Positions 1-64,000 of a DNA stretch of 64,000 nt are shown here, piece after piece. The stretch comes from an uncultured Bacteroidota bacterium (GTDB lineage: Bacteria; Bacteroidota; Bacteroidia; Bacteroidales; B18-G4). The stretch spans positions 672,139 to 736,138 of the forward strand of contig CAWCAB010000003.1 in assembly GCA_963793485.1 (NCBI GenBank). The letters run 5' to 3'. The notes under the pieces are model-generated. The model had not been told where the DNA came from. It saw only the letters and a list, made by a program, of their open reading frames with translations, and made no database searches. The position numbers and the translations under genes were made by a program. The number at the start of each line of letters is the position of its first letter. Positions within the stretch are counted from its first letter, which is position 1.

Positions 1-10
1 GAATACCGGA

Positions 11-169
11 GATTCATTCATTGCTCATTGAGCATTTCACTTTTCACATGTACCATTTCCTCACTTCCCATCCCCATCACTCGGCCCCCGCACCGCGTCC
101 CCCATTTTCATTGTTGAAGACTTCTCCAATGATAAATGCTAAACGCTAAATGTTCAATGAGAAATGAGA
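11..169. repeat. degenerate 7-nt-periodic tract
   Basis: The clean core at 128-169 is AATGATA AATGCTA AACGCTA AATGTTC AATGAGA AATGAGA. Upstream units are looser (TCATTGC TCATTGA ..). Confidence 0.65.
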
Positions 170-272
170 TAGGCCTCCGTCACTTAGGCTGTTGGTCTGT
201 TGAAACCACCTGCATCGCCCTCCGAAGTTTCAGGGACGGCATGCATTATATTTTTTGTTAGGTGGTGTTCTT

Positions 273-962
273 TTAAAATGTGATTCCAATGTTTATTGTA
301 AAATTAACTGTTAGTGCAAATTCAGTTTTTGTTGATTCTGAAGGCGGGATTACAGTTTCAAGTTGATTTAGATAAATACCTTTTTCATATACCACCATAT
401 CATGCCTTGTCCACAGCACACCAACTCCAAAATTGCTTTCAATAAAAAAACGTCTTATTAAATACCTGAATCCAAAATCGACAAAACCACCATAAATATT
501 TACATTATCATCCATTTTTCTATAAGATGCACTACTACCATAATTCTCCCAAACTGTCACTTGTGTAGAATCTATTTTTAGGTTTTTATAAACCATTTTT
601 AATGATAAAAATGTCTGAATATTACTATTTGTGATTTTCGATTTTAATATGTAAATATTTAGATGAGGAATAATATAATAACCTGAATAATATCCTAAAG
701 AACCATATGTTACTGGCCCGGCAATAAACCAATTACTATACTCTTTATTATTCGCATAAATATACCCTGGTGATATACCTATCCCAATTTTATCAAATTT
801 GTGTTCGTATGTAATCCCAATCTGTTGAAAGAAAATCATATTGATTGGATTCACAGACAGGTAGTTATTTCTTTCAATACCCGTTTCTTTCGATTGACTT
901 AACATAATTAATGGGAAACAACCAACTAAGAAGAAAAATAATATCAACTTTTTATTATTCAT
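273..962 (-). CDS. hypothetical secreted / outer-membrane beta-barrel-like protein
   Basis: 229-aa ORF with a signal peptide (MNNKKLILFFFLVGCFPLIMLSQ). Aromatic/Gly-rich beta-strand-like pattern, ending ..IGITF. No family recognised. Visibly more AT-rich than its neighbours. Confidence 0.45.
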   Translation of the reverse strand: MNNKKLILFFFLVGCFPLIMLSQSKETGIERNNYLSVNPINMIFFQQIGITYEHKFDKIGIGISPGYIYANNKEYSNWFIAGPVTYGSLGYYSGYYIIPHLNIYILKSKITNSNIQTFLSLKMVYKNLKIDSTQVTVWENYGSSASYRKMDDNVNIYGGFVDFGFRYLIRRFFIESNFGVGVLWTRHDMVVYEKGIYLNQLETVIPPSESTKTEFALTVNFTINIGITF

Positions 963-1093
963 TTTTGTATTGTGCGTAATTGGCTATTGGTCATCATTAT
1001 GCCACTTAAATGTTTATATAACAACAATCTATTGCGTTTAACACCCCACTGGGCATATAAACATCACAAATTAGCCTGGCGGTCGCCGCATAT

Positions 1094-2149
1094 TTATCTC
1101 TTCACCAGCTTCTTCACCTCAGTATCATTCCCGTTCTGGAACTGGACGAAGTACAGCCCGGCCGGGAGACCGCTAAGATCAATAGTCGCCTCTTTGCCTT
1201 GAAGCTCTGCTGATTTAACTACTTTCCCATTCATATCGATTACTTCGAATATCGAATATCGAGTAACGGGTATCGAATAACGAAGGTGCAACGCACCTTC
1301 GCAGGGGTTTGGAAACATTTTAAAGTCCTGCTGGGAGTTTTTTATCTGATCAATTGTAGTTAAGGAAACCGAGGGTACCAGAACTGGATCTCCTTCTGCT
1401 CCCATATGGTTAGCAAAGGAACTCATATCACGTATGTCATTGTACCCCGTGGTGCCAATTCCGAGGTCTTCGTAGGCATCAAACCTGTAATATGCTACGA
1501 CCCCGCTATCGGCAGTTTCATAATAAATTGCAGGGATTGGATTGGCCATGATCATGTTGATGTCGTTGACTTTGAGTGCTCTGTTCCACAGGCTTAATTC
1601 GTCCAAAGGACCTTCCAGTCTGCTACTGCCGCTTCCCCTGCCAATGTAGAGTTCAGTACAAACCTGCACATCCGGCCATGCTCCGAAATAGTACATAGGC
1701 ACGAACTCAACGGCACTGCCATCCACGTAAATAATGATACCATCTTCATCCTTATCAGCGACGATGGCAATATGATGCCATTGTCCATCGATATACTCAT
1801 TCACAGTGTACCCGCTACGCTCTGATACCCCTGCTGCCTGAATATGATTCACTCTGATTCTTTTCCCGGGTTGGGGGTCATGTGGATCGTCTTCAGCAAA
1901 GCCATAGCTATATTGAGTATATGGGTCACCATCGTATCTTCTCATAACAATGGGGGAGGACTGATCTGTATCGGTCGCCTTAATCCAGCAAGCCATCGTC
2001 CAACTGCCATCCGCCGGATTAAGAATTGCATTATGCGGGACTACACCATAATCGTCCTGGCCGTCGAAAGAAAGTGCTAATCCGAAATTCTGTCCGGATG
2101 ATGATAAAAACAGCATAAATACTGCTGAAAAAAGTGAAATCTTTTTCAT
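1094..2149 (-). CDS. LamG/concanavalin-A-like lectin domain protein with T9SS C-terminal sorting domain
   Basis: 351 aa with signal peptide MKKISLFSAVFMLFLSSSGQ. LamG-like pattern (LSFDGQDDYGVVPH..WTMACWIK..GQWHHIAIV..LYIGRGS..LDELSLWNRAL). CTD is FPNPCEGALHLRY..GLYFVQF..KKLVKR. Confidence 0.7.
   Translation of the reverse strand: MKKISLFSAVFMLFLSSSGQNFGLALSFDGQDDYGVVPHNAILNPADGSWTMACWIKATDTDQSSPIVMRRYDGDPYTQYSYGFAEDDPHDPQPGKRIRVNHIQAAGVSERSGYTVNEYIDGQWHHIAIVADKDEDGIIIYVDGSAVEFVPMYYFGAWPDVQVCTELYIGRGSGSSRLEGPLDELSLWNRALKVNDINMIMANPIPAIYYETADSGVVAYYRFDAYEDLGIGTTGYNDIRDMSSFANHMGAEGDPVLVPSVSLTTIDQIKNSQQDFKMFPNPCEGALHLRYSIPVTRYSIFEVIDMNGKVVKSAELQGKEATIDLSGLPAGLYFVQFQNGNDTEVKKLVKR
1227..1313. repeat. 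87-bp block identical to 2315-2401, containing an in-CDS heptamer array
   Basis: ccattcatatcgattacttcgaatatcgaatatcgagtaacgggtatcgaataacgaaggtgcaacgcaccttcgcaggggtttgga is read identically at both loci. Heptamers at 1235-1283 are ATCGATT ACTTCGA ATATCGA ATATCGA GTAACGG GTATCGA ATAACGA. Confidence 0.85.
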
Positions 2150-2178
2150 GATCTGTAATTTATAATGTTAGACAAGAT

Positions 2179-3168
2179 TTATTTGATTAGAAGCTTTTGT
2201 ACTTCATATGCCTTTTCAGACTGTATCTTGATAAAATACATCCCGGCAGGAAGATCACTGACATCTACAGTTTGATTTCCTTCCTCATGTAGCTGCATGG
2301 ATTTAGCCACTTTTCCATTCATATCGATTACTTCGAATATCGAATATCGAGTAACGGGTATCGAATAACGAAGGTGCAACGCACCTTCGCAGGGGTTTGG
2401 ATAGATACTAAAACTTGCTTCTTCATTTTCTTTTATAGAAGTTGCTTCCAAAGAAGCGATGAACAGGTGATATGAAGTGCTGTACTCCTCCTGCAGATTC
2501 ATGAAGGTCAACACCAGTGTTTTGATTGGGATGGTAGGTTTGAAATAGGCTGCAGGCGCCTCACATGAAGGCATGCCTCCAATTACCAGTGTATCAAATG
2601 TGTAACCGTCGGGTGTGTCTGATCCAAGCAATGCTGCATACTCAATATCCCATTTTGGGATGTCATTTGTCAGGTCACCCTGGTCGGCATCGAAAAGCTC
2701 GACAAGCCAGTTATTGATCACTGAGTTAGAAACAGGGTTGTCCCCAGCATCCGTGGCTGCAATAACAAGGTTTTCTACATCGATGTCGGTAACACAAAAG
2801 CCCCACAGGTTTGCCGGCGTAGCTTCGCTAAACGTAATGGTAGTAATTGCTCCGGAGGTAATTGTATTTCCCGCTGTTCCGGCACCGTTCGGGATGATCC
2901 GGGTCCTGAGATTTTCCTCGCTATCGGCCTGTCCGTAATCAGCTTCAAATTGACTGCCGTCGTCGAAGGTCTCGCTATCTTCGATTCCTACGGCCTCTGT
3001 CAGGGATCCAAATACCGACCAGGTGAAGTCGGGCAAGGCGGCATTTGTGAACGTGCCCGTTCCTGCATTGGAGTTAGTAATCTCAAAATTGGCGTATTCC
3101 TGTGCTTGCAGGCTGCAAACCAGTAGCAGGGCAACCAATATGCCCTGAAGTTTCACTAAGGTTTTCAT
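2179..3168 (-). CDS. hypothetical T9SS-secreted protein (C-terminal sorting domain)
   Basis: 329 aa with a signal peptide and no recognised catalytic domain. The CTD (IYPNPCEGALHLRYSIPVTRYSIFEVIDMNGKV..) is nearly identical to that of the neighbouring gene. Confidence 0.6.
   Translation of the reverse strand: MKTLVKLQGILVALLLVCSLQAQEYANFEITNSNAGTGTFTNAALPDFTWSVFGSLTEAVGIEDSETFDDGSQFEADYGQADSEENLRTRIIPNGAGTAGNTITSGAITTITFSEATPANLWGFCVTDIDVENLVIAATDAGDNPVSNSVINNWLVELFDADQGDLTNDIPKWDIEYAALLGSDTPDGYTFDTLVIGGMPSCEAPAAYFKPTIPIKTLVLTFMNLQEEYSTSYHLFIASLEATSIKENEEASFSIYPNPCEGALHLRYSIPVTRYSIFEVIDMNGKVAKSMQLHEEGNQTVDVSDLPAGMYFIKIQSEKAYEVQKLLIK
2315..2401. repeat. second copy of the 87-bp CTD-coding block
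   Basis: Identical by eye to 1227-1313. Confidence 0.85.
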
Positions 3169-3305
3169 CTTTAATGGTTTTTAGGTTGCAATAAAGATAA
3201 TAAAAACTTAGATGTGATGCAAGTAGATGTGTGTGTGAAGTGCCTAGAGTGCTTAGAGTTCTACTGTTTGCTATATACTGCTTAATTATTAGTGAATGAA
3301 CACTT

Positions 3306-4640
3306 TCATTCATCCCTCAGACAGCGTATATTGAAGCCGTAAATTTTATTGTCGCCATAGTCGCGGTCCACTATTTTATTTTTATAACTGAGGTAGCGGT
3401 TCCAGGCACTGGTGATATTGCCTTCTGTTGATGACCACCAGAGGCTATGCATGCCCTTGTAGCTGAATAAGCCATTGCTGTAGCGGTATCCGCCCGGAAG
3501 GGCTGAAAACCCAAACTCATCGGTGCCATGGCCGTTTTCTGTCCATCCGCTTGTTGTTTTCAGTTTCATTCCTGCATCGTACCCGCGATATCCATAGGAA
3601 TTCCATATTGGATGTCCAATTCTAAACAAACTATCCACTGCACCTTCCAGCACTTTCCATTCCTCGTCCCTGGGTATGTGCCAGCCGGGAGGACAAATAC
3701 CCTGGGAGCCCTGTTGTGTGGTATATTGCATCATTTCGTCCCACTGGTAAAGACCGCCATAGGTAATGCAATAATCCGGGTTATTGTAATAGCAGTATTT
3801 TTCCAAGATGCCGTTATCACTCATCTCATTCACGCCTGGTATCATTGTACCTACGTTCAGGTTTTCTTTCAGCCAGCACTGACTGAATATCTGTACCGTA
3901 TTGTAGGTTTGTCCTTCATAGGTCACTGTGGGCACTCCCGGGCAGGAGATATTACTGGCAAACTGGAAGGAATAGGATTCACTGGTTTCAGGGGTATCCA
4001 ATATTCCGGATTGGAGTGTATTCCTGTAGCCAATGTATAGCAGTTCATCACCTGAGGAAAATGAAAAGCCGTCGAAACTTTTCATTGCCTTATGTTGCGG
4101 GGATGAAGCTTTGCTTCCCAGATATTTGAGAGCACTCCCCCCTCTGGACTGAGAATTATTTTGAATGATCTTTATGCTGCTGTTCATTCCCCTCCATTGT
4201 GCAGTGAAATAAAAAAGATTTCCCGCTCCCGGGATAAAGCGGAATGAATGAGTTCCCTCATCCAGCATCATCTCCGATTTGACAATCACCCGGCCAAGGG
4301 CATCTGTGATGATCATGCTCAATCTGTCTTCTTCAGGCACATAAAGTGAAATGGTGGTCTGGTCTGACACAGGGTTTGGATAGTTTTGAAAAACTTCAAA
4401 TCCATCATCATCGATATTGCTTGCTTTGATTCCTACATGGCTGTCGAGCAGGAGCACGGTATCGGGCCAATACAATATGGTGTCGCCCCCCTGGGTGCGG
4501 TTCATGACCTTGATGCTGTCCAATTGAACATAAGAAGTATTGTCAATGGCAGTGAAGCTTAATTCCAGGTTTGATTTCTGATTGAAAGCACTTAATGAAA
4601 GTGCAATTGCCAGGGAAGAAAGTAAAATTTTTGATTTCAT
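3306..4640 (-). CDS. FISUMP (Fibrobacter succinogenes major paralogous) domain protein
   Basis: 444 aa with a signal peptide. The C-terminal half has the FISUMP pattern (CWLKENLN..YGGLYQW..CPPGWHIPRDEEWKVLE..LPGGYR..WWSST). There is an internal CTD-like module (FQNYPNPVSDQTTISLYV..). Confidence 0.75.
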   Translation of the reverse strand: MKSKILLSSLAIALSLSAFNQKSNLELSFTAIDNTSYVQLDSIKVMNRTQGGDTILYWPDTVLLLDSHVGIKASNIDDDGFEVFQNYPNPVSDQTTISLYVPEEDRLSMIITDALGRVIVKSEMMLDEGTHSFRFIPGAGNLFYFTAQWRGMNSSIKIIQNNSQSRGGSALKYLGSKASSPQHKAMKSFDGFSFSSGDELLYIGYRNTLQSGILDTPETSESYSFQFASNISCPGVPTVTYEGQTYNTVQIFSQCWLKENLNVGTMIPGVNEMSDNGILEKYCYYNNPDYCITYGGLYQWDEMMQYTTQQGSQGICPPGWHIPRDEEWKVLEGAVDSLFRIGHPIWNSYGYRGYDAGMKLKTTSGWTENGHGTDEFGFSALPGGYRYSNGLFSYKGMHSLWWSSTEGNITSAWNRYLSYKNKIVDRDYGDNKIYGFNIRCLRDE

Positions 4641-4652
4641 AATAACATTTCT

Positions 4653-6788
4653 TTATTGGACAACCAACTTTTTAACTGCCATTTTATTCCTGGCAGTGAT
4701 TCTTGCAAAGTATATCCCGGCAGGAAGATCGCTAAGATCGATGGCCGCTTCTTTGCCTTGAAGCTCAAGTGATTTAACTACATTCCCGGTCGTGTTAATC
4801 ACATCGAATATCGAATATCGAGTATCGGATATCGAATATCGAAGGTGCAAAGTACCTTTGCAGGGGTTTGGAAACAGCTCAAAATCAATTTTACTCCCCA
4901 CTGTAGGGTCTGCAACTCCAGTTTGTGTGATGGGTACAAAGAATACTGTGTCTTTGTTAAAGCTCGGAATTGCAAGGATGTTGTCTTGCTGGTTGTAATT
5001 TAGTCCGGTTGGTTCGCCCAGGGCTATAGCAACCACTGAATAATCACTGAAGTCGTTGGGGTATTTATGAACCCTTCCTCCTCCAACGAAGGTTGAAAAG
5101 TAGAAGTTTCCGTACTGATCGATGGTGATACCATCATACCGGCCTACGCTGTTGGTAGTCAGTGTGGTAACCTCTCCGCTTTCAATATCAACCCCAACGA
5201 TAGGGGCTGATGCAGCAAAAGCAGCGATCACTATTCTGTTATTGAATGGATCAAATACGCAATCCTGTGGCCAGTTTGGGATCCCGTTGCTTGCCAGTAG
5301 CTCCCAGGTTTCATTTGCAATGTCAACCTTCATAAGCCTTCCACCCGTATCGATAACGTAAAGAAATCCATTTCCGTCGGTTGTCATGCCGTCGAGGTTG
5401 TTCGTATTTGGTAAATGCATACTCAGGACCAACTCCTTGGTTAAGAGATGAAATCCAAGGAGCGTATCACCATCAGAAGTGTATAATACATTTCCGTCAA
5501 TGCACATTCCATAGAGGCCACCATAGCCGCTCAGCCAGTAGCTGTTGTGATTGAGTGTGTCGGTTTCAACAAGGCTGCCATCGCCCACATTGGCTACAAT
5601 ATAGCGATCAAGTGCCTGGTCATATACAACACATTCAGGTTTTTCGTAGATATTAGGTTGAAATAATTGATTTGCAAACCAGGAAGTTTGATTACTCATA
5701 TACCCGGTCGCAACCAGGTCGGGGTCGCCATCATTGTCAAAATCGCCATGCACGACGGAGAAAGTCTGTGTAAAAGTATCTTCAAAGTCATGTCTGGTGA
5801 AATCCTGGTTTCCGTCATTTTCCCACCAGGCGAGATGTTGTTCCCCCTGTCCGCCACCATAGAAGTCCTGATCTCCATCCTTATCAATATCTGTTACGTC
5901 AAACCACAATGCCCCGGCAAAGCTTCCCATATCATGTTTTGTAAAGTACTCGTTGCCATCATTCTCCCACCAGGCGATCTTGCTGCTCATACATGCAGCA
6001 CCGACAATATCCATGTCATCGTCACCATCCACATTTCTAATAAATACTGTATGTGCCATTGGAAAGTTGCCATCGATCTCATGCTCAGTCCAGTTCTGGT
6101 TTCCATCATTTTCCCACCAGTAAACTTCTCCATTCAGCTCTCCGCAGGCAAGGATATCGACATCACCATCTCCATCAATATCATCCCCATGAATAAATGG
6201 GCTCTGTTTAAAACGTGTGGAGATTACGTATTTGGTCCAGATTGTATCCGGCAAATTATTTTTCCACCAGGCAATCTCACTGTCGGCGCTGCTGTTGTCG
6301 AACTGAGAGCATAGTACATCCGGTTTGCCATCCAGGTCAACATCTTTTATGTCAACAGTATGTGCGCCCGGAAAGTTATCATCCACATAATGCTTGGTCC
6401 AGTTTTCATCCCCATCATTCTCAAACCATGTGATGGAATTGCCTTCCCAGGCTGCTGCCACGATATCAATTTCCCCATCAGCATTAAGGTCATGGGCAGC
6501 GACAGAGCGGGCCCGTTGCAGGTTTTCTGCCACAACATGTTCGATGAAATTGTGATATCCTGTATTTTCCCACCATACTACCTGCCCGTTATTCCCATTG
6601 CCTCCGGCAACGATATCGAAGAATCCATCCTTGTTGATATCACTTACATACACTTCGCACCCCTGTTCAAAACTGGTGCTTATAATGTGTTTCTCGAATG
6701 ATGTCGGCTGTGAAAAACTTTCTTTAATAAAGCTGACCATGGCTATGGCGATCAGCATCAGGATCATGAGAAGGAATCTGAAGTTCAT
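4653..6788 (-). CDS. FG-GAP/VCBS-repeat beta-propeller protein with second propeller-like region and T9SS CTD
   Basis: ORF 4653-6866, with the start moved to MNFRFLLMILMLIAIAMV (ATG at 6786-6788). Seven D-x-D/N-x-DG-x-x-D + WWEN(D/T)G repeats. CTD is FPNPCKGTLHLRYSISDTRYSIFDV..KKLVVQ. Confidence 0.75.
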   Translation of the reverse strand: MNFRFLLMILMLIAIAMVSFIKESFSQPTSFEKHIISTSFEQGCEVYVSDINKDGFFDIVAGGNGNNGQVVWWENTGYHNFIEHVVAENLQRARSVAAHDLNADGEIDIVAAAWEGNSITWFENDGDENWTKHYVDDNFPGAHTVDIKDVDLDGKPDVLCSQFDNSSADSEIAWWKNNLPDTIWTKYVISTRFKQSPFIHGDDIDGDGDVDILACGELNGEVYWWENDGNQNWTEHEIDGNFPMAHTVFIRNVDGDDDMDIVGAACMSSKIAWWENDGNEYFTKHDMGSFAGALWFDVTDIDKDGDQDFYGGGQGEQHLAWWENDGNQDFTRHDFEDTFTQTFSVVHGDFDNDGDPDLVATGYMSNQTSWFANQLFQPNIYEKPECVVYDQALDRYIVANVGDGSLVETDTLNHNSYWLSGYGGLYGMCIDGNVLYTSDGDTLLGFHLLTKELVLSMHLPNTNNLDGMTTDGNGFLYVIDTGGRLMKVDIANETWELLASNGIPNWPQDCVFDPFNNRIVIAAFAASAPIVGVDIESGEVTTLTTNSVGRYDGITIDQYGNFYFSTFVGGGRVHKYPNDFSDYSVVAIALGEPTGLNYNQQDNILAIPSFNKDTVFFVPITQTGVADPTVGSKIDFELFPNPCKGTLHLRYSISDTRYSIFDVINTTGNVVKSLELQGKEAAIDLSDLPAGIYFARITARNKMAVKKLVVQ
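4803..4844. repeat. in-CDS heptamer array (third, diverged CTD copy)
   Basis: ATCGAAT ATCGAAT ATCGAGT ATCGGAT ATCGAAT ATCGAAG, which is 42 nt or 14 codons (RYSISDTRYSIFDV on the minus strand). Confidence 0.85.
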
Positions 6789-7044
6789 GGTGTAAATTTT
6801 TAGATTGTTAATCAATAGCACGAATTTATACCAGTCAATAAATAAAAACACTGTGCATTTTACCATTGGTATGTCTCAAATTACCATTTACTGCCTTCTG
6901 CATACTGCCTGCCGCATACTGCTTACTATCTGTTTAACAGGCCCAACCGTTAACTTTTTCATCCCTGCCTTTAACTTGTTCCTCTATGAAAATTGTAACA
7001 GCTTTCATGGATTACAGTCTTTATACAAAACCAAGCTGGAAGTC

Positions 7045-9399
7045 ATGATCAAAAACTACCTACTTACCGCTTTACGCAGTTTCATGCGATACAAAGGATA
7101 CTCTTTAATAAATATAGCAGGACTAGCAATCGGAATGGCATGTTCTATTCTCATCATGGTTTGGGTGGCGCACGAGCTGAGTTACGACCGCTTCAACGAA
7201 AAGTCGGATCGCTTGTACCGGCTCGTGCAAACCCAATATTATAGTTCAGGCCCGCTTACGACAACTTGTATGCCAGGCCCGATAGCCAGGGATATGGTGG
7301 CTGACTACCCGGAAGTTGAAGATGCTTTTATGTACTACTTTGCACCCGGAGCAGTGGTGAGCTATGGCGACAAATACTTTACAGAAAATATTAGACTGGC
7401 GGACCCCGGCCTATTTCGCATGTTCGATTTCGAATTCATCAGCGGTGATCCCTCAACTGCACTGAATGACCTGCACTCTGTTGTGATAACAGAAGAGATG
7501 GTGGATAAATATTTCCAGGGAGAGGACCCCATGGGCAAGCTGTTAAGAATGAACGGTAAACATAATTTTAAAGTTACTGGAGTCCTGAAAGATATGCCGC
7601 AAAATTCTTCATTTCGATTTGACTTCTGTATTCCATTTATTTTCCTTGAGGAAATTGGGCAAAGCCTGGATAGATATGGTTGGAATTCGTTCTATTCCTA
7701 CATACAACTGGCAGAAGGAATAAGTGAGGATGCATTTGAAGAAAAGATGATAAAGCATATAGAGAATAAAAAGGGCGAGGAGGATGAGTCCAATATTGAT
7801 CTGTGGTTGCATCCGCTTGAAAAGATCCATCTATATGATGTCAGAGGAGGAGGGATGATTGAGCAGGTATATGTTTTATCAGCCATCGCAATATTTATTT
7901 TGCTTATTGCCTGCATTAACTTTATGAACCTTGCCACAGCACGTTCGGCGCGACGTGCAAGAGAAATCGGGCTTCGCAAAGTTGTTGGCGCCGGCAAAGG
8001 CAAGATCGTTATGCAGTTCCTTTTCGATTCCACACTCCTCTCGCTTATCTCTGTCATCTTTAGCGCAATCATTGTTCTTGCTGTATTGCCTGCATTTAAC
8101 AGGATGGCGGACAGTAAATTGAGCTTTGACCTGACAGATCCTGTGAACCTGCTGATACTCATTGGTGTTGGAGTCTTTACCGGCTTGTTGGCCGGAAGCT
8201 ATCCGGCCTTTTACCTTTCCAGCTTCAGCCCAATAAAAGTGCTGAGGATTTCAAACTCAGGTACCAAAGGATCCGCATTGTTTAGAAAAATTCTGGTTGT
8301 ATTTCAGTTTACCCTTTCAGTTATTTTGATCATCGCCACCATCGTTATCAGCCGGCAACTTAATTTTATGCAAAATAAGGACCTCGGAATGAATATGGAA
8401 AATGTGGTTTTTATTCAAATGGAAGGTGATGTGAGTAGTAACTTTGAGATAATGAAGAGCGAATTCATGAGTGATCCTTACATTACATCTGTGACGCGTG
8501 CCAGTTCACTACCGTTTTGGATGGGAAGCAATACAGGAGGCCTCGACTGGCAAGATAGGGATGTGGATAACGATATCCTTGTTGGTTTTGCCTTTACAGG
8601 TGATGATTATGAAGATGTACTGGATATACAGTTGCTTGAGGGCAGGTTTTTCGAAGCAAACATTGCTACTGATTCTGCAGCAGTGGTAATCAACAAAAGT
8701 TGCCAGGAAGCTATGAATATCAAAGACCCGATAGGGAAATGGATAAGCTGGGGAGATAGTGAGGAGGACCGTATGAAAATTATAGGTGTTACTGATGATT
8801 TTCATTTCCTTCCTCTCACATATGAGATATCACCTATGATGTTCATTTATAATACGGATCCGATGGGAGTATTGATGCTCAGAATGTCAGGTGATAATAT
8901 GAAACAAAGCATGGATCAGCTCGAAAAAGCATGGACAGGGATCAATCCGGGCTTTCCTTTTGAACCGAGTTTCCTCGATCAAGAATACCAGGAGGTATAT
9001 GAATCTGAAAACCGTCTTGGGGAGATCTTTAAATATTTTGCTTTTCTTGCCATCTTTATCAGTTGCCTGGGTTTGCTCGGGCTGGCATCCTTTATGGCAG
9101 AACAGCGGACCAGGGAAATCGGTATCAGGAAGACTTTCGGGGCCCCTGTATCTGCAATTATACTGATGATGTCGAAAGAATTTGCCCGCCTGTTGATCAT
9201 TGCCAATATCATTGCCATTCCCGTAGCCTGGTATTTTCTTAAAGACTGGCTGGATAACTATTCCTATTCCGCAAGTTTGAGTGCCGATATCTTTATTTAT
9301 GCTTTCCTGATCTCTCTTGCGATTGCCATGCTAACAATTAGCTATCAGGCCATCAAGGCAGCCCTGATGAACCCTGTGAATGCGATAAAATACGAATGA
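7045..9399 (+). CDS. ABC transporter permease, FtsX/MacB-like
   Basis: ORF 6805-9399, with the start moved to MIKNYLLTALRSFMRYKGYS (7045), the typical N-terminus of this family. Two FtsX modules (..ATARSARRAREIGLRKVVGA.., ..AEQRTREIGIRKTFGA..) flank large periplasmic domains. Confidence 0.85.
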   Translation: MIKNYLLTALRSFMRYKGYSLINIAGLAIGMACSILIMVWVAHELSYDRFNEKSDRLYRLVQTQYYSSGPLTTTCMPGPIARDMVADYPEVEDAFMYYFAPGAVVSYGDKYFTENIRLADPGLFRMFDFEFISGDPSTALNDLHSVVITEEMVDKYFQGEDPMGKLLRMNGKHNFKVTGVLKDMPQNSSFRFDFCIPFIFLEEIGQSLDRYGWNSFYSYIQLAEGISEDAFEEKMIKHIENKKGEEDESNIDLWLHPLEKIHLYDVRGGGMIEQVYVLSAIAIFILLIACINFMNLATARSARRAREIGLRKVVGAGKGKIVMQFLFDSTLLSLISVIFSAIIVLAVLPAFNRMADSKLSFDLTDPVNLLILIGVGVFTGLLAGSYPAFYLSSFSPIKVLRISNSGTKGSALFRKILVVFQFTLSVILIIATIVISRQLNFMQNKDLGMNMENVVFIQMEGDVSSNFEIMKSEFMSDPYITSVTRASSLPFWMGSNTGGLDWQDRDVDNDILVGFAFTGDDYEDVLDIQLLEGRFFEANIATDSAAVVINKSCQEAMNIKDPIGKWISWGDSEEDRMKIIGVTDDFHFLPLTYEISPMMFIYNTDPMGVLMLRMSGDNMKQSMDQLEKAWTGINPGFPFEPSFLDQEYQEVYESENRLGEIFKYFAFLAIFISCLGLLGLASFMAEQRTREIGIRKTFGAPVSAIILMMSKEFARLLIIANIIAIPVAWYFLKDWLDNYSYSASLSADIFIYAFLISLAIAMLTISYQAIKAALMNPVNAIKYE

Positions 9400-9403
9400 A
9401 GCG

Positions 9404-9543
9404 GAGTGTTGAGCGTTGGGTGTTGAGTGAAAATACCTTGAATCTGTGGCTCCTACGATTCGAAACCCTTATAGAGTACTACTGACTACTGCTACTGCCT
9501 ACTGGCTTTCATTTCGTTACTCGATATTCGTTACTCGATACTC
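9404..9543. repeat. three heptamer sub-arrays filling a convergent spacer
   Basis: GAGTGTT GAGCGTT GGGTGTT GAGTGAA at 9404-9431. ..ACTGACT ACTGCTA CTGCCTA.. at 9474-9507. GTTACTC GATATTC GTTACTC GATACTC at 9516-9543, which runs into the sulfatase stop. Confidence 0.8.
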
Positions 9544-10931
9544 CTGATTCTTTTACTATAGGCTTTCGCTTTATCAATCATCTGATCCCTGATAAAGGGG
9601 TATTCCAATGATACATCATTTTGTTCGCCAATATCTTCTTCAATATTGAATAACTGATAATGATCGAGGGGGCCAACGCCATAGGTGGCTTTAGTTGGCA
9701 GGCTCAGCTTCCAGTTTCCTTCACGATAGCTCATATGCAATCCCCGGGCTTCGTATCCTGAGAATTCAGTATGAGGTGCCAGTGCGTCTGCTGCCTGTGT
9801 CATTAATGGGTAGAGGTCTTTGCCGTCGATGGGCCTGTCGGAAGGGATCTCAGCACCTGCAAGCATTGCGAATGTTGTGAACAGGTCGAAGCCTGCTGTG
9901 ATGTATGGGCAAGTGCTGCCTGCAGGGATGGTTCCGGGCCATAACATGATGCATGCTACCCTTATTCCTCCATCATAACGCGACTGATATTTGCCCCCTC
10001 TCAGTACATGCCTGCGATTGGTATCCACTTTGGAAAAGTGACCATAACAGGCCTCCAGTTCAGGATATGGTACGATGAGCGGACCATTATCTGAACTGAA
10101 AACGATCAGGGTGTTTTCTGAAATGTCAAGTTCTCTTACAGTGCGGATAATAGCTCCCACAGACCGGTCCAGAAATTCAACGGCATCACCGAAGGGGCCT
10201 GCATCACTATAAGCTTCAAAGCCTTTAGGAACAAACCAGGGCGTATGAGTTTCAATATTTGAATACTGCAGGTAAAAAGGCTTGTTCTGTGCTGTCATCT
10301 CCCTTATATAGTCACAGCATATTTGCGTAAACAAAGACGGCAACTCAGCCAGTTCATTATTGTCCAGTTCGTCGATGATATCATAATCTTCTATAAGTGT
10401 GATGGGAGGGAAGCCCCTTGATCCTGTATTTGCCAGGCGTTCGGGTCCATGGTCGTTAGGATAAGGGATGCCAAAGAAATAATCAAAACCATGTTCTCCC
10501 GGCAGAAATTCGGGCAAATGTCCGAGGTGCCACTTGCCAATAAGAGCCGTGGCATATCCTTGCTCTTTAAGCAATTCTGTGATCGTTATTTCCAGCTCGG
10601 TATCCAACCCTATCTCTGAATCAGGGAAAAGGACCGGTAAGCCTGTGCCATTATTTACACGAGGTGCATAGCGGCCTGTCAGTATAGCTGCCCTGGTCGG
10701 CGTACAGGTCCCATGGGGTGCGTAAAAATCAGTGAACTTCATGCCTCCGGCAGCCATCCTGTCGAGGTTTGGTGTTTTTATGTCTTTCGATCCGAAACAA
10801 CTTAAGTCATCGTATCCCACATCATCGGCCAGGATATGAATGATATTTGGTTTGATGACAGCCTCCTGAGCAAAGGCACTGGAGAGTAAGAATGAGATGA
10901 TCAACAGGATAGAAACGTATCTGGAAAGCAT
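9531..10931 (-). CDS. sulfatase (arylsulfatase A family)
   Basis: 466 aa with a signal peptide. Metal-binding N-terminus HILADDVGYDD and active-site signature CTPTRAAILTGRY. Confidence 0.9.
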   Translation of the reverse strand: MLSRYVSILLIISFLLSSAFAQEAVIKPNIIHILADDVGYDDLSCFGSKDIKTPNLDRMAAGGMKFTDFYAPHGTCTPTRAAILTGRYAPRVNNGTGLPVLFPDSEIGLDTELEITITELLKEQGYATALIGKWHLGHLPEFLPGEHGFDYFFGIPYPNDHGPERLANTGSRGFPPITLIEDYDIIDELDNNELAELPSLFTQICCDYIREMTAQNKPFYLQYSNIETHTPWFVPKGFEAYSDAGPFGDAVEFLDRSVGAIIRTVRELDISENTLIVFSSDNGPLIVPYPELEACYGHFSKVDTNRRHVLRGGKYQSRYDGGIRVACIMLWPGTIPAGSTCPYITAGFDLFTTFAMLAGAEIPSDRPIDGKDLYPLMTQAADALAPHTEFSGYEARGLHMSYREGNWKLSLPTKATYGVGPLDHYQLFNIEEDIGEQNDVSLEYPFIRDQMIDKAKAYSKRIRSIE

Positions 10932-10942
10932 TGGCTAAAGCT

Positions 10943-11671
10943 TTAATTTTTAGGTTTGCGAACAGTATATATCGCGGCAGATCCACCCATTAAGGGGTAG
11001 TGATTAAAATCATTAAAACCGCTGCCTTCGAGTAGTTGTTTTACCTCTTCAGGGCTATAATAATTCCTGGCGGATACGGCCAGATAATGATAGGCTTTTC
11101 GATGTCCAGACATGAGACCGCCAAGCCATTGTACCCATACTTTAAGATAGATCCGGAATCCAAATTTCATGATAATATTCTTTGGCTGGCTGGATTCTGC
11201 AATGATAAAGATCCCTCCGGGCTTCAGGGTACGCAGTATCTCCGAAAGGTATTGCCCGGCAAACTTATTCTTATATGTCAGGTTGCGAAAAGCAAAACCG
11301 ATGGTGGTCACGTTGAAATGATCTTTCTCAAATGGCAGATCAGCCGTGTCGGCGAGGACAAAGCTCGGCTTGTTACCATTTAATTTTTGTGCTTTTTCGG
11401 CGGCAACATCCAGCATAGGCTGGCTAAAGTCGCTGGCGGTGATCTCAATATTCTTATCAGCCATACGCGCGACACGAATTGCCAGGTCAGCGGTACCGGT
11501 ACAAATGTCTAATACTCTGTCAGGTTCCTCATGCAGGCATAGCTTCGTTGCCTTTTTTCGCCATCGCTCATCCTGTCCCAGGGTGACGATCCGATTCATA
11601 ATGTCATACCTGTCAGGGACCTCATTAAACATCCTGAATAAAGGCCTCCTGGCCGCTGCTTCCCTGTCCAT
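10943..11671 (-). CDS. ubiE: demethylmenaquinone / ubiquinone-type C-methyltransferase (UbiE/MenG family)
   Basis: 242 aa with the UbiE/COQ5 pattern (FNEVPDRYDIMNRIVTLGQDERWRK) and SAM motif VLDICTGTADLA..LKPGGIFIIAE. Confidence 0.8.
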   Translation of the reverse strand: MDREAAARRPLFRMFNEVPDRYDIMNRIVTLGQDERWRKKATKLCLHEEPDRVLDICTGTADLAIRVARMADKNIEITASDFSQPMLDVAAEKAQKLNGNKPSFVLADTADLPFEKDHFNVTTIGFAFRNLTYKNKFAGQYLSEILRTLKPGGIFIIAESSQPKNIIMKFGFRIYLKVWVQWLGGLMSGHRKAYHYLAVSARNYYSPEEVKQLLEGSGFNDFNHYPLMGGSAAIYTVRKPKN

Positions 11672-11682
11672 AAAGTTTTGAG

Positions 11683-11711
11683 TGTTGGGCCCCTCGACTT
11701 CGCTCGGGACA
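11683..11711. repeat. REP-like element GTGTTGGGCCCCTCGACTTCGCTCGGGACA
   Basis: A near-identical copy lies at 39501-39530. Both sit 12-22 nt upstream of a minus-strand start codon. Confidence 0.7.
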
Positions 11712-11726
11712 AGTTGTTGTGTTATG

Positions 11727-11757
11727 TTCGTTCTTCGTTCTTCGTTCTTCGTTATTC
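11727..11757. repeat. heptamer array (TTCGTTC)n
   Basis: TTCGTTC x3 then TTCGTTA. It overlaps the stop of the 11752-12441 gene. Confidence 0.85.
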
Positions 11758-12441
11758 AATATAGCCTCTAACCCCTACCACAAACGACAATACCTGTGAT
11801 GTTCCATCTATATCTGTATCCTGATAATATCCGCCCTGATTGATATTGTCGCCCAGTCCGAAATTATATCTGACATCAAAAAAGGTAGCTCCTTGATTGT
11901 CGGCGAAAGGAATTTCCGCTCCCAGGCCGAGTTTGATCCCGAAAGCTGTAGAGTTATAAGTGTCAGTTATTTTGTTATCGATGGTACCCTGTTCTCCATT
12001 TGAATAAGAATCGCCCACAACCCTCCCCCCGGTCAGGAAGGCGAAGCTGGGCCCAAGCAGGCCGTAAATATTAAAGGTTTCTTTTTCAATGAAATTATAC
12101 CTGAAAAGCAAAGGGATTTCAAAGTAGTGTGCACGAAGCGTCAGATCGGTGCCATTGGTTTTATCCCCTTCCTTATATTTGAATCCTCGTTGGTCGAAGT
12201 TCATCCCGATTTGCAGAGAGAAACGCCTGTTAAACCCATATTCGGCGAACAGGCCAACATTGTATGTCAGCCTTTTGCCAAAATCACCATCGAGGGGTTC
12301 CCCGCTTACTTTTGGGGTACTGATCCAGGCCAGGTTTAATCCGCCTGCTAATCCAAAATTCCAGCCTTCCTGGGCTTGTGATGACAGCTGAATGGCCATA
12401 AAGAAGGTGATAATTGCAAGTATTTTAGGAATGATTTTCAT
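11752..12441 (-). CDS. outer-membrane beta-barrel protein (porin-family-like)
   Basis: ORF 11752-12630, with the start moved to MKIIPKILAIITFFMAIQLSSQAQ (12441). The longer form would overlap the divergent gene. Gly/aromatic-rich strand pattern. Confidence 0.65.
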   Translation of the reverse strand: MKIIPKILAIITFFMAIQLSSQAQEGWNFGLAGGLNLAWISTPKVSGEPLDGDFGKRLTYNVGLFAEYGFNRRFSLQIGMNFDQRGFKYKEGDKTNGTDLTLRAHYFEIPLLFRYNFIEKETFNIYGLLGPSFAFLTGGRVVGDSYSNGEQGTIDNKITDTYNSTAFGIKLGLGAEIPFADNQGATFFDVRYNFGLGDNINQGGYYQDTDIDGTSQVLSFVVGVRGYIE

Positions 12442-12468
12442 ATTTATGTGTTTATGGCAAAGATAATT

Positions 12469-12476
12469 TATATTTG
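12469..12476 (+). promoter_or_regulatory. Bacteroidota-type -7 box (TAnnTTTG)
   Basis: TATATTTG lies 6 nt upstream of the ATG at 12482. Confidence 0.4.
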
Positions 12477-12481
12477 TTTTA

Positions 12482-13714
12482 ATGATTGAAACGGATGTAT
12501 GTATCATTGGAGCCGGCCCGGCAGGGGCTATGGCAGCATTGAGACTTGACAAGGATAATATCCCTTTTGTGATCCTTGATAAAGATGAGTTCCCCAGGCA
12601 AAAGATATGTGGAGATGCACTCAGCGGCAAGGTTCCTCATATCATCCGTAGACTTTCACCTGAGATGCTTGAACGCTTTGAAGAAAGCTGTGATCCGCTT
12701 CACTCTTATGGTATCCGCTTCATTGCCCCGGGTAATCATGTCTTTGATGTCCCATTCATAGAAGATTTTGATCCGGAAAAACATCCGGTTCCCGGCTATA
12801 CAGTGAAACGGGACTTACTCGATGCCTTTATGGTTGGGGAAGTGCGGAAAGTGGCCGGCGACCGGCTGATGCTCAATAGAATAGTTGAATCGGTCGATAG
12901 GGTAGGAGACGGCTTTCTGATTGAAACCACTGCGGAGAAAATTCATGTTAAATTACTGATTGATGCCTCCGGGACGTCATCAAATTTCAGTGTCAGCTAT
13001 CATAAACCTGATCCACAGCCAAATAAGACTGCCCTGGCTGTTCGTACATATTATAAGGGTGTTACATCCCTTCATCCCGGGAACTTTATAGAATTATATT
13101 TCCTTGAGGATATCCTGCCGGGATATTTCTGGCTGTTTCCCCTGCCGGATGGCATTGTTAATGTAGGTGTCGGGATCCGGAAAGATGTGGTGCTGAAGAA
13201 GAAGATCAATTTATCAGCGGTGATGGATGAAATTATTAATAAGCATCCCCTGGTGGCACCCAGGTTCACTGATGCAGAGATGCTGGGAAAACCGGCAGCA
13301 TGCCCACTTCCATTGGGTAATCCCCGATTCAGGATCTCCGGGCAAGCGTATATGCTGGCCGGTGATGCGGCCCACCTTGTCGATCCCCTTACCGGTGAAG
13401 GTGTTGGAAATGCACTATATAGTGGATATATTGCTGCCGAACAGGCCATCGACTGCCTGAGGGAAGATCGCTTTGATGAAGGTTTTATGAAATCGTATGA
13501 TTTACGTATCAAGCGCGTCCTTGGGAAGGAAATGAGCATAAGCAGCAACTTTCAGCGCATGCTGAAATATCCTCGCGTGGTAAAATGGATCGCAAAAAAA
13601 GCTGATGGCAACAAGCACATCCCAGGGCTTATGTCGTCCATGTTCACAGATTTGGATCACAGGAAAAAATTATTGAATCCCCTTTTTATCTTAAGAGTGT
13701 TATTGAATCGCTAA
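12482..13714 (+). CDS. geranylgeranyl reductase family FAD-dependent oxidoreductase
   Basis: 410 aa with FAD motif DVCIIGAGPAGAMAA and family pattern ..CGDALS.., ..MLAGDAAHLVDPLTGEGVGNAL.. Confidence 0.85.
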   Translation: MIETDVCIIGAGPAGAMAALRLDKDNIPFVILDKDEFPRQKICGDALSGKVPHIIRRLSPEMLERFEESCDPLHSYGIRFIAPGNHVFDVPFIEDFDPEKHPVPGYTVKRDLLDAFMVGEVRKVAGDRLMLNRIVESVDRVGDGFLIETTAEKIHVKLLIDASGTSSNFSVSYHKPDPQPNKTALAVRTYYKGVTSLHPGNFIELYFLEDILPGYFWLFPLPDGIVNVGVGIRKDVVLKKKINLSAVMDEIINKHPLVAPRFTDAEMLGKPAACPLPLGNPRFRISGQAYMLAGDAAHLVDPLTGEGVGNALYSGYIAAEQAIDCLREDRFDEGFMKSYDLRIKRVLGKEMSISSNFQRMLKYPRVVKWIAKKADGNKHIPGLMSSMFTDLDHRKKLLNPLFILRVLLNR

Positions 13715-13722
13715 TAAAACTG

Positions 13723-13827
13723 TTTGGAGCTTGGAGCTTGGAACTTATCAACGCTCGGCTTATTGAAGTTTCATCCGTATAGATCCACCACCTACAGCCC
13801 AACGCCCAAAGCCTAACGCCAACGCCT
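13723..13827. repeat. heptamer tracts at both ends of a convergent spacer
   Basis: TTTGGAG CTTGGAG CTTGGAA at 13723-13743 and CAACGCC CAAAGCC TAACGCC AACGCCT at 13800-13827. The middle is degenerate. Confidence 0.7.
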
Positions 13828-15217
13828 AATACCCCAATCTCAGTTTGGCTTCATCCTGATCCACTTTACTCCTTTGAAACGGGTGCGCTTCTGTATTAAA
13901 TATGTGGTCTTCAAAATCGAATGTGTCATCTTCATAAGAGAAAATGAGAAAGAAGTACTTCAGGGTTTCTGCAATGAAATATGTGGCCATGTAATCTTTC
14001 TGTTCCATGGTTTCCACATCTTCTACGGCAGTAAAGGCCAGGTCTGTTCGGCAATATTTATTAATGTCGGACCAGTATTGCTTTGCCATCTCCAGGTACT
14101 TTTTATCACCGGTGAAATGGTAGAGATAATAGGCTGATTCTATAATTTCCGGGTTCAGGTCGTATACCGGGTAATTGGCAGTCCCTTTTTTATAGTCATA
14201 AACAGTTGGCTCCAGGCCATACTTATTCCATACCCAGTCCCAGGTTTCCTGCAGTTTTTCTGCACGTTTTATATCTCCTGACAGAGAGAGTATGGCAGGA
14301 AAAAAGGCATCGTAAAGTGTGATCACCGAGCTGTTTAGCTCTCCGCTGTACATATTGCAGCGCCCATACCAGAGTTTGCCATCATATTTTTCTGCTATAT
14401 ATTTATTTATCGGGCCAATGCTCATATCCCAGATCTCACCCAGTTCGGGATCCCCGAACATCAGGTAGCTCTTATACAGGTATTCGTAGTATGAGTCCAC
14501 GCCAGCGCATATGTGACTGCTCTCCGAAACCCATACTCCGCTATTCACATCGATCACATCCCCGATCAAACCTATCTCTGACCTGCGGTCGAAGATGGCC
14601 TTGGTGGCTTTTTTCCCTGCCTGGTAATATTTAGGGTCACCGGTATAATAACTTAGCATGCCCATCTCAAATGTGTATGATCCGGCTTCGGCAACATTTA
14701 CGGTGTCTCCGCGAGTTTCTCCGGTTCGCAGGTTTACCCAGTAAGTAGGGATCCCGGTTTCTGTGTTAAATGCGGGCAGCATGCGATCGGCAAAATCGAC
14801 CGTCCTGGCAAGGATTTGTTCATTGCCAGAATACTCATACATAGATAAGAGCCCGCCCAGAATCCTTATGTTGACTTCGAATATTTTGACATAAATGTCC
14901 TTGTCAAAGTCAACCTCAGCAATTACATAATTTTCTATCTCCTTCGCGTAGTCTTCCAAACCAAGCACTTTCATGGTGCTGTATGCATCTATGGGGGAGA
15001 TGTAGAGGGATTCACTATACCAATCGTGGTATTCTCCGCTTAATGGTTTCAGTACATCATGACCCCATGCATATTTTTTATAGGATTCCCAGGTCCGATT
15101 GGTCTCGAATACCACCTCAGTGGCCAGGTCAGCTGTTTCAGCATGCTTCAATTCATTTTGTGACCTGCACGGACTTAAGATAGCAAGGGTAAAAATAATC
15201 AGGATTAATTTTTTCAT
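13826..15217 (-). CDS. glycoside hydrolase family 47 (class I alpha-1,2-mannosidase-like)
   Basis: 463 aa with a signal peptide. GH47-like blocks are FEVNIRILGGLLSMYEY, AEAGSYTFEMGMLSYYTGD, VDSYYEYLYK and YDLNPEIIESAYYLYHFTGD. Confidence 0.8.
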   Translation of the reverse strand: MKKLILIIFTLAILSPCRSQNELKHAETADLATEVVFETNRTWESYKKYAWGHDVLKPLSGEYHDWYSESLYISPIDAYSTMKVLGLEDYAKEIENYVIAEVDFDKDIYVKIFEVNIRILGGLLSMYEYSGNEQILARTVDFADRMLPAFNTETGIPTYWVNLRTGETRGDTVNVAEAGSYTFEMGMLSYYTGDPKYYQAGKKATKAIFDRRSEIGLIGDVIDVNSGVWVSESSHICAGVDSYYEYLYKSYLMFGDPELGEIWDMSIGPINKYIAEKYDGKLWYGRCNMYSGELNSSVITLYDAFFPAILSLSGDIKRAEKLQETWDWVWNKYGLEPTVYDYKKGTANYPVYDLNPEIIESAYYLYHFTGDKKYLEMAKQYWSDINKYCRTDLAFTAVEDVETMEQKDYMATYFIAETLKYFFLIFSYEDDTFDFEDHIFNTEAHPFQRSKVDQDEAKLRLGY

Positions 15218-15257
15218 CTGCTTTAGATTAGTATTACAAATATCATAAAATAATCAA

Positions 15258-15327
15258 CACAGCTCCCAGCTATCAGCTCCCAGCCCACAGCCTACTGTCA
15301 ACTGTCAACTGTCAACCGTCAACTGAA
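15258..15327. repeat. heptamer array, 10 units
   Basis: CACAGCT CCCAGCT ATCAGCT CCCAGCC CACAGCC TACTGTC AACTGTC AACTGTC AACCGTC AACTGAA. Confidence 0.85.
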
Positions 15328-15482
15328 ATGTCCGCCCCCGTACACCAGCTGTCCCCCACAGAACACAATTGCCGGGCAGAAGGATGGAGTAGAAATGTAA
15401 GGCATTTTAAACTAGGATGTTATGCAAAATGGCATGGATTTAGAAAGAGGGTATAACATTGCACAATGTAACAAAGACCAGT

Positions 15483-17888
15483 ATGTTTAATAGTTATTTT
15501 AATTCCACTTTCAGAAGTCTCTGGAAAAACAGGCTTTACACTTTTATCAATATATTCGGGCTGGCTGTAGGCCTTGCCGGCTTCATGCTGATCATGATCT
15601 ATATCAGCGGAGAACTGAGCTATGACAAGCATCACAAAGATTCTAAGCGTATCTATCGGGTGGCTATGGACCTTGAAATGTCGGGAAATATCACCAAAGC
15701 AGCTGTAAGTGGAGGTATGCTGGGCATCCTCATGCATGATGAACTTAAGGAGGTGGAAGCCTATACCAGGATGGTGCATTATCCCCGTTCGGTATTGTTT
15801 AGTTACGAGGATCAAAAAATATATTTTGATGATATCCTTTATGCTGATTCATCTTTTTTTGAGTTTTTTAATTACGAAACCTATGCCGGCGATCCGGCCG
15901 ATGCACTGCGAGAGCCTTATTCTCTCGTACTCACTAGGTCAGGAGCAGAACGTATTTTTGGTTCTGAAGACCCTATAGGGAAATCCATCCTTTGGAACGG
16001 CAAGGACACATATATCGTCAGGGCATTGATAGAAGATCCTGTTCAGGCATCTCACATTCATTTCGAGGCACTTGTCTCATTCTCTACACTTGAAAGTATA
16101 GAGCCCTACAAGACTTACATCAATACCTTATATGCATTTGTAACTTTCAATTATGTGAGGTTATATGAGGGCTTTGGCCCGGAGGATGTTAAGGCGCCGC
16201 TGGATTCACTGGTCATGCGTCATATGGGTGAGCGCATGAAAGACAGCGGAGCCGGATTCAGCTTTTATCTTCAGCCTGTTCGTGACATATACCTGCACTC
16301 TCACCTGCGACATGAATTCAAAGCCAATGGGAATATAAGTAACCTGTATATATTTTCTGCCATTGCCATATTTATATTACTTATTGCATGCATAAATTTT
16401 ATTACGCTTTCCACGGCCCGCTCGGTGAAAAGATCCCTTGAGGTAGGGGTGAGGAAAGTGTTTGGTGCTGAAAAAAGGAATCTGATATTGCAGTTCCTGT
16501 TCGAATCTATGGTCATGGCATTCATCAGTATGCTTTTTGCCATTGCTCTTGTTGAATTTATGGAACCCTCGATAGAACAGTTGTCGGGTGCCGCCATATC
16601 GATTAGGATGGGCGATATCCGTCATTACTTGCTGATGCTCGTCGGTCTAACAGCCCTGGTTGGACTGCTCTCGGGATTATATCCTGCTTTTGTGATTTCT
16701 GCCTACAGTCCACTGGGCATCATACAGAAAAGAATATCGGCAGGCTATAGATCATCATGGTTCAGGAATTCTATGGTTGTCCTTCAATTTCTGATCACAA
16801 TCTTTTTGGTTAGTGGCACCATGATCATTTACATGCAACTAAATTTTATCAAGAATAAAGATACCGGGATCTCCCTGGAGGATCGCATTATTGTTCCCCT
16901 TCGGGGAAGTGCTATGATCAATAAGTATGAGGATGTCAAGACAGGCTTCTTACAGGTCAAGGGTGTTGAGGCAGTCACAGCCTCCTCAACCTATCCCGGG
17001 AAGTTTCGGCAAAGGGCAGGATTTTATCCTGAAGGCTCATCGCGCAATGATATGTGGATGTTACAGAATGTACAAGTTGATCATAACTATTTTGACGTGA
17101 TGGATGTCGATCTGGTAGAAGGTCGTGGATTCAGCGAAAATCCTGATATAGATAGTCTCAATGTGATTGTGAATGAAGCCCTGGTAGCTGAAGCAGGTTG
17201 GGAAAACCCCATTGGAAAGTTTGTGGGGATCCCGATGGGGGAGGAAAGCGCCGATATTAAGTTAAACGTGATCGGGGTGGTGAGTGACTTCAATTATGCC
17301 TCCCTGCATGAAAGTGTCAAGCCTCTATTGATCATGCATGATCCGCAACGCCTGTCGAACATCACGGTCAAGATTAGCCCAGCCGGATTTACTTCCAGCA
17401 TAAATGACCTGGAACAGGAATGGGATAGATTTTTCCCGGCTCAGCCATTCACTTTCCTGGTTCTGGAAGATGATTTTGCCCAACTGTATAAAGCCGATAT
17501 TCGCCTTTCAGAAGTCTTCATCTGGTTTACACTCCTGGCCATATTTATTGCTTGTATGGGATTGTTTGGCTTATCGTCCTTTATCACATCTCAGCGTACC
17601 AGGGAGATCGGGATCAGAAAGGTTCTGGGGTCGTCGGTAGGACAGATCATTTATATGTTCATACGCTCATTTGCTATCCTGGTGCTGATATCTGCCGTGT
17701 TGGCCGTTCCTCTATCGTGGTATGGCATGCATGAGTGGCTGCAAAACTTTGCCCATCAAACCCCGATGCACTGGTGGATATTCCCTGCAGCAGCTATACT
17801 GGCCCTGCTGGTATCTGCTGCAACAGTATTTCTGCAGTCGTTCAGGGCAGCCAGCAAAAACCCGGTTGATGCTATCCATTGGGAATAA
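15483..17888 (+). CDS. ABC transporter permease, FtsX/MacB-like (paralog of 7045-9399)
   Basis: ORF 15459-17888, with the start probably at MFNSYFNSTFRSLWKNRLYT (15483). Two FtsX modules (..STARSVKRSLEVGVRKVFGA.., ..TSQRTREIGIRKVLGS..). Confidence 0.85.
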   Translation: MFNSYFNSTFRSLWKNRLYTFINIFGLAVGLAGFMLIMIYISGELSYDKHHKDSKRIYRVAMDLEMSGNITKAAVSGGMLGILMHDELKEVEAYTRMVHYPRSVLFSYEDQKIYFDDILYADSSFFEFFNYETYAGDPADALREPYSLVLTRSGAERIFGSEDPIGKSILWNGKDTYIVRALIEDPVQASHIHFEALVSFSTLESIEPYKTYINTLYAFVTFNYVRLYEGFGPEDVKAPLDSLVMRHMGERMKDSGAGFSFYLQPVRDIYLHSHLRHEFKANGNISNLYIFSAIAIFILLIACINFITLSTARSVKRSLEVGVRKVFGAEKRNLILQFLFESMVMAFISMLFAIALVEFMEPSIEQLSGAAISIRMGDIRHYLLMLVGLTALVGLLSGLYPAFVISAYSPLGIIQKRISAGYRSSWFRNSMVVLQFLITIFLVSGTMIIYMQLNFIKNKDTGISLEDRIIVPLRGSAMINKYEDVKTGFLQVKGVEAVTASSTYPGKFRQRAGFYPEGSSRNDMWMLQNVQVDHNYFDVMDVDLVEGRGFSENPDIDSLNVIVNEALVAEAGWENPIGKFVGIPMGEESADIKLNVIGVVSDFNYASLHESVKPLLIMHDPQRLSNITVKISPAGFTSSINDLEQEWDRFFPAQPFTFLVLEDDFAQLYKADIRLSEVFIWFTLLAIFIACMGLFGLSSFITSQRTREIGIRKVLGSSVGQIIYMFIRSFAILVLISAVLAVPLSWYGMHEWLQNFAHQTPMHWWIFPAAAILALLVSAATVFLQSFRAASKNPVDAIHWE

Positions 17889-18035
17889 GATGATGGGTTG
17901 TTGACACTGGTTGCTGGTTACTGGATACTGGACACTGGATCCTGGATCCTGGATCCTGGTTGCTCGTTACTCGTTACTCGTTACTCGATACTTGATACTC
18001 AATACTCAATACTCAATACTCAATACTCATTTCTC
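17889..18035. repeat. heptamer array, 21 units, forming the entire 147-nt spacer
   Basis: ATGATGG GTTGTTG ACACTGG TTGCTGG TTACTGG ATACTGG ACACTGG ATCCTGG x3 TTGCTCG TTACTCG x3 ATACTTG ATACTCA x5 TTTCTCT (phase 17890-18036). Confidence 0.9.
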
Positions 18036-18374
18036 TCACCCCAGCCTGCTTCCCAACTCGGCTTCCTGTTCGGGAACTGCAAGTATAACGCTTCCGTCCT
18101 GCTGGTAGAATCCTGTAAGCAGGAATTCCGACATAAATGGGCCAATCTGTTTCACAGGAAAATTTATCACTCCCATGATCTGTTTGCCCAGCAGATCCTC
18201 TCTTGTGTAATGGTCTGTAATCTGTGCACTTGACTTTTTGATCCCTATTTCAGGCCCAAAATCTGCGCTGACGATGTAGGCCGGCTTCCTGGCTTCAGGA
18301 AAATCTTTTACCTCGATTATTTTTCCAAGCCTTAGCTCTATCTTTTCGAAATCATTCCAGGAAATCTCTTGCAT
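18036..18374 (-). CDS. csaA: tRNA-binding protein (CsaA/EMAP OB-fold)
   Basis: ORF 18036-18434, with the start moved to [22 protein letters not shown] (18374). The CsaA-type pattern continues to ..FLLTGF. Confidence 0.8.
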
Positions 18375-18493
18375 ATGATTTTCATTTTTAAGTAATAAAA
18401 ATAGTATATGTATATCAAAATAAAACAAAAACAATGATCAAAATTGCAACCCTTGCTTATTAATTTGTCATTAATAGCAAACGATGTCAATTT

Positions 18494-20884
18494 ATGAGAG
18501 CAAGCCTTGCCATTATTGTTTTTAGCCTGATAATTCATGTTTCAAATGCCTTCGGACAGGAACTTCACCAAAATATCAGAGGTACTGTAACTGATAGAGA
18601 ATCAATGGTGCCTTTGCCCGGGGCAACAGTTATTGTTGAAGGTTCTGATCCCCTGATCGGGACTACAACTGCTCTGGATGGAACATTTTGCCTGCATGAT
18701 GTCCCCGTAGGCCGTCATACTATTGCTGTTTCATATATTGGTTATGAAACAATCATTATCCCAGAGATACTTGTTTCTTCTGCCAAGGAAACCATCCTGA
18801 CCTTTACCTTGAATGAAGAGATAAATACCCTGAATGAGGTTGTTGTAAAACCCACGAGGGAAAAGGGCAAACCGGTAAATGATATGGCCATGATCAGTGC
18901 CAGGTCTTTCACCGTGGAGGAAACCAAGCGCTACCCTGCAGCAATCAGTGACCCGGCCAGGATGGCCAAGAACTTTGCAGGTGTTACCGGTGGTGATGAT
19001 GCAGGCAATGAGATCATTATAAGAGGAAATTCACCTAGCAGCATGCTCTGGCGCCTGGAGGGGGTGGAGATACCAAGCCCCAACCATTTTTCTGAGGAGG
19101 GTTATTCAAGTGGATTTGTCAGCATTTTGAGTTCAAATCTGATCGACAACTCAGATTTTATTACAGGAGCTTTCCCGGCTGAATATGGTAATGCTCTTTC
19201 AGGTGTTTTCGATATCAACTTGCGTAAGGGAAATAATATGAAGCGGGAAACAGCGATACAGATCGGGGTGATGGGAACCGATATTGCAGTGGAAGGGCCT
19301 TTTAAGAAAGGATATGGCGGTTCTTACCTCCTGAACTACCGCTATTCCACTCTTGGCCTCATGGATAAAATGGGACTGATACCAGGCGCGGGGGGTATCC
19401 CCGAATACCAGGACCTCTCTTTCAAATTTAATCTGCCTGCCGGAAAAGCCGGAGTATTTTCGCTCTGGGGGATAGGAGGAAAAGCAAAATCTGTTGATAA
19501 AAATGAAAATGACCCAAGCGAGTGGGAAACATATTGGGATCGCATTGGCTTTGAATTCAAAACTGGCATGGGGGCCGCGGGCATCACCCATACCTGGTTC
19601 CCCGATGAAAAGTCATTTTTAAAGACAACCATCGCCCTGACAGGTGAAAAATCAGGGGAGAAACAAGAAATTTATACTGCACATGCCCAGGGGCCGGAAT
19701 ACACTCTTGGGGATCCCGATCCGTACTCAGACAGTGATTATAATAAAACTTCCATTAAGGCCAATGTTCTGTTTAATAGAAAAATAAATTCCCGTTTCTC
19801 CTTTCGCTCCGGTCTTACATACACAAACATGAAATACAATATGAAGGCCGAAGGTGTTGATGAAGAGGATGAGTTCCAGTGGAGGTCATGGATCAAGCAG
19901 GAAGGATCTACATGGATGATGCAGGGTTTTACATCGGCAAAGTTTCGCTTAAGCAGGAAAGTATCGGCAACCGGTGGATTGCACCTGCTGTATTTCGGAC
20001 TCAATAATGAATTTTCTGTTGAGCCACGCATGGCAATTAAAATGCAGTGCTCCCCAACCCAGTCAATCGGCATTGCCGCAGGCATTCATAGCCACCATGA
20101 TGCCCTGACCACCTATTTTATGCAGGTTCCTTTTGATGAAAATACCTACGTCACCCCAAACACCGACCTCAGCCTTAGAAAAGCACTTCATGTAGTACTA
20201 TCGCATGACCATATGCTATCGGAAGACCTGCGTTTACTTGTTGAAGTTTATTACCAGTATCTCTGGAACCTTCCGGTAGCATTTGATACGGCATCAACTT
20301 TTTCTTCTGTCAATGGTAACTGGGATGAGCATTATGTGGATACCCTCGTAAGCGATGGGATTGGCAGGAATTTTGGACTGGAAATGACCCTGGAGAAATT
20401 CTTCACTAGGCGTTTCTATTTTCTTGTCACTGGCTCTATGTTTGACTCCAAATACAGGGCCTCAAATGGAAAATGGTACAACACCCGATATAATGTTCAT
20501 TTTGCCACCAACATCGTAGGAGGCAAGGAATTTGCAGTTGGTAAGGACAAGAATAACTTTATTGGATTGAATCTGAAGCTAAGCTGGGCAGGAGGGATGC
20601 GCGACACCCCCATTGATCTTGAAAAATCAATCGAAGAGGGATCTGTGGTGATCAAGCAGGACGAAAGATATGAACTCAGCCATCAGGATTATTTCCGTAC
20701 CGACTTTGGCATAAGCTACCGTATGAACAGAAAGCGTGTGTCGCATACCTTCAGCCTTGATATACAGAATATTACAAATCACCAGAATGAGATGTATGAA
20801 TATTATGATCCTGAAAATTTCAATATTAAAACCGAATATCATATGGGGATACTGCCGGTGCTAAATTATAAAATAGAGTTCTAA
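18494..20884 (+). CDS. TonB-dependent receptor with CarboxypepD_reg-like N-domain
   Basis: 796 aa with a signal peptide. N-domain is IRGTVTD..PLPGATVIVEG..DGTFCLHDVPVGRHTIAVSYIGYE, followed by a plug and a long barrel ending ..LNYKIEF. Confidence 0.8.
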   Translation: MRASLAIIVFSLIIHVSNAFGQELHQNIRGTVTDRESMVPLPGATVIVEGSDPLIGTTTALDGTFCLHDVPVGRHTIAVSYIGYETIIIPEILVSSAKETILTFTLNEEINTLNEVVVKPTREKGKPVNDMAMISARSFTVEETKRYPAAISDPARMAKNFAGVTGGDDAGNEIIIRGNSPSSMLWRLEGVEIPSPNHFSEEGYSSGFVSILSSNLIDNSDFITGAFPAEYGNALSGVFDINLRKGNNMKRETAIQIGVMGTDIAVEGPFKKGYGGSYLLNYRYSTLGLMDKMGLIPGAGGIPEYQDLSFKFNLPAGKAGVFSLWGIGGKAKSVDKNENDPSEWETYWDRIGFEFKTGMGAAGITHTWFPDEKSFLKTTIALTGEKSGEKQEIYTAHAQGPEYTLGDPDPYSDSDYNKTSIKANVLFNRKINSRFSFRSGLTYTNMKYNMKAEGVDEEDEFQWRSWIKQEGSTWMMQGFTSAKFRLSRKVSATGGLHLLYFGLNNEFSVEPRMAIKMQCSPTQSIGIAAGIHSHHDALTTYFMQVPFDENTYVTPNTDLSLRKALHVVLSHDHMLSEDLRLLVEVYYQYLWNLPVAFDTASTFSSVNGNWDEHYVDTLVSDGIGRNFGLEMTLEKFFTRRFYFLVTGSMFDSKYRASNGKWYNTRYNVHFATNIVGGKEFAVGKDKNNFIGLNLKLSWAGGMRDTPIDLEKSIEEGSVVIKQDERYELSHQDYFRTDFGISYRMNRKRVSHTFSLDIQNITNHQNEMYEYYDPENFNIKTEYHMGILPVLNYKIEF

Positions 20885-20914
20885 AGAAGCTTGCTCTTAA
20901 ATTTTAAACTTCAC

Positions 20915-20962
20915 ATTCATATTCTTATTCTTATTCTTATTCTTATTCTTATTCTTATTCCT
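20915..20962. repeat. hexanucleotide microsatellite (ATTCTT)6 with flanking variants
   Basis: ATTCAT, then ATTCTT x6 at 20921-20956, then ATTCCT. Confidence 0.9.
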
Positions 20963-21015
20963 TGTTCCTCTGTTCTACTATTCTACTGTTTCCTTGTTCC
21001 ATGTCCCGATAAAAC

Positions 21016-21038
21016 GCAAATCTTTGATTTGCTTTTTT
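21016..21038 (+). terminator. candidate intrinsic terminator downstream of the TonB-dependent receptor
   Basis: GCAAATC-ttt-GATTTGC followed by TTTTTT. An outer CGATAAAA/TTTTATCG pairing extends it to 21007-21042. Confidence 0.5.
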
Positions 21039-21265
21039 ATCGAGAATCCACGAAAAACAATGAAATCATAGATTTCTGGTTTTTCGGGATTCCTTGTTCT
21101 TTATTCTCTATCCCTTCCCCACTGTCCGCTTCATGTGCAAAATTTACACATAAAAAATGTTAAAATCTATTCAAAATCATTGTTAATTATCAGGAATACA
21201 ATGCGATAGGATTTTTGGCACATGCTATGCCTATACTTGTATATATTAATTAAAACCGGAATAAA

Positions 21266-22216
21266 ATGGAAACAAGAATGATGATCAACAGGCTCCTGGC
21301 CTTAGTGGTCTTTGCAGGCTTTTTTGCCTATGCAGGCCACGGTTTGGCACCCCCGCCGGAGTCAAGGGCACCCACTACAATAAAGGCTTTGCTTCTGGTG
21401 GACCAGCTTTATGGTGCCAGCTTAAATATTGAAGATAATCAGAACAATATTTTAGAGAATTTTCAGGACTATGGATGGGAGGTTAGCATAGCATGCTGCA
21501 CCCCTGAAATAAACCCCTGTCCTTGGGCAAGCATGCAAGGTTGTGAAGTGCTAAGCCCCGACCTGATGACCTACCAGCTCGATGATGCTCAGGAATGGGA
21601 CGTGATCGTAATTATCCCGGGAGGCTCACATGCAAACCTTATCGATTGTCCCTTCGTCCTGAGTGTGCTGGCACAGGCCAGGGCAAACAATATCCCCATT
21701 GCTGCATGGTGCAGGGGAGTAAGGGTACTGGCAGCAGCAGAAGTAATTGAAGGCGTAGAGATCACAGGGCCTGACGATTATTTGGATGAGTACCTCGATG
21801 CAGGTGCCATTTACCTTGGCAACTTTGAGCCCCCCACAGAGGATCAGGGGATCATCACCTGCGTGAATGCTACCGAGTATCGCCAGGAAATGTGTGAGAT
21901 GATCAGGAATGCAGTTGAGAACAGCACATATGTGCAGGAAAGGTTGAATAAGAATAGCTATAAGATAGATCTCAGGGTCTGTCCCAATCCTATCAAAACA
22001 TCTTCATGCATACAATTTGATCTCGATAAGACCTCAGTGGTACATATTGCAGTATTCGATCGCCAGGGAACTATGGTGATGGATGTAGTTAAACAGCAGT
22101 TTCAAGAAGGAGAAAACACAGTCACCTTCAGTCCCACTGATTTGTCAACAGGCATATACTATGTTTATTTGTTCTGTGAAGGTAAAATCGGAATGCAGAA
22201 ATGTATGGTGATTTAG
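21266..22216 (+). CDS. DJ-1/PfpI-like (class I glutamine amidotransferase-like) protein with T9SS CTD
   Basis: 316 aa with a signal peptide. PfpI-like core VIVIIPGG..IPIAAWCRGVRVLAAAEVIEGVEITG, with the nucleophile-elbow Cys retained but CHG changed to CRG. CTD-like tail is VCPNPIKTSSCIQF..GIYYVYL. Confidence 0.55.
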   Translation: METRMMINRLLALVVFAGFFAYAGHGLAPPPESRAPTTIKALLLVDQLYGASLNIEDNQNNILENFQDYGWEVSIACCTPEINPCPWASMQGCEVLSPDLMTYQLDDAQEWDVIVIIPGGSHANLIDCPFVLSVLAQARANNIPIAAWCRGVRVLAAAEVIEGVEITGPDDYLDEYLDAGAIYLGNFEPPTEDQGIITCVNATEYRQEMCEMIRNAVENSTYVQERLNKNSYKIDLRVCPNPIKTSSCIQFDLDKTSVVHIAVFDRQGTMVMDVVKQQFQEGENTVTFSPTDLSTGIYYVYLFCEGKIGMQKCMVI

Positions 22217-22257
22217 GCGTGAGGTGTGGGGCTTGGGGTTTGGAGTTTGAGGCTCCA
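22217..22257. repeat. heptamer array
   Basis: GGCGTGA GGTGTGG GGCTTGG GGTTTGG AGTTTGA GGCTCCA. Confidence 0.75.
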
Positions 22258-22285
22258 ATAACCATTTAGCATTGTAGCCCTGTTG

Positions 22286-22999
22286 TCAAAGCTCCTTCCG
22301 TCCCGGATCAAGGATGAAGACTTTTATTTTGCCTTCCAGTAACTCCTGGAACTTTCTGGCATCTTCGAGTGAGCCTTCGTACATACCGTAATGAATTGGG
22401 ATAGCTATTTCTGCCCCGGTGTCGAGCGCAGCATCCGCTGCTTCTTCCACACTATTCATGGTATAGGTTTGCCCGAGAGGAAGCATGGCTATATCGCATT
22501 CAATGTTTTTCATCTCCGGTATGCGTTCCGTATCCCCCGCATGGTAGATGCACGTTCCATTAATATTTACTACAAATCCTGTCCAGGCATTCTCCATGGG
22601 GTGATACTGTGTCTTCACCACATTGTACATAGGTACTGCTTCAATCTCAGTGCCATCAATATTTATTTTGTCCCCGGGTGAAACAGGCATGATGTTCTTA
22701 TATCCTGCATCTTCCAGTTCTTCTTCACAATCATACGGACAAATAAATTTTGTTTCTTCATCGGCAATCCTGTTAATATCAGGGATCGAAAGATGGTCCT
22801 GATGGCTATGTGTGATCAGGATCAGGTCTGCCTTTTTATCTGAAGATATCTGGTATGGGTCAATGAAAATAATTTGCCCTCCATTGTCAATACTAACGGT
22901 GGCCTGGCCATGCCATCTGATCTTTTCAAGCGTTTCCATGTGTTGTGCATTTAAATGATATGTAATAATCAGTAGGAGTATTGAGATTGTTGTTTTCAT
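22286..22999 (-). CDS. MBL-fold metallo-hydrolase
   Basis: 237 aa with a signal peptide and motif LILITHSHQDH. Confidence 0.8.
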   Translation of the reverse strand: MKTTISILLLIITYHLNAQHMETLEKIRWHGQATVSIDNGGQIIFIDPYQISSDKKADLILITHSHQDHLSIPDINRIADEETKFICPYDCEEELEDAGYKNIMPVSPGDKINIDGTEIEAVPMYNVVKTQYHPMENAWTGFVVNINGTCIYHAGDTERIPEMKNIECDIAMLPLGQTYTMNSVEEAADAALDTGAEIAIPIHYGMYEGSLEDARKFQELLEGKIKVFILDPGRKEL

Positions 23000-23020
23000 A
23001 GTAGAGGTTTTTTTATAGGA

Positions 23021-23154
23021 TATGGGTTCTTGGTACTGGTTCCTGGGAATTTATACATCTATACATATAGCCATGTAGCCCTTTAACCCTTTAACCATTC
23101 CCCACGCCTGTCCTAGGCTATGTCGAAGGTCCCAATGCCTAACGCCCAACGCCA
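23021..23154. repeat. mixed short-period tracts
   Basis: TATGGGT TCTTGGT ACTGGTT CCTGGGA at 23021-23048. CCCTTTAA x2 at 23079-23094. AATGCCT AACGCCC AACGCCA at 23134-23154. Confidence 0.55.
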
Positions 23155-23284
23155 AAATTGAACATCTAAGATACTCATTTGTTAATTATCTGAGCTGCTT
23201 ATTGACTAATAGTATGCTGAATATGTATCTTTATTGTTTCAGGCGATTGCAATTAAACCTAACATAAATTAAATTCCGAAAACT

Positions 23285-23887
23285 ATGAAAATGATGACGA
23301 AGAGCCTGATGCTGCTCGTAATGATGTTTGCATCTGTAACAATGATTGCCCAGAAGGGTGGCGATGATGATTTAGTAAAGCGTATCCAGGATATGAACAA
23401 TAAGATGGTTGGTGCGATCCTCAACAATGATTATGGAAAGTTATTGACTTATTATGATGATAAGGTCCTTTCGATGCCTAATTATGGGAAGATGATAAGA
23501 GGGATTGATGAGTTCAAAGCAAAACACCAGGAATCTGCTGAGAAAGGGAATAAAGTGACAGCCATGAAGCTGAATACCAAAAAGGTAAGTGTGCATGGAG
23601 ATGTGGCCATTGAGATAGGATCCTTTACAGTTACCATGGAATTAGCGGGTAACCCAAATCCAGTTTCCGATGCCGGAAAATATATGACGGTCTGGAGAAA
23701 GAATGGAAACACTTATAAGATTTTATATGAGATGTGGAATACCAATACCCATCCTATGGAAGCCATAAAGAAAGGCGAAAGCAAGGGGGAAGCTCCCAAG
23801 GGTGAAAAAGGTGGTAAACTCCAGAATGACGGAGGAAAGACAAAGTCAGGTAAGAAACCTGCAAGTACTGAAAAGGAAGAAATATAA
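23285..23887 (+). CDS. hypothetical secreted protein, SnoaL/DUF4440-like fold suspected
   Basis: 200 aa with a signal peptide and an NTF2-like pattern (..YMTVWRKNGNTYKILYEMWN). Lys/Gly-rich tail. Followed by a strong terminator. Confidence 0.45.
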   Translation: MKMMTKSLMLLVMMFASVTMIAQKGGDDDLVKRIQDMNNKMVGAILNNDYGKLLTYYDDKVLSMPNYGKMIRGIDEFKAKHQESAEKGNKVTAMKLNTKKVSVHGDVAIEIGSFTVTMELAGNPNPVSDAGKYMTVWRKNGNTYKILYEMWNTNTHPMEAIKKGESKGEAPKGEKGGKLQNDGGKTKSGKKPASTEKEEI

Positions 23888-23894
23888 TGATATG

Positions 23895-23923
23895 GCCCCG
23901 CAGAAATGCGGGGCTTTTTTTTT
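23895..23923. terminator. intrinsic terminator between convergent genes
   Basis: GCCCCGCA-gaaa-TGCGGGGC followed by T9. Confidence 0.85.
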
Positions 23924-23925
23924 AC

Positions 23926-24834
23926 TTAGTTTGCGCCAGCAACTTTTGCATCTACCCAGTATGCGCTGAATAATCCTTCCCTGGAACTGATAAAGAAAAA
24001 GTATTTCCCATCTGCAGTGATTTGTGGACACATTTCATGGTGTTCTGTGTTGATGGGATAGGGAAGTGCCCTCGAAGTTTCCCATTGGCCACTGCTATTT
24101 CGTTTGCTTATGAAAAGGTCTGGCTTTCCGTTCACAGAACGGGAGAAGATGAGCGTATTCTCATCCGCACTAATATAAGGCGTGCATTCGCTCAGTTCTG
24201 TATTGATGTTCTCATCAAGCTTATAAGGTTCAAAATATGAACCGGCCTTCATTTCCGAACAATATATGTTTCCATTTGATGCATAGTATATATTCCCGTT
24301 TCCGGCCATACTGAACTGCCAGTGAAGGTCCAGTGAATTTAACATGCCATCGGGCTGCTGTGGCTGACTAAAGCCGCCTTTTCTTACTTCAGAGTAGTAG
24401 ATGAAATCTCTGTTGGCATCCTTATCATACGAAGAGAAAAACAAGCGATCACCTGTGTTGGAAAGACAGGGATCATCTGAATTATTAAGCCCATTTTTCA
24501 TGGATATTGTCTCAGGGGACGTCCATCTGTTGCCATTTTCTTTCGACATCATTATCCCTTCGCTATCCATGCTCTTATAGTACATTGATTTTCCATCTTT
24601 ACTAAATATCGGCACAGAGTGGAGATCCTCAGGAATGATCCCCCTGGCAAAGCGTTCCGGTGTCTTTCCCGGTGACTCCTGCCCAAGGTACGGCCCTGAC
24701 AGCTTTTCAATTGTACTTACCTGGCTGGTAAGCAGGATTATACAAAAAGATGTAAGGAAGAGTACCAAAGCCTGTCGGAGATACGGCCAGCATTGGTGTA
24801 TCCTGGAATCTCGTTTTCCGGTTGTTTTTTTCAT
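23926..24834 (-). CDS. WD40-like (PD40/TolB-type) beta-propeller repeat protein
   Basis: 302 aa with an N-terminal TM/signal anchor. Repeated PD40-like units (SKDGKSMYY, SNTGDRLFFSS, ISADENTLIFSR, ITADGKYFFFIS). Confidence 0.55.
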   Translation of the reverse strand: MKKTTGKRDSRIHQCWPYLRQALVLFLTSFCIILLTSQVSTIEKLSGPYLGQESPGKTPERFARGIIPEDLHSVPIFSKDGKSMYYKSMDSEGIMMSKENGNRWTSPETISMKNGLNNSDDPCLSNTGDRLFFSSYDKDANRDFIYYSEVRKGGFSQPQQPDGMLNSLDLHWQFSMAGNGNIYYASNGNIYCSEMKAGSYFEPYKLDENINTELSECTPYISADENTLIFSRSVNGKPDLFISKRNSSGQWETSRALPYPINTEHHEMCPQITADGKYFFFISSREGLFSAYWVDAKVAGAN

Positions 24835-25014
24835 CAGGCGGTTTTGTTATCCGGCATGCCCATTGTTTTTCGGCATGCCTTCACTATATTAATTTCAATT
24901 ATTGTACCAAGTGTTTTAAATGCTTGAAATTAAATTGGTTGTGAGCTTGTTCGCTGATGAGTTAATTTTTAAAAGTGTTCGTTTATGTGATGAAATGTTC
25001 ACAAGCGAACATTT

Positions 25015-25063
25015 GAAGTGTTGGATGTTGGGTGTTGGGTTTTGAGTGTTGAATGTTGGATTA
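25015..25063. repeat. heptamer array
   Basis: GAAGTGT TGGATGT TGGGTGT TGGGTTT TGAGTGT TGAATGT TGGATTA. Confidence 0.8.
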
Positions 25064-25110
25064 GTTTAAAGATAAACAATTAAAAATATTAATAGTTGTT
25101 CACTTTACTT

Positions 25111-25145
25111 CGGCACTAGCAACTAGGCACTAGCAACTATGCACT
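25111..25145. repeat. heptamer array (14-nt super-period)
   Basis: CGGCACT AGCAACT AGGCACT AGCAACT ATGCACT. It contains the response-regulator stop codon. Confidence 0.8.
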
Positions 25146-25905
25146 ACTTTGATATCCGGCTCATATGCTCCAGAAAAAGGTCTTTCTTCCCCCTCGAAAT
25201 GGGAACGGTACTTTTATCTGTCATCTCAACATAGCCTCCTTCGTGTCTGATATACTTCTTTACATGTTCCAGGTTGATCAGGTGGGAATTGTGGGTGCGA
25301 AAAAAGTTTCTGTCGGAAAGGAGTTCCTGGTATTCCTTGAGGTTTCGGGAAACGAGATGCTTGATATCTCCTTCCAGGAAGAACCACGAATAGCTGCGGT
25401 CGGCCTCGATGCGGATGATTTCTTTGGTGTTCAGGTATTCCATCCCGTTGGAGGTAGGAATTGCAAGCTTGGATGGCTGTGTGGTTTGCAGATTTTCAAA
25501 CAGGGTGTTGAAATTCATATTCCGGCCTTTCTTATCCTTTCTGGCCTCTTCAACCCTTTTTACGGCTTCGATAAACTCATTGATATTGATTGGCTTGAGG
25601 ATGTAATCAACCGCTGAATACTTTATAGCCCTGATGGCATAATGATTGAACGCGGTAATAAAGATCACATCGAAACTCTTTTCAGGGAAGGCGGCAAGCA
25701 GGTCGAAACCACTGCCATGTGGCATCTCTACATCCAGAAATACAAGGTCGGGCTTCTCATTATTGATCACCTCTATGCCTTCGATGGCAGAATATGCCTT
25801 GCCGATAACCTTTATATTCGGGCAATATTCTTGTGCAATGGATTCAATAAAACTCACTGCATCCTGCTCATCATCAACGATTACTGTTCTTAGTATGTTA
25901 TCCAT
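25144..25905 (-). CDS. LytTR-family response regulator
   Basis: 253 aa. Receiver domain (VIVDDE..DLVFLDVEMPHGSGFDL) plus a C-terminal LytTR DNA-binding domain. Confidence 0.9.
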   Translation of the reverse strand: MDNILRTVIVDDEQDAVSFIESIAQEYCPNIKVIGKAYSAIEGIEVINNEKPDLVFLDVEMPHGSGFDLLAAFPEKSFDVIFITAFNHYAIRAIKYSAVDYILKPININEFIEAVKRVEEARKDKKGRNMNFNTLFENLQTTQPSKLAIPTSNGMEYLNTKEIIRIEADRSYSWFFLEGDIKHLVSRNLKEYQELLSDRNFFRTHNSHLINLEHVKKYIRHEGGYVEMTDKSTVPISRGKKDLFLEHMSRISK

Positions 25906-25923
25906 TTGTTTTTATTTTGATCA

Positions 25924-26028
25924 TGGATATTAGATCCTGGATACTGGATACTTGGCTCTGGGTTCTAGGTCTTGGGCCCTGGTATTTTGCCCCGCGCCTC
26001 ATGCCTCAAACCTCAAACCTCAAGCCTA
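25924..26028. repeat. heptamer array, 15 units, between histidine kinase and response regulator genes
   Basis: TGGATAT TAGATCC TGGATAC TGGATAC TTGGCTC TGGGTTC TAGGTCT TGGGCCC TGGTATT TTGCCCC GCGCCTC ATGCCTC AAACCTC AAACCTC AAGCCTA. Confidence 0.85.
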
Positions 26029-27963
26029 TGTTATTATCGGAATGCAAATCTCTACCCTCGTACCACTGGCATTCCCTTCATCATCCTCCATATCTGTATA
26101 ATCCACCTTCATGCTCTTCCCATATAAAGAATTTACCAGCTTCAATCTTGATTCTGTAATGCTGGTCCCTAATGACCGGTGGTTTTCTTTTCTTCCATTT
26201 TTGATCTCCATGGCCTTCTTTCTGCCAACGCCATTATCCTCGATGCTACACAATATGATATCCTTATCCAGCTTCAATTCTATTTTGATATATCCCTTTC
26301 CTTCTTTGTGCATCAGTCCGTGCCCGATGGCGTTTTCAACAAAGGGTTGTATTAGCATGGTTGGAATTTTATACATATAGGTGTCGATCTCCTCATCTAC
26401 ATCTATTTCCCAACTGAATTTCTTTTTAAATCTGAGTGATTCGAGTTCCAGGTAGAGTTTGAGTGCATCTAACTCTTCAGCAATGGGTATGGACGGGTGT
26501 TCACTGTTTTCCAGGGTCTTTCTGATGAGCTTTGCAAACTTGGTCATATAATCGTTAGAGGCAATTCGGTCGTTCTGAAAAACATAATACTGTATAGAAT
26601 TCAGCGTATTGAAAATGAAATGAGGATTCATTTGTGTACGCAGGTTTTTCTGCGTGAGATTGGAGATCCTGTGATTCATGTCCTCAAGCCTCTGCTTCGA
26701 TCTGAGCCGGCTGCTTCTGATAAACATGATGGCTAGTGCTATGATCACAAGCACCAGACCGGCAAATCCATACATCAGGTAATTATTTCTTTGCAAGCGA
26801 ACGTGCATCAGTTCAAGCTCCTGCTCACTTTTTTCTCTTTCATGTTGCGTACGGGCTTCAAGCAGGCGGCGGTTATAATCCTCTGACATCAATGAATCAT
26901 TGTAAGCAGAATGAAGCATGAAATTATCGTATGCCTTTTCAAACCTGCCCATATTGGCATACATGGCACTGATATCTTTGTATAACCAGGAAAGATTGTA
27001 AACATCACTGATCTCTTTTGATTCTTCAATACTGAGGTTATAATACTCTATAGCTTTCTCAAAATAATTCCAGTCGCGATAGATGTTTCCAATGTTTCCC
27101 AGGCAGTTTGCGATCAGGTTTTTTTGATCAACAGCTTTTGATATTTCCAGGTCTTTAAGGTAAACTTCCAGTGAGTTTTCCAGGTCACCCATCTGATAAT
27201 ATCCCCAGGCGATCCTGTTCAGTGTGTTAGCCTGGCGGAGCGAATCACCGCTCATCTTTGCCAGTTCCACCAGCTGATAATATATATCAATGCCTTCCTG
27301 GTATTTCTCCTGTTCCCTTTTTACATCACCCAGCCTGCTCAGGATATAAAATGTGATATACCTTTCCTTATTTACATTTACCAACTCCAGGTATCGTTCA
27401 TAATAGAGCTCTTCCAGGGGATAATCCCCCAGGTTATAGTATACTCTTCCCAGACCCAGGTTTGCATCGGCCATTTCATCCTGCATGTCAAGATCCTGAG
27501 CCATGATCTTAGCCTTTTCAAAAGCTTCAATACTCTTCGTAAACTCCCCCTGCCTGAACAAGTACCATCCCTTGTTCAGGACTAGTCGGGCTGCATCAGC
27601 CGGGTCTTTACTGTTTTCCAGGATCTTGATGATAGTAGGGAAATATGTAATCGACTGCTTGTAATTCGCCAGTCCGTCATTGGCATTGACCATGAGGCGG
27701 TAAAGACCAACATCGGGAGTTATACCTATCTTATTTGAAAGCTCTATTCCCTTTTCTGCATAATAAATGCTGGAGTCCATCTTGTGGTTGTTCAGGTGAT
27801 GGCGGGAAAGTTCCTTATAACAGTCGATACGGATGCTATCCGATCTCGTGCTCGACAGCACGTCAAAGAGGCTGTCGGTTTGGGCTCCGGCATCCTGTGC
27901 GCAAGACATAAGTATGAAACCTGCGAGTATCCTGAAAGTAATGTTTCTTAAAATTGAGATCAT
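26026..27963 (-). CDS. TPR-repeat sensor histidine kinase (LytS/YehU type)
   Basis: 645 aa. Signal peptide, TPR region and one TM (YLMYGFAGLVLVIIALAIMFI). His_kinase motif NPHFIFNTLNSIQYYV, then an HATPase region. Confidence 0.85.
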   Translation of the reverse strand: MISILRNITFRILAGFILMSCAQDAGAQTDSLFDVLSSTRSDSIRIDCYKELSRHHLNNHKMDSSIYYAEKGIELSNKIGITPDVGLYRLMVNANDGLANYKQSITYFPTIIKILENSKDPADAARLVLNKGWYLFRQGEFTKSIEAFEKAKIMAQDLDMQDEMADANLGLGRVYYNLGDYPLEELYYERYLELVNVNKERYITFYILSRLGDVKREQEKYQEGIDIYYQLVELAKMSGDSLRQANTLNRIAWGYYQMGDLENSLEVYLKDLEISKAVDQKNLIANCLGNIGNIYRDWNYFEKAIEYYNLSIEESKEISDVYNLSWLYKDISAMYANMGRFEKAYDNFMLHSAYNDSLMSEDYNRRLLEARTQHEREKSEQELELMHVRLQRNNYLMYGFAGLVLVIIALAIMFIRSSRLRSKQRLEDMNHRISNLTQKNLRTQMNPHFIFNTLNSIQYYVFQNDRIASNDYMTKFAKLIRKTLENSEHPSIPIAEELDALKLYLELESLRFKKKFSWEIDVDEEIDTYMYKIPTMLIQPFVENAIGHGLMHKEGKGYIKIELKLDKDIILCSIEDNGVGRKKAMEIKNGRKENHRSLGTSITESRLKLVNSLYGKSMKVDYTDMEDDEGNASGTRVEICIPIIT

Positions 27964-28164
27964 GTTCCGCTCCTGAAAGGACCTTAAATGTAATAAAATA
28001 TTTCTTAGCTGTACCGGCCCTTACTGCTACAAAGATATTGTACCGGCATGAATTGACCGGTTAATAGCTTTCCGATCAACCCTTTCAACCTATAAATGGC
28101 ATATTTGAACTAATATTTGTGATCTGCCTACCGCATATGTTTTGCAGATCAGGCCTAAAGATAT

Positions 28165-28172
28165 TAAATTTG
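28165..28172 (+). promoter_or_regulatory. Bacteroidota-type -7 box upstream of tRNA-Gly
   Basis: TAAATTTG ends 9 nt before the mature tRNA 5' end. Confidence 0.55.
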
Positions 28173-28181
28173 CAGGCAAAT

Positions 28182-28254
28182 GCGGAAATAGCTCAGTTGG
28201 TAGAGCATTAGCTTCCCAAGCTGGGGGTCGCGGGTTCGAGTCCCGTTTTCCGCT
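28182..28254 (+). tRNA. tRNA-Gly (anticodon CCC)
   Basis: Hand-folded cloverleaf. Acceptor GCGGAAA/TTTCCGC, D arm GCTC-AGTTGGTA-GAGC, anticodon arm TTAGC-TTCCCAA-GCTGG, variable GGGTC, T arm GCGGG-TTCGAGT-CCCGT, discriminator T. No encoded CCA. Confidence 0.9.
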
Positions 28255-28255
28255 C

Positions 28256-28290
28256 AGACCTCATGGCTGTTTGGCTGTGAGGTCTTTTTT
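28256..28290 (+). terminator. intrinsic terminator after tRNA-Gly
   Basis: AGACCTCA...TGAGGTCT (8-bp stem) followed by TTTTTT. Confidence 0.8.
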
Positions 28291-28291
28291 G

Positions 28292-28299
28292 TAAATTTG
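28292..28299 (+). promoter_or_regulatory. Bacteroidota-type -7 box upstream of the CaCA gene
   Basis: TAAATTTG lies 43 nt upstream of the ATG at 28342. Confidence 0.45.
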
Positions 28300-28341
28300 T
28301 TGACTGCTAGCCCGCTTTCTTAACGACTGAGCTAAACGATT

Positions 28342-29394
28342 ATGAATATAACAGCGCTTATTATCGATTTTCTACTGCTTATCCTCAGTTTTGGGGCTAT
28401 TCATTTCATTTCCGAACGCTACTTCATCGAATCACTCGACTATCTTTCGAAAAAATTGCGGCTGTCTTCCGATATGGCCGGTTCTACGCTGATGGCGGCA
28501 GGATCAAGCGCCCCGGAACTGGCTGTGGCACTTTTTGCCATACTGATGGCGGGAAATCATGAAGCTATAGGTGTCGGAACCATAGTAGGTTCAGCGCTAT
28601 TCAATATACTGGTCATTACGGGAGTTGTGATGTATATCCGCGGAAAGGCAAAGCTCATGTGGCAGCCCATACTCAGGGATATTTTATTCTATATTATCGC
28701 CATCCTTTTAATAGGCTATACCTTCCATTCCGGGAAGTTGAACCTGATGGGCGGACTGCTGATGGTAGGAGTCTATGTGCTATATGTGATCGTAGTTTAT
28801 TTTTGGAAAAGGCTGTTCCCTTATGAAGATATCGAAGGAGAAACTGAAAAAAAGGAAACCCTTCAGATCAAAGCCCGCCATGGATTAGAAGCCGGCCTTA
28901 TCATTTTTGACCGCCTGGCATCCCGTTATCAGATACTGACATTTATTCTTTCGATTGGATTTATATGCTTGCTTAGCTGGGCCCTGGTGAACAGCGCAGT
29001 AGGTATTTCTGAAGCACTGGGTGTACCTGAGCTTTTGATTGGCATTACAATCGTTGCAATTGGTACTTCAGTACCCGATCTGATCTCTTCAGTTATTGTC
29101 GCCCGACAGGGCCGGCCGGGCATGGCTATCAACAATGCTATAGGATCCAACACCTTTGATATTCTCATCGGACTTGGACTGCCTTTCCTGCTGTATTCAA
29201 TAATTTATGGAGAGGGCATCAGCCTCATGACAGGCAACCTGGTCGTCTCTATCAGCATACTCCTGGCATCCTCAGTGATCATGTTGCTGTTTTTCCTGCT
29301 GAGGGGATGGCGCACCTCAAAACAGGTAGGGATCATTTTGATCATCCTCTACCTGGTGTATCTTGGATATGTGATCTGTACCAACAGCTGTTGA
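28342..29394 (+). CDS. Ca2+/cation antiporter (CaCA, YrbG-like)
   Basis: 350 aa with about 10 TM. Two alpha-repeat signatures (GSTLMAAGSSAPELAVA and AIGTSVPDLISSV). Confidence 0.85.
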   Translation: MNITALIIDFLLLILSFGAIHFISERYFIESLDYLSKKLRLSSDMAGSTLMAAGSSAPELAVALFAILMAGNHEAIGVGTIVGSALFNILVITGVVMYIRGKAKLMWQPILRDILFYIIAILLIGYTFHSGKLNLMGGLLMVGVYVLYVIVVYFWKRLFPYEDIEGETEKKETLQIKARHGLEAGLIIFDRLASRYQILTFILSIGFICLLSWALVNSAVGISEALGVPELLIGITIVAIGTSVPDLISSVIVARQGRPGMAINNAIGSNTFDILIGLGLPFLLYSIIYGEGISLMTGNLVVSISILLASSVIMLLFFLLRGWRTSKQVGIILIILYLVYLGYVICTNSC

Positions 29395-29495
29395 CGCCTA
29401 GAATGTAAAAAACGCCATTGGTATGCCGGGAGCAACCATTTGTTAATTAATAGTAAAACTGTAGAAATTCTCAGCTGAGCTATGGTTTATTATCC

Positions 29496-29503
29496 TAATT
29501 TTG
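29496..29503 (+). promoter_or_regulatory. Bacteroidota-type -7 box upstream of the S9 peptidase gene
   Basis: TAATTTTG lies 31 nt upstream of the ATG at 29534. Confidence 0.45.
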
Positions 29504-29533
29504 CATCCTAATTATTAATGTTAAACACTTAGT

Positions 29534-31444
29534 ATGATGAGGAAAGTATTATTAAATCTTCGTGCCGGTGCACTGATCATGGTGATCCTGGCGGGAGTAT
29601 TAGCAAATTCTAATGTAATGGCACAAACGCAGATTCCCCTGGAGGACTTTTTCAAGAATCCTGAAAAAACAGGTTTTCAGATCTCCCCTGACGGGAAGTA
29701 TTATTCATACACTGCCCCTTACGAGGACAGGATGAATATTTTTGTTCAGAAGATTGGAAGTAAAAAAGCCACAAGACTTACCAGTGAAACCGACCGTAGT
29801 ATCTCAGGTTATTTCTGGGCGAACAACAACCGTATCCTTTATCTGAAAGATAATGGAGGTGATGAAAATTTTGCACTCTATGGAGTGGACAAAAATGGGA
29901 AAAACTCAAAATGCCTGACATGTTTTGAGAATGTTCGTACACAGATCCTGGATGATCTTGAGGACATTCCTGATGAAGTCATTGTTGGCCTGAACAAAAG
30001 GAATCCTCAGGTTTTTGATCCGTATCGCCTGAATATTAAAACCGGTGAGATGACCATGCTGGCAGAAAACCCGGGCAACATTCAAGGCTGGATGACCGAC
30101 CATGAAGGAAGGTTACGTGCGGCATTCGCCATTGTTGACGGAGTGAATGTTCAGATACAATATCGCGATAATGAAGATGAAGAGTTCAGACCAGTGCTGA
30201 CCACAAGCTTTAAAGATGAGATCAGTCCTGCTTTCTTCGATTTTGATAACAAAAATGTATATGCGACTTCAAACCTTGGACGCGATAAGTCGGCAGTAGT
30301 GCTGTTCGATATTGCAAACGGGAAAGAACTGGAAGTACTTTACGAAAATGATGAGTATGATGTAAGCGGCGTACACTTTTCCAGGAAAAGGAAAGTAGTG
30401 ACCTCAGCATCATATACTTCATGGAAACGCGAACGTCACTTTTTTGACGAGCAGACCGAGAAACTTTTTACCCGCCTGGAGAAAGACCTGGGCGACTATG
30501 AGATCGCTATCACCGGTGTAAACAAGGATGAGAATATGTACATTATCCGTACCTATAGCGACCGCTCACTGGGATCTTACTATCTCTATGATATGGAGGC
30601 CGACAAGGTCGAAAAGATCCATGAGGTTAGCCCCTGGATCGACGAGAATGAGATGGGTAAACAATTCCCAATCAAATATGCTGCCCGCGATGGCCTGATG
30701 ATCAATGGTTACCTCACCCTTCCTAAGGGACTCACCGTTGAGACTGCTAAAGACCTTCCAGTTGTGATCAATGTTCATGGTGGCCCATGGGCACGCGATA
30801 GCTGGGGCTTCAACCCTGAAGTTCAGTTCCTGGCCAACCGCGGCTTTGCCGTACTTCAGATGAACTTCCGTGGATCGACTGGCTATGGCCGTGATTTCTG
30901 GGAAAGATCATTCAAAGAATGGGGCCTTGATATGCAAAACGATGTTACAGATGGTGCATACTGGCTGATTAATCAAGGTATCGCCAACAAAGACAAGATT
31001 GCTATTTACGGAGCCAGTTATGGTGGCTATGCTACATTGCAGGGCGTTGTTGTTACCCCTACACTCTATGCTGCGGCTGTTGACTATGTAGGTGTTTCTA
31101 ACCTCTTCACCTTCATGCAGACCATCCCTCCTTACTGGAAACCATTACTCGACATGATGTATGAAATGGTTGGTAACCCGGAGGACAACAAGACTCAGTT
31201 TGAAGCTACATCTCCTGCCCTCAATGCCGACAAGATCATGACTCCGCTATTTGTTGCACAGGGTGCCAACGATCCAAGGGTGAACATCGATGAGTCAGAC
31301 CAGATAGTGAAAGCGCTCGAAGACAGAGGTATCGAAGTTGAATACATGGTTAAAGACAATGAAGGCCATGGATTCCACAACGAAGAGAACAGATTTGATT
31401 TCTACCGTGCTATGGAAGCATTCCTTTCAAAGCACATTAAATAA
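29534..31444 (+). CDS. S9 family serine peptidase (prolyl oligopeptidase / DPP type)
   Basis: 636 aa with a signal peptide. Propeller N-domain, then a hydrolase domain with GASYGGYA, GANDPRV and EGHGF. Confidence 0.9.
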   Translation: MMRKVLLNLRAGALIMVILAGVLANSNVMAQTQIPLEDFFKNPEKTGFQISPDGKYYSYTAPYEDRMNIFVQKIGSKKATRLTSETDRSISGYFWANNNRILYLKDNGGDENFALYGVDKNGKNSKCLTCFENVRTQILDDLEDIPDEVIVGLNKRNPQVFDPYRLNIKTGEMTMLAENPGNIQGWMTDHEGRLRAAFAIVDGVNVQIQYRDNEDEEFRPVLTTSFKDEISPAFFDFDNKNVYATSNLGRDKSAVVLFDIANGKELEVLYENDEYDVSGVHFSRKRKVVTSASYTSWKRERHFFDEQTEKLFTRLEKDLGDYEIAITGVNKDENMYIIRTYSDRSLGSYYLYDMEADKVEKIHEVSPWIDENEMGKQFPIKYAARDGLMINGYLTLPKGLTVETAKDLPVVINVHGGPWARDSWGFNPEVQFLANRGFAVLQMNFRGSTGYGRDFWERSFKEWGLDMQNDVTDGAYWLINQGIANKDKIAIYGASYGGYATLQGVVVTPTLYAAAVDYVGVSNLFTFMQTIPPYWKPLLDMMYEMVGNPEDNKTQFEATSPALNADKIMTPLFVAQGANDPRVNIDESDQIVKALEDRGIEVEYMVKDNEGHGFHNEENRFDFYRAMEAFLSKHIK

Positions 31445-31464
31445 GACATCTAATTCTTAATATT

Positions 31465-31500
31465 AAAGGGATGCTGTTGATAAACGGCGTCCCTTTTTTT
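31465..31500 (+). terminator. intrinsic terminator after the S9 peptidase gene
   Basis: AAAGGGATGC..(12-nt loop)..GCGTCCCTTT with a T7 run. Confidence 0.7.
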
Positions 31501-31516
31501 GTTGAATTGGTTGAAT

Positions 31517-31547
31517 CCACCTTCGCCAAGGCTTCGGTGGACAAAGT
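31517..31547. repeat. REP-like element CCACCTTCGCCAAGGCTTCGGTGGACAAAGT
   Basis: It shares the ..CTTCGC...GG(T)GGACAA.. pattern with 11683-11711 and 39501-39530, and has CCACC/GGTGG complementary ends. Confidence 0.45.
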
Positions 31548-31580
31548 CAGTTGAATCGGTTAAATCAGGAAGCATTACTT

Positions 31581-31650
31581 CATACTGTCTATTGTCAACT
31601 GCCTACTGCCTACTGTCTACTGTCAAGCAACCCAGCACCCAGCACCCAGC
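31581..31650. repeat. heptamer array, 10 units
   Basis: CATACTG TCTATTG TCAACTG CCTACTG CCTACTG TCTACTG TCAAGCA ACCCAGC ACCCAGC ACCCAGC. Confidence 0.85.
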
Positions 31651-31660
31651 AACAATTTAC

Positions 31661-31668
31661 TATCTTTG
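31661..31668 (+). promoter_or_regulatory. Bacteroidota-type -7 box upstream of the PfkB kinase gene
   Basis: TATCTTTG lies 5 nt upstream of the ATG at 31673, implying a near-leaderless transcript. Confidence 0.4.
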
Positions 31669-31672
31669 ACAT

Positions 31673-32593
31673 ATGCCTGCAATCTACACCATCGGCGAAA
31701 CAGTCTACGACATCATCTTTAAAAATGATGAGCCTGTTACTGCTAAAGCAGGTGGAACCATGCTGAATACTTCAGTCTCACTTGGCCGCCTTGGCTTGCC
31801 GGTGTCATTTGTGAGTGAATATGCTTCCGACAGGATAGGAGATATCATTAATGGTTTTCTTGGTGATAATGGTGTAGATACAAAACATATCTACAGGTAC
31901 CGGGACGGAAAAACACCTGTTTCCCTGGCCTTTCTTAACGAACAGAATGATGCCCGATATTCCTTTTATAAACTATATCCCGACCGGCGCCTTGAAATTA
32001 AGATTCCGGAATTTTACCGGGCTGATATCCTTCTTTTCGGGGGATTCTATTCATTAATGGCAGAAGTACGCACCTCTTTGATCTCATTTGTGCGTGCAGC
32101 ACGGGATGCGGGAGCCGTCATAATATATGATCCAAACATTCGCAGTCCTCATAAAGATGAAATAGACGAGCTCAGGGATCTGGTCTTTGAGAATATCAGT
32201 CTTTCCAACATAGTGCGCGGATCAGATGAAGATTTCAAAACTATCTTTAATATCTCTGACGGAAAAGAAGCTTATAAATTGCTTACGAATCATGGGTGTG
32301 AGTATCTCATCTACACTAAAAGCAATATAGGCGTGGAGATCCATTCCCCGGAGGGGATGGTGGAGGTTCCAGTACAGAAAGTAGCAACAGTGAGTACCAT
32401 CGGAGCTGGCGACAGCTTCAATGCAGGCTTGATCTATGAACTTTTCCGGGCTCAAATGCAGTCAGGGGATTTTAAAGAAGATGATCTGGGAAAAATGGTG
32501 AAAACAGCCATCACCTTCGGCTCGCATGTATGCACCCATTTTGAGAACTATATTAGTCAGGAGTTTGCTGCGAAATTGATGCTGGATGCTTGA
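31673..32593 (+). CDS. PfkB-family carbohydrate kinase
   Basis: 306 aa with motifs GGTMLNTSVSLGRLG and GAGDSFNAG. Confidence 0.85.
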   Translation: MPAIYTIGETVYDIIFKNDEPVTAKAGGTMLNTSVSLGRLGLPVSFVSEYASDRIGDIINGFLGDNGVDTKHIYRYRDGKTPVSLAFLNEQNDARYSFYKLYPDRRLEIKIPEFYRADILLFGGFYSLMAEVRTSLISFVRAARDAGAVIIYDPNIRSPHKDEIDELRDLVFENISLSNIVRGSDEDFKTIFNISDGKEAYKLLTNHGCEYLIYTKSNIGVEIHSPEGMVEVPVQKVATVSTIGAGDSFNAGLIYELFRAQMQSGDFKEDDLGKMVKTAITFGSHVCTHFENYISQEFAAKLMLDA

Positions 32594-32659
32594 TGCTGGA
32601 TGCTTGATGCTGGATACTAGATGCTAGATGCTGGATCCTGGATCCTGGTTACTGGTCAC
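32576..32659. repeat. heptamer array, 12 units, starting inside the PfkB CDS
   Basis: TTGATGC TGGATGC TTGATGC TGGATGC TTGATGC TGGATAC TAGATGC TAGATGC TGGATCC TGGATCC TGGTTAC TGGTCAC. The TGA stop at 32591-32593 lies in unit 3. Confidence 0.9.
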
Positions 32660-32669
32660 TTATTATTGC

Positions 32670-35123
32670 CTACATCACTTTATTCTTCTTCTTAAGTTTC
32701 TGAAAATCCAGATAATAAAGCAGCTTCAATGAGAATGAATTTCCCATTGGCGATGTGAATGTGTTTCTGATGTTTTCAAAGTAATCTTTTGCAACTTCAT
32801 TCTCTTCGCTGAAGATGTTGTTCTTCCAAACAAAAAGCAGCTCGCTGGCAGGGGCGAAGATCCACCTGAAAACCATATCCACATTGAAGGCATTGACAAG
32901 GAAATCATGATCCCCGGTATAATCATTTGTCTCCAGGTCACCACTTTCCAAAAGGGTAAAATACCTGTCGTAATCAACAGTGATCCAATAATGCCTGGCG
33001 CGCAGCGAAAGGGATATGTTTTTTGTAAAAATATACTGCATTTCCAACACCGATTCAACGGTTTGCAGGTCACGTGCACCGAAAATGATCTTTTCATCAC
33101 CAATGTCATCTATGGAATCTGTAACATAGCCTATATTATTCCAGTCAATATCATAATTTACCTCCAGGGATATAGTGAAATTGTCATTGACCCTGAACCT
33201 GGGTTCCACGGATACATCATAACCTGATTGACCATAGTCTGTTCCCGCCCAATATCCGCCGCGAACATCTACTACAAAGCGCTTTCTATAGTCGGGAGAG
33301 AACCAGGTTCCAATGTAGCCGGCAGGAGGCATTTTTACCATCCAGCCATCCACTCTGGGCTCATAGTAGTCATGACTTTCAATGGGTGAAATGCTTAAGT
33401 TAAGCCCTGTTGTCATATAGTTGGTGAAGGTGGTCCTGTTACTTGCACCGATATTGAAGGACACAAACTCCCTTGGTGCATACAGCATGTCATAATAGAA
33501 ACCGATTTCATTGTGCATCTGAATAATGGGACCAACAGGGTCATAAATGTTATATTCGAACTCAACATCATTGTCGAATCGGTTATTCCTTCGGTTAAAT
33601 CCCATATCATTTACGTCATAGGTGTCGCTCTGCGTTTCGTGTTCATACGCAAACCTGAAGTTGCCACTGATCTTTCCTGCTGCCAAACCATACATATATC
33701 CAAATTGGTTCTCCTGATCGGTATAATACTTCTGACTGACGTTTACCAGTCCGCCCACGCCCCACATATCACTTTTGGTTTTCAACTCGAATTCCGTTCC
33801 GGTCACGTTAGCAATATATCTGTCCTTTCCCTGGTAAACATTTGTATTATACAGACTGATATAGGAATTATTTTTAAGGCTCTGGTCAAATACCAGCATA
33901 TTGTAGTTTGAAGCCGGGTTAGTCAGGATTTTTTGTTCCGCACCGGTTGAATCTGTGACCCGGGCCCAGGTATTGCTGTTCACAGCATTAAATACCCCTA
34001 TGGCAGTTCCGTTTTTGTTCCTGCCGGAAATTTTGGTTGCATTCAGCAATTGTATTTCCTCAGGGTTTTCAAGTATATTATTTGTGCTATCAGTTTTGTA
34101 TTCATCCTCTATATCCCAGTATCCTTCAGGTGTCCCCCCAACCCTGCGGGTATAAAAAATATCACCACGTTCAAAGAGTTCAGTCCCTTCAGTGAAGAAA
34201 GGCCTTCTCTCCTGGTAGTATACCTCAAAAGGGGAGAGGTTCACGATCTTATCATCTGATTGTACCTGTCCGAAATCCGGAATCAAGGTCATGTCAAGTG
34301 TAAAGCTTTCACTAAGTCCAAGCTTCATGTCCATACCATAGTTAAATGAATATGCCCAGGTATCACTTTCCGGTGCTTTTTCAGTGTACCCTGCAACGTA
34401 TGGAATGAAAAATAATCTCAAAGGAGGTTTGATCCCTTCAATTCCAGTGAGGGTTCCGGATTGGCTAAATACGCCCTCCAGTTTGTTATCGATATAGTTC
34501 CAGGTCGACCACTCCCTGTGTCGCCGGATGTTTCTCCACATATTCACTCCCCAGAGCTGTTCTGCAGTCTTAGGGAATCTGATCGCAGCATAAGGAATCT
34601 CGATCTCAGCTACCCAGCCGCTGTCATTGATCTGTACTGAACTTTTCCATATTGGATTCCAGTTCTCGTCGCGATAATTGGCGGCATGCTTGGTGTCGAC
34701 CTCTACCCCTGATGCTGCTACCTTAAACTCGAAAGCATTCAGCCCATCATTGTACGGAATGATATCGAATGTAAAAAAGTCGGCATTGATATCGTCATCA
34801 TCTCTTTCCCCCAACTCCCTTAGAATACTATCCGGGGCACTATCGTACATCATGGCTCCAACATAGATAGCCCTGTCATCATAAAGTATTCGTACTTCAG
34901 TTGGTTGACTTGGTGAATCCCCATTAAATGGGTTGTACTGTATGAAGTTTCCTGCAGGCATGGCATCTTGCCACATGAGTTCATTTAAGGCTCCATCGAT
35001 TTTTGGGGCAACAGGAGTACGCATTGCCTCTACATTTTTCTGCTCAGTTTGAGCCGTGATGTAAAGGGATGAAAGTAGAAATAGAAGTAATAGAATGATC
35101 CCTTTGGATTGATCCAGCGCCAT
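32670..35123 (-). CDS. CBM9-like / DUF5916-like outer-membrane-associated protein
   Basis: 817 aa with a signal peptide. An N-terminal carbohydrate-binding-like region is followed by a long beta-rich region. The architecture is recalled from Bacteroidota homologues and was not searched. Confidence 0.6.
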   Translation of the reverse strand: MALDQSKGIILLLLFLLSSLYITAQTEQKNVEAMRTPVAPKIDGALNELMWQDAMPAGNFIQYNPFNGDSPSQPTEVRILYDDRAIYVGAMMYDSAPDSILRELGERDDDDINADFFTFDIIPYNDGLNAFEFKVAASGVEVDTKHAANYRDENWNPIWKSSVQINDSGWVAEIEIPYAAIRFPKTAEQLWGVNMWRNIRRHREWSTWNYIDNKLEGVFSQSGTLTGIEGIKPPLRLFFIPYVAGYTEKAPESDTWAYSFNYGMDMKLGLSESFTLDMTLIPDFGQVQSDDKIVNLSPFEVYYQERRPFFTEGTELFERGDIFYTRRVGGTPEGYWDIEDEYKTDSTNNILENPEEIQLLNATKISGRNKNGTAIGVFNAVNSNTWARVTDSTGAEQKILTNPASNYNMLVFDQSLKNNSYISLYNTNVYQGKDRYIANVTGTEFELKTKSDMWGVGGLVNVSQKYYTDQENQFGYMYGLAAGKISGNFRFAYEHETQSDTYDVNDMGFNRRNNRFDNDVEFEYNIYDPVGPIIQMHNEIGFYYDMLYAPREFVSFNIGASNRTTFTNYMTTGLNLSISPIESHDYYEPRVDGWMVKMPPAGYIGTWFSPDYRKRFVVDVRGGYWAGTDYGQSGYDVSVEPRFRVNDNFTISLEVNYDIDWNNIGYVTDSIDDIGDEKIIFGARDLQTVESVLEMQYIFTKNISLSLRARHYWITVDYDRYFTLLESGDLETNDYTGDHDFLVNAFNVDMVFRWIFAPASELLFVWKNNIFSEENEVAKDYFENIRNTFTSPMGNSFSLKLLYYLDFQKLKKKNKVM

Positions 35124-35214
35124 AGCCTTGTCCGCTTAAGAAAACAAATTTATTCATTTTTTGTGAATAAATTAACACGTCTGTGGAAAGAATATATAGA
35201 TGTACTTATGGGGC

Positions 35215-35715
35215 TTATGGATTAAGTATTTCAGCATACAATTGGTAATTCTCCTTATCAAAACAAACGAAAATCACATGCTCCGGGAGGTCATTCCTGG
35301 AAAAGTACGCCTTCACTGTCATGATGGCGATCTCTGCGGCGCGCGATTTCGGGAAATGATACACCCCTGTGCTTATATTCGGGAATGCGATGCTTTTCAA
35401 CCCATGTTTTCTGCTCAGTTCAAGGCTATTCTTATAAGAGTTTCTCAGCAGTTCTTCCTCACCTCGTTTTCCTCCTCCCCAGACCGGCCCTACGGTATGG
35501 ATCACGTATTTACAAGGAAGATCATATCCTTTTGTGATCTTAGCTTCTCCTGTGTCACATCCATTGAGGGTTTCGCACTCCGCAAGCAATTGTGGGCCTG
35601 CAGCCCTGTGAATGGCACCATCTACACCACCGCCCCCTAGAAGGGTCTTATTGGCTGCATTCACAATGGCATCCACCTTAAGCTTAGTAATATCACCCTG
35701 AATAAGCTCAATCAT
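35215..35715 (-). CDS. macro-domain protein (O-acetyl-ADP-ribose deacetylase-like)
   Basis: 166 aa with motif [23 protein letters not shown]. Confidence 0.9.
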
Positions 35716-35721
35716 TTAAAT

Positions 35722-35742
35722 ATCGAATATCGAGTACCGAAT
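35722..35742. repeat. short heptamer array
   Basis: ATCGAAT ATCGAGT ACCGAAT, the same words as in the T9SS CTD arrays. Confidence 0.7.
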
Positions 35743-35770
35743 TTCTGTCCCACGCTTAATGCCACAAGCC

Positions 35771-37126
35771 TCATACCTTTTTCTTTATTACAAAAAGTTG
35801 CCCCGTTTCATACTTCATCACTACTACCGCGTCACCTTTTTCAATAAATCCCGTGAGGGCAGTGGCATCGTAAATATCGCCCTCGATAATTACTTTTCCT
35901 GCCGGGCGAAGCACTGACCATGCTTTGCCTTTTTTACCAATCATGCTTAAATATTTGTTGTCGGAAGTTGAAAAACCCTCTTTACTGAGCTGTTCGGCTT
36001 CCAGTGCCAGGTGGCCAAAAATAGTCGTTGTAAACAGTGTCTTGCTTATCCAGAACGACCCGATCAGTGCAAGGAATATGGCAATGATCACGATGAAAAA
36101 GGCTGTAGCCCCTGCCTCAAAACCTACTCCGCTGAAGTTCAGGCCTACATTACCTATCATGCTTAGGGTTAGTCCGGTAACTACCAATATGATCCCTGAA
36201 ATTCCTGCCACCCCGAAGCCGGGTATGGCAAAGACTTCAACAAGGATGAGGATAACTCCTGCCACGAAGACCACGATCTCCCAGTGATCGGCCAATCCTT
36301 CGATGTACAGCGGTGCAAAATATAGCAGGGCTGCGATAACGGAGGCCACCAGAGGGAACCCAATTCCCGGACTTTGCAGCTCAAAATATATACCGCCAAT
36401 GATGATCATGATAAGGATACCACTGACAAATGGATTGATCAGCCATCCGATGATCTTATCGGCACCGCTCTTCTTATGTGTGATGATCTCATATCTCGGA
36501 ACATGGGCATCATCCAGCAAATCGGCAATATTTTCCACACTGCCTTCACAATAGCCATGAAGAATTGCCTCGCTGGTTGTAAGGGTAAGCACTTTCCCGG
36601 TATCTATGATATCCTCGATGTAGATATCAGGGTCGACCATGGCCTGGGCAATGTCAGGATCGCGACCGTTGGCTTCGGCAGTGGCCCGCATCCATGATCG
36701 CATGTATGATTGGTACTTGTCAGGTACTGGTTTCCCGCTCTGATCTACCACCGTGGCGGCTCCTATGCTGGCTACAGGGGCCATGTAAATACTGTCGCAA
36801 GCAATGGCAATCAGTGCACCTGCAGAAGCAGCATTATTATCGATAAAGACATATACGGGGATGTCGCAGTTCAGGATCTTGGTCCTGATAGAATCTGCCG
36901 CATCCACCAGTCCACCATAGGTGTTCATGTGAATAAGGATGATATCTGCACCCTTTTCCCTGGCTTCCTTAAAGGCTTTTTGAGTAGTTCTTACTATCGG
37001 TGGCGCAATTTGCTCCTTGATGTCGAATTTGTAAATGAGGGTCTTTTTTTCAAGACTGTCATTCTGCCCGAAGAAAATCAACGGCATAAGTGCCGCTATA
37101 ACCAATAATTGTAAGGTCTTTAGCAT
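35771..37126 (-). CDS. NfeD-family membrane-bound ClpP-class serine protease
   Basis: ORF 35771-37174, with the start moved to MLKTLQLLVIAALMPLIFFGQ (37126). ClpP/SppA-like region (IHMNTYGGLVDAA..NNAASAGALIA), a central TM bundle and a C-terminal NfeD OB-like tail. Confidence 0.75.
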   Translation of the reverse strand: MLKTLQLLVIAALMPLIFFGQNDSLEKKTLIYKFDIKEQIAPPIVRTTQKAFKEAREKGADIILIHMNTYGGLVDAADSIRTKILNCDIPVYVFIDNNAASAGALIAIACDSIYMAPVASIGAATVVDQSGKPVPDKYQSYMRSWMRATAEANGRDPDIAQAMVDPDIYIEDIIDTGKVLTLTTSEAILHGYCEGSVENIADLLDDAHVPRYEIITHKKSGADKIIGWLINPFVSGILIMIIIGGIYFELQSPGIGFPLVASVIAALLYFAPLYIEGLADHWEIVVFVAGVILILVEVFAIPGFGVAGISGIILVVTGLTLSMIGNVGLNFSGVGFEAGATAFFIVIIAIFLALIGSFWISKTLFTTTIFGHLALEAEQLSKEGFSTSDNKYLSMIGKKGKAWSVLRPAGKVIIEGDIYDATALTGFIEKGDAVVVMKYETGQLFVIKKKV

Positions 37127-37217
37127 AGTAGTTGAATTGTAGTGTAAAAATAGTCTAAATCGCCAATCTTTCAAATAATTATGTATGTTTGATGAAATAG
37201 ATGAAGCAACAGCTGAA

Positions 37218-37377
37218 GGGGGTTACTCGCTTCGCTCGAAATGACAGGTCTTAGGTTTTTAAGGGGAAAATGGGGACGCGCAGCACGCAGCGCGTCCCCA
37301 TTTTCCTATATTAACAAATATAATTTGTCATCTCGAAGGAGTCCTGAGTGGGGATGAAGGGCGACTGAGAGACCCCC
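37218..37377. repeat. composite palindromic element: inverted REP-like arms flanking a perfect 17-bp hairpin
   Basis: Left arm GGGGGTTACTCGCTTCGCTCGAAATGACAGG (37218-37248). Hairpin GGAAAATGGGGACGCGC-agcacgca-GCGCGTCCCCATTTTCC (37265-37306). Right arm TGTCATCTCGAAGG...GAGAGACCCCC (37326-37377). Confidence 0.7.
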
Positions 37378-37383
37378 AGGAGA

Positions 37384-38175
37384 TTATCGGAAAAACTTCT
37401 TTATGGCATCAATCAGTTCTGCATAAATATTTTGGTTCCCGCAAACAATCTCTTTTCCGTGGATGAAATCCTTTCCGCCTTTGAAGTCACTGACAATTCC
37501 ACCGGCCTGCTTCACGATGAAGCTTCCTGCAGCTACATCCCATGGTTTCAGGCTGTATTCCCAGAATCCGTCAAACCTGCCAGCGGCAACCCAGACCAGG
37601 TCGATGGCTGCCGAACCAAACCTTCTGATACCACGAGTGTTTTTCATCATATAGCCCAGCACTTGAAGGTAGGCCTCCTGCCTGCTGAAATCATTATATG
37701 GAAATCCGGTTGCCAGAAGCGACTCATTAAGCTTTTTCCTCCCGGAAACCCTGATCTCACTACCATTCATGAATGAAGGGCTGCCTTCCCAGGTATAAAA
37801 GCATTCCTTCGCTCTTACATCTAATACGGTGCCAGTGATTACTTCATGACCCTTAGCCAGGGCCACGCTAATAGAAAAAGTGGGTAAGTGGTGAATGAAA
37901 TTTGTTGTCCCATCCAGGGGATCTATGATCCAGGTGTATTCCTTCCCGCTGTTTGCAACTGTCTGTTCTTCAGCCAGGAAGCCTGAGTCGGGGAGGATCT
38001 TTGCCAGTCCTTCCACAAGCATCTTCTCCGAATTCTTGTCTACGTGGGTCACATAATCATGCAACCCCTTGGTATTTATATCATCACCCGAAAGTTTATG
38101 TTGCTCATCCTCAATGTATGAGCCAACCAGTTTGCATAATTCATTTACTTCCTTATTCAGTGAAGCCAGATTCAT
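37384..38175 (-). CDS. inositol monophosphatase family protein
   Basis: 263 aa with motifs WIIDPLDGTTNF and WDVAAG. Confidence 0.9.
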   Translation of the reverse strand: MNLASLNKEVNELCKLVGSYIEDEQHKLSGDDINTKGLHDYVTHVDKNSEKMLVEGLAKILPDSGFLAEEQTVANSGKEYTWIIDPLDGTTNFIHHLPTFSISVALAKGHEVITGTVLDVRAKECFYTWEGSPSFMNGSEIRVSGRKKLNESLLATGFPYNDFSRQEAYLQVLGYMMKNTRGIRRFGSAAIDLVWVAAGRFDGFWEYSLKPWDVAAGSFIVKQAGGIVSDFKGGKDFIHGKEIVCGNQNIYAELIDAIKKFFR

Positions 38176-38186
38176 AGATTGATGTA

Positions 38187-39479
38187 TTAGGGTGTATACA
38201 GAAAAGTTCCGTCCTTATCCAGCTTGTCAAGTTTTACCGGGATGATCTGGTTGATAAGCTTTTCATCATAGGGTGTTTTTACTTTCAGGTAATTGCCGGT
38301 AAATCCGTGCATCATACCATTGGAATTATCCGATTCGAACAGGACCGGCCTGGTACTGCCAATATTTTGCTCATAGAAAATGGCCTTTTTCCGGTCCGAT
38401 AATTCGTGCAGTACCCTGCTTCGCTCGCGTTTTTCCTTGTTATTCAATTTGCCAGCAAGATCGGCCGCTTTGGTTCCGGGGCGTTCGGAGTACGTGAAAA
38501 CATGCATGTAGGTGATGTCTGACTTCTCGAGAAAATCATAGGTGTCCTTGAAATCTTCATCTGTCTCCCCGGGAAAGCCTATGATCACATCAGCAGCGAT
38601 GCATGCATGGGGCATATGTTTCTTTATTTCCATTACCCTTTGGGCAAATACTTCACGCTTGTATTTTCGCTTCATGGCATCCAGCACCTTATCCGATCCC
38701 GATTGCAAGGGAATATGGAAGTGAGGCAGGAACTTTTCTGATGCTGCCATGAAAACAATCATTCTTTCATTCAGCAAATCAGGCTCAATGGATGATATTC
38801 TGATCCTGTCGATCCCCTCAACTTTATCTAATTCGTGGATCAGGTCATTAAATGTTTCTCCGAAGGGTTTTCCAAAATCACCTATATTCACTCCCGTAAG
38901 TATGATCTCACGCATATCAGTGGCAGCTATCTTCCTGACTGTTTTTATCGTATCTGAGATGGTGGCACTGCGGCTTCTTCCCCTGGCGAATGGGATAGTA
39001 CAGTAGGTGCAGAAATAATCACATCCGTCCTGGATTTTTACAAATGAGCGGGTGCGGTCGCCACTCGACCAGGATGGCGTAAATATTCCGGATTTGCTGA
39101 TATCCCCGACATAGCTGTGGCAGGCACCGGCATAGGCACTGTCGTTCAGGTAGTCTTTGAGCATGAACTTCTCCTCATTGCCGATCACCAGGTCAACCTC
39201 GTCCATCCCTGATATCTCCTCCTCCTTCATCTGCGAAAAACAACCGATCACAGCGACCCGGGCCTCAGGATTCCTGCGTTTCGCCTGCCTGATGGCAGCC
39301 TTGCACTTCTTCTCCGCATTACCCGTTACCACACAGGAGTTGATGACATACACATCCGCCTCTTCCTTATGCTCCACCACCTCATATCCTTCTTCCTTCA
39401 TCTGCCTGGCAATAGTCGATGACTCCGCAAAGTTGAGCTTGCAACCGAAGGTTTGAAATGCGATGCGCTTGTGAGCCAT
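38187..39479 (-). CDS. mtaB: tRNA t6A37 methylthiotransferase MtaB (MiaB-family radical SAM)
   Basis: 430 aa. N-domain FQTFGCKLNFAES, radical-SAM CDYFCTYC and a TRAM-like C-terminus. Size and N-terminus fit MtaB better than MiaB or RimO. Confidence 0.8.
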   Translation of the reverse strand: MAHKRIAFQTFGCKLNFAESSTIARQMKEEGYEVVEHKEEADVYVINSCVVTGNAEKKCKAAIRQAKRRNPEARVAVIGCFSQMKEEEISGMDEVDLVIGNEEKFMLKDYLNDSAYAGACHSYVGDISKSGIFTPSWSSGDRTRSFVKIQDGCDYFCTYCTIPFARGRSRSATISDTIKTVRKIAATDMREIILTGVNIGDFGKPFGETFNDLIHELDKVEGIDRIRISSIEPDLLNERMIVFMAASEKFLPHFHIPLQSGSDKVLDAMKRKYKREVFAQRVMEIKKHMPHACIAADVIIGFPGETDEDFKDTYDFLEKSDITYMHVFTYSERPGTKAADLAGKLNNKEKRERSRVLHELSDRKKAIFYEQNIGSTRPVLFESDNSNGMMHGFTGNYLKVKTPYDEKLINQIIPVKLDKLDKDGTFLYTP

Positions 39480-39500
39480 TTTGCAAAGATAATCCTTTAA

Positions 39501-39530
39501 GTGTTGGGGCCCTCGACTTCGCTCGGGACA
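39501..39530. repeat. REP-like element GTGTTGGGGCCCTCGACTTCGCTCGGGACA
   Basis: Second copy of 11683-11711. The only difference is GGGCCCC versus GGGGCCC. Confidence 0.7.
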
Positions 39531-39602
39531 GAATGTTGAATGTTGAATGTTGGGTTATTGCAGATTTTCAATTTCAGAATTCAGATTTCAAGTATCAGAT
39601 TT
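39531..39602. repeat. heptamer array
   Basis: GAATGTT x3 GGGTTAT .. CAGATTT TCAATTT CAGAATT CAGATTT CAAGTAT CAGATTT. Confidence 0.8.
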
Positions 39603-39667
39603 TTATATTCCCCGGTGCCTTGGTGGCTGTTGTAATTCAAAAGAATTCGAGAACATAACCCCTTGCT

Positions 39668-39778
39668 GAGTAACGAGTAACGAGTAATGAATAACGAGGA
39701 AAGAAAACAGATTATGGCAAAAGGCATATGGAAAAAGGTATTTAACTCAACACTCAACACCCAACACTCAACACTATT
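39668..39778. repeat. two heptamer arrays
   Basis: GAGTAAC GAGTAAC GAGTAAT GAATAAC GAGGAAA at 39668-39702. AACTCAA CACTCAA CACCCAA CACTCAA CACTATT at 39744-39778, which contains the EamA stop. Confidence 0.8.
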
Positions 39779-40649
39779 TTACGAGCCTCTGAAGAATGAT
39801 CCCACCAACAATTAAGGCCAGTCCCGCTATGGTATAGAGATGGATCGTTTCGCCTACGGCGATAGAAACGAACATCAATGATAAGAATGGAGAAATGTAC
39901 ACCAGGTTGCTGACCTTGGCTGTGGTGCTGGATAGTTGTAATGCTTTCAGCCAGAGTACATAGGTGAGTCCCATTTCGAAAATACCAACATAAAGGCTGC
40001 CTCCGCATCCTTCCAGGGTGAAATTGATCTCTTCTCTTGTTACCATTACATAGATCAGGACGTAAGAGAAACCAAAAACAAAATTCAACAATAATTTGGA
40101 TACTTCTTCACGCTTGTCTTTAATGTTCATCAGCCAGTATGATGCCCAGAAAACAGAGCTTATGAGAGCAAAGAAGATGCCTCGCGGACTGGATAACTCT
40201 ACATCCCCGAATGAGCCCTTGTTGATGATCACCAGCATCCCTGCAAAGCTGATCATGATGGCGACGATACTCAGTAAACTGATCCGTTGCTTTAAAACCG
40301 GAATGGAAAGTAGGACAAGCGTTACAGGCCATATATAATTGAGTGCAACCGCTTCCTGGGCCAGGAGAAGGTCATAAGCCTCGAATAGTATGATATAGTA
40401 GGCAAATGGATTAAGCAAACCCATGATGGCGGAGTTCATCCATTCCCTTTTACTGATCCTGAAGCTTATGATCAGTTTTCCTTCTAAGGTTTTCCATAAT
40501 GCCAGGAAAAGCAGTGAAAAGAAGGAGGCAAAAAGCAGTAGCTGGGCAGAGGAAGTATATTCCAGCGTCAGCTTGAATGCCGATCCGGCAGTGGACCAGA
40601 ACATTATAGCTAGTATGGCCAGCAGATATGCTTTTTGTTGCCTGACCAT
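39774..40649 (-). CDS. EamA/DMT-family transporter
   Basis: 291 aa with about 10 TM in two EamA-like halves. The start overlaps the upstream stop by 1 nt (TAATG). Confidence 0.8.
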   Translation of the reverse strand: MVRQQKAYLLAILAIMFWSTAGSAFKLTLEYTSSAQLLLFASFFSLLFLALWKTLEGKLIISFRISKREWMNSAIMGLLNPFAYYIILFEAYDLLLAQEAVALNYIWPVTLVLLSIPVLKQRISLLSIVAIMISFAGMLVIINKGSFGDVELSSPRGIFFALISSVFWASYWLMNIKDKREEVSKLLLNFVFGFSYVLIYVMVTREEINFTLEGCGGSLYVGIFEMGLTYVLWLKALQLSSTTAKVSNLVYISPFLSLMFVSIAVGETIHLYTIAGLALIVGGIILQRLVK

Positions 40650-42193
40650 TATTCAGGTACGGCCCAGGCCGGAAATTCGTTGAGGTTAATATCGAAAATA
40701 GCTGTAGCTATATAGTAGGTAGCAAAGGTGATCACCAGGGCACCAATGATGTTCAGGATAAGACCGGTCCTCGCCATATCTATCATTTTGATCCTGTTGG
40801 TGCCGAAGATAATGGCATTGGGCGGCGTAGCCACCGGCAGCATGAAGGCCATAGATGCCGAAAGTGTGGCAGGCAGCATCAGCAAGAGGGGATTGATATT
40901 GCTCGTCATGGCAATTCCGGCTAAAACCGGCAACAGCATCTCGGTGGTTGCAGTGTTACTTGTTAACTCGGTGAGGAAAGTCATCATCAGGCAAACAGAC
41001 AGGATAATCACTATTGGATGTGCTGTAGAGATAAAACTCAACTGCTGTCCAAACCACATGGATAATCCGGAGTCTTTAAATCCGCTGGCGAGGGCAAATC
41101 CTCCCCCGAAAAGCAGTACAATGTTCCACGGAAGGCCGGTAGCCGTTTTCCAGTCCATGAGTTTTATGGCCCGGTTTCCTTTTGAAGGAATAATGAATAG
41201 TATAATAGCATAAAATATAGCCACAGTGCCGTCATTGATATATGAAGGATTCCCGAAGAGGTCGGCCCAGCCGGGGATGCTAATGCTACCGAAATCCAGT
41301 CCTGACCGTGTTAGCCATGTAATGGCCAGCAAAGTGAAAATGATCAATACTGCTTTTTCTTCAAAGGAAGTTTTGCCCAGAGCCCTGTATTGTTCCCTGA
41401 ATGTATCGTGGCTCAGGCGGGGCCATGTTTTACGGCGGGGACCGAAGATGGAGTGAAGATATAGCCAGACAAAGAAGAAGAAAAATGTGCTTACGGGCAG
41501 GGCAAAAAGGAACCATTGGGTGAAACTGATCTCAGGAGCAGCAGGAAAATATATCTGGAAGATCCTGGCAAAGGATAGGTTGGGTGGTGTGCCGACCAAT
41601 GTAGCAATACCACCTATTGAGGCACTGTAGGCAATCCCCAAAAGCAGGCCGGTGGCATATTTTCCCACTTCTGCCTTACCGATGCTTTCTTCCAGCTTAT
41701 CAATCACAGAGATCACAATGGGGATCATCATCATGGCAGTGGCCGTATTCGAGATCCACATCGAAAGGAAGGCTGTGGAAAACATGAATCCCAGGAGGAT
41801 ACGGGCCGGACTTACTCCGGTAAACATGAGTATTTTTAGCGCAATCCTTTTATGCAGGTTCCACTTTTGCATGGCCAGGGCCACGATAAATCCACCGATA
41901 AATAAAAATATTACATGATTGAAGTAGGTCCCCGATACATCTTTCCCGTCCATGATCCCCAGTAAAGGGAAAAGGGCAACAGGTATCAGCGATGTGACGG
42001 CAAGAGGAAGTGCTTCGGTGACCCACCATATGGCCATGAGCAGTGCTACTGCCAGGGTGGCACTGACGGCGGGTTGTTCAGGATCCAGATTTGTAAAGAA
42101 CAAAATGTAGATGAATAGCAGCGGTCCTGCAATCAGCCCGATTGCTTTTAGCCTGGACGGTTTTTGTTCTGAATTCATTGAAAATCCTGTCAT
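40649..42193 (-). CDS. DASS/SLC13-family Na+-coupled anion (di/tricarboxylate or sulfate) symporter
   Basis: 514 aa and polytopic. Two SNT hairpin motifs (WISNTATAMMM; LTSNTATTEMLLP). Confidence 0.85.
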   Translation of the reverse strand: MTGFSMNSEQKPSRLKAIGLIAGPLLFIYILFFTNLDPEQPAVSATLAVALLMAIWWVTEALPLAVTSLIPVALFPLLGIMDGKDVSGTYFNHVIFLFIGGFIVALAMQKWNLHKRIALKILMFTGVSPARILLGFMFSTAFLSMWISNTATAMMMIPIVISVIDKLEESIGKAEVGKYATGLLLGIAYSASIGGIATLVGTPPNLSFARIFQIYFPAAPEISFTQWFLFALPVSTFFFFFVWLYLHSIFGPRRKTWPRLSHDTFREQYRALGKTSFEEKAVLIIFTLLAITWLTRSGLDFGSISIPGWADLFGNPSYINDGTVAIFYAIILFIIPSKGNRAIKLMDWKTATGLPWNIVLLFGGGFALASGFKDSGLSMWFGQQLSFISTAHPIVIILSVCLMMTFLTELTSNTATTEMLLPVLAGIAMTSNINPLLLMLPATLSASMAFMLPVATPPNAIIFGTNRIKMIDMARTGLILNIIGALVITFATYYIATAIFDINLNEFPAWAVPE

Positions 42194-42301
42194 GCAATGG
42201 CTTTGTATGGCGAATATAAGCTATTATTAAAAATTTAACAATAAGGTGCATCTATATATGTTATAATTTTATAGTTTTACATCCCATCAAAAACTAAGGA
42301 T

Positions 42302-43246
42302 ATGAAAAGGTTAGCAGTAGTCGCATTTGGCGGTAATGCCTTGTTAAAAGCCGGTGAAGAAGGCACTATTGAACAGCAGGAAGGCAATGCCCGTTATACC
42401 AGTGAGCGCCTCCTTTTATTGCTTCAGAATAATTATAACCTGGTTATTACCCATGGCAATGGGCCACAGGTGGGTAATATACTTCTGGCAAACAATGCCG
42501 GCCACAAGCTTATGGGCATGCCCGAAATGCCACTTGACATTTGTGTAGCCTACTCACAGGGTTTTATAGGTTATATGATTGAACAGCAGCTGAGGAATGT
42601 TCTGCGTGCTCATGAAATGGATCGCGATATCATATCTATCATTACCCAGGTGCTGGTGACCAAGGATGATCCTGCCTTTAAAAATCCAACCAAGCCCATC
42701 GGACCTTACTATACTAAGGAGGAGATGGAGAAGATCAGCGAGATCACGAACTCGAAATTTGCCGAGGATCCGCAGGGGAGGGGATACCGTAAGGTTGTGG
42801 CTTCTCCAAAACCACTGGTGATCTCCAATGTGGATACCATCCGTAAGATCTCGCGCGAAGGCCAGATCGTGATTGCAGTGGGTGGTGGTGGAATCCCTGC
42901 CTATTATGCCGCAGAGAATGAACTGAGAGGAATCGATGCAGTGATCGACAAGGATCTTGCATCAGCACTGCTTGCTTCACAGATCAATGCCGATAAATTC
43001 TTTATCCTTACCGATGTATCTAAGGTTTATCTGAATTTCAATACACCTCAACAAAAAGCCATCGACCGCATGTCGGTTGCTGAAGCACGCAGGTATCTTG
43101 AAGAAGGCCAGTTCACCGAAGGCAGCATGGCACCAAAGGTTCGTGCAGCAATACACTTCGTGGAACATACCGGGAAAGACACCATCATTACAAGTGCTGA
43201 TAAGCTGGGCGTAGATCTTGGTGGAACCAGGGTTGCCATAGTGTAG
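42302..43246 (+). CDS. arcC: carbamate kinase
   Basis: 314 aa with motifs AVVAFGGNALL, ITHGNGPQVG and VGGGGIP. Confidence 0.9.
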   Translation: MKRLAVVAFGGNALLKAGEEGTIEQQEGNARYTSERLLLLLQNNYNLVITHGNGPQVGNILLANNAGHKLMGMPEMPLDICVAYSQGFIGYMIEQQLRNVLRAHEMDRDIISIITQVLVTKDDPAFKNPTKPIGPYYTKEEMEKISEITNSKFAEDPQGRGYRKVVASPKPLVISNVDTIRKISREGQIVIAVGGGGIPAYYAAENELRGIDAVIDKDLASALLASQINADKFFILTDVSKVYLNFNTPQQKAIDRMSVAEARRYLEEGQFTEGSMAPKVRAAIHFVEHTGKDTIITSADKLGVDLGGTRVAIV

Positions 43247-43268
43247 GTCCTAAAGTTATTCCAACTTT

Positions 43269-43322
43269 AGGCATTCTAGGCACTTTAGGCACTCTAGGCA
43301 CTTTAGGCACTCTAGGCACTTT
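43269..43322. repeat. 9-nt tandem array (AGGCACTYT family), 6 units
   Basis: AGGCATTCT AGGCACTTT AGGCACTCT AGGCACTTT AGGCACTCT AGGCACTTT. Confidence 0.9.
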
Positions 43323-44055
43323 TATTCTTCAGGTTTCAGGCTCTCCACAGTAAAGATATCATCCGATAATCCCTGATCGAAAACCACATCCATTAACTGG
43401 ATCTTTGTAGAGTGTTGCTTCTTAATATTGGTCATGACCACTTCTTTGGCATTCCAATAGCTTCCGATCTTTTCGTACTGGTAGGTGGCTTCTTTGAACA
43501 TCTTGTCACCCTTATCAAAGTATTCCATCTTGATCGGGTAATAATTGGTCTTGTCCTGGGTTACGATCACCTTGCTGTAGCTCGATTTGTCTCCCCTTGG
43601 AGTCAATTCCAGGATGAATGCTTCATCGGTGGTTTCTACCAACCTGGGATAAGAACCTTTCCGACCAGGGCTCGGTGGCCATGTCTTCATACGAAAAATC
43701 GGTCCCGGTAAAGGCCTGGCTTTTGGCCAGAAGGGTTACCTTCTTTGGGTTCCCGAAGGCAGGCATGTATAACCACATCACCCCATCAGGGAGGAAAGCG
43801 TAGCAATGCCGGCCTGCTTTTCAGGCTTGGTATATCTGTATAATTTTTTATCCCTGTCCTTTCTGGAACATTTCTGCCTCGCGCACCTTTTCTTCCCCAT
43901 CTTTATCAACCAGGATTATGGCAACCTTTGCCCTGTTTGTCTTTTGGGGAGAACATGATGTTATCAAGCTTTGCTAAAAGTCCATGAGCATCCTGCGCCT
44001 GTAATGAGGAACTTATAAATATCGATGCAAATATTATCAGAAAGTATTTTTTCAT
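43322..44055 (-). pseudogene. outer-membrane lipoprotein-sorting (LolA-like) protein, disrupted by about 4 frameshifts
   Basis: Hand translation from ATG (44053-44055). MKKYFLIIFASIFISSSLQAQ..MFSPKDKQGK, then VAIILVDKDGEEKVREAEMFQKGQ, then DKKLYRYTKPEKQAGIATLS, then PDGVMWLYMPAFGNPKKVTLLAKSQAFTGTDFSYEDMATEPW, then the 43322-43690 ORF (..YPRLVETTDEAFILEL..). These lie in frames 1>2>3>2>3. Confidence 0.7.
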
Positions 44056-44075
44056 AACTAGATTTCGTTCTTCGT

Positions 44076-46340
44076 TTATTGGTTTTTGTTCTTCGATTTT
44101 CTTAACATTCTTCTGTTATCCAGGATGAGGATCACCGGTAATAATGTGAGTGAACCTACCCCTGAACCGATCATGCTTAATGCCACCAGGAATCCGAAGT
44201 ATTGCAGCGGCACCATCTCGGAGAACAGGAGAACCAGGAATCCTGCCGACACTGAGATCACATTGATCACGATCGCCTTACCACTGACCAGAATAGTTTC
44301 TTCAAGAGCATGGCTGATGTCGTCCTCATGGGTTTTCATCAGGTGCTTGACATTGCTGATCACATGAATTGAATAATCAATTCCTATGCCAAGTGCGACA
44401 CTGGCCACCAAAACCGTAGCAATATTTAACGGAATACCTGAAAATCCCATAACCCCAAATAGTATCACAATGGCAGCAATAATAGGGATTGTAGCAAAGA
44501 AACCTGTCTTCAGGGAGCGCAGGATAAGTCCCACAATAATAATTACCATGATGATGGCAATGCTGAGGCTGCCAAACTGGCTTCTGATCAAACTTCTGTC
44601 CATGGTTACATCAACAAAGGGCATACCTGTGATCTGTATTACACAGTCTTCATAAGACTTATCACTGATGAATTTATTCATGTATTTTGCAAATTTGATC
44701 TTAGCCTTATTATCCGGCGACATGAATTTAGAGATGATTATAGCTTCGGTCAGGTCTTCATTCACATATGTTTTAAGGATATCATTACCCTCGAGCGTGA
44801 ATGCCCAGAGCTGCTCTATCATATCTTTATCCGGAGGGATCCTTCTGACGCCTTCTCCCATGCCATAGTTTACTTCCATTACCAGGTTAGCTACTGAGTT
44901 TGTGGTAAACACATCAGGACTGGCTTTCATATAGTCCGATGTCTCGACGATCATATTCAGTACTTCAGGACTCTGAACATCACCTTTGAAAAGCACAAAA
45001 ATGGGCTTGGATCCTCCGAATTTGTTGATCATGATGTTTTCTGCCGTTCTGGCGTGATTACCTTTCTTAAAGTAGTCCTGTATGTCAACGCTGCGTTGGA
45101 TAAGAAAGATACCAACGATACTGATCAGGATCAGGGTGATCCAGGTGGTGAGGATATATTTTGGATGGTTGACCAGGGTGTTTTTTAAGGGGGCCAGAAA
45201 ATATCTTTGTAATCTCGACAATTCATGCTGGGTCTTACCATTAGCCGGTTTTTTCTTATAAATTGAAAATGCAGCTATTAAAGCAGGGCTGAAGAACAGG
45301 GAAAGAAGTGCTGCAAAGACGGTTCCGAGCGATGTAAAAATCCCGAAGTCCCGGATCATCTCCAGGTAAGCACCGAAAATGAAAGACATAAATCCTATAG
45401 CTGTTGTGATGGCTGCCAGGATGATCGGAATGAAAATATATATCATGGCCTTCAGAAGTGCTTTTCTTCTGTCAGTATCTTTCATCTGGTTGATCCTGTT
45501 CAGTACATGTATAGTATATGCACTGCCAACTGCCAAAAGTATGATTGGCAGATTGTTTGAGATCATCGACATTTTATAACCAAAAAGTGCCATCAGCCCC
45601 ATTGTCCATACAATGGCTATTGCTACTGTTATAAGTGGTAGAACCACACCCCTGACTGTCTTGAAGGATAAGGCCAGGATGATCGCGATCACGAGAAAAG
45701 CGATTGGCATCAGCAGCAAGAGGTCATTTCGGATCAAATCAGAGATTGCTGTAACCATCATGGGAGAGCCCGCATAATACAGGGTTTCGGGTAGCTGTAA
45801 ATCTGCTGTTTTTTGAATCACAGCTTTGGCCACCATCTCCACGTCAGCATCCTCTGCGAGGGAGAATACTATCAGAGTGGCTGTACCATCTTCCGAAACG
45901 ATGCTCCCCTTATACATCTCCTTGGCATTGACCCTCTCACGCAGTTCTTCCAGTTCCCATTCCTCATCGGGCAGGTCGTATGGATCAACCAGCGTGCCAA
46001 TCCCCAGTTCATTGATATCTATAATATTTGTCAGGCTGCTCACCATCATCACTCCCTCGATCTCTTTGATCGTATCGGTGATCTGTTGAACATGCAACAG
46101 GATCTCGTTTTGGAAAATGTCATCAGCTTCAAGGATCACCATCCCCATCTTGTTGCTTCCAAATTCGGTAGCAATCTCTTTAAGTAAGGCTGCATCAGGA
46201 TCATCATCCGGCAGTGAACTGATCACATCGGAATTGATTTGCATTTTAGTGATCTGGTACCCTGTAAAGGCTGTGAATAGAATGACCATGATAATGATCA
46301 CCCATCTGTACCTGAGTATTGATTTGGCCAGCTTGTTCAT
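44076..46340 (-). CDS. MMPL/SSD-type RND superfamily exporter
   Basis: 754 aa. Two 6-TM bundles, each preceded by a large soluble loop, which is the typical COG1033-like architecture. It sits upstream of the LolA-like gene. Confidence 0.8.
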   Translation of the reverse strand: MNKLAKSILRYRWVIIIMVILFTAFTGYQITKMQINSDVISSLPDDDPDAALLKEIATEFGSNKMGMVILEADDIFQNEILLHVQQITDTIKEIEGVMMVSSLTNIIDINELGIGTLVDPYDLPDEEWELEELRERVNAKEMYKGSIVSEDGTATLIVFSLAEDADVEMVAKAVIQKTADLQLPETLYYAGSPMMVTAISDLIRNDLLLLMPIAFLVIAIILALSFKTVRGVVLPLITVAIAIVWTMGLMALFGYKMSMISNNLPIILLAVGSAYTIHVLNRINQMKDTDRRKALLKAMIYIFIPIILAAITTAIGFMSFIFGAYLEMIRDFGIFTSLGTVFAALLSLFFSPALIAAFSIYKKKPANGKTQHELSRLQRYFLAPLKNTLVNHPKYILTTWITLILISIVGIFLIQRSVDIQDYFKKGNHARTAENIMINKFGGSKPIFVLFKGDVQSPEVLNMIVETSDYMKASPDVFTTNSVANLVMEVNYGMGEGVRRIPPDKDMIEQLWAFTLEGNDILKTYVNEDLTEAIIISKFMSPDNKAKIKFAKYMNKFISDKSYEDCVIQITGMPFVDVTMDRSLIRSQFGSLSIAIIMVIIIVGLILRSLKTGFFATIPIIAAIVILFGVMGFSGIPLNIATVLVASVALGIGIDYSIHVISNVKHLMKTHEDDISHALEETILVSGKAIVINVISVSAGFLVLLFSEMVPLQYFGFLVALSMIGSGVGSLTLLPVILILDNRRMLRKSKNKNQ

Positions 46341-46346
46341 AAAATA

Positions 46347-46967
46347 CTAATGGGTTTTTACGAAAAAGGCAACCTTTTCCAGGGAAGTGATCATATCATA
46401 TTCTTCCAGGTAAACCTCTTTTGGTACATTAACCGGTTTAGGTGTATAGTTCAGGATGCCTTTAATGCGGGCTTTTACCAGCATTTCAGCGATGGCGGGG
46501 GCATCTTCTCCGGGGACTGTCATAATCCCGATCTGGATATTCTTTTCCTTGATAACCCTGGCCATATCTTTGATAGCAAAACATTCAATGCCATGATATT
46601 TCTTTCCTATTTTACTTATATCAACGTCGAATACTGCCACAATAGACAGCTTGGTGCGCTTTCCGCTGAAGTAATTTGTGATCGCACGTCCCAGGTTTCC
46701 AATCCCGATTACACACACATTGATTCCCTCATCACTGTCGATGATTTCCCCGATCAGGTCGATAAGTTCTTTTACATTATATCCTTTGCGAAGGGTGCCG
46801 GTGTATCCGATCAGCATAATGTCGCGCCTTACCTGAACTGCTGTAATGTGCTGAATTGTAGCTATTTCATGTGAGTATATATGCGTCATACCCTTGGCAT
46901 GGCAAAGCAGTAAAGCCCTTCGGTACTGGCTTAACCTTTCAATAGTTTTGTGAGGTAGATGTTTCAT
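46347..46967 (-). CDS. rex: redox-sensing transcriptional repressor Rex
   Basis: 206 aa. Winged-helix N-domain (TIERLSQYRRAL..VQVRRDI) plus a Rossmann fold (VCVIGIGNLGRAITNY). Confidence 0.85.
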   Translation of the reverse strand: MKHLPHKTIERLSQYRRALLLCHAKGMTHIYSHEIATIQHITAVQVRRDIMLIGYTGTLRKGYNVKELIDLIGEIIDSDEGINVCVIGIGNLGRAITNYFSGKRTKLSIVAVFDVDISKIGKKYHGIECFAIKDMARVIKEKNIQIGIMTVPGEDAPAIAEMLVKARIKGILNYTPKPVNVPKEVYLEEYDMITSLEKVAFFVKTH

Positions 46968-46982
46968 AAGGTGTCCTGATTG

Positions 46983-47000
46983 TTGTTAAACCTCTAACAA
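46983..47000. promoter_or_regulatory. candidate Rex operator 1
   Basis: TTGTTAAACCTCTAACAA has half-sites TTGTTA(A/G) with a 4-nt spacer. It lies 16 nt upstream of the rex start. Confidence 0.4.
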
Positions 47001-47040
47001 TGCAAAAATATATGGCTGTACCTTATTATGCAAGAAAAAA

Positions 47041-47056
47041 TGTTAATTATTTCACA
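47041..47056. promoter_or_regulatory. candidate Rex operator 2
   Basis: TGTTAATTATTTCACA compared with the established TGTGAA-N4-TTCACA shows one mismatch. Confidence 0.45.
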
Positions 47057-47066
47057 ATGTTAATAA

Positions 47067-47918
47067 TTAACACTCCCTCAGCCAGGAGTACCAGGCATCC
47101 ATACCTTCGCCGCTCTTTGCTGAGAGTTCAAAAAATTTCAGGTGGTGATTCACCCTCAGGGCGTATTCACGTGCCTTTTTCACGTCGAAATCCACATAGG
47201 GGAGGAGATCGGTTTTATTGATAACGCAAATATCCGAAGTACGGAACATATCAGGATATTTGATAGGCTTGTCGTCGCCCTCTGTTACACTGATGACCAC
47301 TACGCGATGGGATTCTCCCAGGTCGAACATTGATGGGCATACCAGGTTCCCTACATTCTCGATCACCAGGATAGAATCATCTTTGATTTCCAGTTCTTTC
47401 ATGGCCCTGTTCACCATAGAAGCATCGAGGTGGCAACCGCTGCCGGTATTCACCTGTACCACAGGAGCTCCTGTAGCCTCTATGCGCTCTGCGTCATTCA
47501 GAGTTTGCTGGTCTCCCTCAATGATGAAGAAGGGTAGTTCCCCTTTGAGATCGGTCAGCGTTTTTTCCAGGAGGGTGGTCTTGCCCGATCCCGGTGAGCT
47601 GACCAGGTTGATGGCTGTTACGTTTTTTCCTTCAAAGAAGCCCCTGTTCCTTTCTGCCAGCAGCTTGTTTTTATGAAGGATATCCTGCTCCAGGATAACT
47701 TCCTTATCATGCTCATGATGATGGTGATGTTCGCCGTGGTCATGATCATGGTGGTGATGCTTATCGCCATCACTGTGGCTGTGAGTATGAGAATGGGTGT
47801 GGGAATGTTTTTCCCCATCATGCTCATGCTCATGATTGTGAATATGATCGTGTTGTTGTTCTTCTCCGGGCCTGGTGATCTTTACCCCATCATCTCCGCA
47901 TCCGCAAGTTCCGCACAT
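47067..47918 (-). CDS. hypB: hydrogenase nickel incorporation GTPase HypB
   Basis: 283 aa. MCGTCGCG N-terminus, long His-rich tract, P-loop SPGSGKTTLL and ENVGNLVCP. Confidence 0.95.
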   Translation of the reverse strand: MCGTCGCGDDGVKITRPGEEQQHDHIHNHEHEHDGEKHSHTHSHTHSHSDGDKHHHHDHDHGEHHHHHEHDKEVILEQDILHKNKLLAERNRGFFEGKNVTAINLVSSPGSGKTTLLEKTLTDLKGELPFFIIEGDQQTLNDAERIEATGAPVVQVNTGSGCHLDASMVNRAMKELEIKDDSILVIENVGNLVCPSMFDLGESHRVVVISVTEGDDKPIKYPDMFRTSDICVINKTDLLPYVDFDVKKAREYALRVNHHLKFFELSAKSGEGMDAWYSWLREC

Positions 47919-47950
47919 AATGATATTACTTTTAGTTAGTGTTATTTTAA

Positions 47951-48030
47951 TTGGTACTGGGTTCTGGGGGCTTGGTTCTGGGAACGAACTGGATATAAAC
48001 CCCAGCCCCTAGTCCCAAGCACCTAGAACC
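47951..48030. repeat. two heptamer arms in inverted orientation between hypA and hypB
   Basis: TTGGTAC TGGGTTC TGGGGGC TTGGTTC TGGGAAC at 47951-47985. CCCCAGC CCCTAGT CCCAAGC ACCTAGA ACC at 48000-48030, which is the reverse-complement word class. Confidence 0.75.
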
Positions 48031-48361
48031 TAATTGCTTTTATCTTCATACCCCGTCCCTGAATATCATCTGAGTACAGATGCCCGCAATTCGGGCATGG
48101 AGTAATGATATCAACAGGCTCGAACTCATGCTGGCATGACAGGCACTTACATATGGCCGGGATCTCGTTAATAATGATCCTGGCAGAGCCCATCACGCTC
48201 GATTTTATTGCTTCTTCCAGGGCAAATTGCAGGGCTTCAACGATCACGCCGGAATTGCGGCCAATATCGAGTTCTACTTCCGATACTGTCCTGCCGTCCG
48301 GTCCCCCGGCATTTTCCTCTACGATCTCCACTATGTTCATCGCTATCGACAGCTCATGCAT
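48023..48361 (-). CDS. hypA: hydrogenase nickel insertion protein HypA
   Basis: ORF 48023-48382, with the start moved to MHELSIAMNIVEIV (48361). Zn ribbon CKCLSC...CPNCG. Confidence 0.9.
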   Translation of the reverse strand: MHELSIAMNIVEIVEENAGGPDGRTVSEVELDIGRNSGVIVEALQFALEEAIKSSVMGSARIIINEIPAICKCLSCQHEFEPVDIITPCPNCGHLYSDDIQGRGMKIKAIRF

Positions 48362-48505
48362 ATCCTGAAATTTATAAGGCAAAATTAGCGAATTATGAAT
48401 TTAGAACATGGAAATATGATGAAATACTTGATTTAATTCAGTAAATTATGTATCTTAGGTTAGATTAATTCTTAAATTTATCAAATCTTATCAATTGGAG
48501 GAACC

Positions 48506-48910
48506 ATGCACAAAAAAGTATCACTCACAGTTAAGTGCCCCAAATGCGGGGTATTATTAATGGATGAAGCCCACCTGATCAACAACAGGAAAGCCATTAA
48601 GCTCAACATTAAAACATCTGATGGTAAGGAAGGTAAGATCTGGTTAAGCTCCATTTACGGCGATTACAATTACACTGCTGAAAACCCTATCCCGGAAGGG
48701 GATGTGGTTAATTTTAAATGTCCGCACTGCGCTGAGAACCTGGCAAGGCCTGTCGAATGTGAGGTCTGTAACGCACCAATCGTATCATTCACATGCAGTA
48801 TAGGCGGAAAGGTCAGCATTTGTTCTCGTAATGGATGCAAGAACCACTACGTGGTCTTCGAAAACCTTGATACGGCTGTCAGGAAGTTCTATTCTGAATA
48901 CGGCTATTGA
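48506..48910 (+). CDS. uncharacterised Cys-rich (multi zinc-ribbon) protein, hydrogenase-island paralog 1
   Basis: 134 aa with CPKCG..CPHC..CEVC..ICSRNGCKNHY. GGAGG lies 6-7 nt upstream of the ATG. Alignable by eye with 63057-63554. Confidence 0.6.
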   Translation: MHKKVSLTVKCPKCGVLLMDEAHLINNRKAIKLNIKTSDGKEGKIWLSSIYGDYNYTAENPIPEGDVVNFKCPHCAENLARPVECEVCNAPIVSFTCSIGGKVSICSRNGCKNHYVVFENLDTAVRKFYSEYGY

Positions 48911-48965
48911 TCCGCTGGGAAAGATAATATCCGGCTTTTATAATTGACATCTAATTGTTAATTAT

Positions 48966-50004
48966 TTAACAGATCCTTGGTAGCTGTTCTCCTGCAAGCA
49001 TATCGATAATACGGTTTCCTCCCACAGCAGTTTTCAGCCAGGCTTTTCCGGGATGCTCATTCACCACTTCTCCAATGATGCGGGCTTCTTGCCCGAATTC
49101 ATGTGCATGCATGGCATTTCAGCACTTTATCGGCATCTTCTTCATGCACCACCACAACTATCTTGCCCTCATTGGCAACATACATTGGGTCGAAACCCAG
49201 CAATTCACACATGCCACGCACATCCTCTTTAATGAGCACCTGATCTTCATCTATATTAATGCCATGATCTTTTCCTGTGCTTAGCTCAGTAATCACAGTT
49301 GCCAGTCCGCCACGGGTAGCGTCGCGCATAAAATGCACTTTCTCGGAAGCCGAACTTATCTTGTTGATCAATCCATTCAAAGAAGCACAATCGGAATAGA
49401 GTGGCGCTGAGAGCTTTAACTCATTCCGGGCACTCATGATGGCCATTCCGTGATCGCCTATGCTGCCGTTGATGATAATCTTGTCGCCTGCTTTGATTTT
49501 CTTCCCCTCACTGATATGTATGTGCTTCTTTTTCAGGGCACCTATGCCAGTGGTAGTAATGAACACCTTGTCGCAATGCCCTTTGTTAACTACCTTGGTA
49601 TCACCGGTTACTATACTTACTCCGGCCTTCCTTGCTTCGTTTGCCATTGATATCACGATATCTTCGAGCTTTTGCAGCAAAAATCCTTCTTCGATGATAA
49701 AAGCAGCACTCAGGTAGAGTGGGGTGGCTCCTGAAACAGCCACATCGTTAACAGTACCACAAACAGCAAGCTTGCCAATGTCACCTCCTGGAAAAAAGAT
49801 GGGATCCACCACAAAGGCATCCGTGGTAAATGCAAGTCTGCCTTCCGGGATCTCAAGAAGGGCTGCATCCGTTTGCCTGTCGAGCTCCGGATTGCTGAAA
49901 TGCTTCACAAACAGATTGTCGATCAATTCATGCGTCAGCTTTCCCCCGCTTCCATGTCCCAGCCTTATTCTTTCATCTTTCCCACTCATATTATTCACTT
50001 TCAC
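48966..50004 (-). pseudogene. hypE: hydrogenase maturation protein HypE, +1 frameshift near the C-terminus (or sequencing error)
   Basis: The main ORF 49099-50004 is HypE-like (RIRLGHGSGGKLTHELI..). It stops at ..ADKVLKCHACT*. The next frame continues NAMHAHEFGQEARIIGEVVNEHPGKAWLKTAVGGNRIIDMLAGEQLPRIC* (stop 48966-48968), which is the canonical HypE PRIC terminus. Confidence 0.85.
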
Positions 50005-50027
50005 ATTAAACCATTATTCACTTCAGT

Positions 50028-50104
50028 TAGGCATTAGGCATTAGGCACTAGGCACTAGGCACTGGGCACTGGGCACTGGGCACTAGGCACTAGTTGCTAG
50101 GCTA
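50028..50104. repeat. heptamer array, 11 units, between hypE and hypD
   Basis: TAGGCAT x2 TAGGCAC x3 TGGGCAC x3 TAGGCAC TAGTTGC TAGGCTA. It contains the hypD stop. Confidence 0.9.
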
Positions 50105-51185
50105 TTCCCCGGTATCGATACCAGGCCGCGCACGCGCCTTCATTAGATACCATGCAGGCACCCACCGGATCATTTGGTGTGCAGGCTTTGCCAAACAGCT
50201 TGCAATCGTCAGGTGACTTCAGCCCTTTCAGTATCTCACCACAAATGCAGCCCTTGTCTTCCCTGGTCTTTTCCACGTCGACAGGAATTGATGCTGCTGC
50301 ATCCATATCTTTGAATTCCGACCTGAGTTTCAGCCCACTGTCTTTGAGTACACCCAATCCGCGCCACCAATCGTCGGCGGAATCAAACACCTCACCAACT
50401 AGCTTCTGTGCTTTGGCATTTCCTTCACGAACTACAGCACGCTTATACTGTATCTCTACCCTTGGATTATTTTCTTCTTTTTGTTTTGTCAGCATGAGTA
50501 TCGACTGCATGAGGTCAACCGGTTCAAAACCAGAGATCACACAGCCGAGGCCATATCTGGCAGGTATGTCGTCAAAGATGGCAGTGCCCGTGATGGCACT
50601 CACATGCCCAGGGGCTATGTAGCCATCAATTTCAACTCCTTCATCAATGAGGGCCGTCATGGCCGGAGGCATCACCTTGTGGGAGCTGTATAGATAAAAG
50701 TTTTTCAGTCCCATTTTTCTGGCATTAACAACTCCTGCAGCGCTTGAGGGTGTTGTGGTCTCAAAACCAACTCCCAGAAAAATTACTTTTTTATCGGGAT
50801 TTTCCCTGGCAATCTCAAGGGCATCGAGTATGGAATATACGATCCTGATCTGTTGACCCCTGCCACGCTCTGCATCCAGACTGGAACTTGATCCGGGTAC
50901 CCGGATCAGGTCGCCATAGGTGGTGATGATGGTATCGTCCAACCTGGAGAAAGCTATGGCTGTATCTATAAATATGCGGTCGGTAACACAAACCGGGCAT
51001 CCCGGACCTGATAATAATCGAATATTGTCGGGCAGGAGGGAAGGGATCCCAAACTTTTGAATGGCCATGGTATGCCCGCCACAAACTTCCATAAATCTCA
51101 ATGGACGTGTAGAGATCCTCCTGATCTCTTCAGCAATCTTCAAGACTATGCTCTTGTCGCGATATTCATCAATATATTTTATCAT
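50097..51185 (-). CDS. hypD: hydrogenase maturation protein HypD
   Basis: 362 aa with motifs FMEVCGGHTMAI, LLSGPGCPVCVT and GFETT. Confidence 0.95.
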   Translation of the reverse strand: MIKYIDEYRDKSIVLKIAEEIRRISTRPLRFMEVCGGHTMAIQKFGIPSLLPDNIRLLSGPGCPVCVTDRIFIDTAIAFSRLDDTIITTYGDLIRVPGSSSSLDAERGRGQQIRIVYSILDALEIARENPDKKVIFLGVGFETTTPSSAAGVVNARKMGLKNFYLYSSHKVMPPAMTALIDEGVEIDGYIAPGHVSAITGTAIFDDIPARYGLGCVISGFEPVDLMQSILMLTKQKEENNPRVEIQYKRAVVREGNAKAQKLVGEVFDSADDWWRGLGVLKDSGLKLRSEFKDMDAAASIPVDVEKTREDKGCICGEILKGLKSPDDCKLFGKACTPNDPVGACMVSNEGACAAWYRYRGIA

Positions 51186-51204
51186 AAATGTCGTCTATAT
51201 TCTG

Positions 51205-51286
51205 AGAGTGCCTGGAGTACTTGAGGTGCCTAGAGTGCCTGGAATTCTTAGTTCGTAGTTCAAAGTTCAGATTTCAAAGTTCTTCT
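51205..51286. repeat. 9-mer (reverse AGGCACTYT family) plus heptamer array between hypD and hypC
   Basis: AGAGTGCCT GGAGTACTT GAGGTGCCT AGAGTGCCT GGAATTCTT, then TTCGTAG TTCAAAG TTCAGAT TTCAAAG TTCTTCT. It contains the hypC stop. Confidence 0.75.
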
Positions 51287-51524
51287 TCTCCTCTTCATCC
51301 ATCTGCTTGTTCAGGTCCTCAAATTCCTCAAAGATCCTCAGGGTCTCAGCTGCTTCTTCTTCGCTGATCTTCTGAATTGCAAATCCAGTGTGGAGCAGAA
51401 TGTAATCTCCCACCTTTGCATCGTCGAGCAGTTGCAAGCTTGCTTTATAAGTAACGTTTCCTACACTGACCATGGCCATATCACCATCGATGGAATTTAT
51501 TTTTGCAGGTATGCTTAAACACAT
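51267..51524 (-). CDS. hypC: hydrogenase maturation chaperone HypC
   Basis: 85 aa starting MCLSIPAKI. Confidence 0.9.
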   Translation of the reverse strand: MCLSIPAKINSIDGDMAMVSVGNVTYKASLQLLDDAKVGDYILLHTGFAIQKISEEEAAETLRIFEEFEDLNKQMDEEEKKNFEI

Positions 51525-51563
51525 AGGATTTACAGTTTAAATATTCAAATGTTTTAAAAATTG

Positions 51564-51598
51564 GTTACTCGTTACTCGCTATTCGTTACTCGTTCCTT
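51564..51598. repeat. heptamer array between hypC and hypF
   Basis: GTTACTC GTTACTC GCTATTC GTTACTC GTTCCTT. It contains the hypF stop. Confidence 0.85.
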
Positions 51599-53832
51599 CT
51601 TCTCGCCGCAGCGATCACCAACTGCCCCAATGCGATGCCTCCATCATTTGCAGGGATTTCCACAGGACTGTAACATTCATATCCTCTTTCTTTCAGGCCT
51701 TCTTCAACTTTTTCCAGGATATACTTATTCTGGAAGCTGCCCCCGGAGAGCACAACCTTATTGACCCCCGATTCGGATGCTATCTTTTCGACACCGGCAA
51801 AAATAGTATTAATCACTGAATTGTGGAAGCGGGCTGCAATGACAGGAACGGCTACTTTCTGTTCCAGATCTTCGCAAATGCCCCTGATGATCCCAGTAGT
51901 TTCTATTGGCCCGTCGATAGAAAATGGATATGATCCTGTTTCTGTCTGGTCGATCGCTCCTTCCAGCCTCATGGGCGCTTCAGCATGGAAAGTGGAATTG
52001 CTGCATAACCCACATAGTGCAGCAGCGGCATCGAACAGCCTGCCTGCGCTGGAGGTAAGCGGAGTATTCAGGCTCATATTTAATGCCTGCTTCACCACTG
52101 AAACGGATTCTTTTGGGATGGACTTCAGAAATTCAAGTTCAGGATATGTATTTCCGTATGTTTTGGTCAAATATGACAATGCCATCCGCCAGGGCTCTTT
52201 GGTTGCCATATCTCCTCCCGGCATTTGCACATAGTCGAAGTAGTTTTTTCGTTCATAATCAGCAAGGTCGCAAAGCAGGAATTCACCACCCCAGATATTT
52301 CCGTCGTCGCCCAGTCCGACACCATCGAAACTAATACCAATCACTTGCTCGTCGAGACCGTATTCAGCCATACATGAAGCAATATGGGCATGGTGATGCT
52401 GTACTTCAATGGTTTCGATCCCACTTTCCCTGGCATAGCGGCTCGAAAGGTAATCGGGATGCAGATCATGCACGACCAGGTCAGCTTCCATCCTGAATAA
52501 TTTCTTAAATCTCTCAGCCGACTCAATGAAGAAATCGAGGGTTTCAGCATTTTTCAGATCACCGATATGCTGGCTCAATATGGCTTGTTTTCCTTTTCCT
52601 ATGCAAAAGCAATTCACCAGTTCGGCTCCACAGGCAAAGATCCCATCCACGTCCAATGCCAGTTCAATAGGCCTGGGCACCCAGGAGCGCGACCTTCGTA
52701 TAAGCCTGGGCTTATCGTTGATCATCCGTGCTACCGAATCATCAGTCCTGTTATGAATGTCCCTGTTATTTAGCACTATGGCGTCGGAAACGGGACCAAT
52801 TACTTTTATAGCTTCCTCATTGTTTATGATGATGGGTTCATCGGAAATATTTCCGCTGGTGAGCACGATCACATCATGTTTCAGGCAAGTAAAAAGAAGG
52901 TGGTGGAAAGGCAGATACGGCATCATTCCTCCAATAGTCCCAAAGCCTACGCTAACCCCTTTGGCCAGCTTTCTCCTGGATTCCATAAGTAAGATCGGAC
53001 GCTGCCAGCCGGAAAGCGTCTCTTTCTCCCCGGGAGATATTACTGCATATTTCTCCGCAGCTTCAAGGTCTCTGAACATGACGGCAAAGGGCTTGCCATC
53101 ACGGTTTTTAGCTTGCCGCAGGCGGCTCACAGCATCATCGTTCAGGGCATCACAACATAGGTGAAATCCTCCGAGTCCTTTCATGGCAATGATTTTTCCT
53201 TTAGATATCAGCTCGGCAGTTTGTTTCAGCACTTCAGTAATATCAGTGATCTTATTGTCATTAATGAGCAGACTGTAGGAAGGGCCACAATGATTACAAG
53301 CTATGGGTTGGGCATGGAACCTCCTGTCGAGGATGTTGGTATATTCTTCATGGCATCGATCGCACATGGGAAATGCATCCATAGTGGTTTTGGGCCTGTC
53401 GTACGGCAGATCCCGGATAATAGTAAAACGGGGCCCGCAATTAGTGCAATTGATGAAAGGATAATCGATGCGGTTTTGCTGAATCTTCATGTCTTCAAGG
53501 CAGGCATCACAAACTGCAATATCAGGGCTGACTTCTGTGATCCTGCCGGAGCTATCCTCGCTTTTCTTGATGAAGAAGGAATCAAAGCCTTTCGCTTTTT
53601 CATGCGCAATGCTGATGCTTGTGATATTGGATGCAGCAGGGGCTTCAGCCTGAACATCAGACAAAAAGCCATTAATGAGATCGGTTTCACCCTCAATATG
53701 GATACAAACGCCTTCATTGTTATTTTCAACCCAGCCAAATAATTGATGCTTGCTTGCTATCCGGTATATGAACGGACGAAATCCAACGCCCTGCACCAAA
53801 CCTTTGACATATATTTTCTTTGCTTCCGGCAT
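51586..53832 (-). CDS. hypF: carbamoyltransferase HypF
   Basis: 748 aa. Acylphosphatase domain (VKGLVQGVGFRPFIYRIA), Zn-finger pairs (CDACLEDM..CTNCGPRF; CDRCHEEY..CNHCGP), then YrdC-like and Kae1-like domains. Confidence 0.95.
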   Translation of the reverse strand: MPEAKKIYVKGLVQGVGFRPFIYRIASKHQLFGWVENNNEGVCIHIEGETDLINGFLSDVQAEAPAASNITSISIAHEKAKGFDSFFIKKSEDSSGRITEVSPDIAVCDACLEDMKIQQNRIDYPFINCTNCGPRFTIIRDLPYDRPKTTMDAFPMCDRCHEEYTNILDRRFHAQPIACNHCGPSYSLLINDNKITDITEVLKQTAELISKGKIIAMKGLGGFHLCCDALNDDAVSRLRQAKNRDGKPFAVMFRDLEAAEKYAVISPGEKETLSGWQRPILLMESRRKLAKGVSVGFGTIGGMMPYLPFHHLLFTCLKHDVIVLTSGNISDEPIIINNEEAIKVIGPVSDAIVLNNRDIHNRTDDSVARMINDKPRLIRRSRSWVPRPIELALDVDGIFACGAELVNCFCIGKGKQAILSQHIGDLKNAETLDFFIESAERFKKLFRMEADLVVHDLHPDYLSSRYARESGIETIEVQHHHAHIASCMAEYGLDEQVIGISFDGVGLGDDGNIWGGEFLLCDLADYERKNYFDYVQMPGGDMATKEPWRMALSYLTKTYGNTYPELEFLKSIPKESVSVVKQALNMSLNTPLTSSAGRLFDAAAALCGLCSNSTFHAEAPMRLEGAIDQTETGSYPFSIDGPIETTGIIRGICEDLEQKVAVPVIAARFHNSVINTIFAGVEKIASESGVNKVVLSGGSFQNKYILEKVEEGLKERGYECYSPVEIPANDGGIALGQLVIAAARRRNE

Positions 53833-53871
53833 GAATCGATCAATATTGATAGTAATACAAAATTACACTTT

Positions 53872-53879
53872 TATCTTTG
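53872..53879 (+). promoter_or_regulatory. Bacteroidota-type -7 box in the hypF / crp-fnr divergent region
   Basis: TATCTTTG lies 138 nt upstream of the ATG at 54017. Confidence 0.35.
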
Positions 53880-54016
53880 GCAGGCACTTAATTATACTGG
53901 TAGAAAGACAGCTCATTTTCCCGTTTGTCGAATTTTTGTCAGTTATTATTAATGCATCTCTATAAGCTCTATATCATAATAATATGTATATTTATTCCTG
54001 ATTAAACTATATTGCT

Positions 54017-54727
54017 ATGTTACAGGACCTTGATTGTAGGAACTGTTTTGTCAGATCGAGTACGTGTTTTTCGGATCTGATGCCCAATGATATGGATGAA
54101 TTGGTCAGCAAAAAGATCAGTACTGTTTATAAGAAGGGCCAGACCATTTTTTACGAGGGAATGATGCCAACAGGTATTTATTGCCTTCACAAGGGCAAGA
54201 TCAAGATCGCAAAGCAGGGCAGCGATGGTAAAGAGCAAATAGTACGATTTGTCACAGAAGGGGGGCTTTTAGGCATACGGGCCCTCATGGGTGGCAGAAA
54301 ATATTCAGCTTCCGCAACCACACTCGAAGAATCAGTGGTATGTTATATTGATCAAAAGACATTCTTTAAACTCTCCACAAAATATCCGGATATCTCGCAT
54401 TGCGTAATGACTCTCATCTGTGCATTACTTGAAGAGGCTGAAATAAAAATGACTTCACTGGCACAGAAGCCTGTCAGGGAGCGCCTGGCCGAAGGCTTGC
54501 TGATCCTGGATGAGCTTTTCAACAAACCCGGCGGCTGCCGGACAGAAGATGAACATTCCATCACACTTACACGAGAAGATCTTGCCAATATTGTTGGAAC
54601 AGCTACTGAAACAGTTATTCGTTTACTGTCTGATTTCAAGGATGATAAACTGATTGAAATAGAAGGAAGAAAGATTGTTATCCTCGATAAAGAAGGACTC
54701 AAGAAAACGGCCAATAATCTTCCATAG
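54017..54727 (+). CDS. Crp/Fnr-family transcriptional regulator with N-terminal Cys cluster
   Basis: 236 aa. cNMP-binding-like roll and C-terminal HTH (REDLANIVGTATETVIRLLSDF). N-terminus is DCRNCFVRSSTC. Confidence 0.85.
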   Translation: MLQDLDCRNCFVRSSTCFSDLMPNDMDELVSKKISTVYKKGQTIFYEGMMPTGIYCLHKGKIKIAKQGSDGKEQIVRFVTEGGLLGIRALMGGRKYSASATTLEESVVCYIDQKTFFKLSTKYPDISHCVMTLICALLEEAEIKMTSLAQKPVRERLAEGLLILDELFNKPGGCRTEDEHSITLTREDLANIVGTATETVIRLLSDFKDDKLIEIEGRKIVILDKEGLKKTANNLP

Positions 54728-54767
54728 ATTGAAGTTTGGAGTTCTTAGTTCTTCACACCTCACACCC
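54726..54767. repeat. heptamer array downstream of the Crp/Fnr gene
   Basis: AGATTGA AGTTTGG AGTTCTT AGTTCTT CACACCT CACACCC. Confidence 0.75.
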
Positions 54768-54773
54768 CAAAAT

Positions 54774-54787
54774 ATGACCATTGTCAT
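54774..54787. promoter_or_regulatory. 5-4-5 palindrome, candidate Crp/Fnr-family site upstream of the hydrogenase operon
   Basis: ATGAC-catt-GTCAT with A/T-rich complementary flanks (54769-54792). It lies about 110 nt upstream of the ATG at 54898. Confidence 0.4.
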
Positions 54788-54897
54788 TTTTTCATCTGAT
54801 AAGTCTCATTTTTTAGCCTGAGAACCATCATTGGGTATTTTACCGGCCTATATTATTATTACGCCATAGTAATCAGAACATTTAAATCCAATTTATT

Positions 54898-56688
54898 ATG
54901 GTTGAAATAAAGCCAACAGGTGTTTTCCTGGCTTTCGATCCGGGCACTCTGAACGGGATAGATCCCTTGTTGCTTGGTGAGTATGCCAGAAAGATACCCG
55001 GGATACGTGTGGTATTGCCATCGGTGGAAAATCTGGATCCTGTGCCAGAACTCATCCTGAAAGAGATACAGGAACATAAGTTGAAGCGTTTTGTTCTGGC
55101 AGGGTATGAACCGGGCATATATAAATCTGCCTTTTCCTCGGCCATGGCAAATGCCGGCCTCGATCCCGGAGATGTTACACTGGCTTCTCTCAGTGAGTAC
55201 GGTGTCAAAGGCATGGATGAAGCCAAAGCCGTCCTGTATTGTGCCATACACGGCATTCCTTATCCTGAAGCCAGGAAAAACGGTTCGGCAAAGGTGCTCC
55301 CTGAAACAGTGGTGATAGGAGCCGGTATTGCTGGCATACAGGCTGCCCTTGAGATTGCCGATAGTGGAAACAAGGTATATCTCGTTGAGCGGAGCGGGAC
55401 CATCGGAGGTCACATGGCCATGTTTGACAAGACTTTCCCCACTCTTGATTGTGCTGCATGCATACTCACCCCGAAAATGGTGGAGGTAGGCCAGCATCCC
55501 AATATCGAATTATTAACCTTATCGGAGATTACACAGGTAAACGGGATTGCCGGAAATTATGAAGTGAATATACACCAGAAAGCTCGCTATGTAGATATTA
55601 CTGCATGCATTGGCTGCGGGATATGTAGTGAAAAGTGTCCTCAGAAGACATACAGCGAATTTGATGCAGGTACAGCCATGCGCAAAGCGATATATATTCC
55701 CTTTCCACAGGCTGTGCCGAATAAATATTTGATCGATGCAGCAAATTGCCGATATATCCAGGAGGAGAAATGTGGAGTATGCCAGAAAGTATGTCCTGCC
55801 GAATGTATTGATTTTAACGATACCGATAAGGACATTAAAGTGAAGGTGGGTAACATCATCGTGGCCACCGGCTTTAAGACTTTTGATGCCGGCCGGATCA
55901 ATGAATTTGGCTACGGCAAATATCCAAACGTGCTGACATCTATTGAGTTTGAACGTCTGATCAATGCTGCCGGCCCAACGGGTGGGAATATCAGGTTTCG
56001 CACACAGGACAAGAAAGGCAACTGGATCTTCGAAGCAGAGGGAGAGGAGCCCGAAAGTGTTGCTCTTATCCATTGTATAGGCAGCCGCGACAGGAATTAT
56101 CATGAATACTGTTCGCGTGTATGTTGCATGTATTCCCTGAAGCTGGCACACCTTGTAAAAGAAAAACTTCCAGAAACGGAGGTGTTCGAATACTACATCG
56201 ATATGCGTGCTTTTGGTAAAGGTTATGAAGAATTCTATAACCGAATAAGAAATGAAGGTGTGAACTGTATCCGTGGCCGGACTGCAAAAATTGAGCAGTC
56301 AAATGGCCATTTAAAATTACGTTCTGAAGATATACTGAACAACAGGCTCATAGAACAGGAAGTAGATATGGTGATCCTGGCCGTAGGATTGGAGCCCAGG
56401 GAGGACGCAGGACACCTGGCTGATATGCTCAATATCAGGCGAGAAACATCCGGATGGTATACGGAAACATGCAACAGTACCGACCATTGCGGTAGCATGG
56501 ACGGCGGGATTCACCTGGCAGGAGTATGCCAGGGTCCAAAAGATATTCCCGACTCTGTGGCACAGGGAAGCGCCGCCGCTGCCAGGGTGCTCCAAAGTAT
56601 TTTAAAAGGCGAGGTCGATACCGGGATAACTGGCCTGCATGATATCGAACTCAGGGCTAAAGAGCTCTCAACAATTAGGGAGGAATAA
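54898..56688 (+). CDS. HdrA/QmoA-like FAD- and FeS-binding oxidoreductase (paralog 1)
   Basis: 596 aa with VVIGAGIAGIQAALEIADSG, FPTLDCAACILTPKM and an inserted 2x[4Fe-4S] ferredoxin (CIGCGICSEKCP; CGVCQKVCPAEC). Also HCIGSRD..YCSRVCCMYSLK and GVCQGPKDIPDSV. The N-terminal domain lacks Cys. Confidence 0.85.
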   Translation: MVEIKPTGVFLAFDPGTLNGIDPLLLGEYARKIPGIRVVLPSVENLDPVPELILKEIQEHKLKRFVLAGYEPGIYKSAFSSAMANAGLDPGDVTLASLSEYGVKGMDEAKAVLYCAIHGIPYPEARKNGSAKVLPETVVIGAGIAGIQAALEIADSGNKVYLVERSGTIGGHMAMFDKTFPTLDCAACILTPKMVEVGQHPNIELLTLSEITQVNGIAGNYEVNIHQKARYVDITACIGCGICSEKCPQKTYSEFDAGTAMRKAIYIPFPQAVPNKYLIDAANCRYIQEEKCGVCQKVCPAECIDFNDTDKDIKVKVGNIIVATGFKTFDAGRINEFGYGKYPNVLTSIEFERLINAAGPTGGNIRFRTQDKKGNWIFEAEGEEPESVALIHCIGSRDRNYHEYCSRVCCMYSLKLAHLVKEKLPETEVFEYYIDMRAFGKGYEEFYNRIRNEGVNCIRGRTAKIEQSNGHLKLRSEDILNNRLIEQEVDMVILAVGLEPREDAGHLADMLNIRRETSGWYTETCNSTDHCGSMDGGIHLAGVCQGPKDIPDSVAQGSAAAARVLQSILKGEVDTGITGLHDIELRAKELSTIREE

Positions 56689-56690
56689 GC

Positions 56691-57842
56691 ATGAACAATA
56701 GAATTGATCCTAGTCTAAAAACAGACATGCATAAATTTGGTTTGGGGGAGTGGCACGACTGCTTCCATTGCGGTAATTGTACGGCACTCTGCCCACTCAC
56801 CGATGATGCATACATGTTCCCCAGAAGGTCGATCAGGACCATGCAAATGGGACTTAAGAACAAGTTGATATCCAGTGTTGATCCATGGCTGTGTTACTAT
56901 TGTGGCGAATGTTCCGATACCTGTCCAAGGGATGCAAATCCCGGCGAAGTGATGATGGCACTGCGTCGTTATCTGACCTCACTCTATGACTGGACCGGCC
57001 TGTCGAGGAAGTTCTACACCTCCAAAGTATGGGAACTGGGGGCCATACTGCTCTTCGGAGGATTGGTGGTACTGGCATTTGCACTTTTCTGGCCTGCTAT
57101 CAATCCTGAGTTAACTGCCGATGGGGGTGTGAAGATCAACTCCATTATGCCGCTTCAATATGTTGAGTGGGCCGACTGGACAATGGCCATTATAGTTGCA
57201 TTGCTGTTGTCTTCAAATATATTGCGAATGTATATCAAGATCGTGCATGGAGAAGGCGCTGTGAAAATCCCATTTTATCTGTATTTCAAGGAGGCCTGGC
57301 AGCTTGTATTCCACTTTTCCACACAATGGAAGTTTTCAAAATGCGATGGCAAGAAGTACTGGTTATGGCACTGGCTTCTGATGTCGGGCTATACCATCAT
57401 GTTTATCCTGATCGTGGTATTCCTTCCCTGGTTCCAGACGGAGGAGGTTTATGAACCATGGCATCCACAGCGATTACTTGGATATTATGCCACATTTGGA
57501 TTACTGTTTGGGCTTACTGCTGTGATCATTGGCAGGATCAGGAAGAACAATGCCAAATTCAAGTTTTCCCACGTGAGCGACTGGCTCTTTATTATCATGC
57601 TGTTCCTTACGGTAGTTACCGGCATACTGGTGCATTTTTTCAGAATAGGTGGTATGCCTTATGCCACATATTATGCCTATGTAGCTCACCTGGCAGTACT
57701 GGTGCCAATGATCATGATCGAGGTTCCCTTCTCGAAGTGGTCGCACCTTGCATACAGGCCCTTTGCCATTTACTTTGCAAACCTGAGGAGGGAAGCAATA
57801 AAGCTTCAGGAAAAGACAGCAATAACATTAGCAACAACATAA
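56691..57842 (+). CDS. QmoC-like fusion: HdrC-type 2x[4Fe-4S] domain plus six-TM NarI/HdrE-like (cytochrome b-type) membrane domain
   Basis: 383 aa. CFHCGNCTALCP and CYYCGECSDTCP are followed by six hydrophobic helices with conserved His (WHWLL, LVHFF, VAHLAV, WSHLAYRP). The start lies 2 nt after the upstream stop, preceded by GGGAGG. Confidence 0.8.
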   Translation: MNNRIDPSLKTDMHKFGLGEWHDCFHCGNCTALCPLTDDAYMFPRRSIRTMQMGLKNKLISSVDPWLCYYCGECSDTCPRDANPGEVMMALRRYLTSLYDWTGLSRKFYTSKVWELGAILLFGGLVVLAFALFWPAINPELTADGGVKINSIMPLQYVEWADWTMAIIVALLLSSNILRMYIKIVHGEGAVKIPFYLYFKEAWQLVFHFSTQWKFSKCDGKKYWLWHWLLMSGYTIMFILIVVFLPWFQTEEVYEPWHPQRLLGYYATFGLLFGLTAVIIGRIRKNNAKFKFSHVSDWLFIIMLFLTVVTGILVHFFRIGGMPYATYYAYVAHLAVLVPMIMIEVPFSKWSHLAYRPFAIYFANLRREAIKLQEKTAITLATT

Positions 57843-57852
57843 ATTACCGGAC

Positions 57853-59607
57853 ATGAAAGATTCACGAATAGGAGTTTATATCTGCTGGTGCGGAACCAAT
57901 ATCGCCAAGATGGTTGATGTGGAGAAAGTGGCTGAAGATATTGGAAAACTGGAAAACGTAATCATTTCCAGGAATTATAAATATATGTGTTCCGATCCTG
58001 GTCAGGAACTGATCGTTAAAGATATCCAGGAACATGATCTGGACAGGGTGGTTGTGGCTGCCTGTTCTCCCCGCATCCACGAGCTGACATTTAGAAAAGC
58101 CCTGGAAAATGCCGGCCTGAACCAGTACCTCTTTGAGATGGCTAATATCCGTGAACATGTTTCATGGGTACATACCAGCAGGGAAGAGGCCACGGTGAAA
58201 GCGGCCGACCTGGTCAGGGCTGCCATCAAACGTGTGGGCTATCATGAATCCCTCGATAAGTTGTCTGTTGATATCAACCCGGCAACACTGGTTGTTGGTG
58301 GAGGGGTGGCAGGCATGTCTGCCGCACTGAGAATTGCTGAAGCCGGTAAACAGGTCTACCTGATAGAGAAAACAGATAAGCTGGGTGGACAGGCAGCACA
58401 ACTTGACCTGACTTTCCCGTATCTGAATGCTGTGGCGTCATTTCTGGAACCCATGATCACAAAAGTTAAGCATCACAAAAAAATCAAAGTGTTTACAGGT
58501 ACCAGCATTGATGAGATTACAGGATATGTGGGGAACTTTGAGACAGAGATAAAGACCAATGGAGAGACTCAAAGCCTGAGTTTTGGTCATATCATAGTAG
58601 CTACAGGCTTAAAGGCATATGATCCGGCACCCATGGAAAATTATGGCTATGGCCGTCTGAAAAACGTGATTACCTCATCCGAATTTGAGCAAATGCTAAG
58701 ATCCGGGAAGATTGTCACCACTGATGGCAAAGTGCCTGAGCATGTAGCTATCATTCATTGTGTTGGAAGCAGGAATGAAGAAATACATGAGTATTGTTCA
58801 CGAACATGTTGCGCTACTGCACTCAAATATGCAAATCAGCTCCGTTCTGCTCTACCGTATTCTGGTATCTATGACTTATATGCTGACATGAGAGCATTCA
58901 GTAAAGGCTGTGAAGAACTCTATTCAAAAACCTCGGAGAGGAACATTATGTTCTTGATGTTTGATCCTCAGAAAGACCTTCCTGTGATTACCGAAGCTAA
59001 GAAGAAGGATGGCTGCGAGATGCTGATCAATATGAAAGAATTGCTTTCCGGGGAACAGATAGAAGTGCCTGCCGATCTGGTGATCCTGATGACTGCCATG
59101 GAGGCCAGGGATGGTGCGAAAGAGCTTGGTCATGCTGCCGGGATCAGCATGTGCGGAAATCATTTTTACATAGAGAAACATCCAAAACTTGACCCGGTCG
59201 CTACCACCACCGATGGCGTATTCATCGTGGGAGCATGTCAGGGGCCAAAGGATATTCCTGAGTCAGTATCCCAGGCCTGGGCTGCTTCGGCACGGGTGCT
59301 TGCAGGGATCTGCAGGGGCACAGTTTCGGTGGAGGTAACAACAGCAGTCGTCAATGAAGATATCTGTTGTGGCTGTCAGACTTGCATTACAGTCTGCCCA
59401 TACACTGCAATCACATTTAATGAAGAAAAGAATGTGTCAGAAGTGAACGAAGTGCTGTGCAAAGGTTGCGGAACCTGTGGGTCGACCTGCCCAACCGGCG
59501 CCATCAGGAGCAGGCATTTTACCGATATGCAGATCCTTTCCCAGATAGAGGGTATGCTGAATGAAGGGAAAGAAAAAGAAACCGAAAAATTAATGGAGGA
59601 AGCATAA
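57853..59607 (+). CDS. HdrA/QmoB-like FAD- and FeS-binding oxidoreductase (paralog 2)
   Basis: 584 aa. N-terminal Cys domain (IGVYICWCGTNIA..YMCSDPG..AACSP) and VVGGGVAGMSAALRIAEAG. Also HCVGSRN..YCSRTCCATALK and GACQGPKDIPESV. C-terminal 2x[4Fe-4S] (CCGCQTCITVCP; CKGCGTCGSTCP). Confidence 0.85.
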   Translation: MKDSRIGVYICWCGTNIAKMVDVEKVAEDIGKLENVIISRNYKYMCSDPGQELIVKDIQEHDLDRVVVAACSPRIHELTFRKALENAGLNQYLFEMANIREHVSWVHTSREEATVKAADLVRAAIKRVGYHESLDKLSVDINPATLVVGGGVAGMSAALRIAEAGKQVYLIEKTDKLGGQAAQLDLTFPYLNAVASFLEPMITKVKHHKKIKVFTGTSIDEITGYVGNFETEIKTNGETQSLSFGHIIVATGLKAYDPAPMENYGYGRLKNVITSSEFEQMLRSGKIVTTDGKVPEHVAIIHCVGSRNEEIHEYCSRTCCATALKYANQLRSALPYSGIYDLYADMRAFSKGCEELYSKTSERNIMFLMFDPQKDLPVITEAKKKDGCEMLINMKELLSGEQIEVPADLVILMTAMEARDGAKELGHAAGISMCGNHFYIEKHPKLDPVATTTDGVFIVGACQGPKDIPESVSQAWAASARVLAGICRGTVSVEVTTAVVNEDICCGCQTCITVCPYTAITFNEEKNVSEVNEVLCKGCGTCGSTCPTGAIRSRHFTDMQILSQIEGMLNEGKEKETEKLMEEA

Positions 59608-59608
59608 A

Positions 59609-60037
59609 ATGGCAAAATTCGAACCAATGATCGTCTCATTCCTTTGCAACTGGTGCTCATATACAGGGGCCGACCTTGCGGGAACATCAAGAATGAAGTA
59701 TGCGCACAACATCAGGATCATCAGGGTGATGTGCTCCGGTCGCGTTGATCCGACATTTGTCTTCAAGTCATTTCGTGAAGGAGCCGATGGTGTACTGATA
59801 TGCGGATGCCATCCGGGCGACTGCCACTACCATGAAGGCAATTACAAATGCCTTCGCAGGTACGAATTCATCAAACGTTACCTGAAGCAAATGGGAATAG
59901 ATGAAAAACGCATCCGACTGGAGTGGATCAGCGCCAGCGAAGGAAAGCAGTTTGCTGAACTGGCTGATGAAATGACAGAGCAAGTTGCTGCCCTGGGTCC
60001 CTGCAGAGTAAAAACAGTTATGGAAAACATATTATAA
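59609..60037 (+). CDS. mvhD: methyl-viologen-reducing hydrogenase delta subunit (MvhD/FlpD family)
   Basis: 142 aa with FLCNWCSYTGADLAG..IRVMCSGRV..GADGVLICGCHPGDCHYHEGN. Confidence 0.9.
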   Translation: MAKFEPMIVSFLCNWCSYTGADLAGTSRMKYAHNIRIIRVMCSGRVDPTFVFKSFREGADGVLICGCHPGDCHYHEGNYKCLRRYEFIKRYLKQMGIDEKRIRLEWISASEGKQFAELADEMTEQVAALGPCRVKTVMENIL

Positions 60038-60049
60038 ACGATTATTACC

Positions 60050-61052
60050 ATGGAAAAAGAGAATAAAGGCAAATTGAAACTGGCCATTTACTGGGGCGCA
60101 GCCTGTGGCGGATGCTGTGTTTCTGTCCTTGATGTGCATGAAAACTTACTGGATATTGTTGCTGCTGCTGACCTGGTGTTCTGGCCCATTGCCCTTGATT
60201 TTAAATACGATGATGTCCAGAAAATGCCTGACGCCTATATCGACGTTTGCCTGTATAATGGTGCGATCAGAAATAGTGAGAATGAACTCATGGCTGTTCT
60301 TCTCAGGCAAAAGTCGAAGATACTCGTAGCTTATGGTTCCTGTGCACATATGGGAGGAATACCCGGGCTGGGTAACTTTTCCGACAGGGAAGGTATCTTC
60401 AACAGGGTATATAAAGAGAGCGAGTCCACAGAAAACCCTCAAGGCATTACTCCACAACCAAAGTATGACGTACCTGAAGGGGAACTTGACATCCCGGCAT
60501 TTTATAATGATGTGCAAACATTGAGAAATGTCGTTTGTGTTGACTATTACATACCTGGATGCCCGCCACAGAGTGAGCGCCTGTTGGAAGTCTTTCAGGC
60601 CATCGCTTCCGGCAGTGAACTGCCCTCGAAAGAAAGTGTTATCGGTGCCCTGGATAAGAGCCAGTGCGATGAATGCCCCCGCAAAGAAAACAGATAATAA
60701 AAAGATCAGGCAATTTTTCCGCCCATGGGAAATTGAAGATGACGGCGAGACATGCTTCCTTGAACAGGGGGTAATCTGTATGGGTCCGGCTACACGTGGA
60801 GGATGTGGTGTCAGGTGCATTGAAGGGAATGCCCCCTGCCGGGGTTGTTACGGTCCGCCACCGGATGTTACTGACCCGGGTGCGAAGATGATGTCGGCCA
60901 TTGCTACCATGATCGACTCTAACGATGACGAGGAGATCAACAGGATTCTGGACAGCATCGATGATATTGCAGGGACTTTCTACAGGTTCAGCCTGCCATC
61001 TTCCATACTGAGAAGAACCCTCTTGAAAAAAGAAGCGGTTGAAGCAGAATAA
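60050..61052 (+). pseudogene. mvhG: [NiFe]-hydrogenase small subunit (MvhG-like), +1 frameshift at about 60676-60694 (or sequencing error)
   Basis: The N-part 60050-60697 (WGAACGGCCVS..YGSCAHMGGIPG..IPGCPP..CDECPRKENR*) continues in the next frame (..AKKTDNKKIRQFF..CFLEQGVICMGPATRGGCGVRC..APCRGCYGP..), ending at 61052. The switch lies within CCCCCGCAAAGAAAAC. Confidence 0.85.
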
Positions 61053-61077
61053 TTATTAAGAACAAATAATTGCAATC

Positions 61078-62550
61078 ATGAAAAACAGAATCACTATCGA
61101 CCCGATCACACGCCTTGAGGGGCATGGCAAAATAGAGATATTCCTGGATAAGACCGGAGCAGTGGAGAATGTATATTTCCAGGTGCCGGAACTACGTGGA
61201 TTCGAGAAGTTTGTGGAAGGCAGGCCGGTGGAAGAACTGTCGCAGATCGTGACTAAGATATGTGGAGTGTGTCCCGGCTGTCATCATATGGCATCAGGAA
61301 AGGCCGCCGACGAAGTTTTCGGATTGACTCCACCACCAACTGCTGTCAAATTGCGGGAACTGTTTTATATGGCACATTTCGTACATAGCCATATTGCCCA
61401 TTTTTATGCCCTGGCTGCACCCGATTTTGTAGTTGGACCAGATGCAGACCCGGCAGAAAGGAATATCCTTGGCGTCATCGGAAAAGTTGGCTTAGAAATA
61501 GGGGGCGAAGTGATCAAGCAGCGAAGGATTGCACAGGAAATACAGGCACTGCTGGGAGGTCATCAGACACATGTGGTGATGAACATTCCCGGGGGTGTGA
61601 GAAAGGGACTGACAGAAGAACAACGAGATGATATCATAAAAAAGGCAGAAGGCTTTGTGGAATTTGCGAAATTCTCATTGAAGATATTCGATGATGTGGT
61701 GCTGGCCAATGAAAAATATGTCGATATCATTCTAAATGGACCTTATTCCCTCGACCTGTATTCCATGGGACTGGTGGATGAGAATAACAAAGTGAACTTT
61801 TACGATGGTAAAGTCAGGGTGGTTGATCAGGATGGGGATGAACATTGCAAATATGCCCCTGAGGAATACATGGAATATGTGAGCGAAAGGGTGGAGCCCT
61901 GGAGCTACCTGAAGTTTCCCTACCTGAAAAAAGTAGGCTGGAAGGGATTCGTCACCGGCAAAGATTCAGGCGTATATCATGCAACACCACTCTCACGCCT
62001 CAATGCAGCTGATGGTATGGCAACTCCACTTGCGCAGGGGCAATATGAAAGAATGTATAAAGTGCTGGGTGGAAAGCCTGTACACAATACTCTGGCCATG
62101 CACTGGGCAAGGTTGGTAGAATTGCTGTATTCGGCAGAAAGATGCCTCGAACTGGCCCAGGATCCCGACATCACAGGTAAGGAACTCAGAGTGCCTATCG
62201 ACAGGAAGAATATTCGGGGAGAAGGTGTTGGCATTGTTGAAGCACAGCGTGGCACACTTACCCACCACTATTGGACCGATGAAAAAGGCATAGTTACAAA
62301 GGCCAATATCATTGTTGGAACAACAAATAATAATGCTGCCATCTGCATGTCGCTCAAAAAGGCTGCTGAGAACCTGATCGAGCCTGGTAAAGACGTTGAC
62401 CAGGGAATACTGAACATGGTGGAGATGGCCTTCCGGGCTTATGATCCATGTTTCTCCTGTGCCACACACAGGTTGCCCGGCGATATGCCGCTGATCGTGA
62501 ATATCATGAGTTATGAAAAAGAACTGTTGCAAAGCATTCGCCGTGATTAA
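61078..62550 (+). CDS. mvhA: [NiFe]-hydrogenase large subunit, Mvh-type (group 3c-like)
   Basis: 490 aa. N-terminal ITRLEGHGKIEI and KICGVCPGCHHMA. C-terminal Ni-binding DPCFSCATH is followed by a 26-aa cleavable extension. Confidence 0.95.
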   Translation: MKNRITIDPITRLEGHGKIEIFLDKTGAVENVYFQVPELRGFEKFVEGRPVEELSQIVTKICGVCPGCHHMASGKAADEVFGLTPPPTAVKLRELFYMAHFVHSHIAHFYALAAPDFVVGPDADPAERNILGVIGKVGLEIGGEVIKQRRIAQEIQALLGGHQTHVVMNIPGGVRKGLTEEQRDDIIKKAEGFVEFAKFSLKIFDDVVLANEKYVDIILNGPYSLDLYSMGLVDENNKVNFYDGKVRVVDQDGDEHCKYAPEEYMEYVSERVEPWSYLKFPYLKKVGWKGFVTGKDSGVYHATPLSRLNAADGMATPLAQGQYERMYKVLGGKPVHNTLAMHWARLVELLYSAERCLELAQDPDITGKELRVPIDRKNIRGEGVGIVEAQRGTLTHHYWTDEKGIVTKANIIVGTTNNNAAICMSLKKAAENLIEPGKDVDQGILNMVEMAFRAYDPCFSCATHRLPGDMPLIVNIMSYEKELLQSIRRD

Positions 62551-62560
62551 TCAGCAATGA

Positions 62561-63070
62561 ATGAGAGTTCAAAAGGAAATATTGGTTCTCGGAATTGGCA
62601 ATGAGTTGCTGAAAGACGATGGTATTGGTCCGAAACTGGTGAGGAAACTTCAAAATTTCCTTCCATTGTCGAATATTGATTATGAAACCTCACTGGTTGG
62701 TGGGATGGAAAGTATCGAGATCATGAAGGGTTATCAGCAAGTTGTGATCATTGATGGGATCATGTCGAAGAAAGGAGTGCCCGGAACAGTATATTATATG
62801 ACCTATCCCTTGAACATGAATACGCTTCATCTTTCCAATGCCCACGATATTTCCTTTGATATGTCGGTGAAGCTGGCTCGTAAGCTGGATATTCCTTTCC
62901 CGGAAAAGATCTGCATCATTGCTGTTGAGATTGTGGAAGACAGGGAGTTTGGTGAAACTTTAACAGAAATATTGCAGGAAAGATACAGCGAAATATTCAG
63001 TGCCGTTGCTGCGACAATACAAGAGAATATCGCCCAAAACAGGATGGAGGATTGCCATGAAAAGATTTGA
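62561..63070 (+). CDS. hydrogenase maturation endopeptidase (HyaD/HycI/FrhD family)
   Basis: 169 aa with LVLGIGNELLKDDGIGPKLV. Confidence 0.85.
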   Translation: MRVQKEILVLGIGNELLKDDGIGPKLVRKLQNFLPLSNIDYETSLVGGMESIEIMKGYQQVVIIDGIMSKKGVPGTVYYMTYPLNMNTLHLSNAHDISFDMSVKLARKLDIPFPEKICIIAVEIVEDREFGETLTEILQERYSEIFSAVAATIQENIAQNRMEDCHEKI

Positions 63071-63554
63071 TTCCAAGGGGATGCTGGTCATCCCGAACCC
63101 AGTTAGTTCGGAAAGCATTTGCAAACAGAAACAACTCTTGCTGGTGAAGGAGTGTTATTGCCAGAATGGGCACAACCTGATCAGTAATAGCGCAATCTTC
63201 AACGGATTTAAAGGTATTGTGATCAAGGTGAGGCGTGGAAATCAGGAGGGACTGGTGGCCCTGAGCCCTGTATATGGATATAAAAGCAGGGTTTCGCTGA
63301 ATGTTGACCTTTTTGATGATCAGGTTTGGGAGATCTGCTGTCCTCAATGCGGTGTTACCCTGCCCACCTATTCAGATTGTGCCTGTGGAGGAAGGATGAT
63401 CGCCATCTTTACCGATGAAACAGCGAACTTTGCTAATTGTATCGGCATCTGCAACCGCATCGGTTGCTATAACGCCGGCATACAGCATAGTAATGAGCTG
63501 CTTACCATGTCGATGATCCAGAGTATGGCAACTGATGATGCACATACATTCTAA
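63057..63554 (+). CDS. uncharacterised Cys-rich (multi zinc-ribbon) protein, hydrogenase-island paralog 2
   Basis: ORF 63000-63554, with the start moved to MKRFDSKG (63057). This overlaps the protease gene by 14 nt, and GGAGG lies 6 nt upstream. Motifs: CYCQNGH..LSPVYGY..CPQCG..CACGG..ICNRIGCYN. Confidence 0.6.
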   Translation: MKRFDSKGMLVIPNPVSSESICKQKQLLLVKECYCQNGHNLISNSAIFNGFKGIVIKVRRGNQEGLVALSPVYGYKSRVSLNVDLFDDQVWEICCPQCGVTLPTYSDCACGGRMIAIFTDETANFANCIGICNRIGCYNAGIQHSNELLTMSMIQSMATDDAHTF

Positions 63555-63558
63555 CTCA

Positions 63559-63594
63559 AGGCACTCTATGTACTCCAGGCACTTTAGGCAATTT
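63559..63594. repeat. 9-nt array (AGGCACTYT family)
   Basis: AGGCACTCT ATGTACTCC AGGCACTTT AGGCAATTT. Confidence 0.75.
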
Positions 63595-64000
63595 TATTTC
63601 ATGTCATAAATAGAAAAATCCCCATCCTTTTTCTTATCCTCCTTCTTCGACCTCTCCCGGGTATATTCCTGGAATGGCCTGCTGAGTTTGCGGATGAAGG
63701 TTTGTTGCTTTTTGTAATAGGGAAGGGAGATGGAGGAGGAGCGTTTCTCTGGTGGAATTTTCTTTTCCAGGTTTTCAAAGATCTCCTCAATATAATCGCG
63801 TGCCAGCTGCATGCTGATCTCGATGTAATCATGAATGTAGATCTGCATTTTTTTTGTCTTTTCGTCCGACATCAGGGAATCTACCACTTCCTCGGTGATC
63901 AGGTCCAGTGCAATGTGCATGTCGGGTGTGCTGAAGCCAGCGGCAAAACGTTCAACCACTACATCGTCGATATAGTTGATAATAAAGCTCCTGTCACCAC
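63594..64000 (-). CDS. hypothetical protein, 5'-partial (frame open to window end)
   Basis: The reading frame stays open upstream of the listed GTG (..GDRSFIINYIDDVVVERFAAGF..). Lys/Glu-rich C-terminus. No family recognised. Confidence 0.4.
   Translation of the reverse strand, partial: GDRSFIINYIDDVVVERFAAGFSTPDMHIALDLITEEVVDSLMSDEKTKKMQIYIHDYIEISMQLARDYIEEIFENLEKKIPPEKRSSSISLPYYKKQQTFIRKLSRPFQEYTRERSKKEDKKKDGDFSIYDMK

Follow-up and report, generated by a model that had tools for sequence, protein, structure and literature searches.

A stretch of the C-terminal domain (CTD), the predicted T9SS secretion signal, of three neighbouring Bacteroidales genes is encoded by a 7-nt tandem DNA repeat of the kind found in the intergenic DNA around it. 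In related genomes, the stretch changed length and word as a unit. The reading considered likely is that the DNA repeat, not protein selection, sets that stretch of a conserved domain. No description of this was found in the literature searched. The window, i.e. the whole stretch of DNA that was analysed, was 64 kb long. Loci and contigs from other genomes are labelled L, and database proteins are labelled P.

Heptamer arrays in the CTD-coding sequences

The features are listed in Table 1. All three genes ended in Por_Secre_tail domains: PF18962 scored 48.8–54.7 bits (cut-off 27) over model positions 1–75, and TIGR04183 scored 45–53 bits (cut-off 23). The matches ran end to end without an insertion, and the domains ended at the stop codons. 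Signal peptides were inferred by reading the N-termini (MKKISLFSAVFMLFLSSSGQ and MKTLVKLQGILVALLLVCSLQAQ). In the AlphaFold2 model (pLDDT 92.1), the CTD had seven strands in a predicted Ig-like beta-sandwich. The best Foldseek hits were the NucA CTD in the translocon (8glk_D, TM 0.80) and the mirolase, PorZ, and RgpB CTDs.

Table 1. Coordinates of the features in the window
Position	Strand	Feature	Details
1094..2149	-	Gene 1: inferred signal peptide, Laminin_G_3 passenger, type A T9SS CTD (last ~75 aa)	PF13385 and PF18962 matches; TIGR04183 at 53 bits
2179..3168	-	Gene 2: inferred signal peptide, passenger with no family match, type A T9SS CTD	
4653..6788	-	Gene 3: FG-GAP/VCBS passenger, type A T9SS CTD	The 711-aa form starting at 6788 equals database protein P0151
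1244..1285	-	In-frame heptamer array of CTD1, six units	Coding strand CTTCGTT ATTCGAT ACCCGTT ACTCGAT ATTCGAT ATTCGAA, giving L RYSIPVT RYSIFE
2332..2373	-	In-frame heptamer array of CTD2	Identical to that of CTD1
4803..4844	-	In-frame heptamer array of CTD3, six units	Coding strand CTTCGAT ATTCGAT ATCCGAT ACTCGAT ATTCGAT ATTCGAT, giving L RYSISDT RYSIFD; modelled as the end of one strand, the loop YSISDTRY, and the next strand SIFDVI
1227..1313	-	87-bp tract read as gene conversion, copy 1	PNPCEGALHLRYSIPVTRYSIFEVIDMNGK
2315..2401	-	87-bp tract read as gene conversion, copy 2	
4786..4872	-	Homologue of the 87-bp block in CTD3	73/87 identical (84%)
9513..9540	+	Non-coding array TTCGTTA CTCGATA x2	Overlaps the stop and last codons of the sulfatase gene 9531-10931
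35719..35742	-	Non-coding array TTCGGTA CTCGATA TTCGATA	3 nt upstream of the ATG of 35215-35715
17906..18029	+	Largest intergenic heptamer array	Words grade from ACTGGAT through CCTGGAT, GCTCGTT, ACTCGTT, ACTCGAT, and ACTTGAT to ACTCAAT; contains the CTD words CTCGTTA and CTCGATA
51564..51594	+	Array GTTACTC GTTACTC GCTATTC GTTACTC, same word family	Overlaps the stop of hypF (51586-53832)
39668..39698	-	Array whose minus strand reads CTCGTTA-type words	
1281..1301	-	Tentative small hairpin CGAAGGTGC-GTT-GCACCTTCG at the 5' edge of the array	Same sequence at 2369-2389 in CTD2

The observation made in the first-pass annotation was confirmed. It had noted by eye that two adjacent, otherwise unrelated genes share an identical 87-bp block. 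The blocks were identical at 87/87 positions, with identity falling to background on both sides. In the rest of the two CTDs identity was 80/133 (60%), so a run of 87 has P of about 1e-17. The passenger domains were unrelated (BLASTP E=12). The third, diverged copy was real, although its limits had been given as about 4791-4875. The heptamers at 4803-4844 and the minus-strand translation RYSI(P/S)(V/D)TRYSIF(E/D)V had been given correctly. Each array held six in-frame heptamers (42 nt, 14 codons), and TRF called period 7 with 5.7–5.9 copies at all three sites.

To test whether the periodicity follows from the peptide, lag-7 identity was calculated for the 48 nt from the Leu codon. It was 0.66 (CTD1) and 0.76 (CTD3). 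With the same peptide and resampled synonymous codons, it averaged 0.36–0.39 and never exceeded 0.71 in 20,000 trials (p<5e-5). Periodicity beyond the peptide was also obtained for eight further array segments from six other loci, L001, L002, L005, L025, L051, and L078 (p from <5e-5 to 0.002). Control CTDs were at background, and two CTD-like segments in the window that lack the motif scored 0.22–0.24. The arrays used codons that are minor in this genome throughout: CGA is 9% of Arg codons, TCG 11% of Ser codons, and ATA 23% of Ile codons.

A rival explanation is that the periodicity is a by-product of a conserved 7-residue protein repeat (RYSI...RYSI) selected for beta-strand formation, the DNA repeat having no independent existence. 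The peptide motif is widespread in CTDs, the residues lie in canonical strands and a loop of a well-folded model, and part of the lag-7 signal survived synonymous resampling (0.36–0.55 against 0.2 in controls). However, a 7-aa repeat predicts 21-nt periodicity, not 7-nt, and observed lag-7 exceeded all or nearly all of the 20,000 resamplings. Minor codons were used uniformly, orthologues differed by the same nucleotide change in most units, which changes different residues in each frame, and different words gave different peptides at the same site. This explanation is considered very unlikely.

The 87-bp tract was sharply bounded, centred on the microsatellite-like array, began exactly where CTD homology begins, and lay in paralogues 1.1 kb apart. 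The two CTDs formed a mosaic: in the 3' remainder, CTD1 was closer to CTD3 (69%) than to CTD2 (60%). An assembly artefact is unlikely, as the tract is shorter than typical reads and flanked by unique sequence, and the same architecture recurs in independent assemblies.

Arrays in other CTDs and orthologues

The first-pass annotation had named as its refutation unrelated CTDs with the same peptide encoded by non-repetitive DNA. Unrelated Bacteroidales CTDs did carry RY.I..RY.I peptides (about 40 of the best 150 cluster representatives), but all seven whose DNA was fetched (L001, L002, L025, L084, L090, L091, and L092) were also encoded by heptamer arrays, often with different words, and the finding was not refuted. 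The three genes are not a local event but the local instance of an old, widespread CTD subclass with a conserved six-unit layout. The word N-GATA-NN read in three frames gives R-Y-x-I-x-D-x. From the genetic code, (AGATATC)n should encode RYQISDI, and the DNA of P0061 reads ATATCAG x5. The word of P0158 was predicted from its peptide and confirmed. At least two other word classes occupied the same CTD position, ELRVTSY from (GAGTTAC)n and FQITSTK. A word-indexed homologue search with the 76-aa CTD found nothing, and a search with a CTD alignment narrower than one of 26 sequences returned only two genome loci.

Orthologues in syntenic contigs were compared with CTD3 in the same register. L090 read ...ATTCGAA ATTCGAA ACTCGAA, L091 read CTCAGAT ATCAGAT ATCAGAA AGCAGAA ATCAGAA ATCAGAA, and L087 had 9 units. 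CTD3 and L091 differed at heptamer positions 3, 4, and 7 in 5, 6, and 4 of 6 units, respectively, and never at positions 1, 5, and 6. Within-array unit identity was 0.83–0.86, against 0.62 between same-position units. Concerted change could partly be whole-CTD replacement rather than within-array homogenisation. Orthologues in the FG-GAP series (P0151-P0170) at 64% identity or less lacked the motif, judged from the peptide only. Two CTDs on contig L084 shared the words GCCGGAT/ACCAGAT.

Length polymorphism was found within 90%-identity clusters, whose related members are labelled Bacteroidales bacterium MAGs. P0152 has 724 aa and P0272 has 717. P0158 has 715 aa and P0283 has 722, and the partial members P0284 and P0286 carry the same longer array. 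The 7-aa difference (21 nt, three units) always lay inside the array. P0122 has 9 units.

Simple-sequence contingency loci, in which coding repeats of 4, 5, or 7 nt vary in phase by slipped-strand mispairing, likewise have a non-triplet unit within an ORF. The CTD array could be such a locus, with gain or loss of one or two heptamers switching secretion of one cargo off and on. Any change of 1 or 2 units would give a stop within 12 codons and remove the last 38–52 residues, including motifs D and E, and unit number does change between near-identical orthologues. On the other hand, all variants seen were in frame (plus or minus three units), in a small sample of called proteins only, in which frameshifted alleles could have been missed. 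The tracts were interrupted (78–88% TRF matches, at most 2–3 identical adjacent units), six units were conserved across very divergent CTDs, and three contigs from different samples carried the same P0152 allele. A cargo stranded in the periplasm also seems costly. This reading is unlikely.

Relation to intergenic heptamer arrays

Period 7 gave 14 regions and 726 nt in the window, against 0–1 regions for every other period from 4 to 12. Of 31 TRF arrays, 26 were non-coding in a window that is 90% coding, amounting to about 15% of its non-coding DNA, and 3 were the CTDs. The remaining two were one in a doubtful 5' ORF extension (6889-6927) and one two-copy match inside a gene (45522-45536). The non-coding copies of the CTD words pointed out in the first-pass annotation were real and not chance: the exact 18-mer TACTCGATATTCGATATT occurred in all three CTDs and at 35719-35736, and the exact 16-mer CGTTACTCGATATTCG in CTD1, CTD2, and at 9515-9530, with no such match in 100 shuffles. 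The single word ATCGAAT was not over-represented (15 observed, 12.4 expected), and the signal is in the tandem arrangement. In a sample of 80 CTD loci chosen only by SDLPAGxYF, 4 had array CTDs. Extra non-coding arrays occurred in 2 of those 4 (12.5 kb) against 1 of 76 (413 kb; Fisher p=0.006).

The interpretation in the first-pass annotation was only partly supported. It had proposed either that an intergenic array was captured into the CTD and spread by gene conversion or that CTD-coding DNA seeded the arrays. A DNA-level tandem repeat of the same class and word family as the intergenic arrays was supported, as was conversion between CTDs, read from the mosaic. A single capture into a CTD is not shown by these data. 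Seeding by CTD DNA is very unlikely. The shared 16–18-mers and an inverted pair of TTCGATA arrays right after a CTD gene in L003 speak for it. However, intergenic arrays used many word families that cannot be coding (e.g. TAGGCAC has stops on both strands). Most used other words, several with stops in every frame, and they outnumbered the CTD arrays 26 to 3. Published heptamer arrays occur outside the Bacteroidota, in Beggiatoaceae and cyanobacteria (PMC4679880), and long non-genic RYSIFDI-type arrays occur in other Bacteroidota, for example Pseudochryseolinea flava.

The closest intergenic elements are the TAACTGA direct repeats of Beggiatoaceae, cyanobacteria, and five Bacteroidetes (MacGregor 2015, PMC4679880) and the cyanobacterial STRR heptamers. 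These also have 7-nt units at many loci per genome, mostly intergenic, in several word families and sometimes at gene ends, and occasional in-ORF copies give 7-residue peptide repeats (LSVISYQ) at protein termini. No TAACTGA repeats occurred in the window, with no match to TAACTGATAACTGA with up to 2 mismatches. Its words are different, so the arrays are the same kind of element but not that named family. In addition, the in-ORF copies here sit at one fixed place inside a defined, conserved, folded domain, with a conserved count of six units, in many lineages.

The arrays could instead be functional nucleic-acid elements, for example binding sites for a repeat-binding protein acting on DNA or mRNA, the CTD copies being kept periodic by selection on that function, such as co-regulation of T9SS cargo or of the downstream gene. 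Periodicity was retained at synonymous sites over long divergence, across clusters below 50% identity, and a limited vocabulary of word families was shared across genomes. Arrays were enriched at stop codons (13 of 26 within 17 nt against 7.6 expected, p about 0.005), and one lay just before a start codon, as reported for TAACTGA repeats, where a translational role was proposed (PMC4679880). A small hairpin often precedes the CTD array. The MFE of the 36 nt from PNP was −15.9 kcal/mol, and array CTDs averaged −6.1 against −3.2 for 67 ordinary CTDs (Mann-Whitney p=1.6e-4). Its covariation was weak (63% of cells pair, one pair shows GC/AU/GU) and may reflect the conserved Gly and His-Leu codons. 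Orientation relative to transcription was mixed (11727 and 51564 are antisense to their neighbours), and words differed widely between arrays. Orthologous intergenic sites gained and lost arrays, which were present in the window and in L087 but absent from the 23-nt spacer of L090. Rfam gave only a tRNA, and sigma-70 promoter and intrinsic-terminator scans of 900-7100 were at shuffle level. Inverted partner arrays, as seen in L003 and L005, were absent around the window's CTDs and its large intergenic arrays, and a hairpin between arrays is therefore not general. This explanation is doubtful. It is likewise doubtful, though not excluded, that the arrays form a functional, genome-wide element class with a shared vocabulary, a preference for gene 3' ends, and an adjacent hairpin, whose conserved presence inside T9SS CTDs couples each cargo's secretion signal to repeat dynamics or to a repeat-binding factor, either as a per-cargo on/off switch through 1–2 unit slippage or as post-transcriptional co-regulation of T9SS cargo.

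Interpretation and significance

In the favoured explanation, the segment between the PNP motif and motif B is encoded by a degenerate heptanucleotide array. Seven is not a multiple of three, so each word is read in all three frames, three units give one 7-residue peptide repeat, and the peptide motif is a read-out of the DNA repeat, not the reverse. The array would be a coding member of the heptamer-satellite population. Units would be gained and lost, with only multiples of three surviving because any other change truncates the CTD, substitutions would spread over several or all units, and tracts would be copied between paralogous CTDs. The analysis itself demonstrates the DNA-level periodicity, the shared words, the three-unit polymorphism, the concerted changes, and the mosaic, whereas slippage and ectopic conversion are inferred as the mechanisms, as is T9SS-dependent secretion of the products. 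It is also inferred that the array persists because this dispensable N-terminal part of the CTD is structurally permissive and discarded after secretion, needing no function of its own. In Prevotella intermedia, the stretch from the cleavage site to motif B is 19–30 aa in long CTDs and only 6–11 aa in functional short CTDs, and the top sheet contributes little to PorV binding (PMC11969387). Slippage itself was not observed, and imperfect arrays lower slippage in known systems. The retained synonymous periodicity could reflect selection on the nucleic acid rather than neutral homogenisation. Mere tolerance might also predict arrays in other weakly constrained coding DNA, but CTD arrays were the only confirmed coding arrays seen in the 64 kb plus flanks surveyed.

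In this type A CTD, about 14 residues are dictated by a 7-nt DNA satellite, the motif varying with the word and the length in 7-residue steps. This is a clear natural case in which a non-triplet satellite, read in all three frames, writes part of a conserved, folded protein domain and keeps rewriting it. It explains a puzzling low-complexity motif class in many Bacteroidales T9SS signals (RY.I.D.RY.I, ELRVTSYELRVT, and GKRQKAEGRRQ). Such motifs are not evidence of protein-level selection and can mislead profile building and homology inference. The finding identifies CTD segments that tolerate almost any sequence, which is useful for engineering T9SS secretion tags, and ties the little-studied heptamer repeats of Bacteroidota to a tractable coding read-out in which repeat dynamics can be measured.

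Heptamer arrays in three T9SS sorting domains

Three minus-strand genes were found to end in type A T9SS sorting domains (CTDs), with Pfam PF18962 and TIGR04183 matching over the whole model and above the cut-offs. Two blocks, one in each of the first two genes, were identical at 87/87 positions, and identity fell to background on both sides, although the passenger parts are unrelated. The third CTD contained a copy with 73/87 identical positions. Each block contained six heptamers. On the coding strand, the array of CTD3 reads CTTCGAT ATTCGAT ATCCGAT ACTCGAT ATTCGAT ATTCGAT, which translates as L-RYSISDT-RYSIFD. The exact 18-mer TACTCGATATTCGATATT was shared by the three CTDs and one non-coding site, and an exact 16-mer was shared with a second site, neither being expected by chance. 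The first-pass annotation had described the identical blocks, the diverged third copy, the in-frame heptamers, and the non-coding occurrences of the same words, and this description was correct in all particulars. The locations of all features are listed in the table.

Locations of the sorting domains, heptamer arrays, and other features in the window and in related loci
Feature	Coordinates	Remarks
Genes 1, 2, and 3, ending in type A T9SS CTDs	1094-2149, 2179-3168, 4653-6788 (minus strand)	Gene 3 encodes an FG-GAP protein
87-bp blocks of CTD1 and CTD2	1227-1313, 2315-2401	87/87 identical
Copy of the block in CTD3	4786-4872	73/87 identical
Six-heptamer arrays of CTD1, CTD2, and CTD3	1244-1285, 2332-2373, 4803-4844	In frame
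Hairpin 5' of the CTD array	1281-1301, 2369-2389	Also at homologous positions in L002, L086, L090, L092, and L025
Non-coding site with the shared 18-mer	35719-35736	
Non-coding site with the shared 16-mer	9515-9530	
Word family [CT]TCG[AT]TA outside the CTDs	9513, 17950-18000, 35719, 39668, 51564	
Examples of non-CTD period-7 arrays	9404-9540, 13724-13826, 17906-18029, 25019-26027, 31583-31651, 32578-32648, 39531-39775, 50028-50093	
Word family GTTGRRT	9404, 25019, 39531, 39745	
Word family CTACTGN/ACTGTCA	9478, 15294, 31583	
Word family TAGGCAC	50028, 25112	
Word family GCCYAAC	13797, 23131	Also at 3845 in L091
Word family NCTGGAT	17906, 25924, 32578	
Short element GTCCCGAGCGAAGTCGAGGGGCC	11686-11712 and 39505-39530 (minus strand)	Near copy in L086 at about 975-1000
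Tandem arrays of a 9-nt unit	43264-43322, 63554-63590	ACTCTAGGC / ACTTTAGGC
Hexamer array	20915-20960	ATTCTT x7.7, nearly perfect, just after the end of gene 18494-20884
FISUMP-domain protein	3306-4640 (minus strand)	Internal, partial Por_Secre_tail-like segment (aa 87-123)
DJ-1/PfpI plus CTD	21266-22216 (plus strand)	Lag-7 identity 0.24
hypF and two HdrA-like genes	51586-59607	
Paired arrays of L003	6244-6391	Two 63-nt arms, 22 nt apart
Three CTD arrays of L078	3854-4093	GAGTTAC x6, AGGCAGA x5, ATTCTCC x4
Two CTD arrays of L005	3086-3346	56-nt arms, 75% complementary

To determine whether the periodicity belongs to the DNA or to the protein, each peptide was kept and synonymous codons were resampled from the window's own usage. 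A 7-residue protein repeat would give a 21-nt period and not a 7-nt one. In the resampled sequences, lag-7 identity averaged 0.36-0.39 and never reached the observed 0.66 and 0.76 in 20,000 trials, while two CTD-like segments in the window without the motif were at background (0.22-0.24). The arrays use CGA, TCG, and ATA throughout, which account for 9%, 11%, and 23% of the Arg, Ser, and Ile codons in this genome. The logic of the motif follows from the genetic code: a word N-GATA-NN read in three frames gives R, Y, x, I, x, D, x, and this matches the conserved columns of the protein alignment.

Outside the block, the relationships among the three CTDs differ from those within it. In the block, CTD1 equals CTD2, and both are 84% identical to CTD3, whereas in the remaining 133 aligned positions CTD1 is closest to CTD3 (69%) and CTD1-CTD2 identity is 60%. 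This mosaic is what a short gene-conversion tract between genes 1.1 kb apart would leave. The tract starts where CTD homology starts and is centred on the array. Two convergent CTDs on another contig, L084, likewise share a genome-specific word pair.

Not all CTDs of a genome carry the array. A fourth T9SS cargo in the window, DJ-1/PfpI plus CTD, has an ordinary, non-periodic CTD, and the same holds in the loci L005, L078, and L086. The partial Por_Secre_tail-like segment of the FISUMP-domain protein, which was below the cut-off and lies in the middle of the protein rather than at its end, has no heptamer array.

Array CTDs in other genomes and in orthologues of gene 3

A profile of the three CTDs was searched against 1.84 billion cluster representatives. 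About 40 of the best 150 hits are single-CTD proteins with the same motif class, for example LRYSISDIRYSIFEL, LRYQISDIRYQISDL, and LRYLIHDTRYLISDL, and one has three units, RYRMPDT RCRMPDT RCQIVEL. The peptide is therefore widespread. The same peptide encoded by non-repetitive DNA in unrelated CTDs had been set beforehand as the observation that would speak against a DNA-level repeat, but the DNA of every motif-bearing CTD that could be fetched was also heptamer-periodic, often with another word. The database protein P0061 is encoded by ATATCAG x5, as predicted beforehand from the code; L002, a locus of a Bacteroidales MAG, has TTCGATA words; the metagenome locus L025 reads CTTCGAT ACCAGAT AAAAGAT AAAGGAT ATCTGAT ATCTGAT; and the protein P0122 has nine units of GCCGGAT/ACCAGAT.

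A sample that could not be biased by the motif was also drawn, consisting of 80 metagenome loci selected only by SDLPAGxYF in the C-terminal half. About 70 ordinary CTDs had lag-7 identity of 0.14-0.32, and four loci had 0.57-0.61. Of these four, L025 belongs to the RY class, L051 and L078 carry ELRVTSYELQVTG from (GAGTTAC)n, and L005 carries FQITSTKHQTNSKLQIQK. The three different in-frame arrays of L078 together fill most of the CTD up to the conserved SDLPAG segment, with AGGCAGA encoding GKRQKAEGRRQ and ATTCTCC encoding ILHSPFSILHS. The two arrays in the L005 CTD are inverted complements of each other, one on each side of motif B. The peptide is a by-product of the DNA repeat, and the opposite reading, in which the periodicity follows from a conserved protein motif, was not supported by these sequences.

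Gene 3 has a graded series of orthologues on syntenic contigs with the gene order sulfatase, FtsX permease, FG-GAP protein. The arrays were compared with that of CTD3 in the same register after the His codon. The array on contig L090 (73% identity) reads CTTCGAT ATTTGAT ATCCGAT ATTCGAA ATTCGAA ACTCGAA, and that on L091 (68%) reads CTCAGAT ATCAGAT ATCAGAA AGCAGAA ATCAGAA ATCAGAA. Contig L087 (80%) has nine units of ACTCGAG/ACTTGAG, and L092 (70%) has a partly decayed array. The arrays of CTD3 and L091 differ at heptamer positions 3, 4, and 7 in 5, 6, and 4 of six units, respectively, and never at positions 1, 5, and 6. Units are 0.83-0.86 alike within an array but 0.62 alike between positional counterparts, indicating concerted evolution or array replacement. 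More distant orthologues (64% identity or less) have ordinary, non-repeat sequence at this place, as judged from the peptide only.

Inside 90%-identity clusters, proteins differ by exactly seven residues within the array. P0152 has 724 aa and P0272 has 717, while P0158 has 715 aa and P0283 has 722, and the partial members P0284 and P0286 carry the same longer array. Any change of one or two units would put a stop within 12 codons and remove the last 38-52 residues, which explains why only multiples of three are seen.

Heptamer arrays outside the sorting domains

Period 7 is unique in the window, with 14 regions and 726 nt at 80% or more self-match, against 0-1 regions for any other period from 4 to 12. 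Of 31 TRF period-7 arrays, 26 lie in the 10% of the window that is non-coding, where they comprise about 965 nt, roughly 15% of the non-coding DNA. Three are the CTD arrays, one lies in a doubtful 5' ORF extension, and one is a two-copy match. Of the 26 arrays, 13 lie within −16 to +17 nt of a stop codon (7.6 expected, p about 0.005), and several supply the stop and last codons, while only one lies near a start codon (4.1 expected).

The arrays fall into a few recurrent word families, and within long arrays the word drifts stepwise from unit to unit. These families also appear in related genomes: GCCYAAC in L091, CAGTAGG/GGCAGAA in L002 and L078, and CTCGTTA in L090. The word family of the window's CTDs, [CT]TCG[AT]TA, recurs both in non-CTD arrays of the window and in intergenic arrays of the orthologous genome L090 and of L003, a locus of an uncultured Bacteroidetes MAG. 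In L003, two arms built from TTCGATA-type heptamers lie directly after the stop of an ordinary CTD gene and are 95% complementary, giving a long hairpin made of the same words as the window's CTD arrays. In the sample of 80 loci, non-coding arrays accompany array CTDs (2 of 4 loci against 1 of 76, p = 0.006).

Other short repeats were also observed. The element GTCCCGAGCGAAGTCGAGGGGCC lies about 40 nt upstream of two start codons and next to heptamer arrays, and a near copy (TCCCGAGCGGAGCCGAGGGGC) interrupts, in frame, the CTD array of the protein P0132, giving ...SDINVIPSGAEGRYSIF... The word of the 9-nt tandem arrays, found at two distant sites, resembles the TAGGCAC heptamer family. Regarding the organism itself, hypF and two HdrA-like genes, together with mtaB and a DASS symporter elsewhere in the window, suggest an anaerobic Bacteroidales-type organism.

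Intergenic heptamer repeats have been described in Beggiatoaceae, cyanobacteria, and a few Bacteroidetes, with occasional in-ORF copies at protein termini (PMC4679880), but the word TAACTGA itself is absent from the window. Literature searches for heptamer or tandem repeats in T9SS CTDs found nothing relevant in the papers searched. Coding non-triplet repeats and intergenic heptamer satellites are both known kinds of element, and what appears to be new is a satellite at a fixed position inside a conserved folded domain, with a conserved count of six units across many lineages, peptide motifs that depend on the word, and documented three-unit polymorphism and concerted evolution (or array replacement).

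Position in the domain and interpretation

The profile matches show no insertion. The AlphaFold2 model (pLDDT 92) places the array-encoded residues at the end of one strand, a loop, and the next strand, just before motif B, and the predicted fold matches solved CTDs. Published work on Prevotella intermedia shows two variable spacers: that from the cleavage site to motif B is 19-30 aa in long CTDs and 6-11 aa in functional short CTDs, and that from motif B to motif D is 10-17 aa against 1-6 aa. PorV is modelled to contact mainly motifs B, D, and E (PMC11969387). The arrays of the window occupy the first spacer, while the extra arrays of L078 and L005 lie C-terminal to motif B and ahead of the SDLPAG segment, which appears to correspond to the second spacer.

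Three features are not explained by a purely neutral model: the long-term retention of 7-nt periodicity; the vocabulary shared between genomes, together with the preference of intergenic arrays for stop codons; and a small hairpin that often precedes the CTD array. This tentative 6-10 bp hairpin lies immediately 5' of the array and spans the Gly...His-Leu codons, with GGT...CAC changed to GAT...CAT in three orthologues. Array CTDs fold more stably here than 67 ordinary CTDs (p = 1.6e-4), although the covariation evidence is weak. These features keep alive a functional reading, either a repeat-binding factor or phase variation, but each of the two is considered unlikely.

The interpretation offered in the first-pass annotation was supported only in part. 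It had proposed that an intergenic array was captured into the CTD and spread by gene conversion, or that CTD-coding DNA seeded the arrays. Seeding of intergenic arrays from CTDs is unlikely, whereas the CTD arrays may derive from intergenic ones or may have been born independently in situ.

The best-supported model is a heptanucleotide satellite living in a permissive part of a secretion signal, constrained to stop-free words and to multiples of three units, and homogenised by slippage and ectopic conversion. The periodicity, the mosaic, and the seven-residue length differences were read directly from the sequences, while slippage and conversion are inferred from their products and T9SS-dependent secretion is inferred from the domain matches. 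The CTD is removed after secretion by T9SS sortase processing, so its sequence in these spacers matters little for the mature protein.

Follow-up and report, generated by a model that had tools for sequence, protein, structure and literature searches.

Known heptanucleotide repeats and the present arrays

Tandem heptamer arrays of cyanobacteria have been on record since about 1990. Calothrix PCC 7601 was the source of the first STRR heptanucleotides on record (cited in PMC4692102). Mrazek et al. 2007, as quoted in PMC4679880 and PMC4692102, found heptanucleotides to be the commonest among the 5-11 nt long SSRs of prokaryotes, with a scattered phylogeny and with non-multiples of 3 kept out of coding DNA, and proposed polymerase slippage; according to PMC4679880, the ten richest genomes of that survey were from Burkholderia, cyanobacteria, actinobacteria and Xanthomonas, and none was from Bacteroidota. 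G-rich heptamers, GGGAATC in Xanthomonas and GGGGAYT in Nostoc, were described by Rehm et al. 2015 (PMC4692102), about 90% of them being intergenic. They lie about 28 nt from the 5'-neighbouring ORF, often across stop codons and rarely between divergent genes, and the nearest ORF of the G-rich strand is on its 5' side whatever the orientation of that ORF, while array length and sequence vary between close Xanthomonas species. TAACTGA heptamer direct repeats were reported in Beggiatoaceae, cyanobacteria and five Bacteroidetes by MacGregor 2015 (PMC4679880), accompanied by 'other heptamer direct repeats' and 'larger assemblages of heptamer repeats', so that a partial description of a Bacteroidota equivalent exists, of which the earlier note on this DNA had known none.

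The window analysed here is a 64 kb stretch of one uncultured Bacteroidales genome, and the DNA of relatives compared with it came to about 65 kb. T9SS sorting domains, a SusC-like receptor and 800-aa FtsX permeases were encoded as host-type genes, and the proteins nearest to those of the window came from labelled Bacteroidales MAGs. The arrays in it belong to the heptanucleotide long SSR class, being tandem and near-perfect, specific to period 7, mainly non-coding and variable between relatives, and they are a real, unusually dense example of a repeat class which has earlier records in cyanobacteria, in Xanthomonas and in a few Bacteroidetes. Heptamer prevalence, scattered distribution and exclusion from coding DNA are shared with the long SSRs of Mrazek et al., whereas the richest genomes quoted from that survey are without Bacteroidota and the present arrays are in a Bacteroidales lineage. 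They are probably (with a probability of about 0.7) STRR-like heptanucleotide SSRs, which slippage creates and reshapes where they stand and which are tolerated outside genes and promoters.

The likeness to cyanobacterial STRR, drawn by the earlier note, holds for appearance, with tandem 7-nt units, many dispersed intergenic loci and several unit types per genome. It does not extend to the units themselves, since no tandem dimer of the canonical CCCCAGT, TTGGTCA or CAACAGT was present in the window in any rotation or strand, and a few window units were one mismatch from a canonical unit, near chance level; the arrays are therefore called STRR-like, not STRR. The host also differs, being a Bacteroidales-type anaerobe and not a heterocystous cyanobacterium, and drift within arrays is strong here. 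With the Xanthomonas and Nostoc heptamers the arrays share an intergenic position near stops, rarity in divergent spacers, variability and some inverted pairs. However, one dominant G-rich, quadruplex-capable unit is found there and dozens of units here, with GGGAATC and GGGGAYT dimers absent from the window; no quadruplex potential is seen, because units such as those of the flagship array below, with a longest G run of two, are without GGG runs. Array positions are fairly conserved between species there, whereas presence varies between relatives here. Like the TAACTGA repeats, the present arrays occupy Bacteroidetes spacers, are missing from orthologous spacers of close relatives and have contigs ending inside them. 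The unit TAACTGA itself is absent (zero tandem dimers in the window), and the TAACTGA repeats mostly stand just upstream of starts in forward orientation, whereas the present arrays stand mainly just past stops; in addition, one unit was followed in that study and not the full heptamer repertoire.

The flagship array at 17889-18035

The flagship array fills a whole convergent spacer, as seen from the sequence, Tandem Repeats Finder, lag identity and folding. On its left is an FtsX/MacB-type permease gene with its end at 17888, and on its right a gene for a tRNA_bind-domain protein, which is on the minus strand and ends at 18036. The spacer of 147 nt is exactly 21 x 7, as had been claimed, and the unit list given before is the same one shifted by one base. 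In register, the units are GATGATG GGTTGTT GACACTG GTTGCTG GTTACTG GATACTG GACACTG GATCCTG x3 GTTGCTC GTTACTC x3 GATACTT GATACTC AATACTC x4 ATTTCTC, of which the first two are degenerate. The left half is of GWTNCTG type and the right half of GWTACTC/AATACTC type, with T3, C5 and T6 as conserved positions. Identity was 0.81 at lag 7, 0.77 at lag 14 and 0.72 at lag 21, and 0.15-0.28 at other lags.

The drift of units along the array, also proposed before, was borne out by permutation. The mean Hamming distance between neighbouring units was 1.35 and climbed to 3-5 beyond 10 units apart, and the sum of adjacent-unit distances was 27 against a mean of 49.6 when the unit order was permuted, a value which 0 of 20,000 permutations got to.

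The flagship RNA folded no better than dinucleotide shuffles (z = -0.49 and -0.58 for the two strands), and no terminator-like site, meaning a G+C-rich stem-loop with a T run after it, was found within 17889-18035. Matches resembling a sigma-70 promoter were dismissed, their frequency being not above that of shuffles and the consensus not being the Bacteroidota one. An ORF running through the array (17898-18233, plus strand, 111 aa) was also dismissed as coding, since it is antisense to the conserved tRNA_bind gene.

Period-7 excess and assembly support

With our own detector, in which a strict tract needed at least 12/14 lag matches, 22 strict period-7 tracts were found in the window against 0.2 in shuffles. 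All periods of 3-13 other than 7 gave 0-3 tracts each with the same detector, so the excess is specific to period 7. Tandem Repeats Finder returned 61 rows for the window, mostly of period 7, 14 or 21, and its higher-order periods of 14, 18 and 21 were more regular than the base unit. The lag-7 autocorrelation which the earlier note had suggested, run over the 37 spacers of the window, gave an identity of 0.364 against 0.268 in shuffles (z=18), and 0.354 when the flagship was left out; coding DNA gave 0.247.

An assembly artefact was checked with Logan short-read contigs of run ERR11523668. Contigs matched the window exactly at 13307-15309 and 18002-20948, and with one SNP at 15301-17978. They carried whole arrays and terminated inside long ones, and they spanned 124 of the 147 flagship bases, bridging all but the middle 23 nt (17979-18001). 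Since independent short-read contigs reproduce the arrays, these are real and not an assembly artefact.

Distribution of the arrays

Tracts covered 10.6% of intergenic bases by the strict measure and about 15% by a relaxed one, and 0.23% of coding bases. The arrays are thus real and intergenic, while the wording that intergenic DNA is built from them was an overstatement, although coverage was as high as 88% in two spacers. By spacer type, coverage was 32% for convergent, 13-16% for tandem and 6% for divergent spacers. An array lay within 50 nt of 16 of the 39 gene 3' ends (41%) and of 5 of the 34 5' ends (15%; Fisher p=0.019), and seven stop codons were inside a tract. The genes preceding most arrays were ordinary metabolic ones, and few arrays were upstream of starts. 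In phase-variation SSRs (contingency loci) the repeat stands within an ORF or promoter, typically that of a surface gene, and changes in unit number switch its expression. All the example tracts listed before were recovered, except that the one placed at 47951-48030 is periodic only at 47948-47968. An Rfam scan gave a tRNA only and no match at the arrays.

Among convergent spacers, the one at 9404-9543 contained three arrays, GAGTGTT (9404-9429), ACTACTG (9478-9504) and two copies of TTCGTTACTCGATA (9513-9543). That at 13720-13829 contained TTGGAGC (13720-13748) past the stop of the plus-strand gene and GCCCAAC (13796-13829) past the stop of the minus-strand gene. A third convergent spacer was covered by about 12 units of GATGCTG/GATGCTT/GATCCTG (32575-32660), which overlap the stop at 32593.

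Stops were overlapped by several other arrays: TTCGTTC (11723-11762), at the stop of a minus-strand gene ending at 11752; GCCTCAA (25995-26029), at the stop at 26026, in a region (25924-26029) which also holds TGGATAC (25924-25955); TAGGCAT/TAGGCAC/TGGGCAC with about 10 units (50024-50100), at the stop at 50097; and GTTACTC (51560-51597), a unit shared with the flagship, at the stop of a minus-strand gene at 51586. The tandem-gene spacer at 39528-39777 carried four arrays, GAATGTT (39528-39556), TTCAGAT type (39567-39602), GAGTAAC (39664-39698) and ACTCAAC (39743-39777), the last overlapping the stop at 39774. Just past stops of plus-strand genes were GGGGCTT/GGTTTGG (22223-22250), at 6 nt, and AGTTTGG/AGTTCTT units followed by CACACCT units (54733-54771), at 5 nt.

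Divergent spacers held CCCAACG (23131-23157) and, between the GH47 and FtsX genes, CAGCTCC/CAGCCCA followed by ACTGTCA x4 (15258-15326), a region which L083, a close relative, has in remodelled form. At 31583-31656, TACTGTC/ACTGCCT arrays and then ACCCAGC x3 were located between an intrinsic-terminator-like hairpin (31465-31496) and a gene start at 31673. At 25017-25146, TGTTGGA (25017-25062) was accompanied by a 14-nt higher-order array of GGCACTAGCAACTA (25112-25146), and an AGTTCAA-type array was present at 51245-51282.

Arrays inside coding DNA were confined to three paralogous T9SS C-terminal domains, where they were in frame. One is the ATCGAAT-type array in a C-terminal sorting domain at 1242-1284 (minus strand), with paralogous copies at 2330-2372 and 4800-4846, and the AATATCG array at 35716-35742 was the sole intergenic copy of the unit found in these three coding regions. 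A 9-mer array of ACTCTAGGC with 18-nt higher order was found at 43264-43322, having a TAGGCAC core in common with the heptamer array at 50024, and further 9-mer arrays related to it were found at 63554-63590, 51205-51240 and 3239-3259.

Strand polarity

With the G-rich strand of each array taken as reference, the nearer ORF was on the 5' side in 21/26 cases (21 vs 5, p=0.0025; median distances 16.5 and 81 nt), independently of ORF orientation; in relatives this was so for 13/17 arrays (13 vs 4). In convergent spacers, arrays read in the direction of the adjacent gene had more G than C, with a skew of +0.43 against +0.08 for non-array spacer DNA. The gene-sense G/C skew had weak significance by itself, and it is the nearest-ORF formulation that holds. 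Several arrays, for example 50024-50100 and 15258-15326, had weak or reversed skew. Two simple causes of the polarity were rejected. Stops in three frames on the sense strand do not explain it, as many units next to stops, such as TTGGAGC, GTTGGGC, GATCCTG and GTTACTG, were seen by inspection to be without a stop triplet, and replication strand does not either, as a single spacer can hold both G-rich and C-rich arrays, in alternation, on the plus strand.

Rho-loading (rut) sites are C-rich, G-poor and unstructured, and typically longer than 21-35 nt. The arrays might accordingly be polar RNA-level elements, in which the strand transcribed towards an ORF from outside would be rut-like in these respects and Rho would terminate transcripts, read-through or antisense, that come into a gene at its 3' end; the flagship would then be a hairpin-less bidirectional terminator, with the distal half of the spacer serving as the terminator of each gene. 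The polarity in the window and in relatives and the skew in convergent spacers are what such elements would show, as are the lack of structure on both flagship strands and the arrays near 41% of gene 3' ends. Also in favour, terminator-like hairpins were no commoner than in shuffles, with a clear one in only a few genes, and the identical polarity rule was published for the heptamers of Xanthomonas and Nostoc (PMC4692102). But a relative with 97% protein identity has just 48 nt in place of the flagship, and one with 67% has no array there, which speaks against a conserved requirement at the locus; many arrays are just 21-35 nt, below the typical rut length, and the arrays with weak or reversed skew do not fit. 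Moreover, an RNA role in one transcript does not require a polarity that holds regardless of ORF orientation. We hold termination by Rho to be an unlikely role of the arrays. That Xanthomonas and Nostoc obey the same strand rule supports a cause common to different phyla.

Inverted array pairs

The earlier claim that most arrays are not hairpin terminators stands for arrays taken one by one, the flagship having no terminator-like stem, but some spacers hold inverted array pairs which form long stems. A general reading of this kind, in which the arrays would be arms of long hairpins (terminators or cruciforms), each G/T-rich array pairing with an inverted C/A-rich partner in its spacer, is unlikely. 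One case was L001 1615-1760, where two inverted arrays give a continuous stem of roughly 26 bp (z=-8.6). At 25906-26025, the minus strand gave z=-2.7 and 0/200 shuffles folded as well; here the GCCTCAA array (as UUGAGGY) and a degenerate C-rich heptamer tract at about 25953-25977 form an imperfect long hairpin. Arrays were also paired with degenerate inverted partners at 22217-22285 and at 47919-48022, where the short GGTACTG/GGTTCTG array (47948-47968) is one arm, and between the AATGCTA-type array at 128-169, detected by Tandem Repeats Finder, and its degenerate inverted partner at 18-57 there was 78% complementarity (18-57 vs 128-167). The order of G-rich before C-rich arrays within spacers fits as well. 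However, the flagship and most large arrays (32575-32660, 50024-50100, 31583-31656 and 15258-15326) were without an inverted partner and folded like shuffles, and array spacers were on average no more structured than array-free ones by mononucleotide shuffles. Hairpins account for a subset at most.

Unit vocabulary

At least 24 unit classes, in about 10 unrelated groups, were present in the 64 kb. Of the 24, four recurred as exact dimers at unlinked loci, and 17 unit pairs were within one mismatch against 5.45 +/- 2.6 expected. Close relatives had six of the units, against 0.78 expected (p=7e-5), and for the most part not at orthologous sites. Unrelated DNA amounting to 2.2 Mb had three, against 3.1 expected; a universal heptamer vocabulary was ruled out, as this overlap equals chance. 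The recurrence of a small vocabulary at unlinked loci, as claimed before, was thus confirmed, while its orientation, described as being of both kinds, is non-random and obeys the ORF-relative polarity. Nevertheless, (ACTCAAC)3 was present in 12 viral contigs, whose GC was 32-61%.

The arrays may be platforms for a putative binder taking about 7 nt of ssRNA or ssDNA per monomer, which would set mRNA 3'-end stability or translation; candidates are OB-fold proteins, either cold-shock-like or S1-like, as proposed for the TAACTGA repeats. The strict 7-nt register, the conserved T3, C5 and T6 of the flagship unit, the strand polarity and a lineage-specific vocabulary, present across unlinked loci and common to close relatives only, are all consistent with such a binder. 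For CspB an argument of one protein per heptamer was made (PMC4679880), and a heptamer-binding protein was speculated for Nostoc (bioRxiv 10.1101/2022.06.06.494920). On the other hand, at least 24 unit classes in about 10 unrelated groups are hard to square with one specific binder, and the arrays are not conserved at orthologous sites; a platform of this kind is very unlikely.

Shared units at unlinked loci in both orientations could also be taken as a sign of dispersal by a MITE- or REP-type mobile element, or of assembly artefacts. This is extremely improbable: the similarity of arrays with the same unit ends at the array edges, with no conserved flanks or terminal inverted repeats, no transposase was among the nearby Pfam-annotated genes, and the arrays were reproduced exactly by independent short-read contigs and occur at the same spacers in related genomes from other samples.

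Turnover and density in relatives

The unit-number polymorphism predicted for orthologous spacers was found both between strains and between species. In the relative with 97% protein identity, the FtsX/tRNA_bind spacer is 48 nt long, as opposed to 147 nt here, and holds 6 GATATTC-type units. At 67% identity it measures 16 nt and has no array, and at 70% identity it measures 143 nt and carries other repeats. The orthologues of the flanking proteins have identical end residues. The flagship has no conserved function at its locus; it is unstructured and much shorter or absent in relatives. When the GH47/FtsX spacer was compared between two genomes, most non-array positions were identical and the array block was remodelled, and the same was seen in the GH47 3' spacer. 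Strains with an identical FtsX protein had an 18-nt difference, equal to two 9-mer units. In the GH47/FtsX spacer, a C-rich array was kept on the same strand in three lineages with its units changing, and this persistence could reflect maintenance by selection.

Tract density per 10 kb was 3.4 here and 3.1 in close relatives. In 1.16 Mb of diverse bacteria it was 0.39; these were homologue loci from many phyla, which a contig scan with the tRNA_bind protein had returned and which, being of little use for orthology, served as background only. Metagenome contig loci encoding a MiaB-like homologue (50-81% identity), 1.04 Mb in all, gave 0.34. The density is thus about ten times that of the other sampled bacteria. 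A third, very dense clade, with arrays past about 40% of 3' ends, is now open to comparison.

Proposed origin

In the favoured reading of STRR-like SSRs, a short heptamer duplication would first appear in non-coding DNA. Slipped-strand mispairing in register, or unequal recombination, would then gain or lose one or several units. The pattern of indels, with higher-order periods of 7, 14, 18 and 21 nt, the 18-nt strain difference and the wholesale gain and loss of units by which close species differ, was observed directly, while the enzymes at work can only be presumed. Point substitutions are copied into adjacent units, and therefore units drift with adjacent ones most alike, which is the drift observed in the flagship. 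Selection would finally purge coding DNA of arrays and, for the most part, the promoter spacers of divergent genes too, in agreement with the distribution described above; a 7-nt unit breaks the frame unless three are added together, and arrays would therefore build up past stops and in convergent spacers. As to the length of 7 nt, the published suggestion is the DNA footprint at the active site of the polymerase.

Two features exceed what plain local slippage would give, namely the lineage-wide shared vocabulary and the ORF-relative polarity. Any heptamer of a locus should be open to amplification by slippage, so a non-random vocabulary counts against it, and polarity is not predicted by a purely neutral process and counts against that too. 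A dedicated system might have left both features, be it a single-strand binder with a 7-nt step or a polar process which writes or extends arrays, but we regard this as unlikely. If it were true, the heptamer arrays of all three groups, Bacteroidota, cyanobacteria and Xanthomonas, would belong to a single mechanistic class, marking gene boundaries without hairpins, and might for example insulate genes from transcription that comes in from outside.

Contigs of this organism and of its relatives terminate inside arrays. The arrays break short-read assemblies, and MAGs of such lineages will therefore be fragmented at array sites. ORF calls are distorted by them as well; for example, strains differ in whether the tRNA_bind ORF is called at 152 or 112 aa.

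Heptamer arrays in the intergenic DNA

The spacer at 17889-18035, between the convergent genes for an FtsX/MacB-type permease (801 aa, plus strand, stop at 17888) and a tRNA_bind-domain protein (112 aa, minus strand, stop at 18036), was composed of 147 nt, i.e. 21 heptamers in a single register, and the unit list given for it in the earlier note was right save for a phase shift of one base. Its identity was 0.81, 0.77 and 0.72 at lags 7, 14 and 21, with 0.15-0.28 at the remaining lags. Units 1 and 2 were degenerate, and positions T3, C5 and T6 were almost invariant. The mean Hamming distance rose from 1.35 between neighbouring units to 3-5 between units more than ten apart, and adjacent distances summed to 27, compared with 49.6 when unit order was permuted; a sum of 27 was reached by 0 of 20,000 permutations. 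Folding showed no gain over dinucleotide shuffles (z=-0.49 and -0.58), and no terminator-like site was found inside the array. The locus shows no conservation pointing to a required function.

Over the whole window, Tandem Repeats Finder returned 61 rows, most with period 7, 14 or 21. Our own detector, with a strict threshold of 12 or more matches among 14 lag comparisons, identified 22 period-7 tracts against 0.2 in shuffles, and 0-3 tracts for each other period from 3 to 13. Across 37 spacers, each of at least 30 nt, lag-7 identity was 0.364, where shuffles gave 0.268 (z=18); at lags 14, 21 and 28, z was 13.8, 7.7 and 5.9. Lag-7 identity was still 0.354 without the 147-nt array, and it was 0.247 in coding DNA. 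From these counts and statistics, the arrays reported in the earlier note are real and far above chance. Its wording that intergenic DNA is built from them was too strong, since strict tracts covered 10.6% of intergenic bases (0.23% of coding bases) and relaxed tracts about 15%, with up to 88% at the relaxed threshold in two convergent spacers. In several arrays Tandem Repeats Finder found periods 14, 18 and 21 more regular than the base unit, so blocks of two or three units were duplicated too.

Nor are the arrays an assembly artefact, as three contigs of the independent Logan short-read assembly of run ERR11523668 reproduced them, matching the window exactly at 13307-15309 and 18002-20948 and with one SNP at 15301-17978. 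Whole arrays were carried (e.g. 13720-13829), each contig terminated within a long array, and 124 of the 147 bases at 17889-18035 were confirmed, the central 23 nt being unbridged. Contigs of relatives also began or terminated within arrays (L001, L083, L091-L094, loci fetched from other genomes), and Elizabethkingia contigs likewise end inside heptamer repeats (MacGregor 2015, PMC4679880).

Array turnover and density among relatives

The orthologous FtsX|tRNA_bind spacers differed widely in length and content. Against the 147 nt of the window, the spacer was 48 nt with six GATATTC-type units in L083/L084 (FtsX identity 97%), 143 nt with other repeats and AGTTCAA heptamers in L085 (70%), and 16 nt without an array in L086-L094 (67%), and strains with identical FtsX protein were two 9-mer units apart; the unit-number polymorphism proposed in the earlier note was thus seen. 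Between the window and L083, the majority of non-array positions in the GH47|FtsX spacer were identical, while the array block was remodelled, with expansion of ACTGTCA in the window and CCCCATC/CACCTCA in L083. The GH47 3' spacer showed the same pattern. In L086-L094, a 9-mer array lying some 90 nt upstream of the tRNA_bind start differed by 18 nt, which shifted the called length of the tRNA_bind ORF (152 aa vs 112 aa); stop-codon-free arrays lengthen ORF calls.

Strict tracts numbered 3.4 per 10 kb of the window and 3.1 per 10 kb of close relatives, against 0.39 in diverse bacteria (1.16 Mb) and 0.34 in metagenome loci with MiaB-like homologues (1.04 Mb; 50-81% identity). A few further loci (L099, L112 and L144) were rich in arrays. 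High array density is therefore lineage-restricted and patchy.

Placement, strand polarity and origin

Arrays covered 32% of convergent, 13-16% of tandem and 6% of divergent spacers. They lay within 50 nt of 16/39 gene 3' ends and 5/34 5' ends (p=0.019), and seven stop codons were inside a tract. The arrays are specific in period, drift, change by multi-unit steps and lack structure; they turn over rapidly between strains and species and are kept from coding and divergent-promoter DNA. The best-supported account is that they are born, expanded, contracted and drifting in place. They would change in register, by slipped-strand mispairing or by unequal exchange, and selection would confine them to DNA tolerating a 7-nt indel. 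We infer both how enzymes bring about slippage and why the unit is 7 nt; on the latter, the published idea, cited in PMC4679880 and PMC4692102, is the DNA length held at the polymerase active site.

Of 26 arrays, each read on its G-rich strand, 21 had the nearer ORF on their 5' side (p=0.0025; median distance 16.5 nt vs 81 nt), as did 13 of 17 arrays of relatives. The vocabulary was present on both strands, as the earlier note had remarked, with orientation nevertheless ordered: a spacer usually had its G/T-rich array first and its C/A-rich array second, whichever the strand, which explains the remark. Slippage in place does not account for this polarity or for the shared vocabulary. Polar rut-like insulators, a reading to which strand polarity is central, are less likely than slippage in place.

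Inverted pairs, in which an array folds together with a degenerate partner in inverted orientation, occurred in a minority of spacers (25906-26025, minus strand, z=-2.7; 47919-48022; 22217-22285; 18-57/128-167), and mean structure was no higher in array-bearing than in array-less spacers; a role of the arrays as hairpin arms also ranks below in-place slippage. The clearest pair was at 1615-1760 of L001, a Bacteroidales MAG, where GAGTGTT-type and ACTCAAC-type heptamer arrays formed a continuous stem of about 26 bp with a loop of about 57 nt (z=-8.6).

A TACTGCC/14-nt array (6889-6927) was within the 5' end of an ORF called from 6871. The match to the MacB domain does not begin until residue 78. 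Translation probably starts further downstream, and the array is then probably upstream of the gene.

Unit vocabulary

Exact tandem dimers in the window gave 24 canonical unit classes, four of which recurred at unlinked loci, and 17 unit pairs were within one mismatch (5.45 +/- 2.6 expected). Six units were common to the window and close relatives, mostly at non-orthologous sites (0.78 expected, p=7e-5), and overlap with 2.2 Mb of unrelated loci was at chance level (3 vs 3.1). Likeness between same-unit arrays stopped at the array edges, giving no sign of a carrier element. Recurring units might also suggest platforms for binding in 7-nt steps, an explanation less likely than slippage in place.

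ATCGAAT/GAGTAAC-type arrays within the sequence that codes for the T9SS C-terminal sorting domain (1242-1284, 2330-2372 and 4800-4846) were in three paralogous minus-strand genes and translated into a RYSIFDI-like 7-aa repeat; their vocabulary recurred intergenically at 35716-35742 and, as reverse complement, at 9513-9543. The exact 21-mer (ACTCAAC)3 was present in 12 IMG/VR viral contigs (GC 32-61%) and (GTTACTC)3 in 2 (L176-L189), several of which carried more heptamer arrays.

Tandem 9-mer arrays (ACTCTAGGC) with 18-nt higher order were at 43264-43322, 63554-63590, 51205-51240 and 3239-3259, and polymorphic ones also in relatives L086-L094. The heptamer TAGGCAC (array 50024-50100) has a core in common with them, so the period is not strictly 7 in every family. 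A hexamer array, ATTCTT x7.7 with 97% matches, followed a TonB-dependent receptor gene (20915-20960), and Logan contig L081 terminated within it.

Relation to known heptamer repeats

The arrays resemble cyanobacterial STRRs in form, which justifies the label STRR-like used in the earlier note, but they fall outside that family, since no STRR1-3 unit was in tandem in the window; neither TAACTGA nor GGGAATC/GGGGAYT was. Its statement that no Bacteroidota equivalent had been described was wrong, as heptamer direct repeats are known in five Bacteroidetes, in spacers that also contain mixed groups of other heptamers (MacGregor 2015, PMC4679880). That study followed one unit rather than the full set of heptamers; it was the only such report in the literature searched. 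The closest match in behaviour is with the heptamers of Xanthomonas and Nostoc, about 90% intergenic and near the 5'-neighbouring ORF, often overlapping stop codons, rare between divergent genes and different between close species (Rehm et al. 2015, PMC4692102). Their strand rule is that of the window arrays, and the polarity result usefully links the cases. The window arrays belong to a known class of repeats, of which they are a real, dense and well-behaved case from a new lineage.

Host genes and other elements

The window encoded five T9SS C-terminal sorting domains, a SusC-like receptor, 800-aa FtsX permeases, and hyp/NiFe-hydrogenase and Hdr/Mvh-like clusters. The nearest named homologues were from 'Bacteroidales bacterium' MAGs, and the source is a Bacteroidales-type bacterium, uncultured and probably anaerobic. 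The region 47067-63554 contained hypA, a cobW/HypB-type GTPase gene, hypD, hypE-like, hypF and a maturation protease, with Hdr/Mvh-like iron-sulfur flavoproteins, MvhD and the NiFe hydrogenase large subunit, which points to an anaerobic, hydrogen-cycling lifestyle. Its tightly packed operon spacers were without arrays. Imperfect direct repeats in the cobW/HypB-type gene (47700-47850, TCATGCTCATGATGATGGTGATG-like) were rich in His codons on the coding strand, which makes them a repeat of the coding sequence with no relation to the heptamer arrays.

A 50-nt non-array element occurred twice at 84% identity (11670-11719 and 39489-39538), and its two copies have the same core, CCCTCGACTTCGCTCGGGAC. 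The copies were directly upstream of the minus-strand starts of a UbiE-type methyltransferase and a MiaB-like enzyme, each adjoining a heptamer array; there was no excess fold stability and no copy among the fetched loci. The spacer 37127-37383, with CGAGCGAAGCGAG resembling that core, had strong predicted structure (RNA fold z=-6.8); nested in a longer palindrome was an inverted repeat of 20 nt, nearly perfect (37265-37284/37287-37306). The spacer had no Rfam match, and the structure may have come from insertion of a MITE-like element or may serve as a terminator. Finally, a spacer mapped as divergent by ORFs contained a tRNA-Gly(CCC) gene followed directly by a 13-bp hairpin and T-run terminator (28182-28285).
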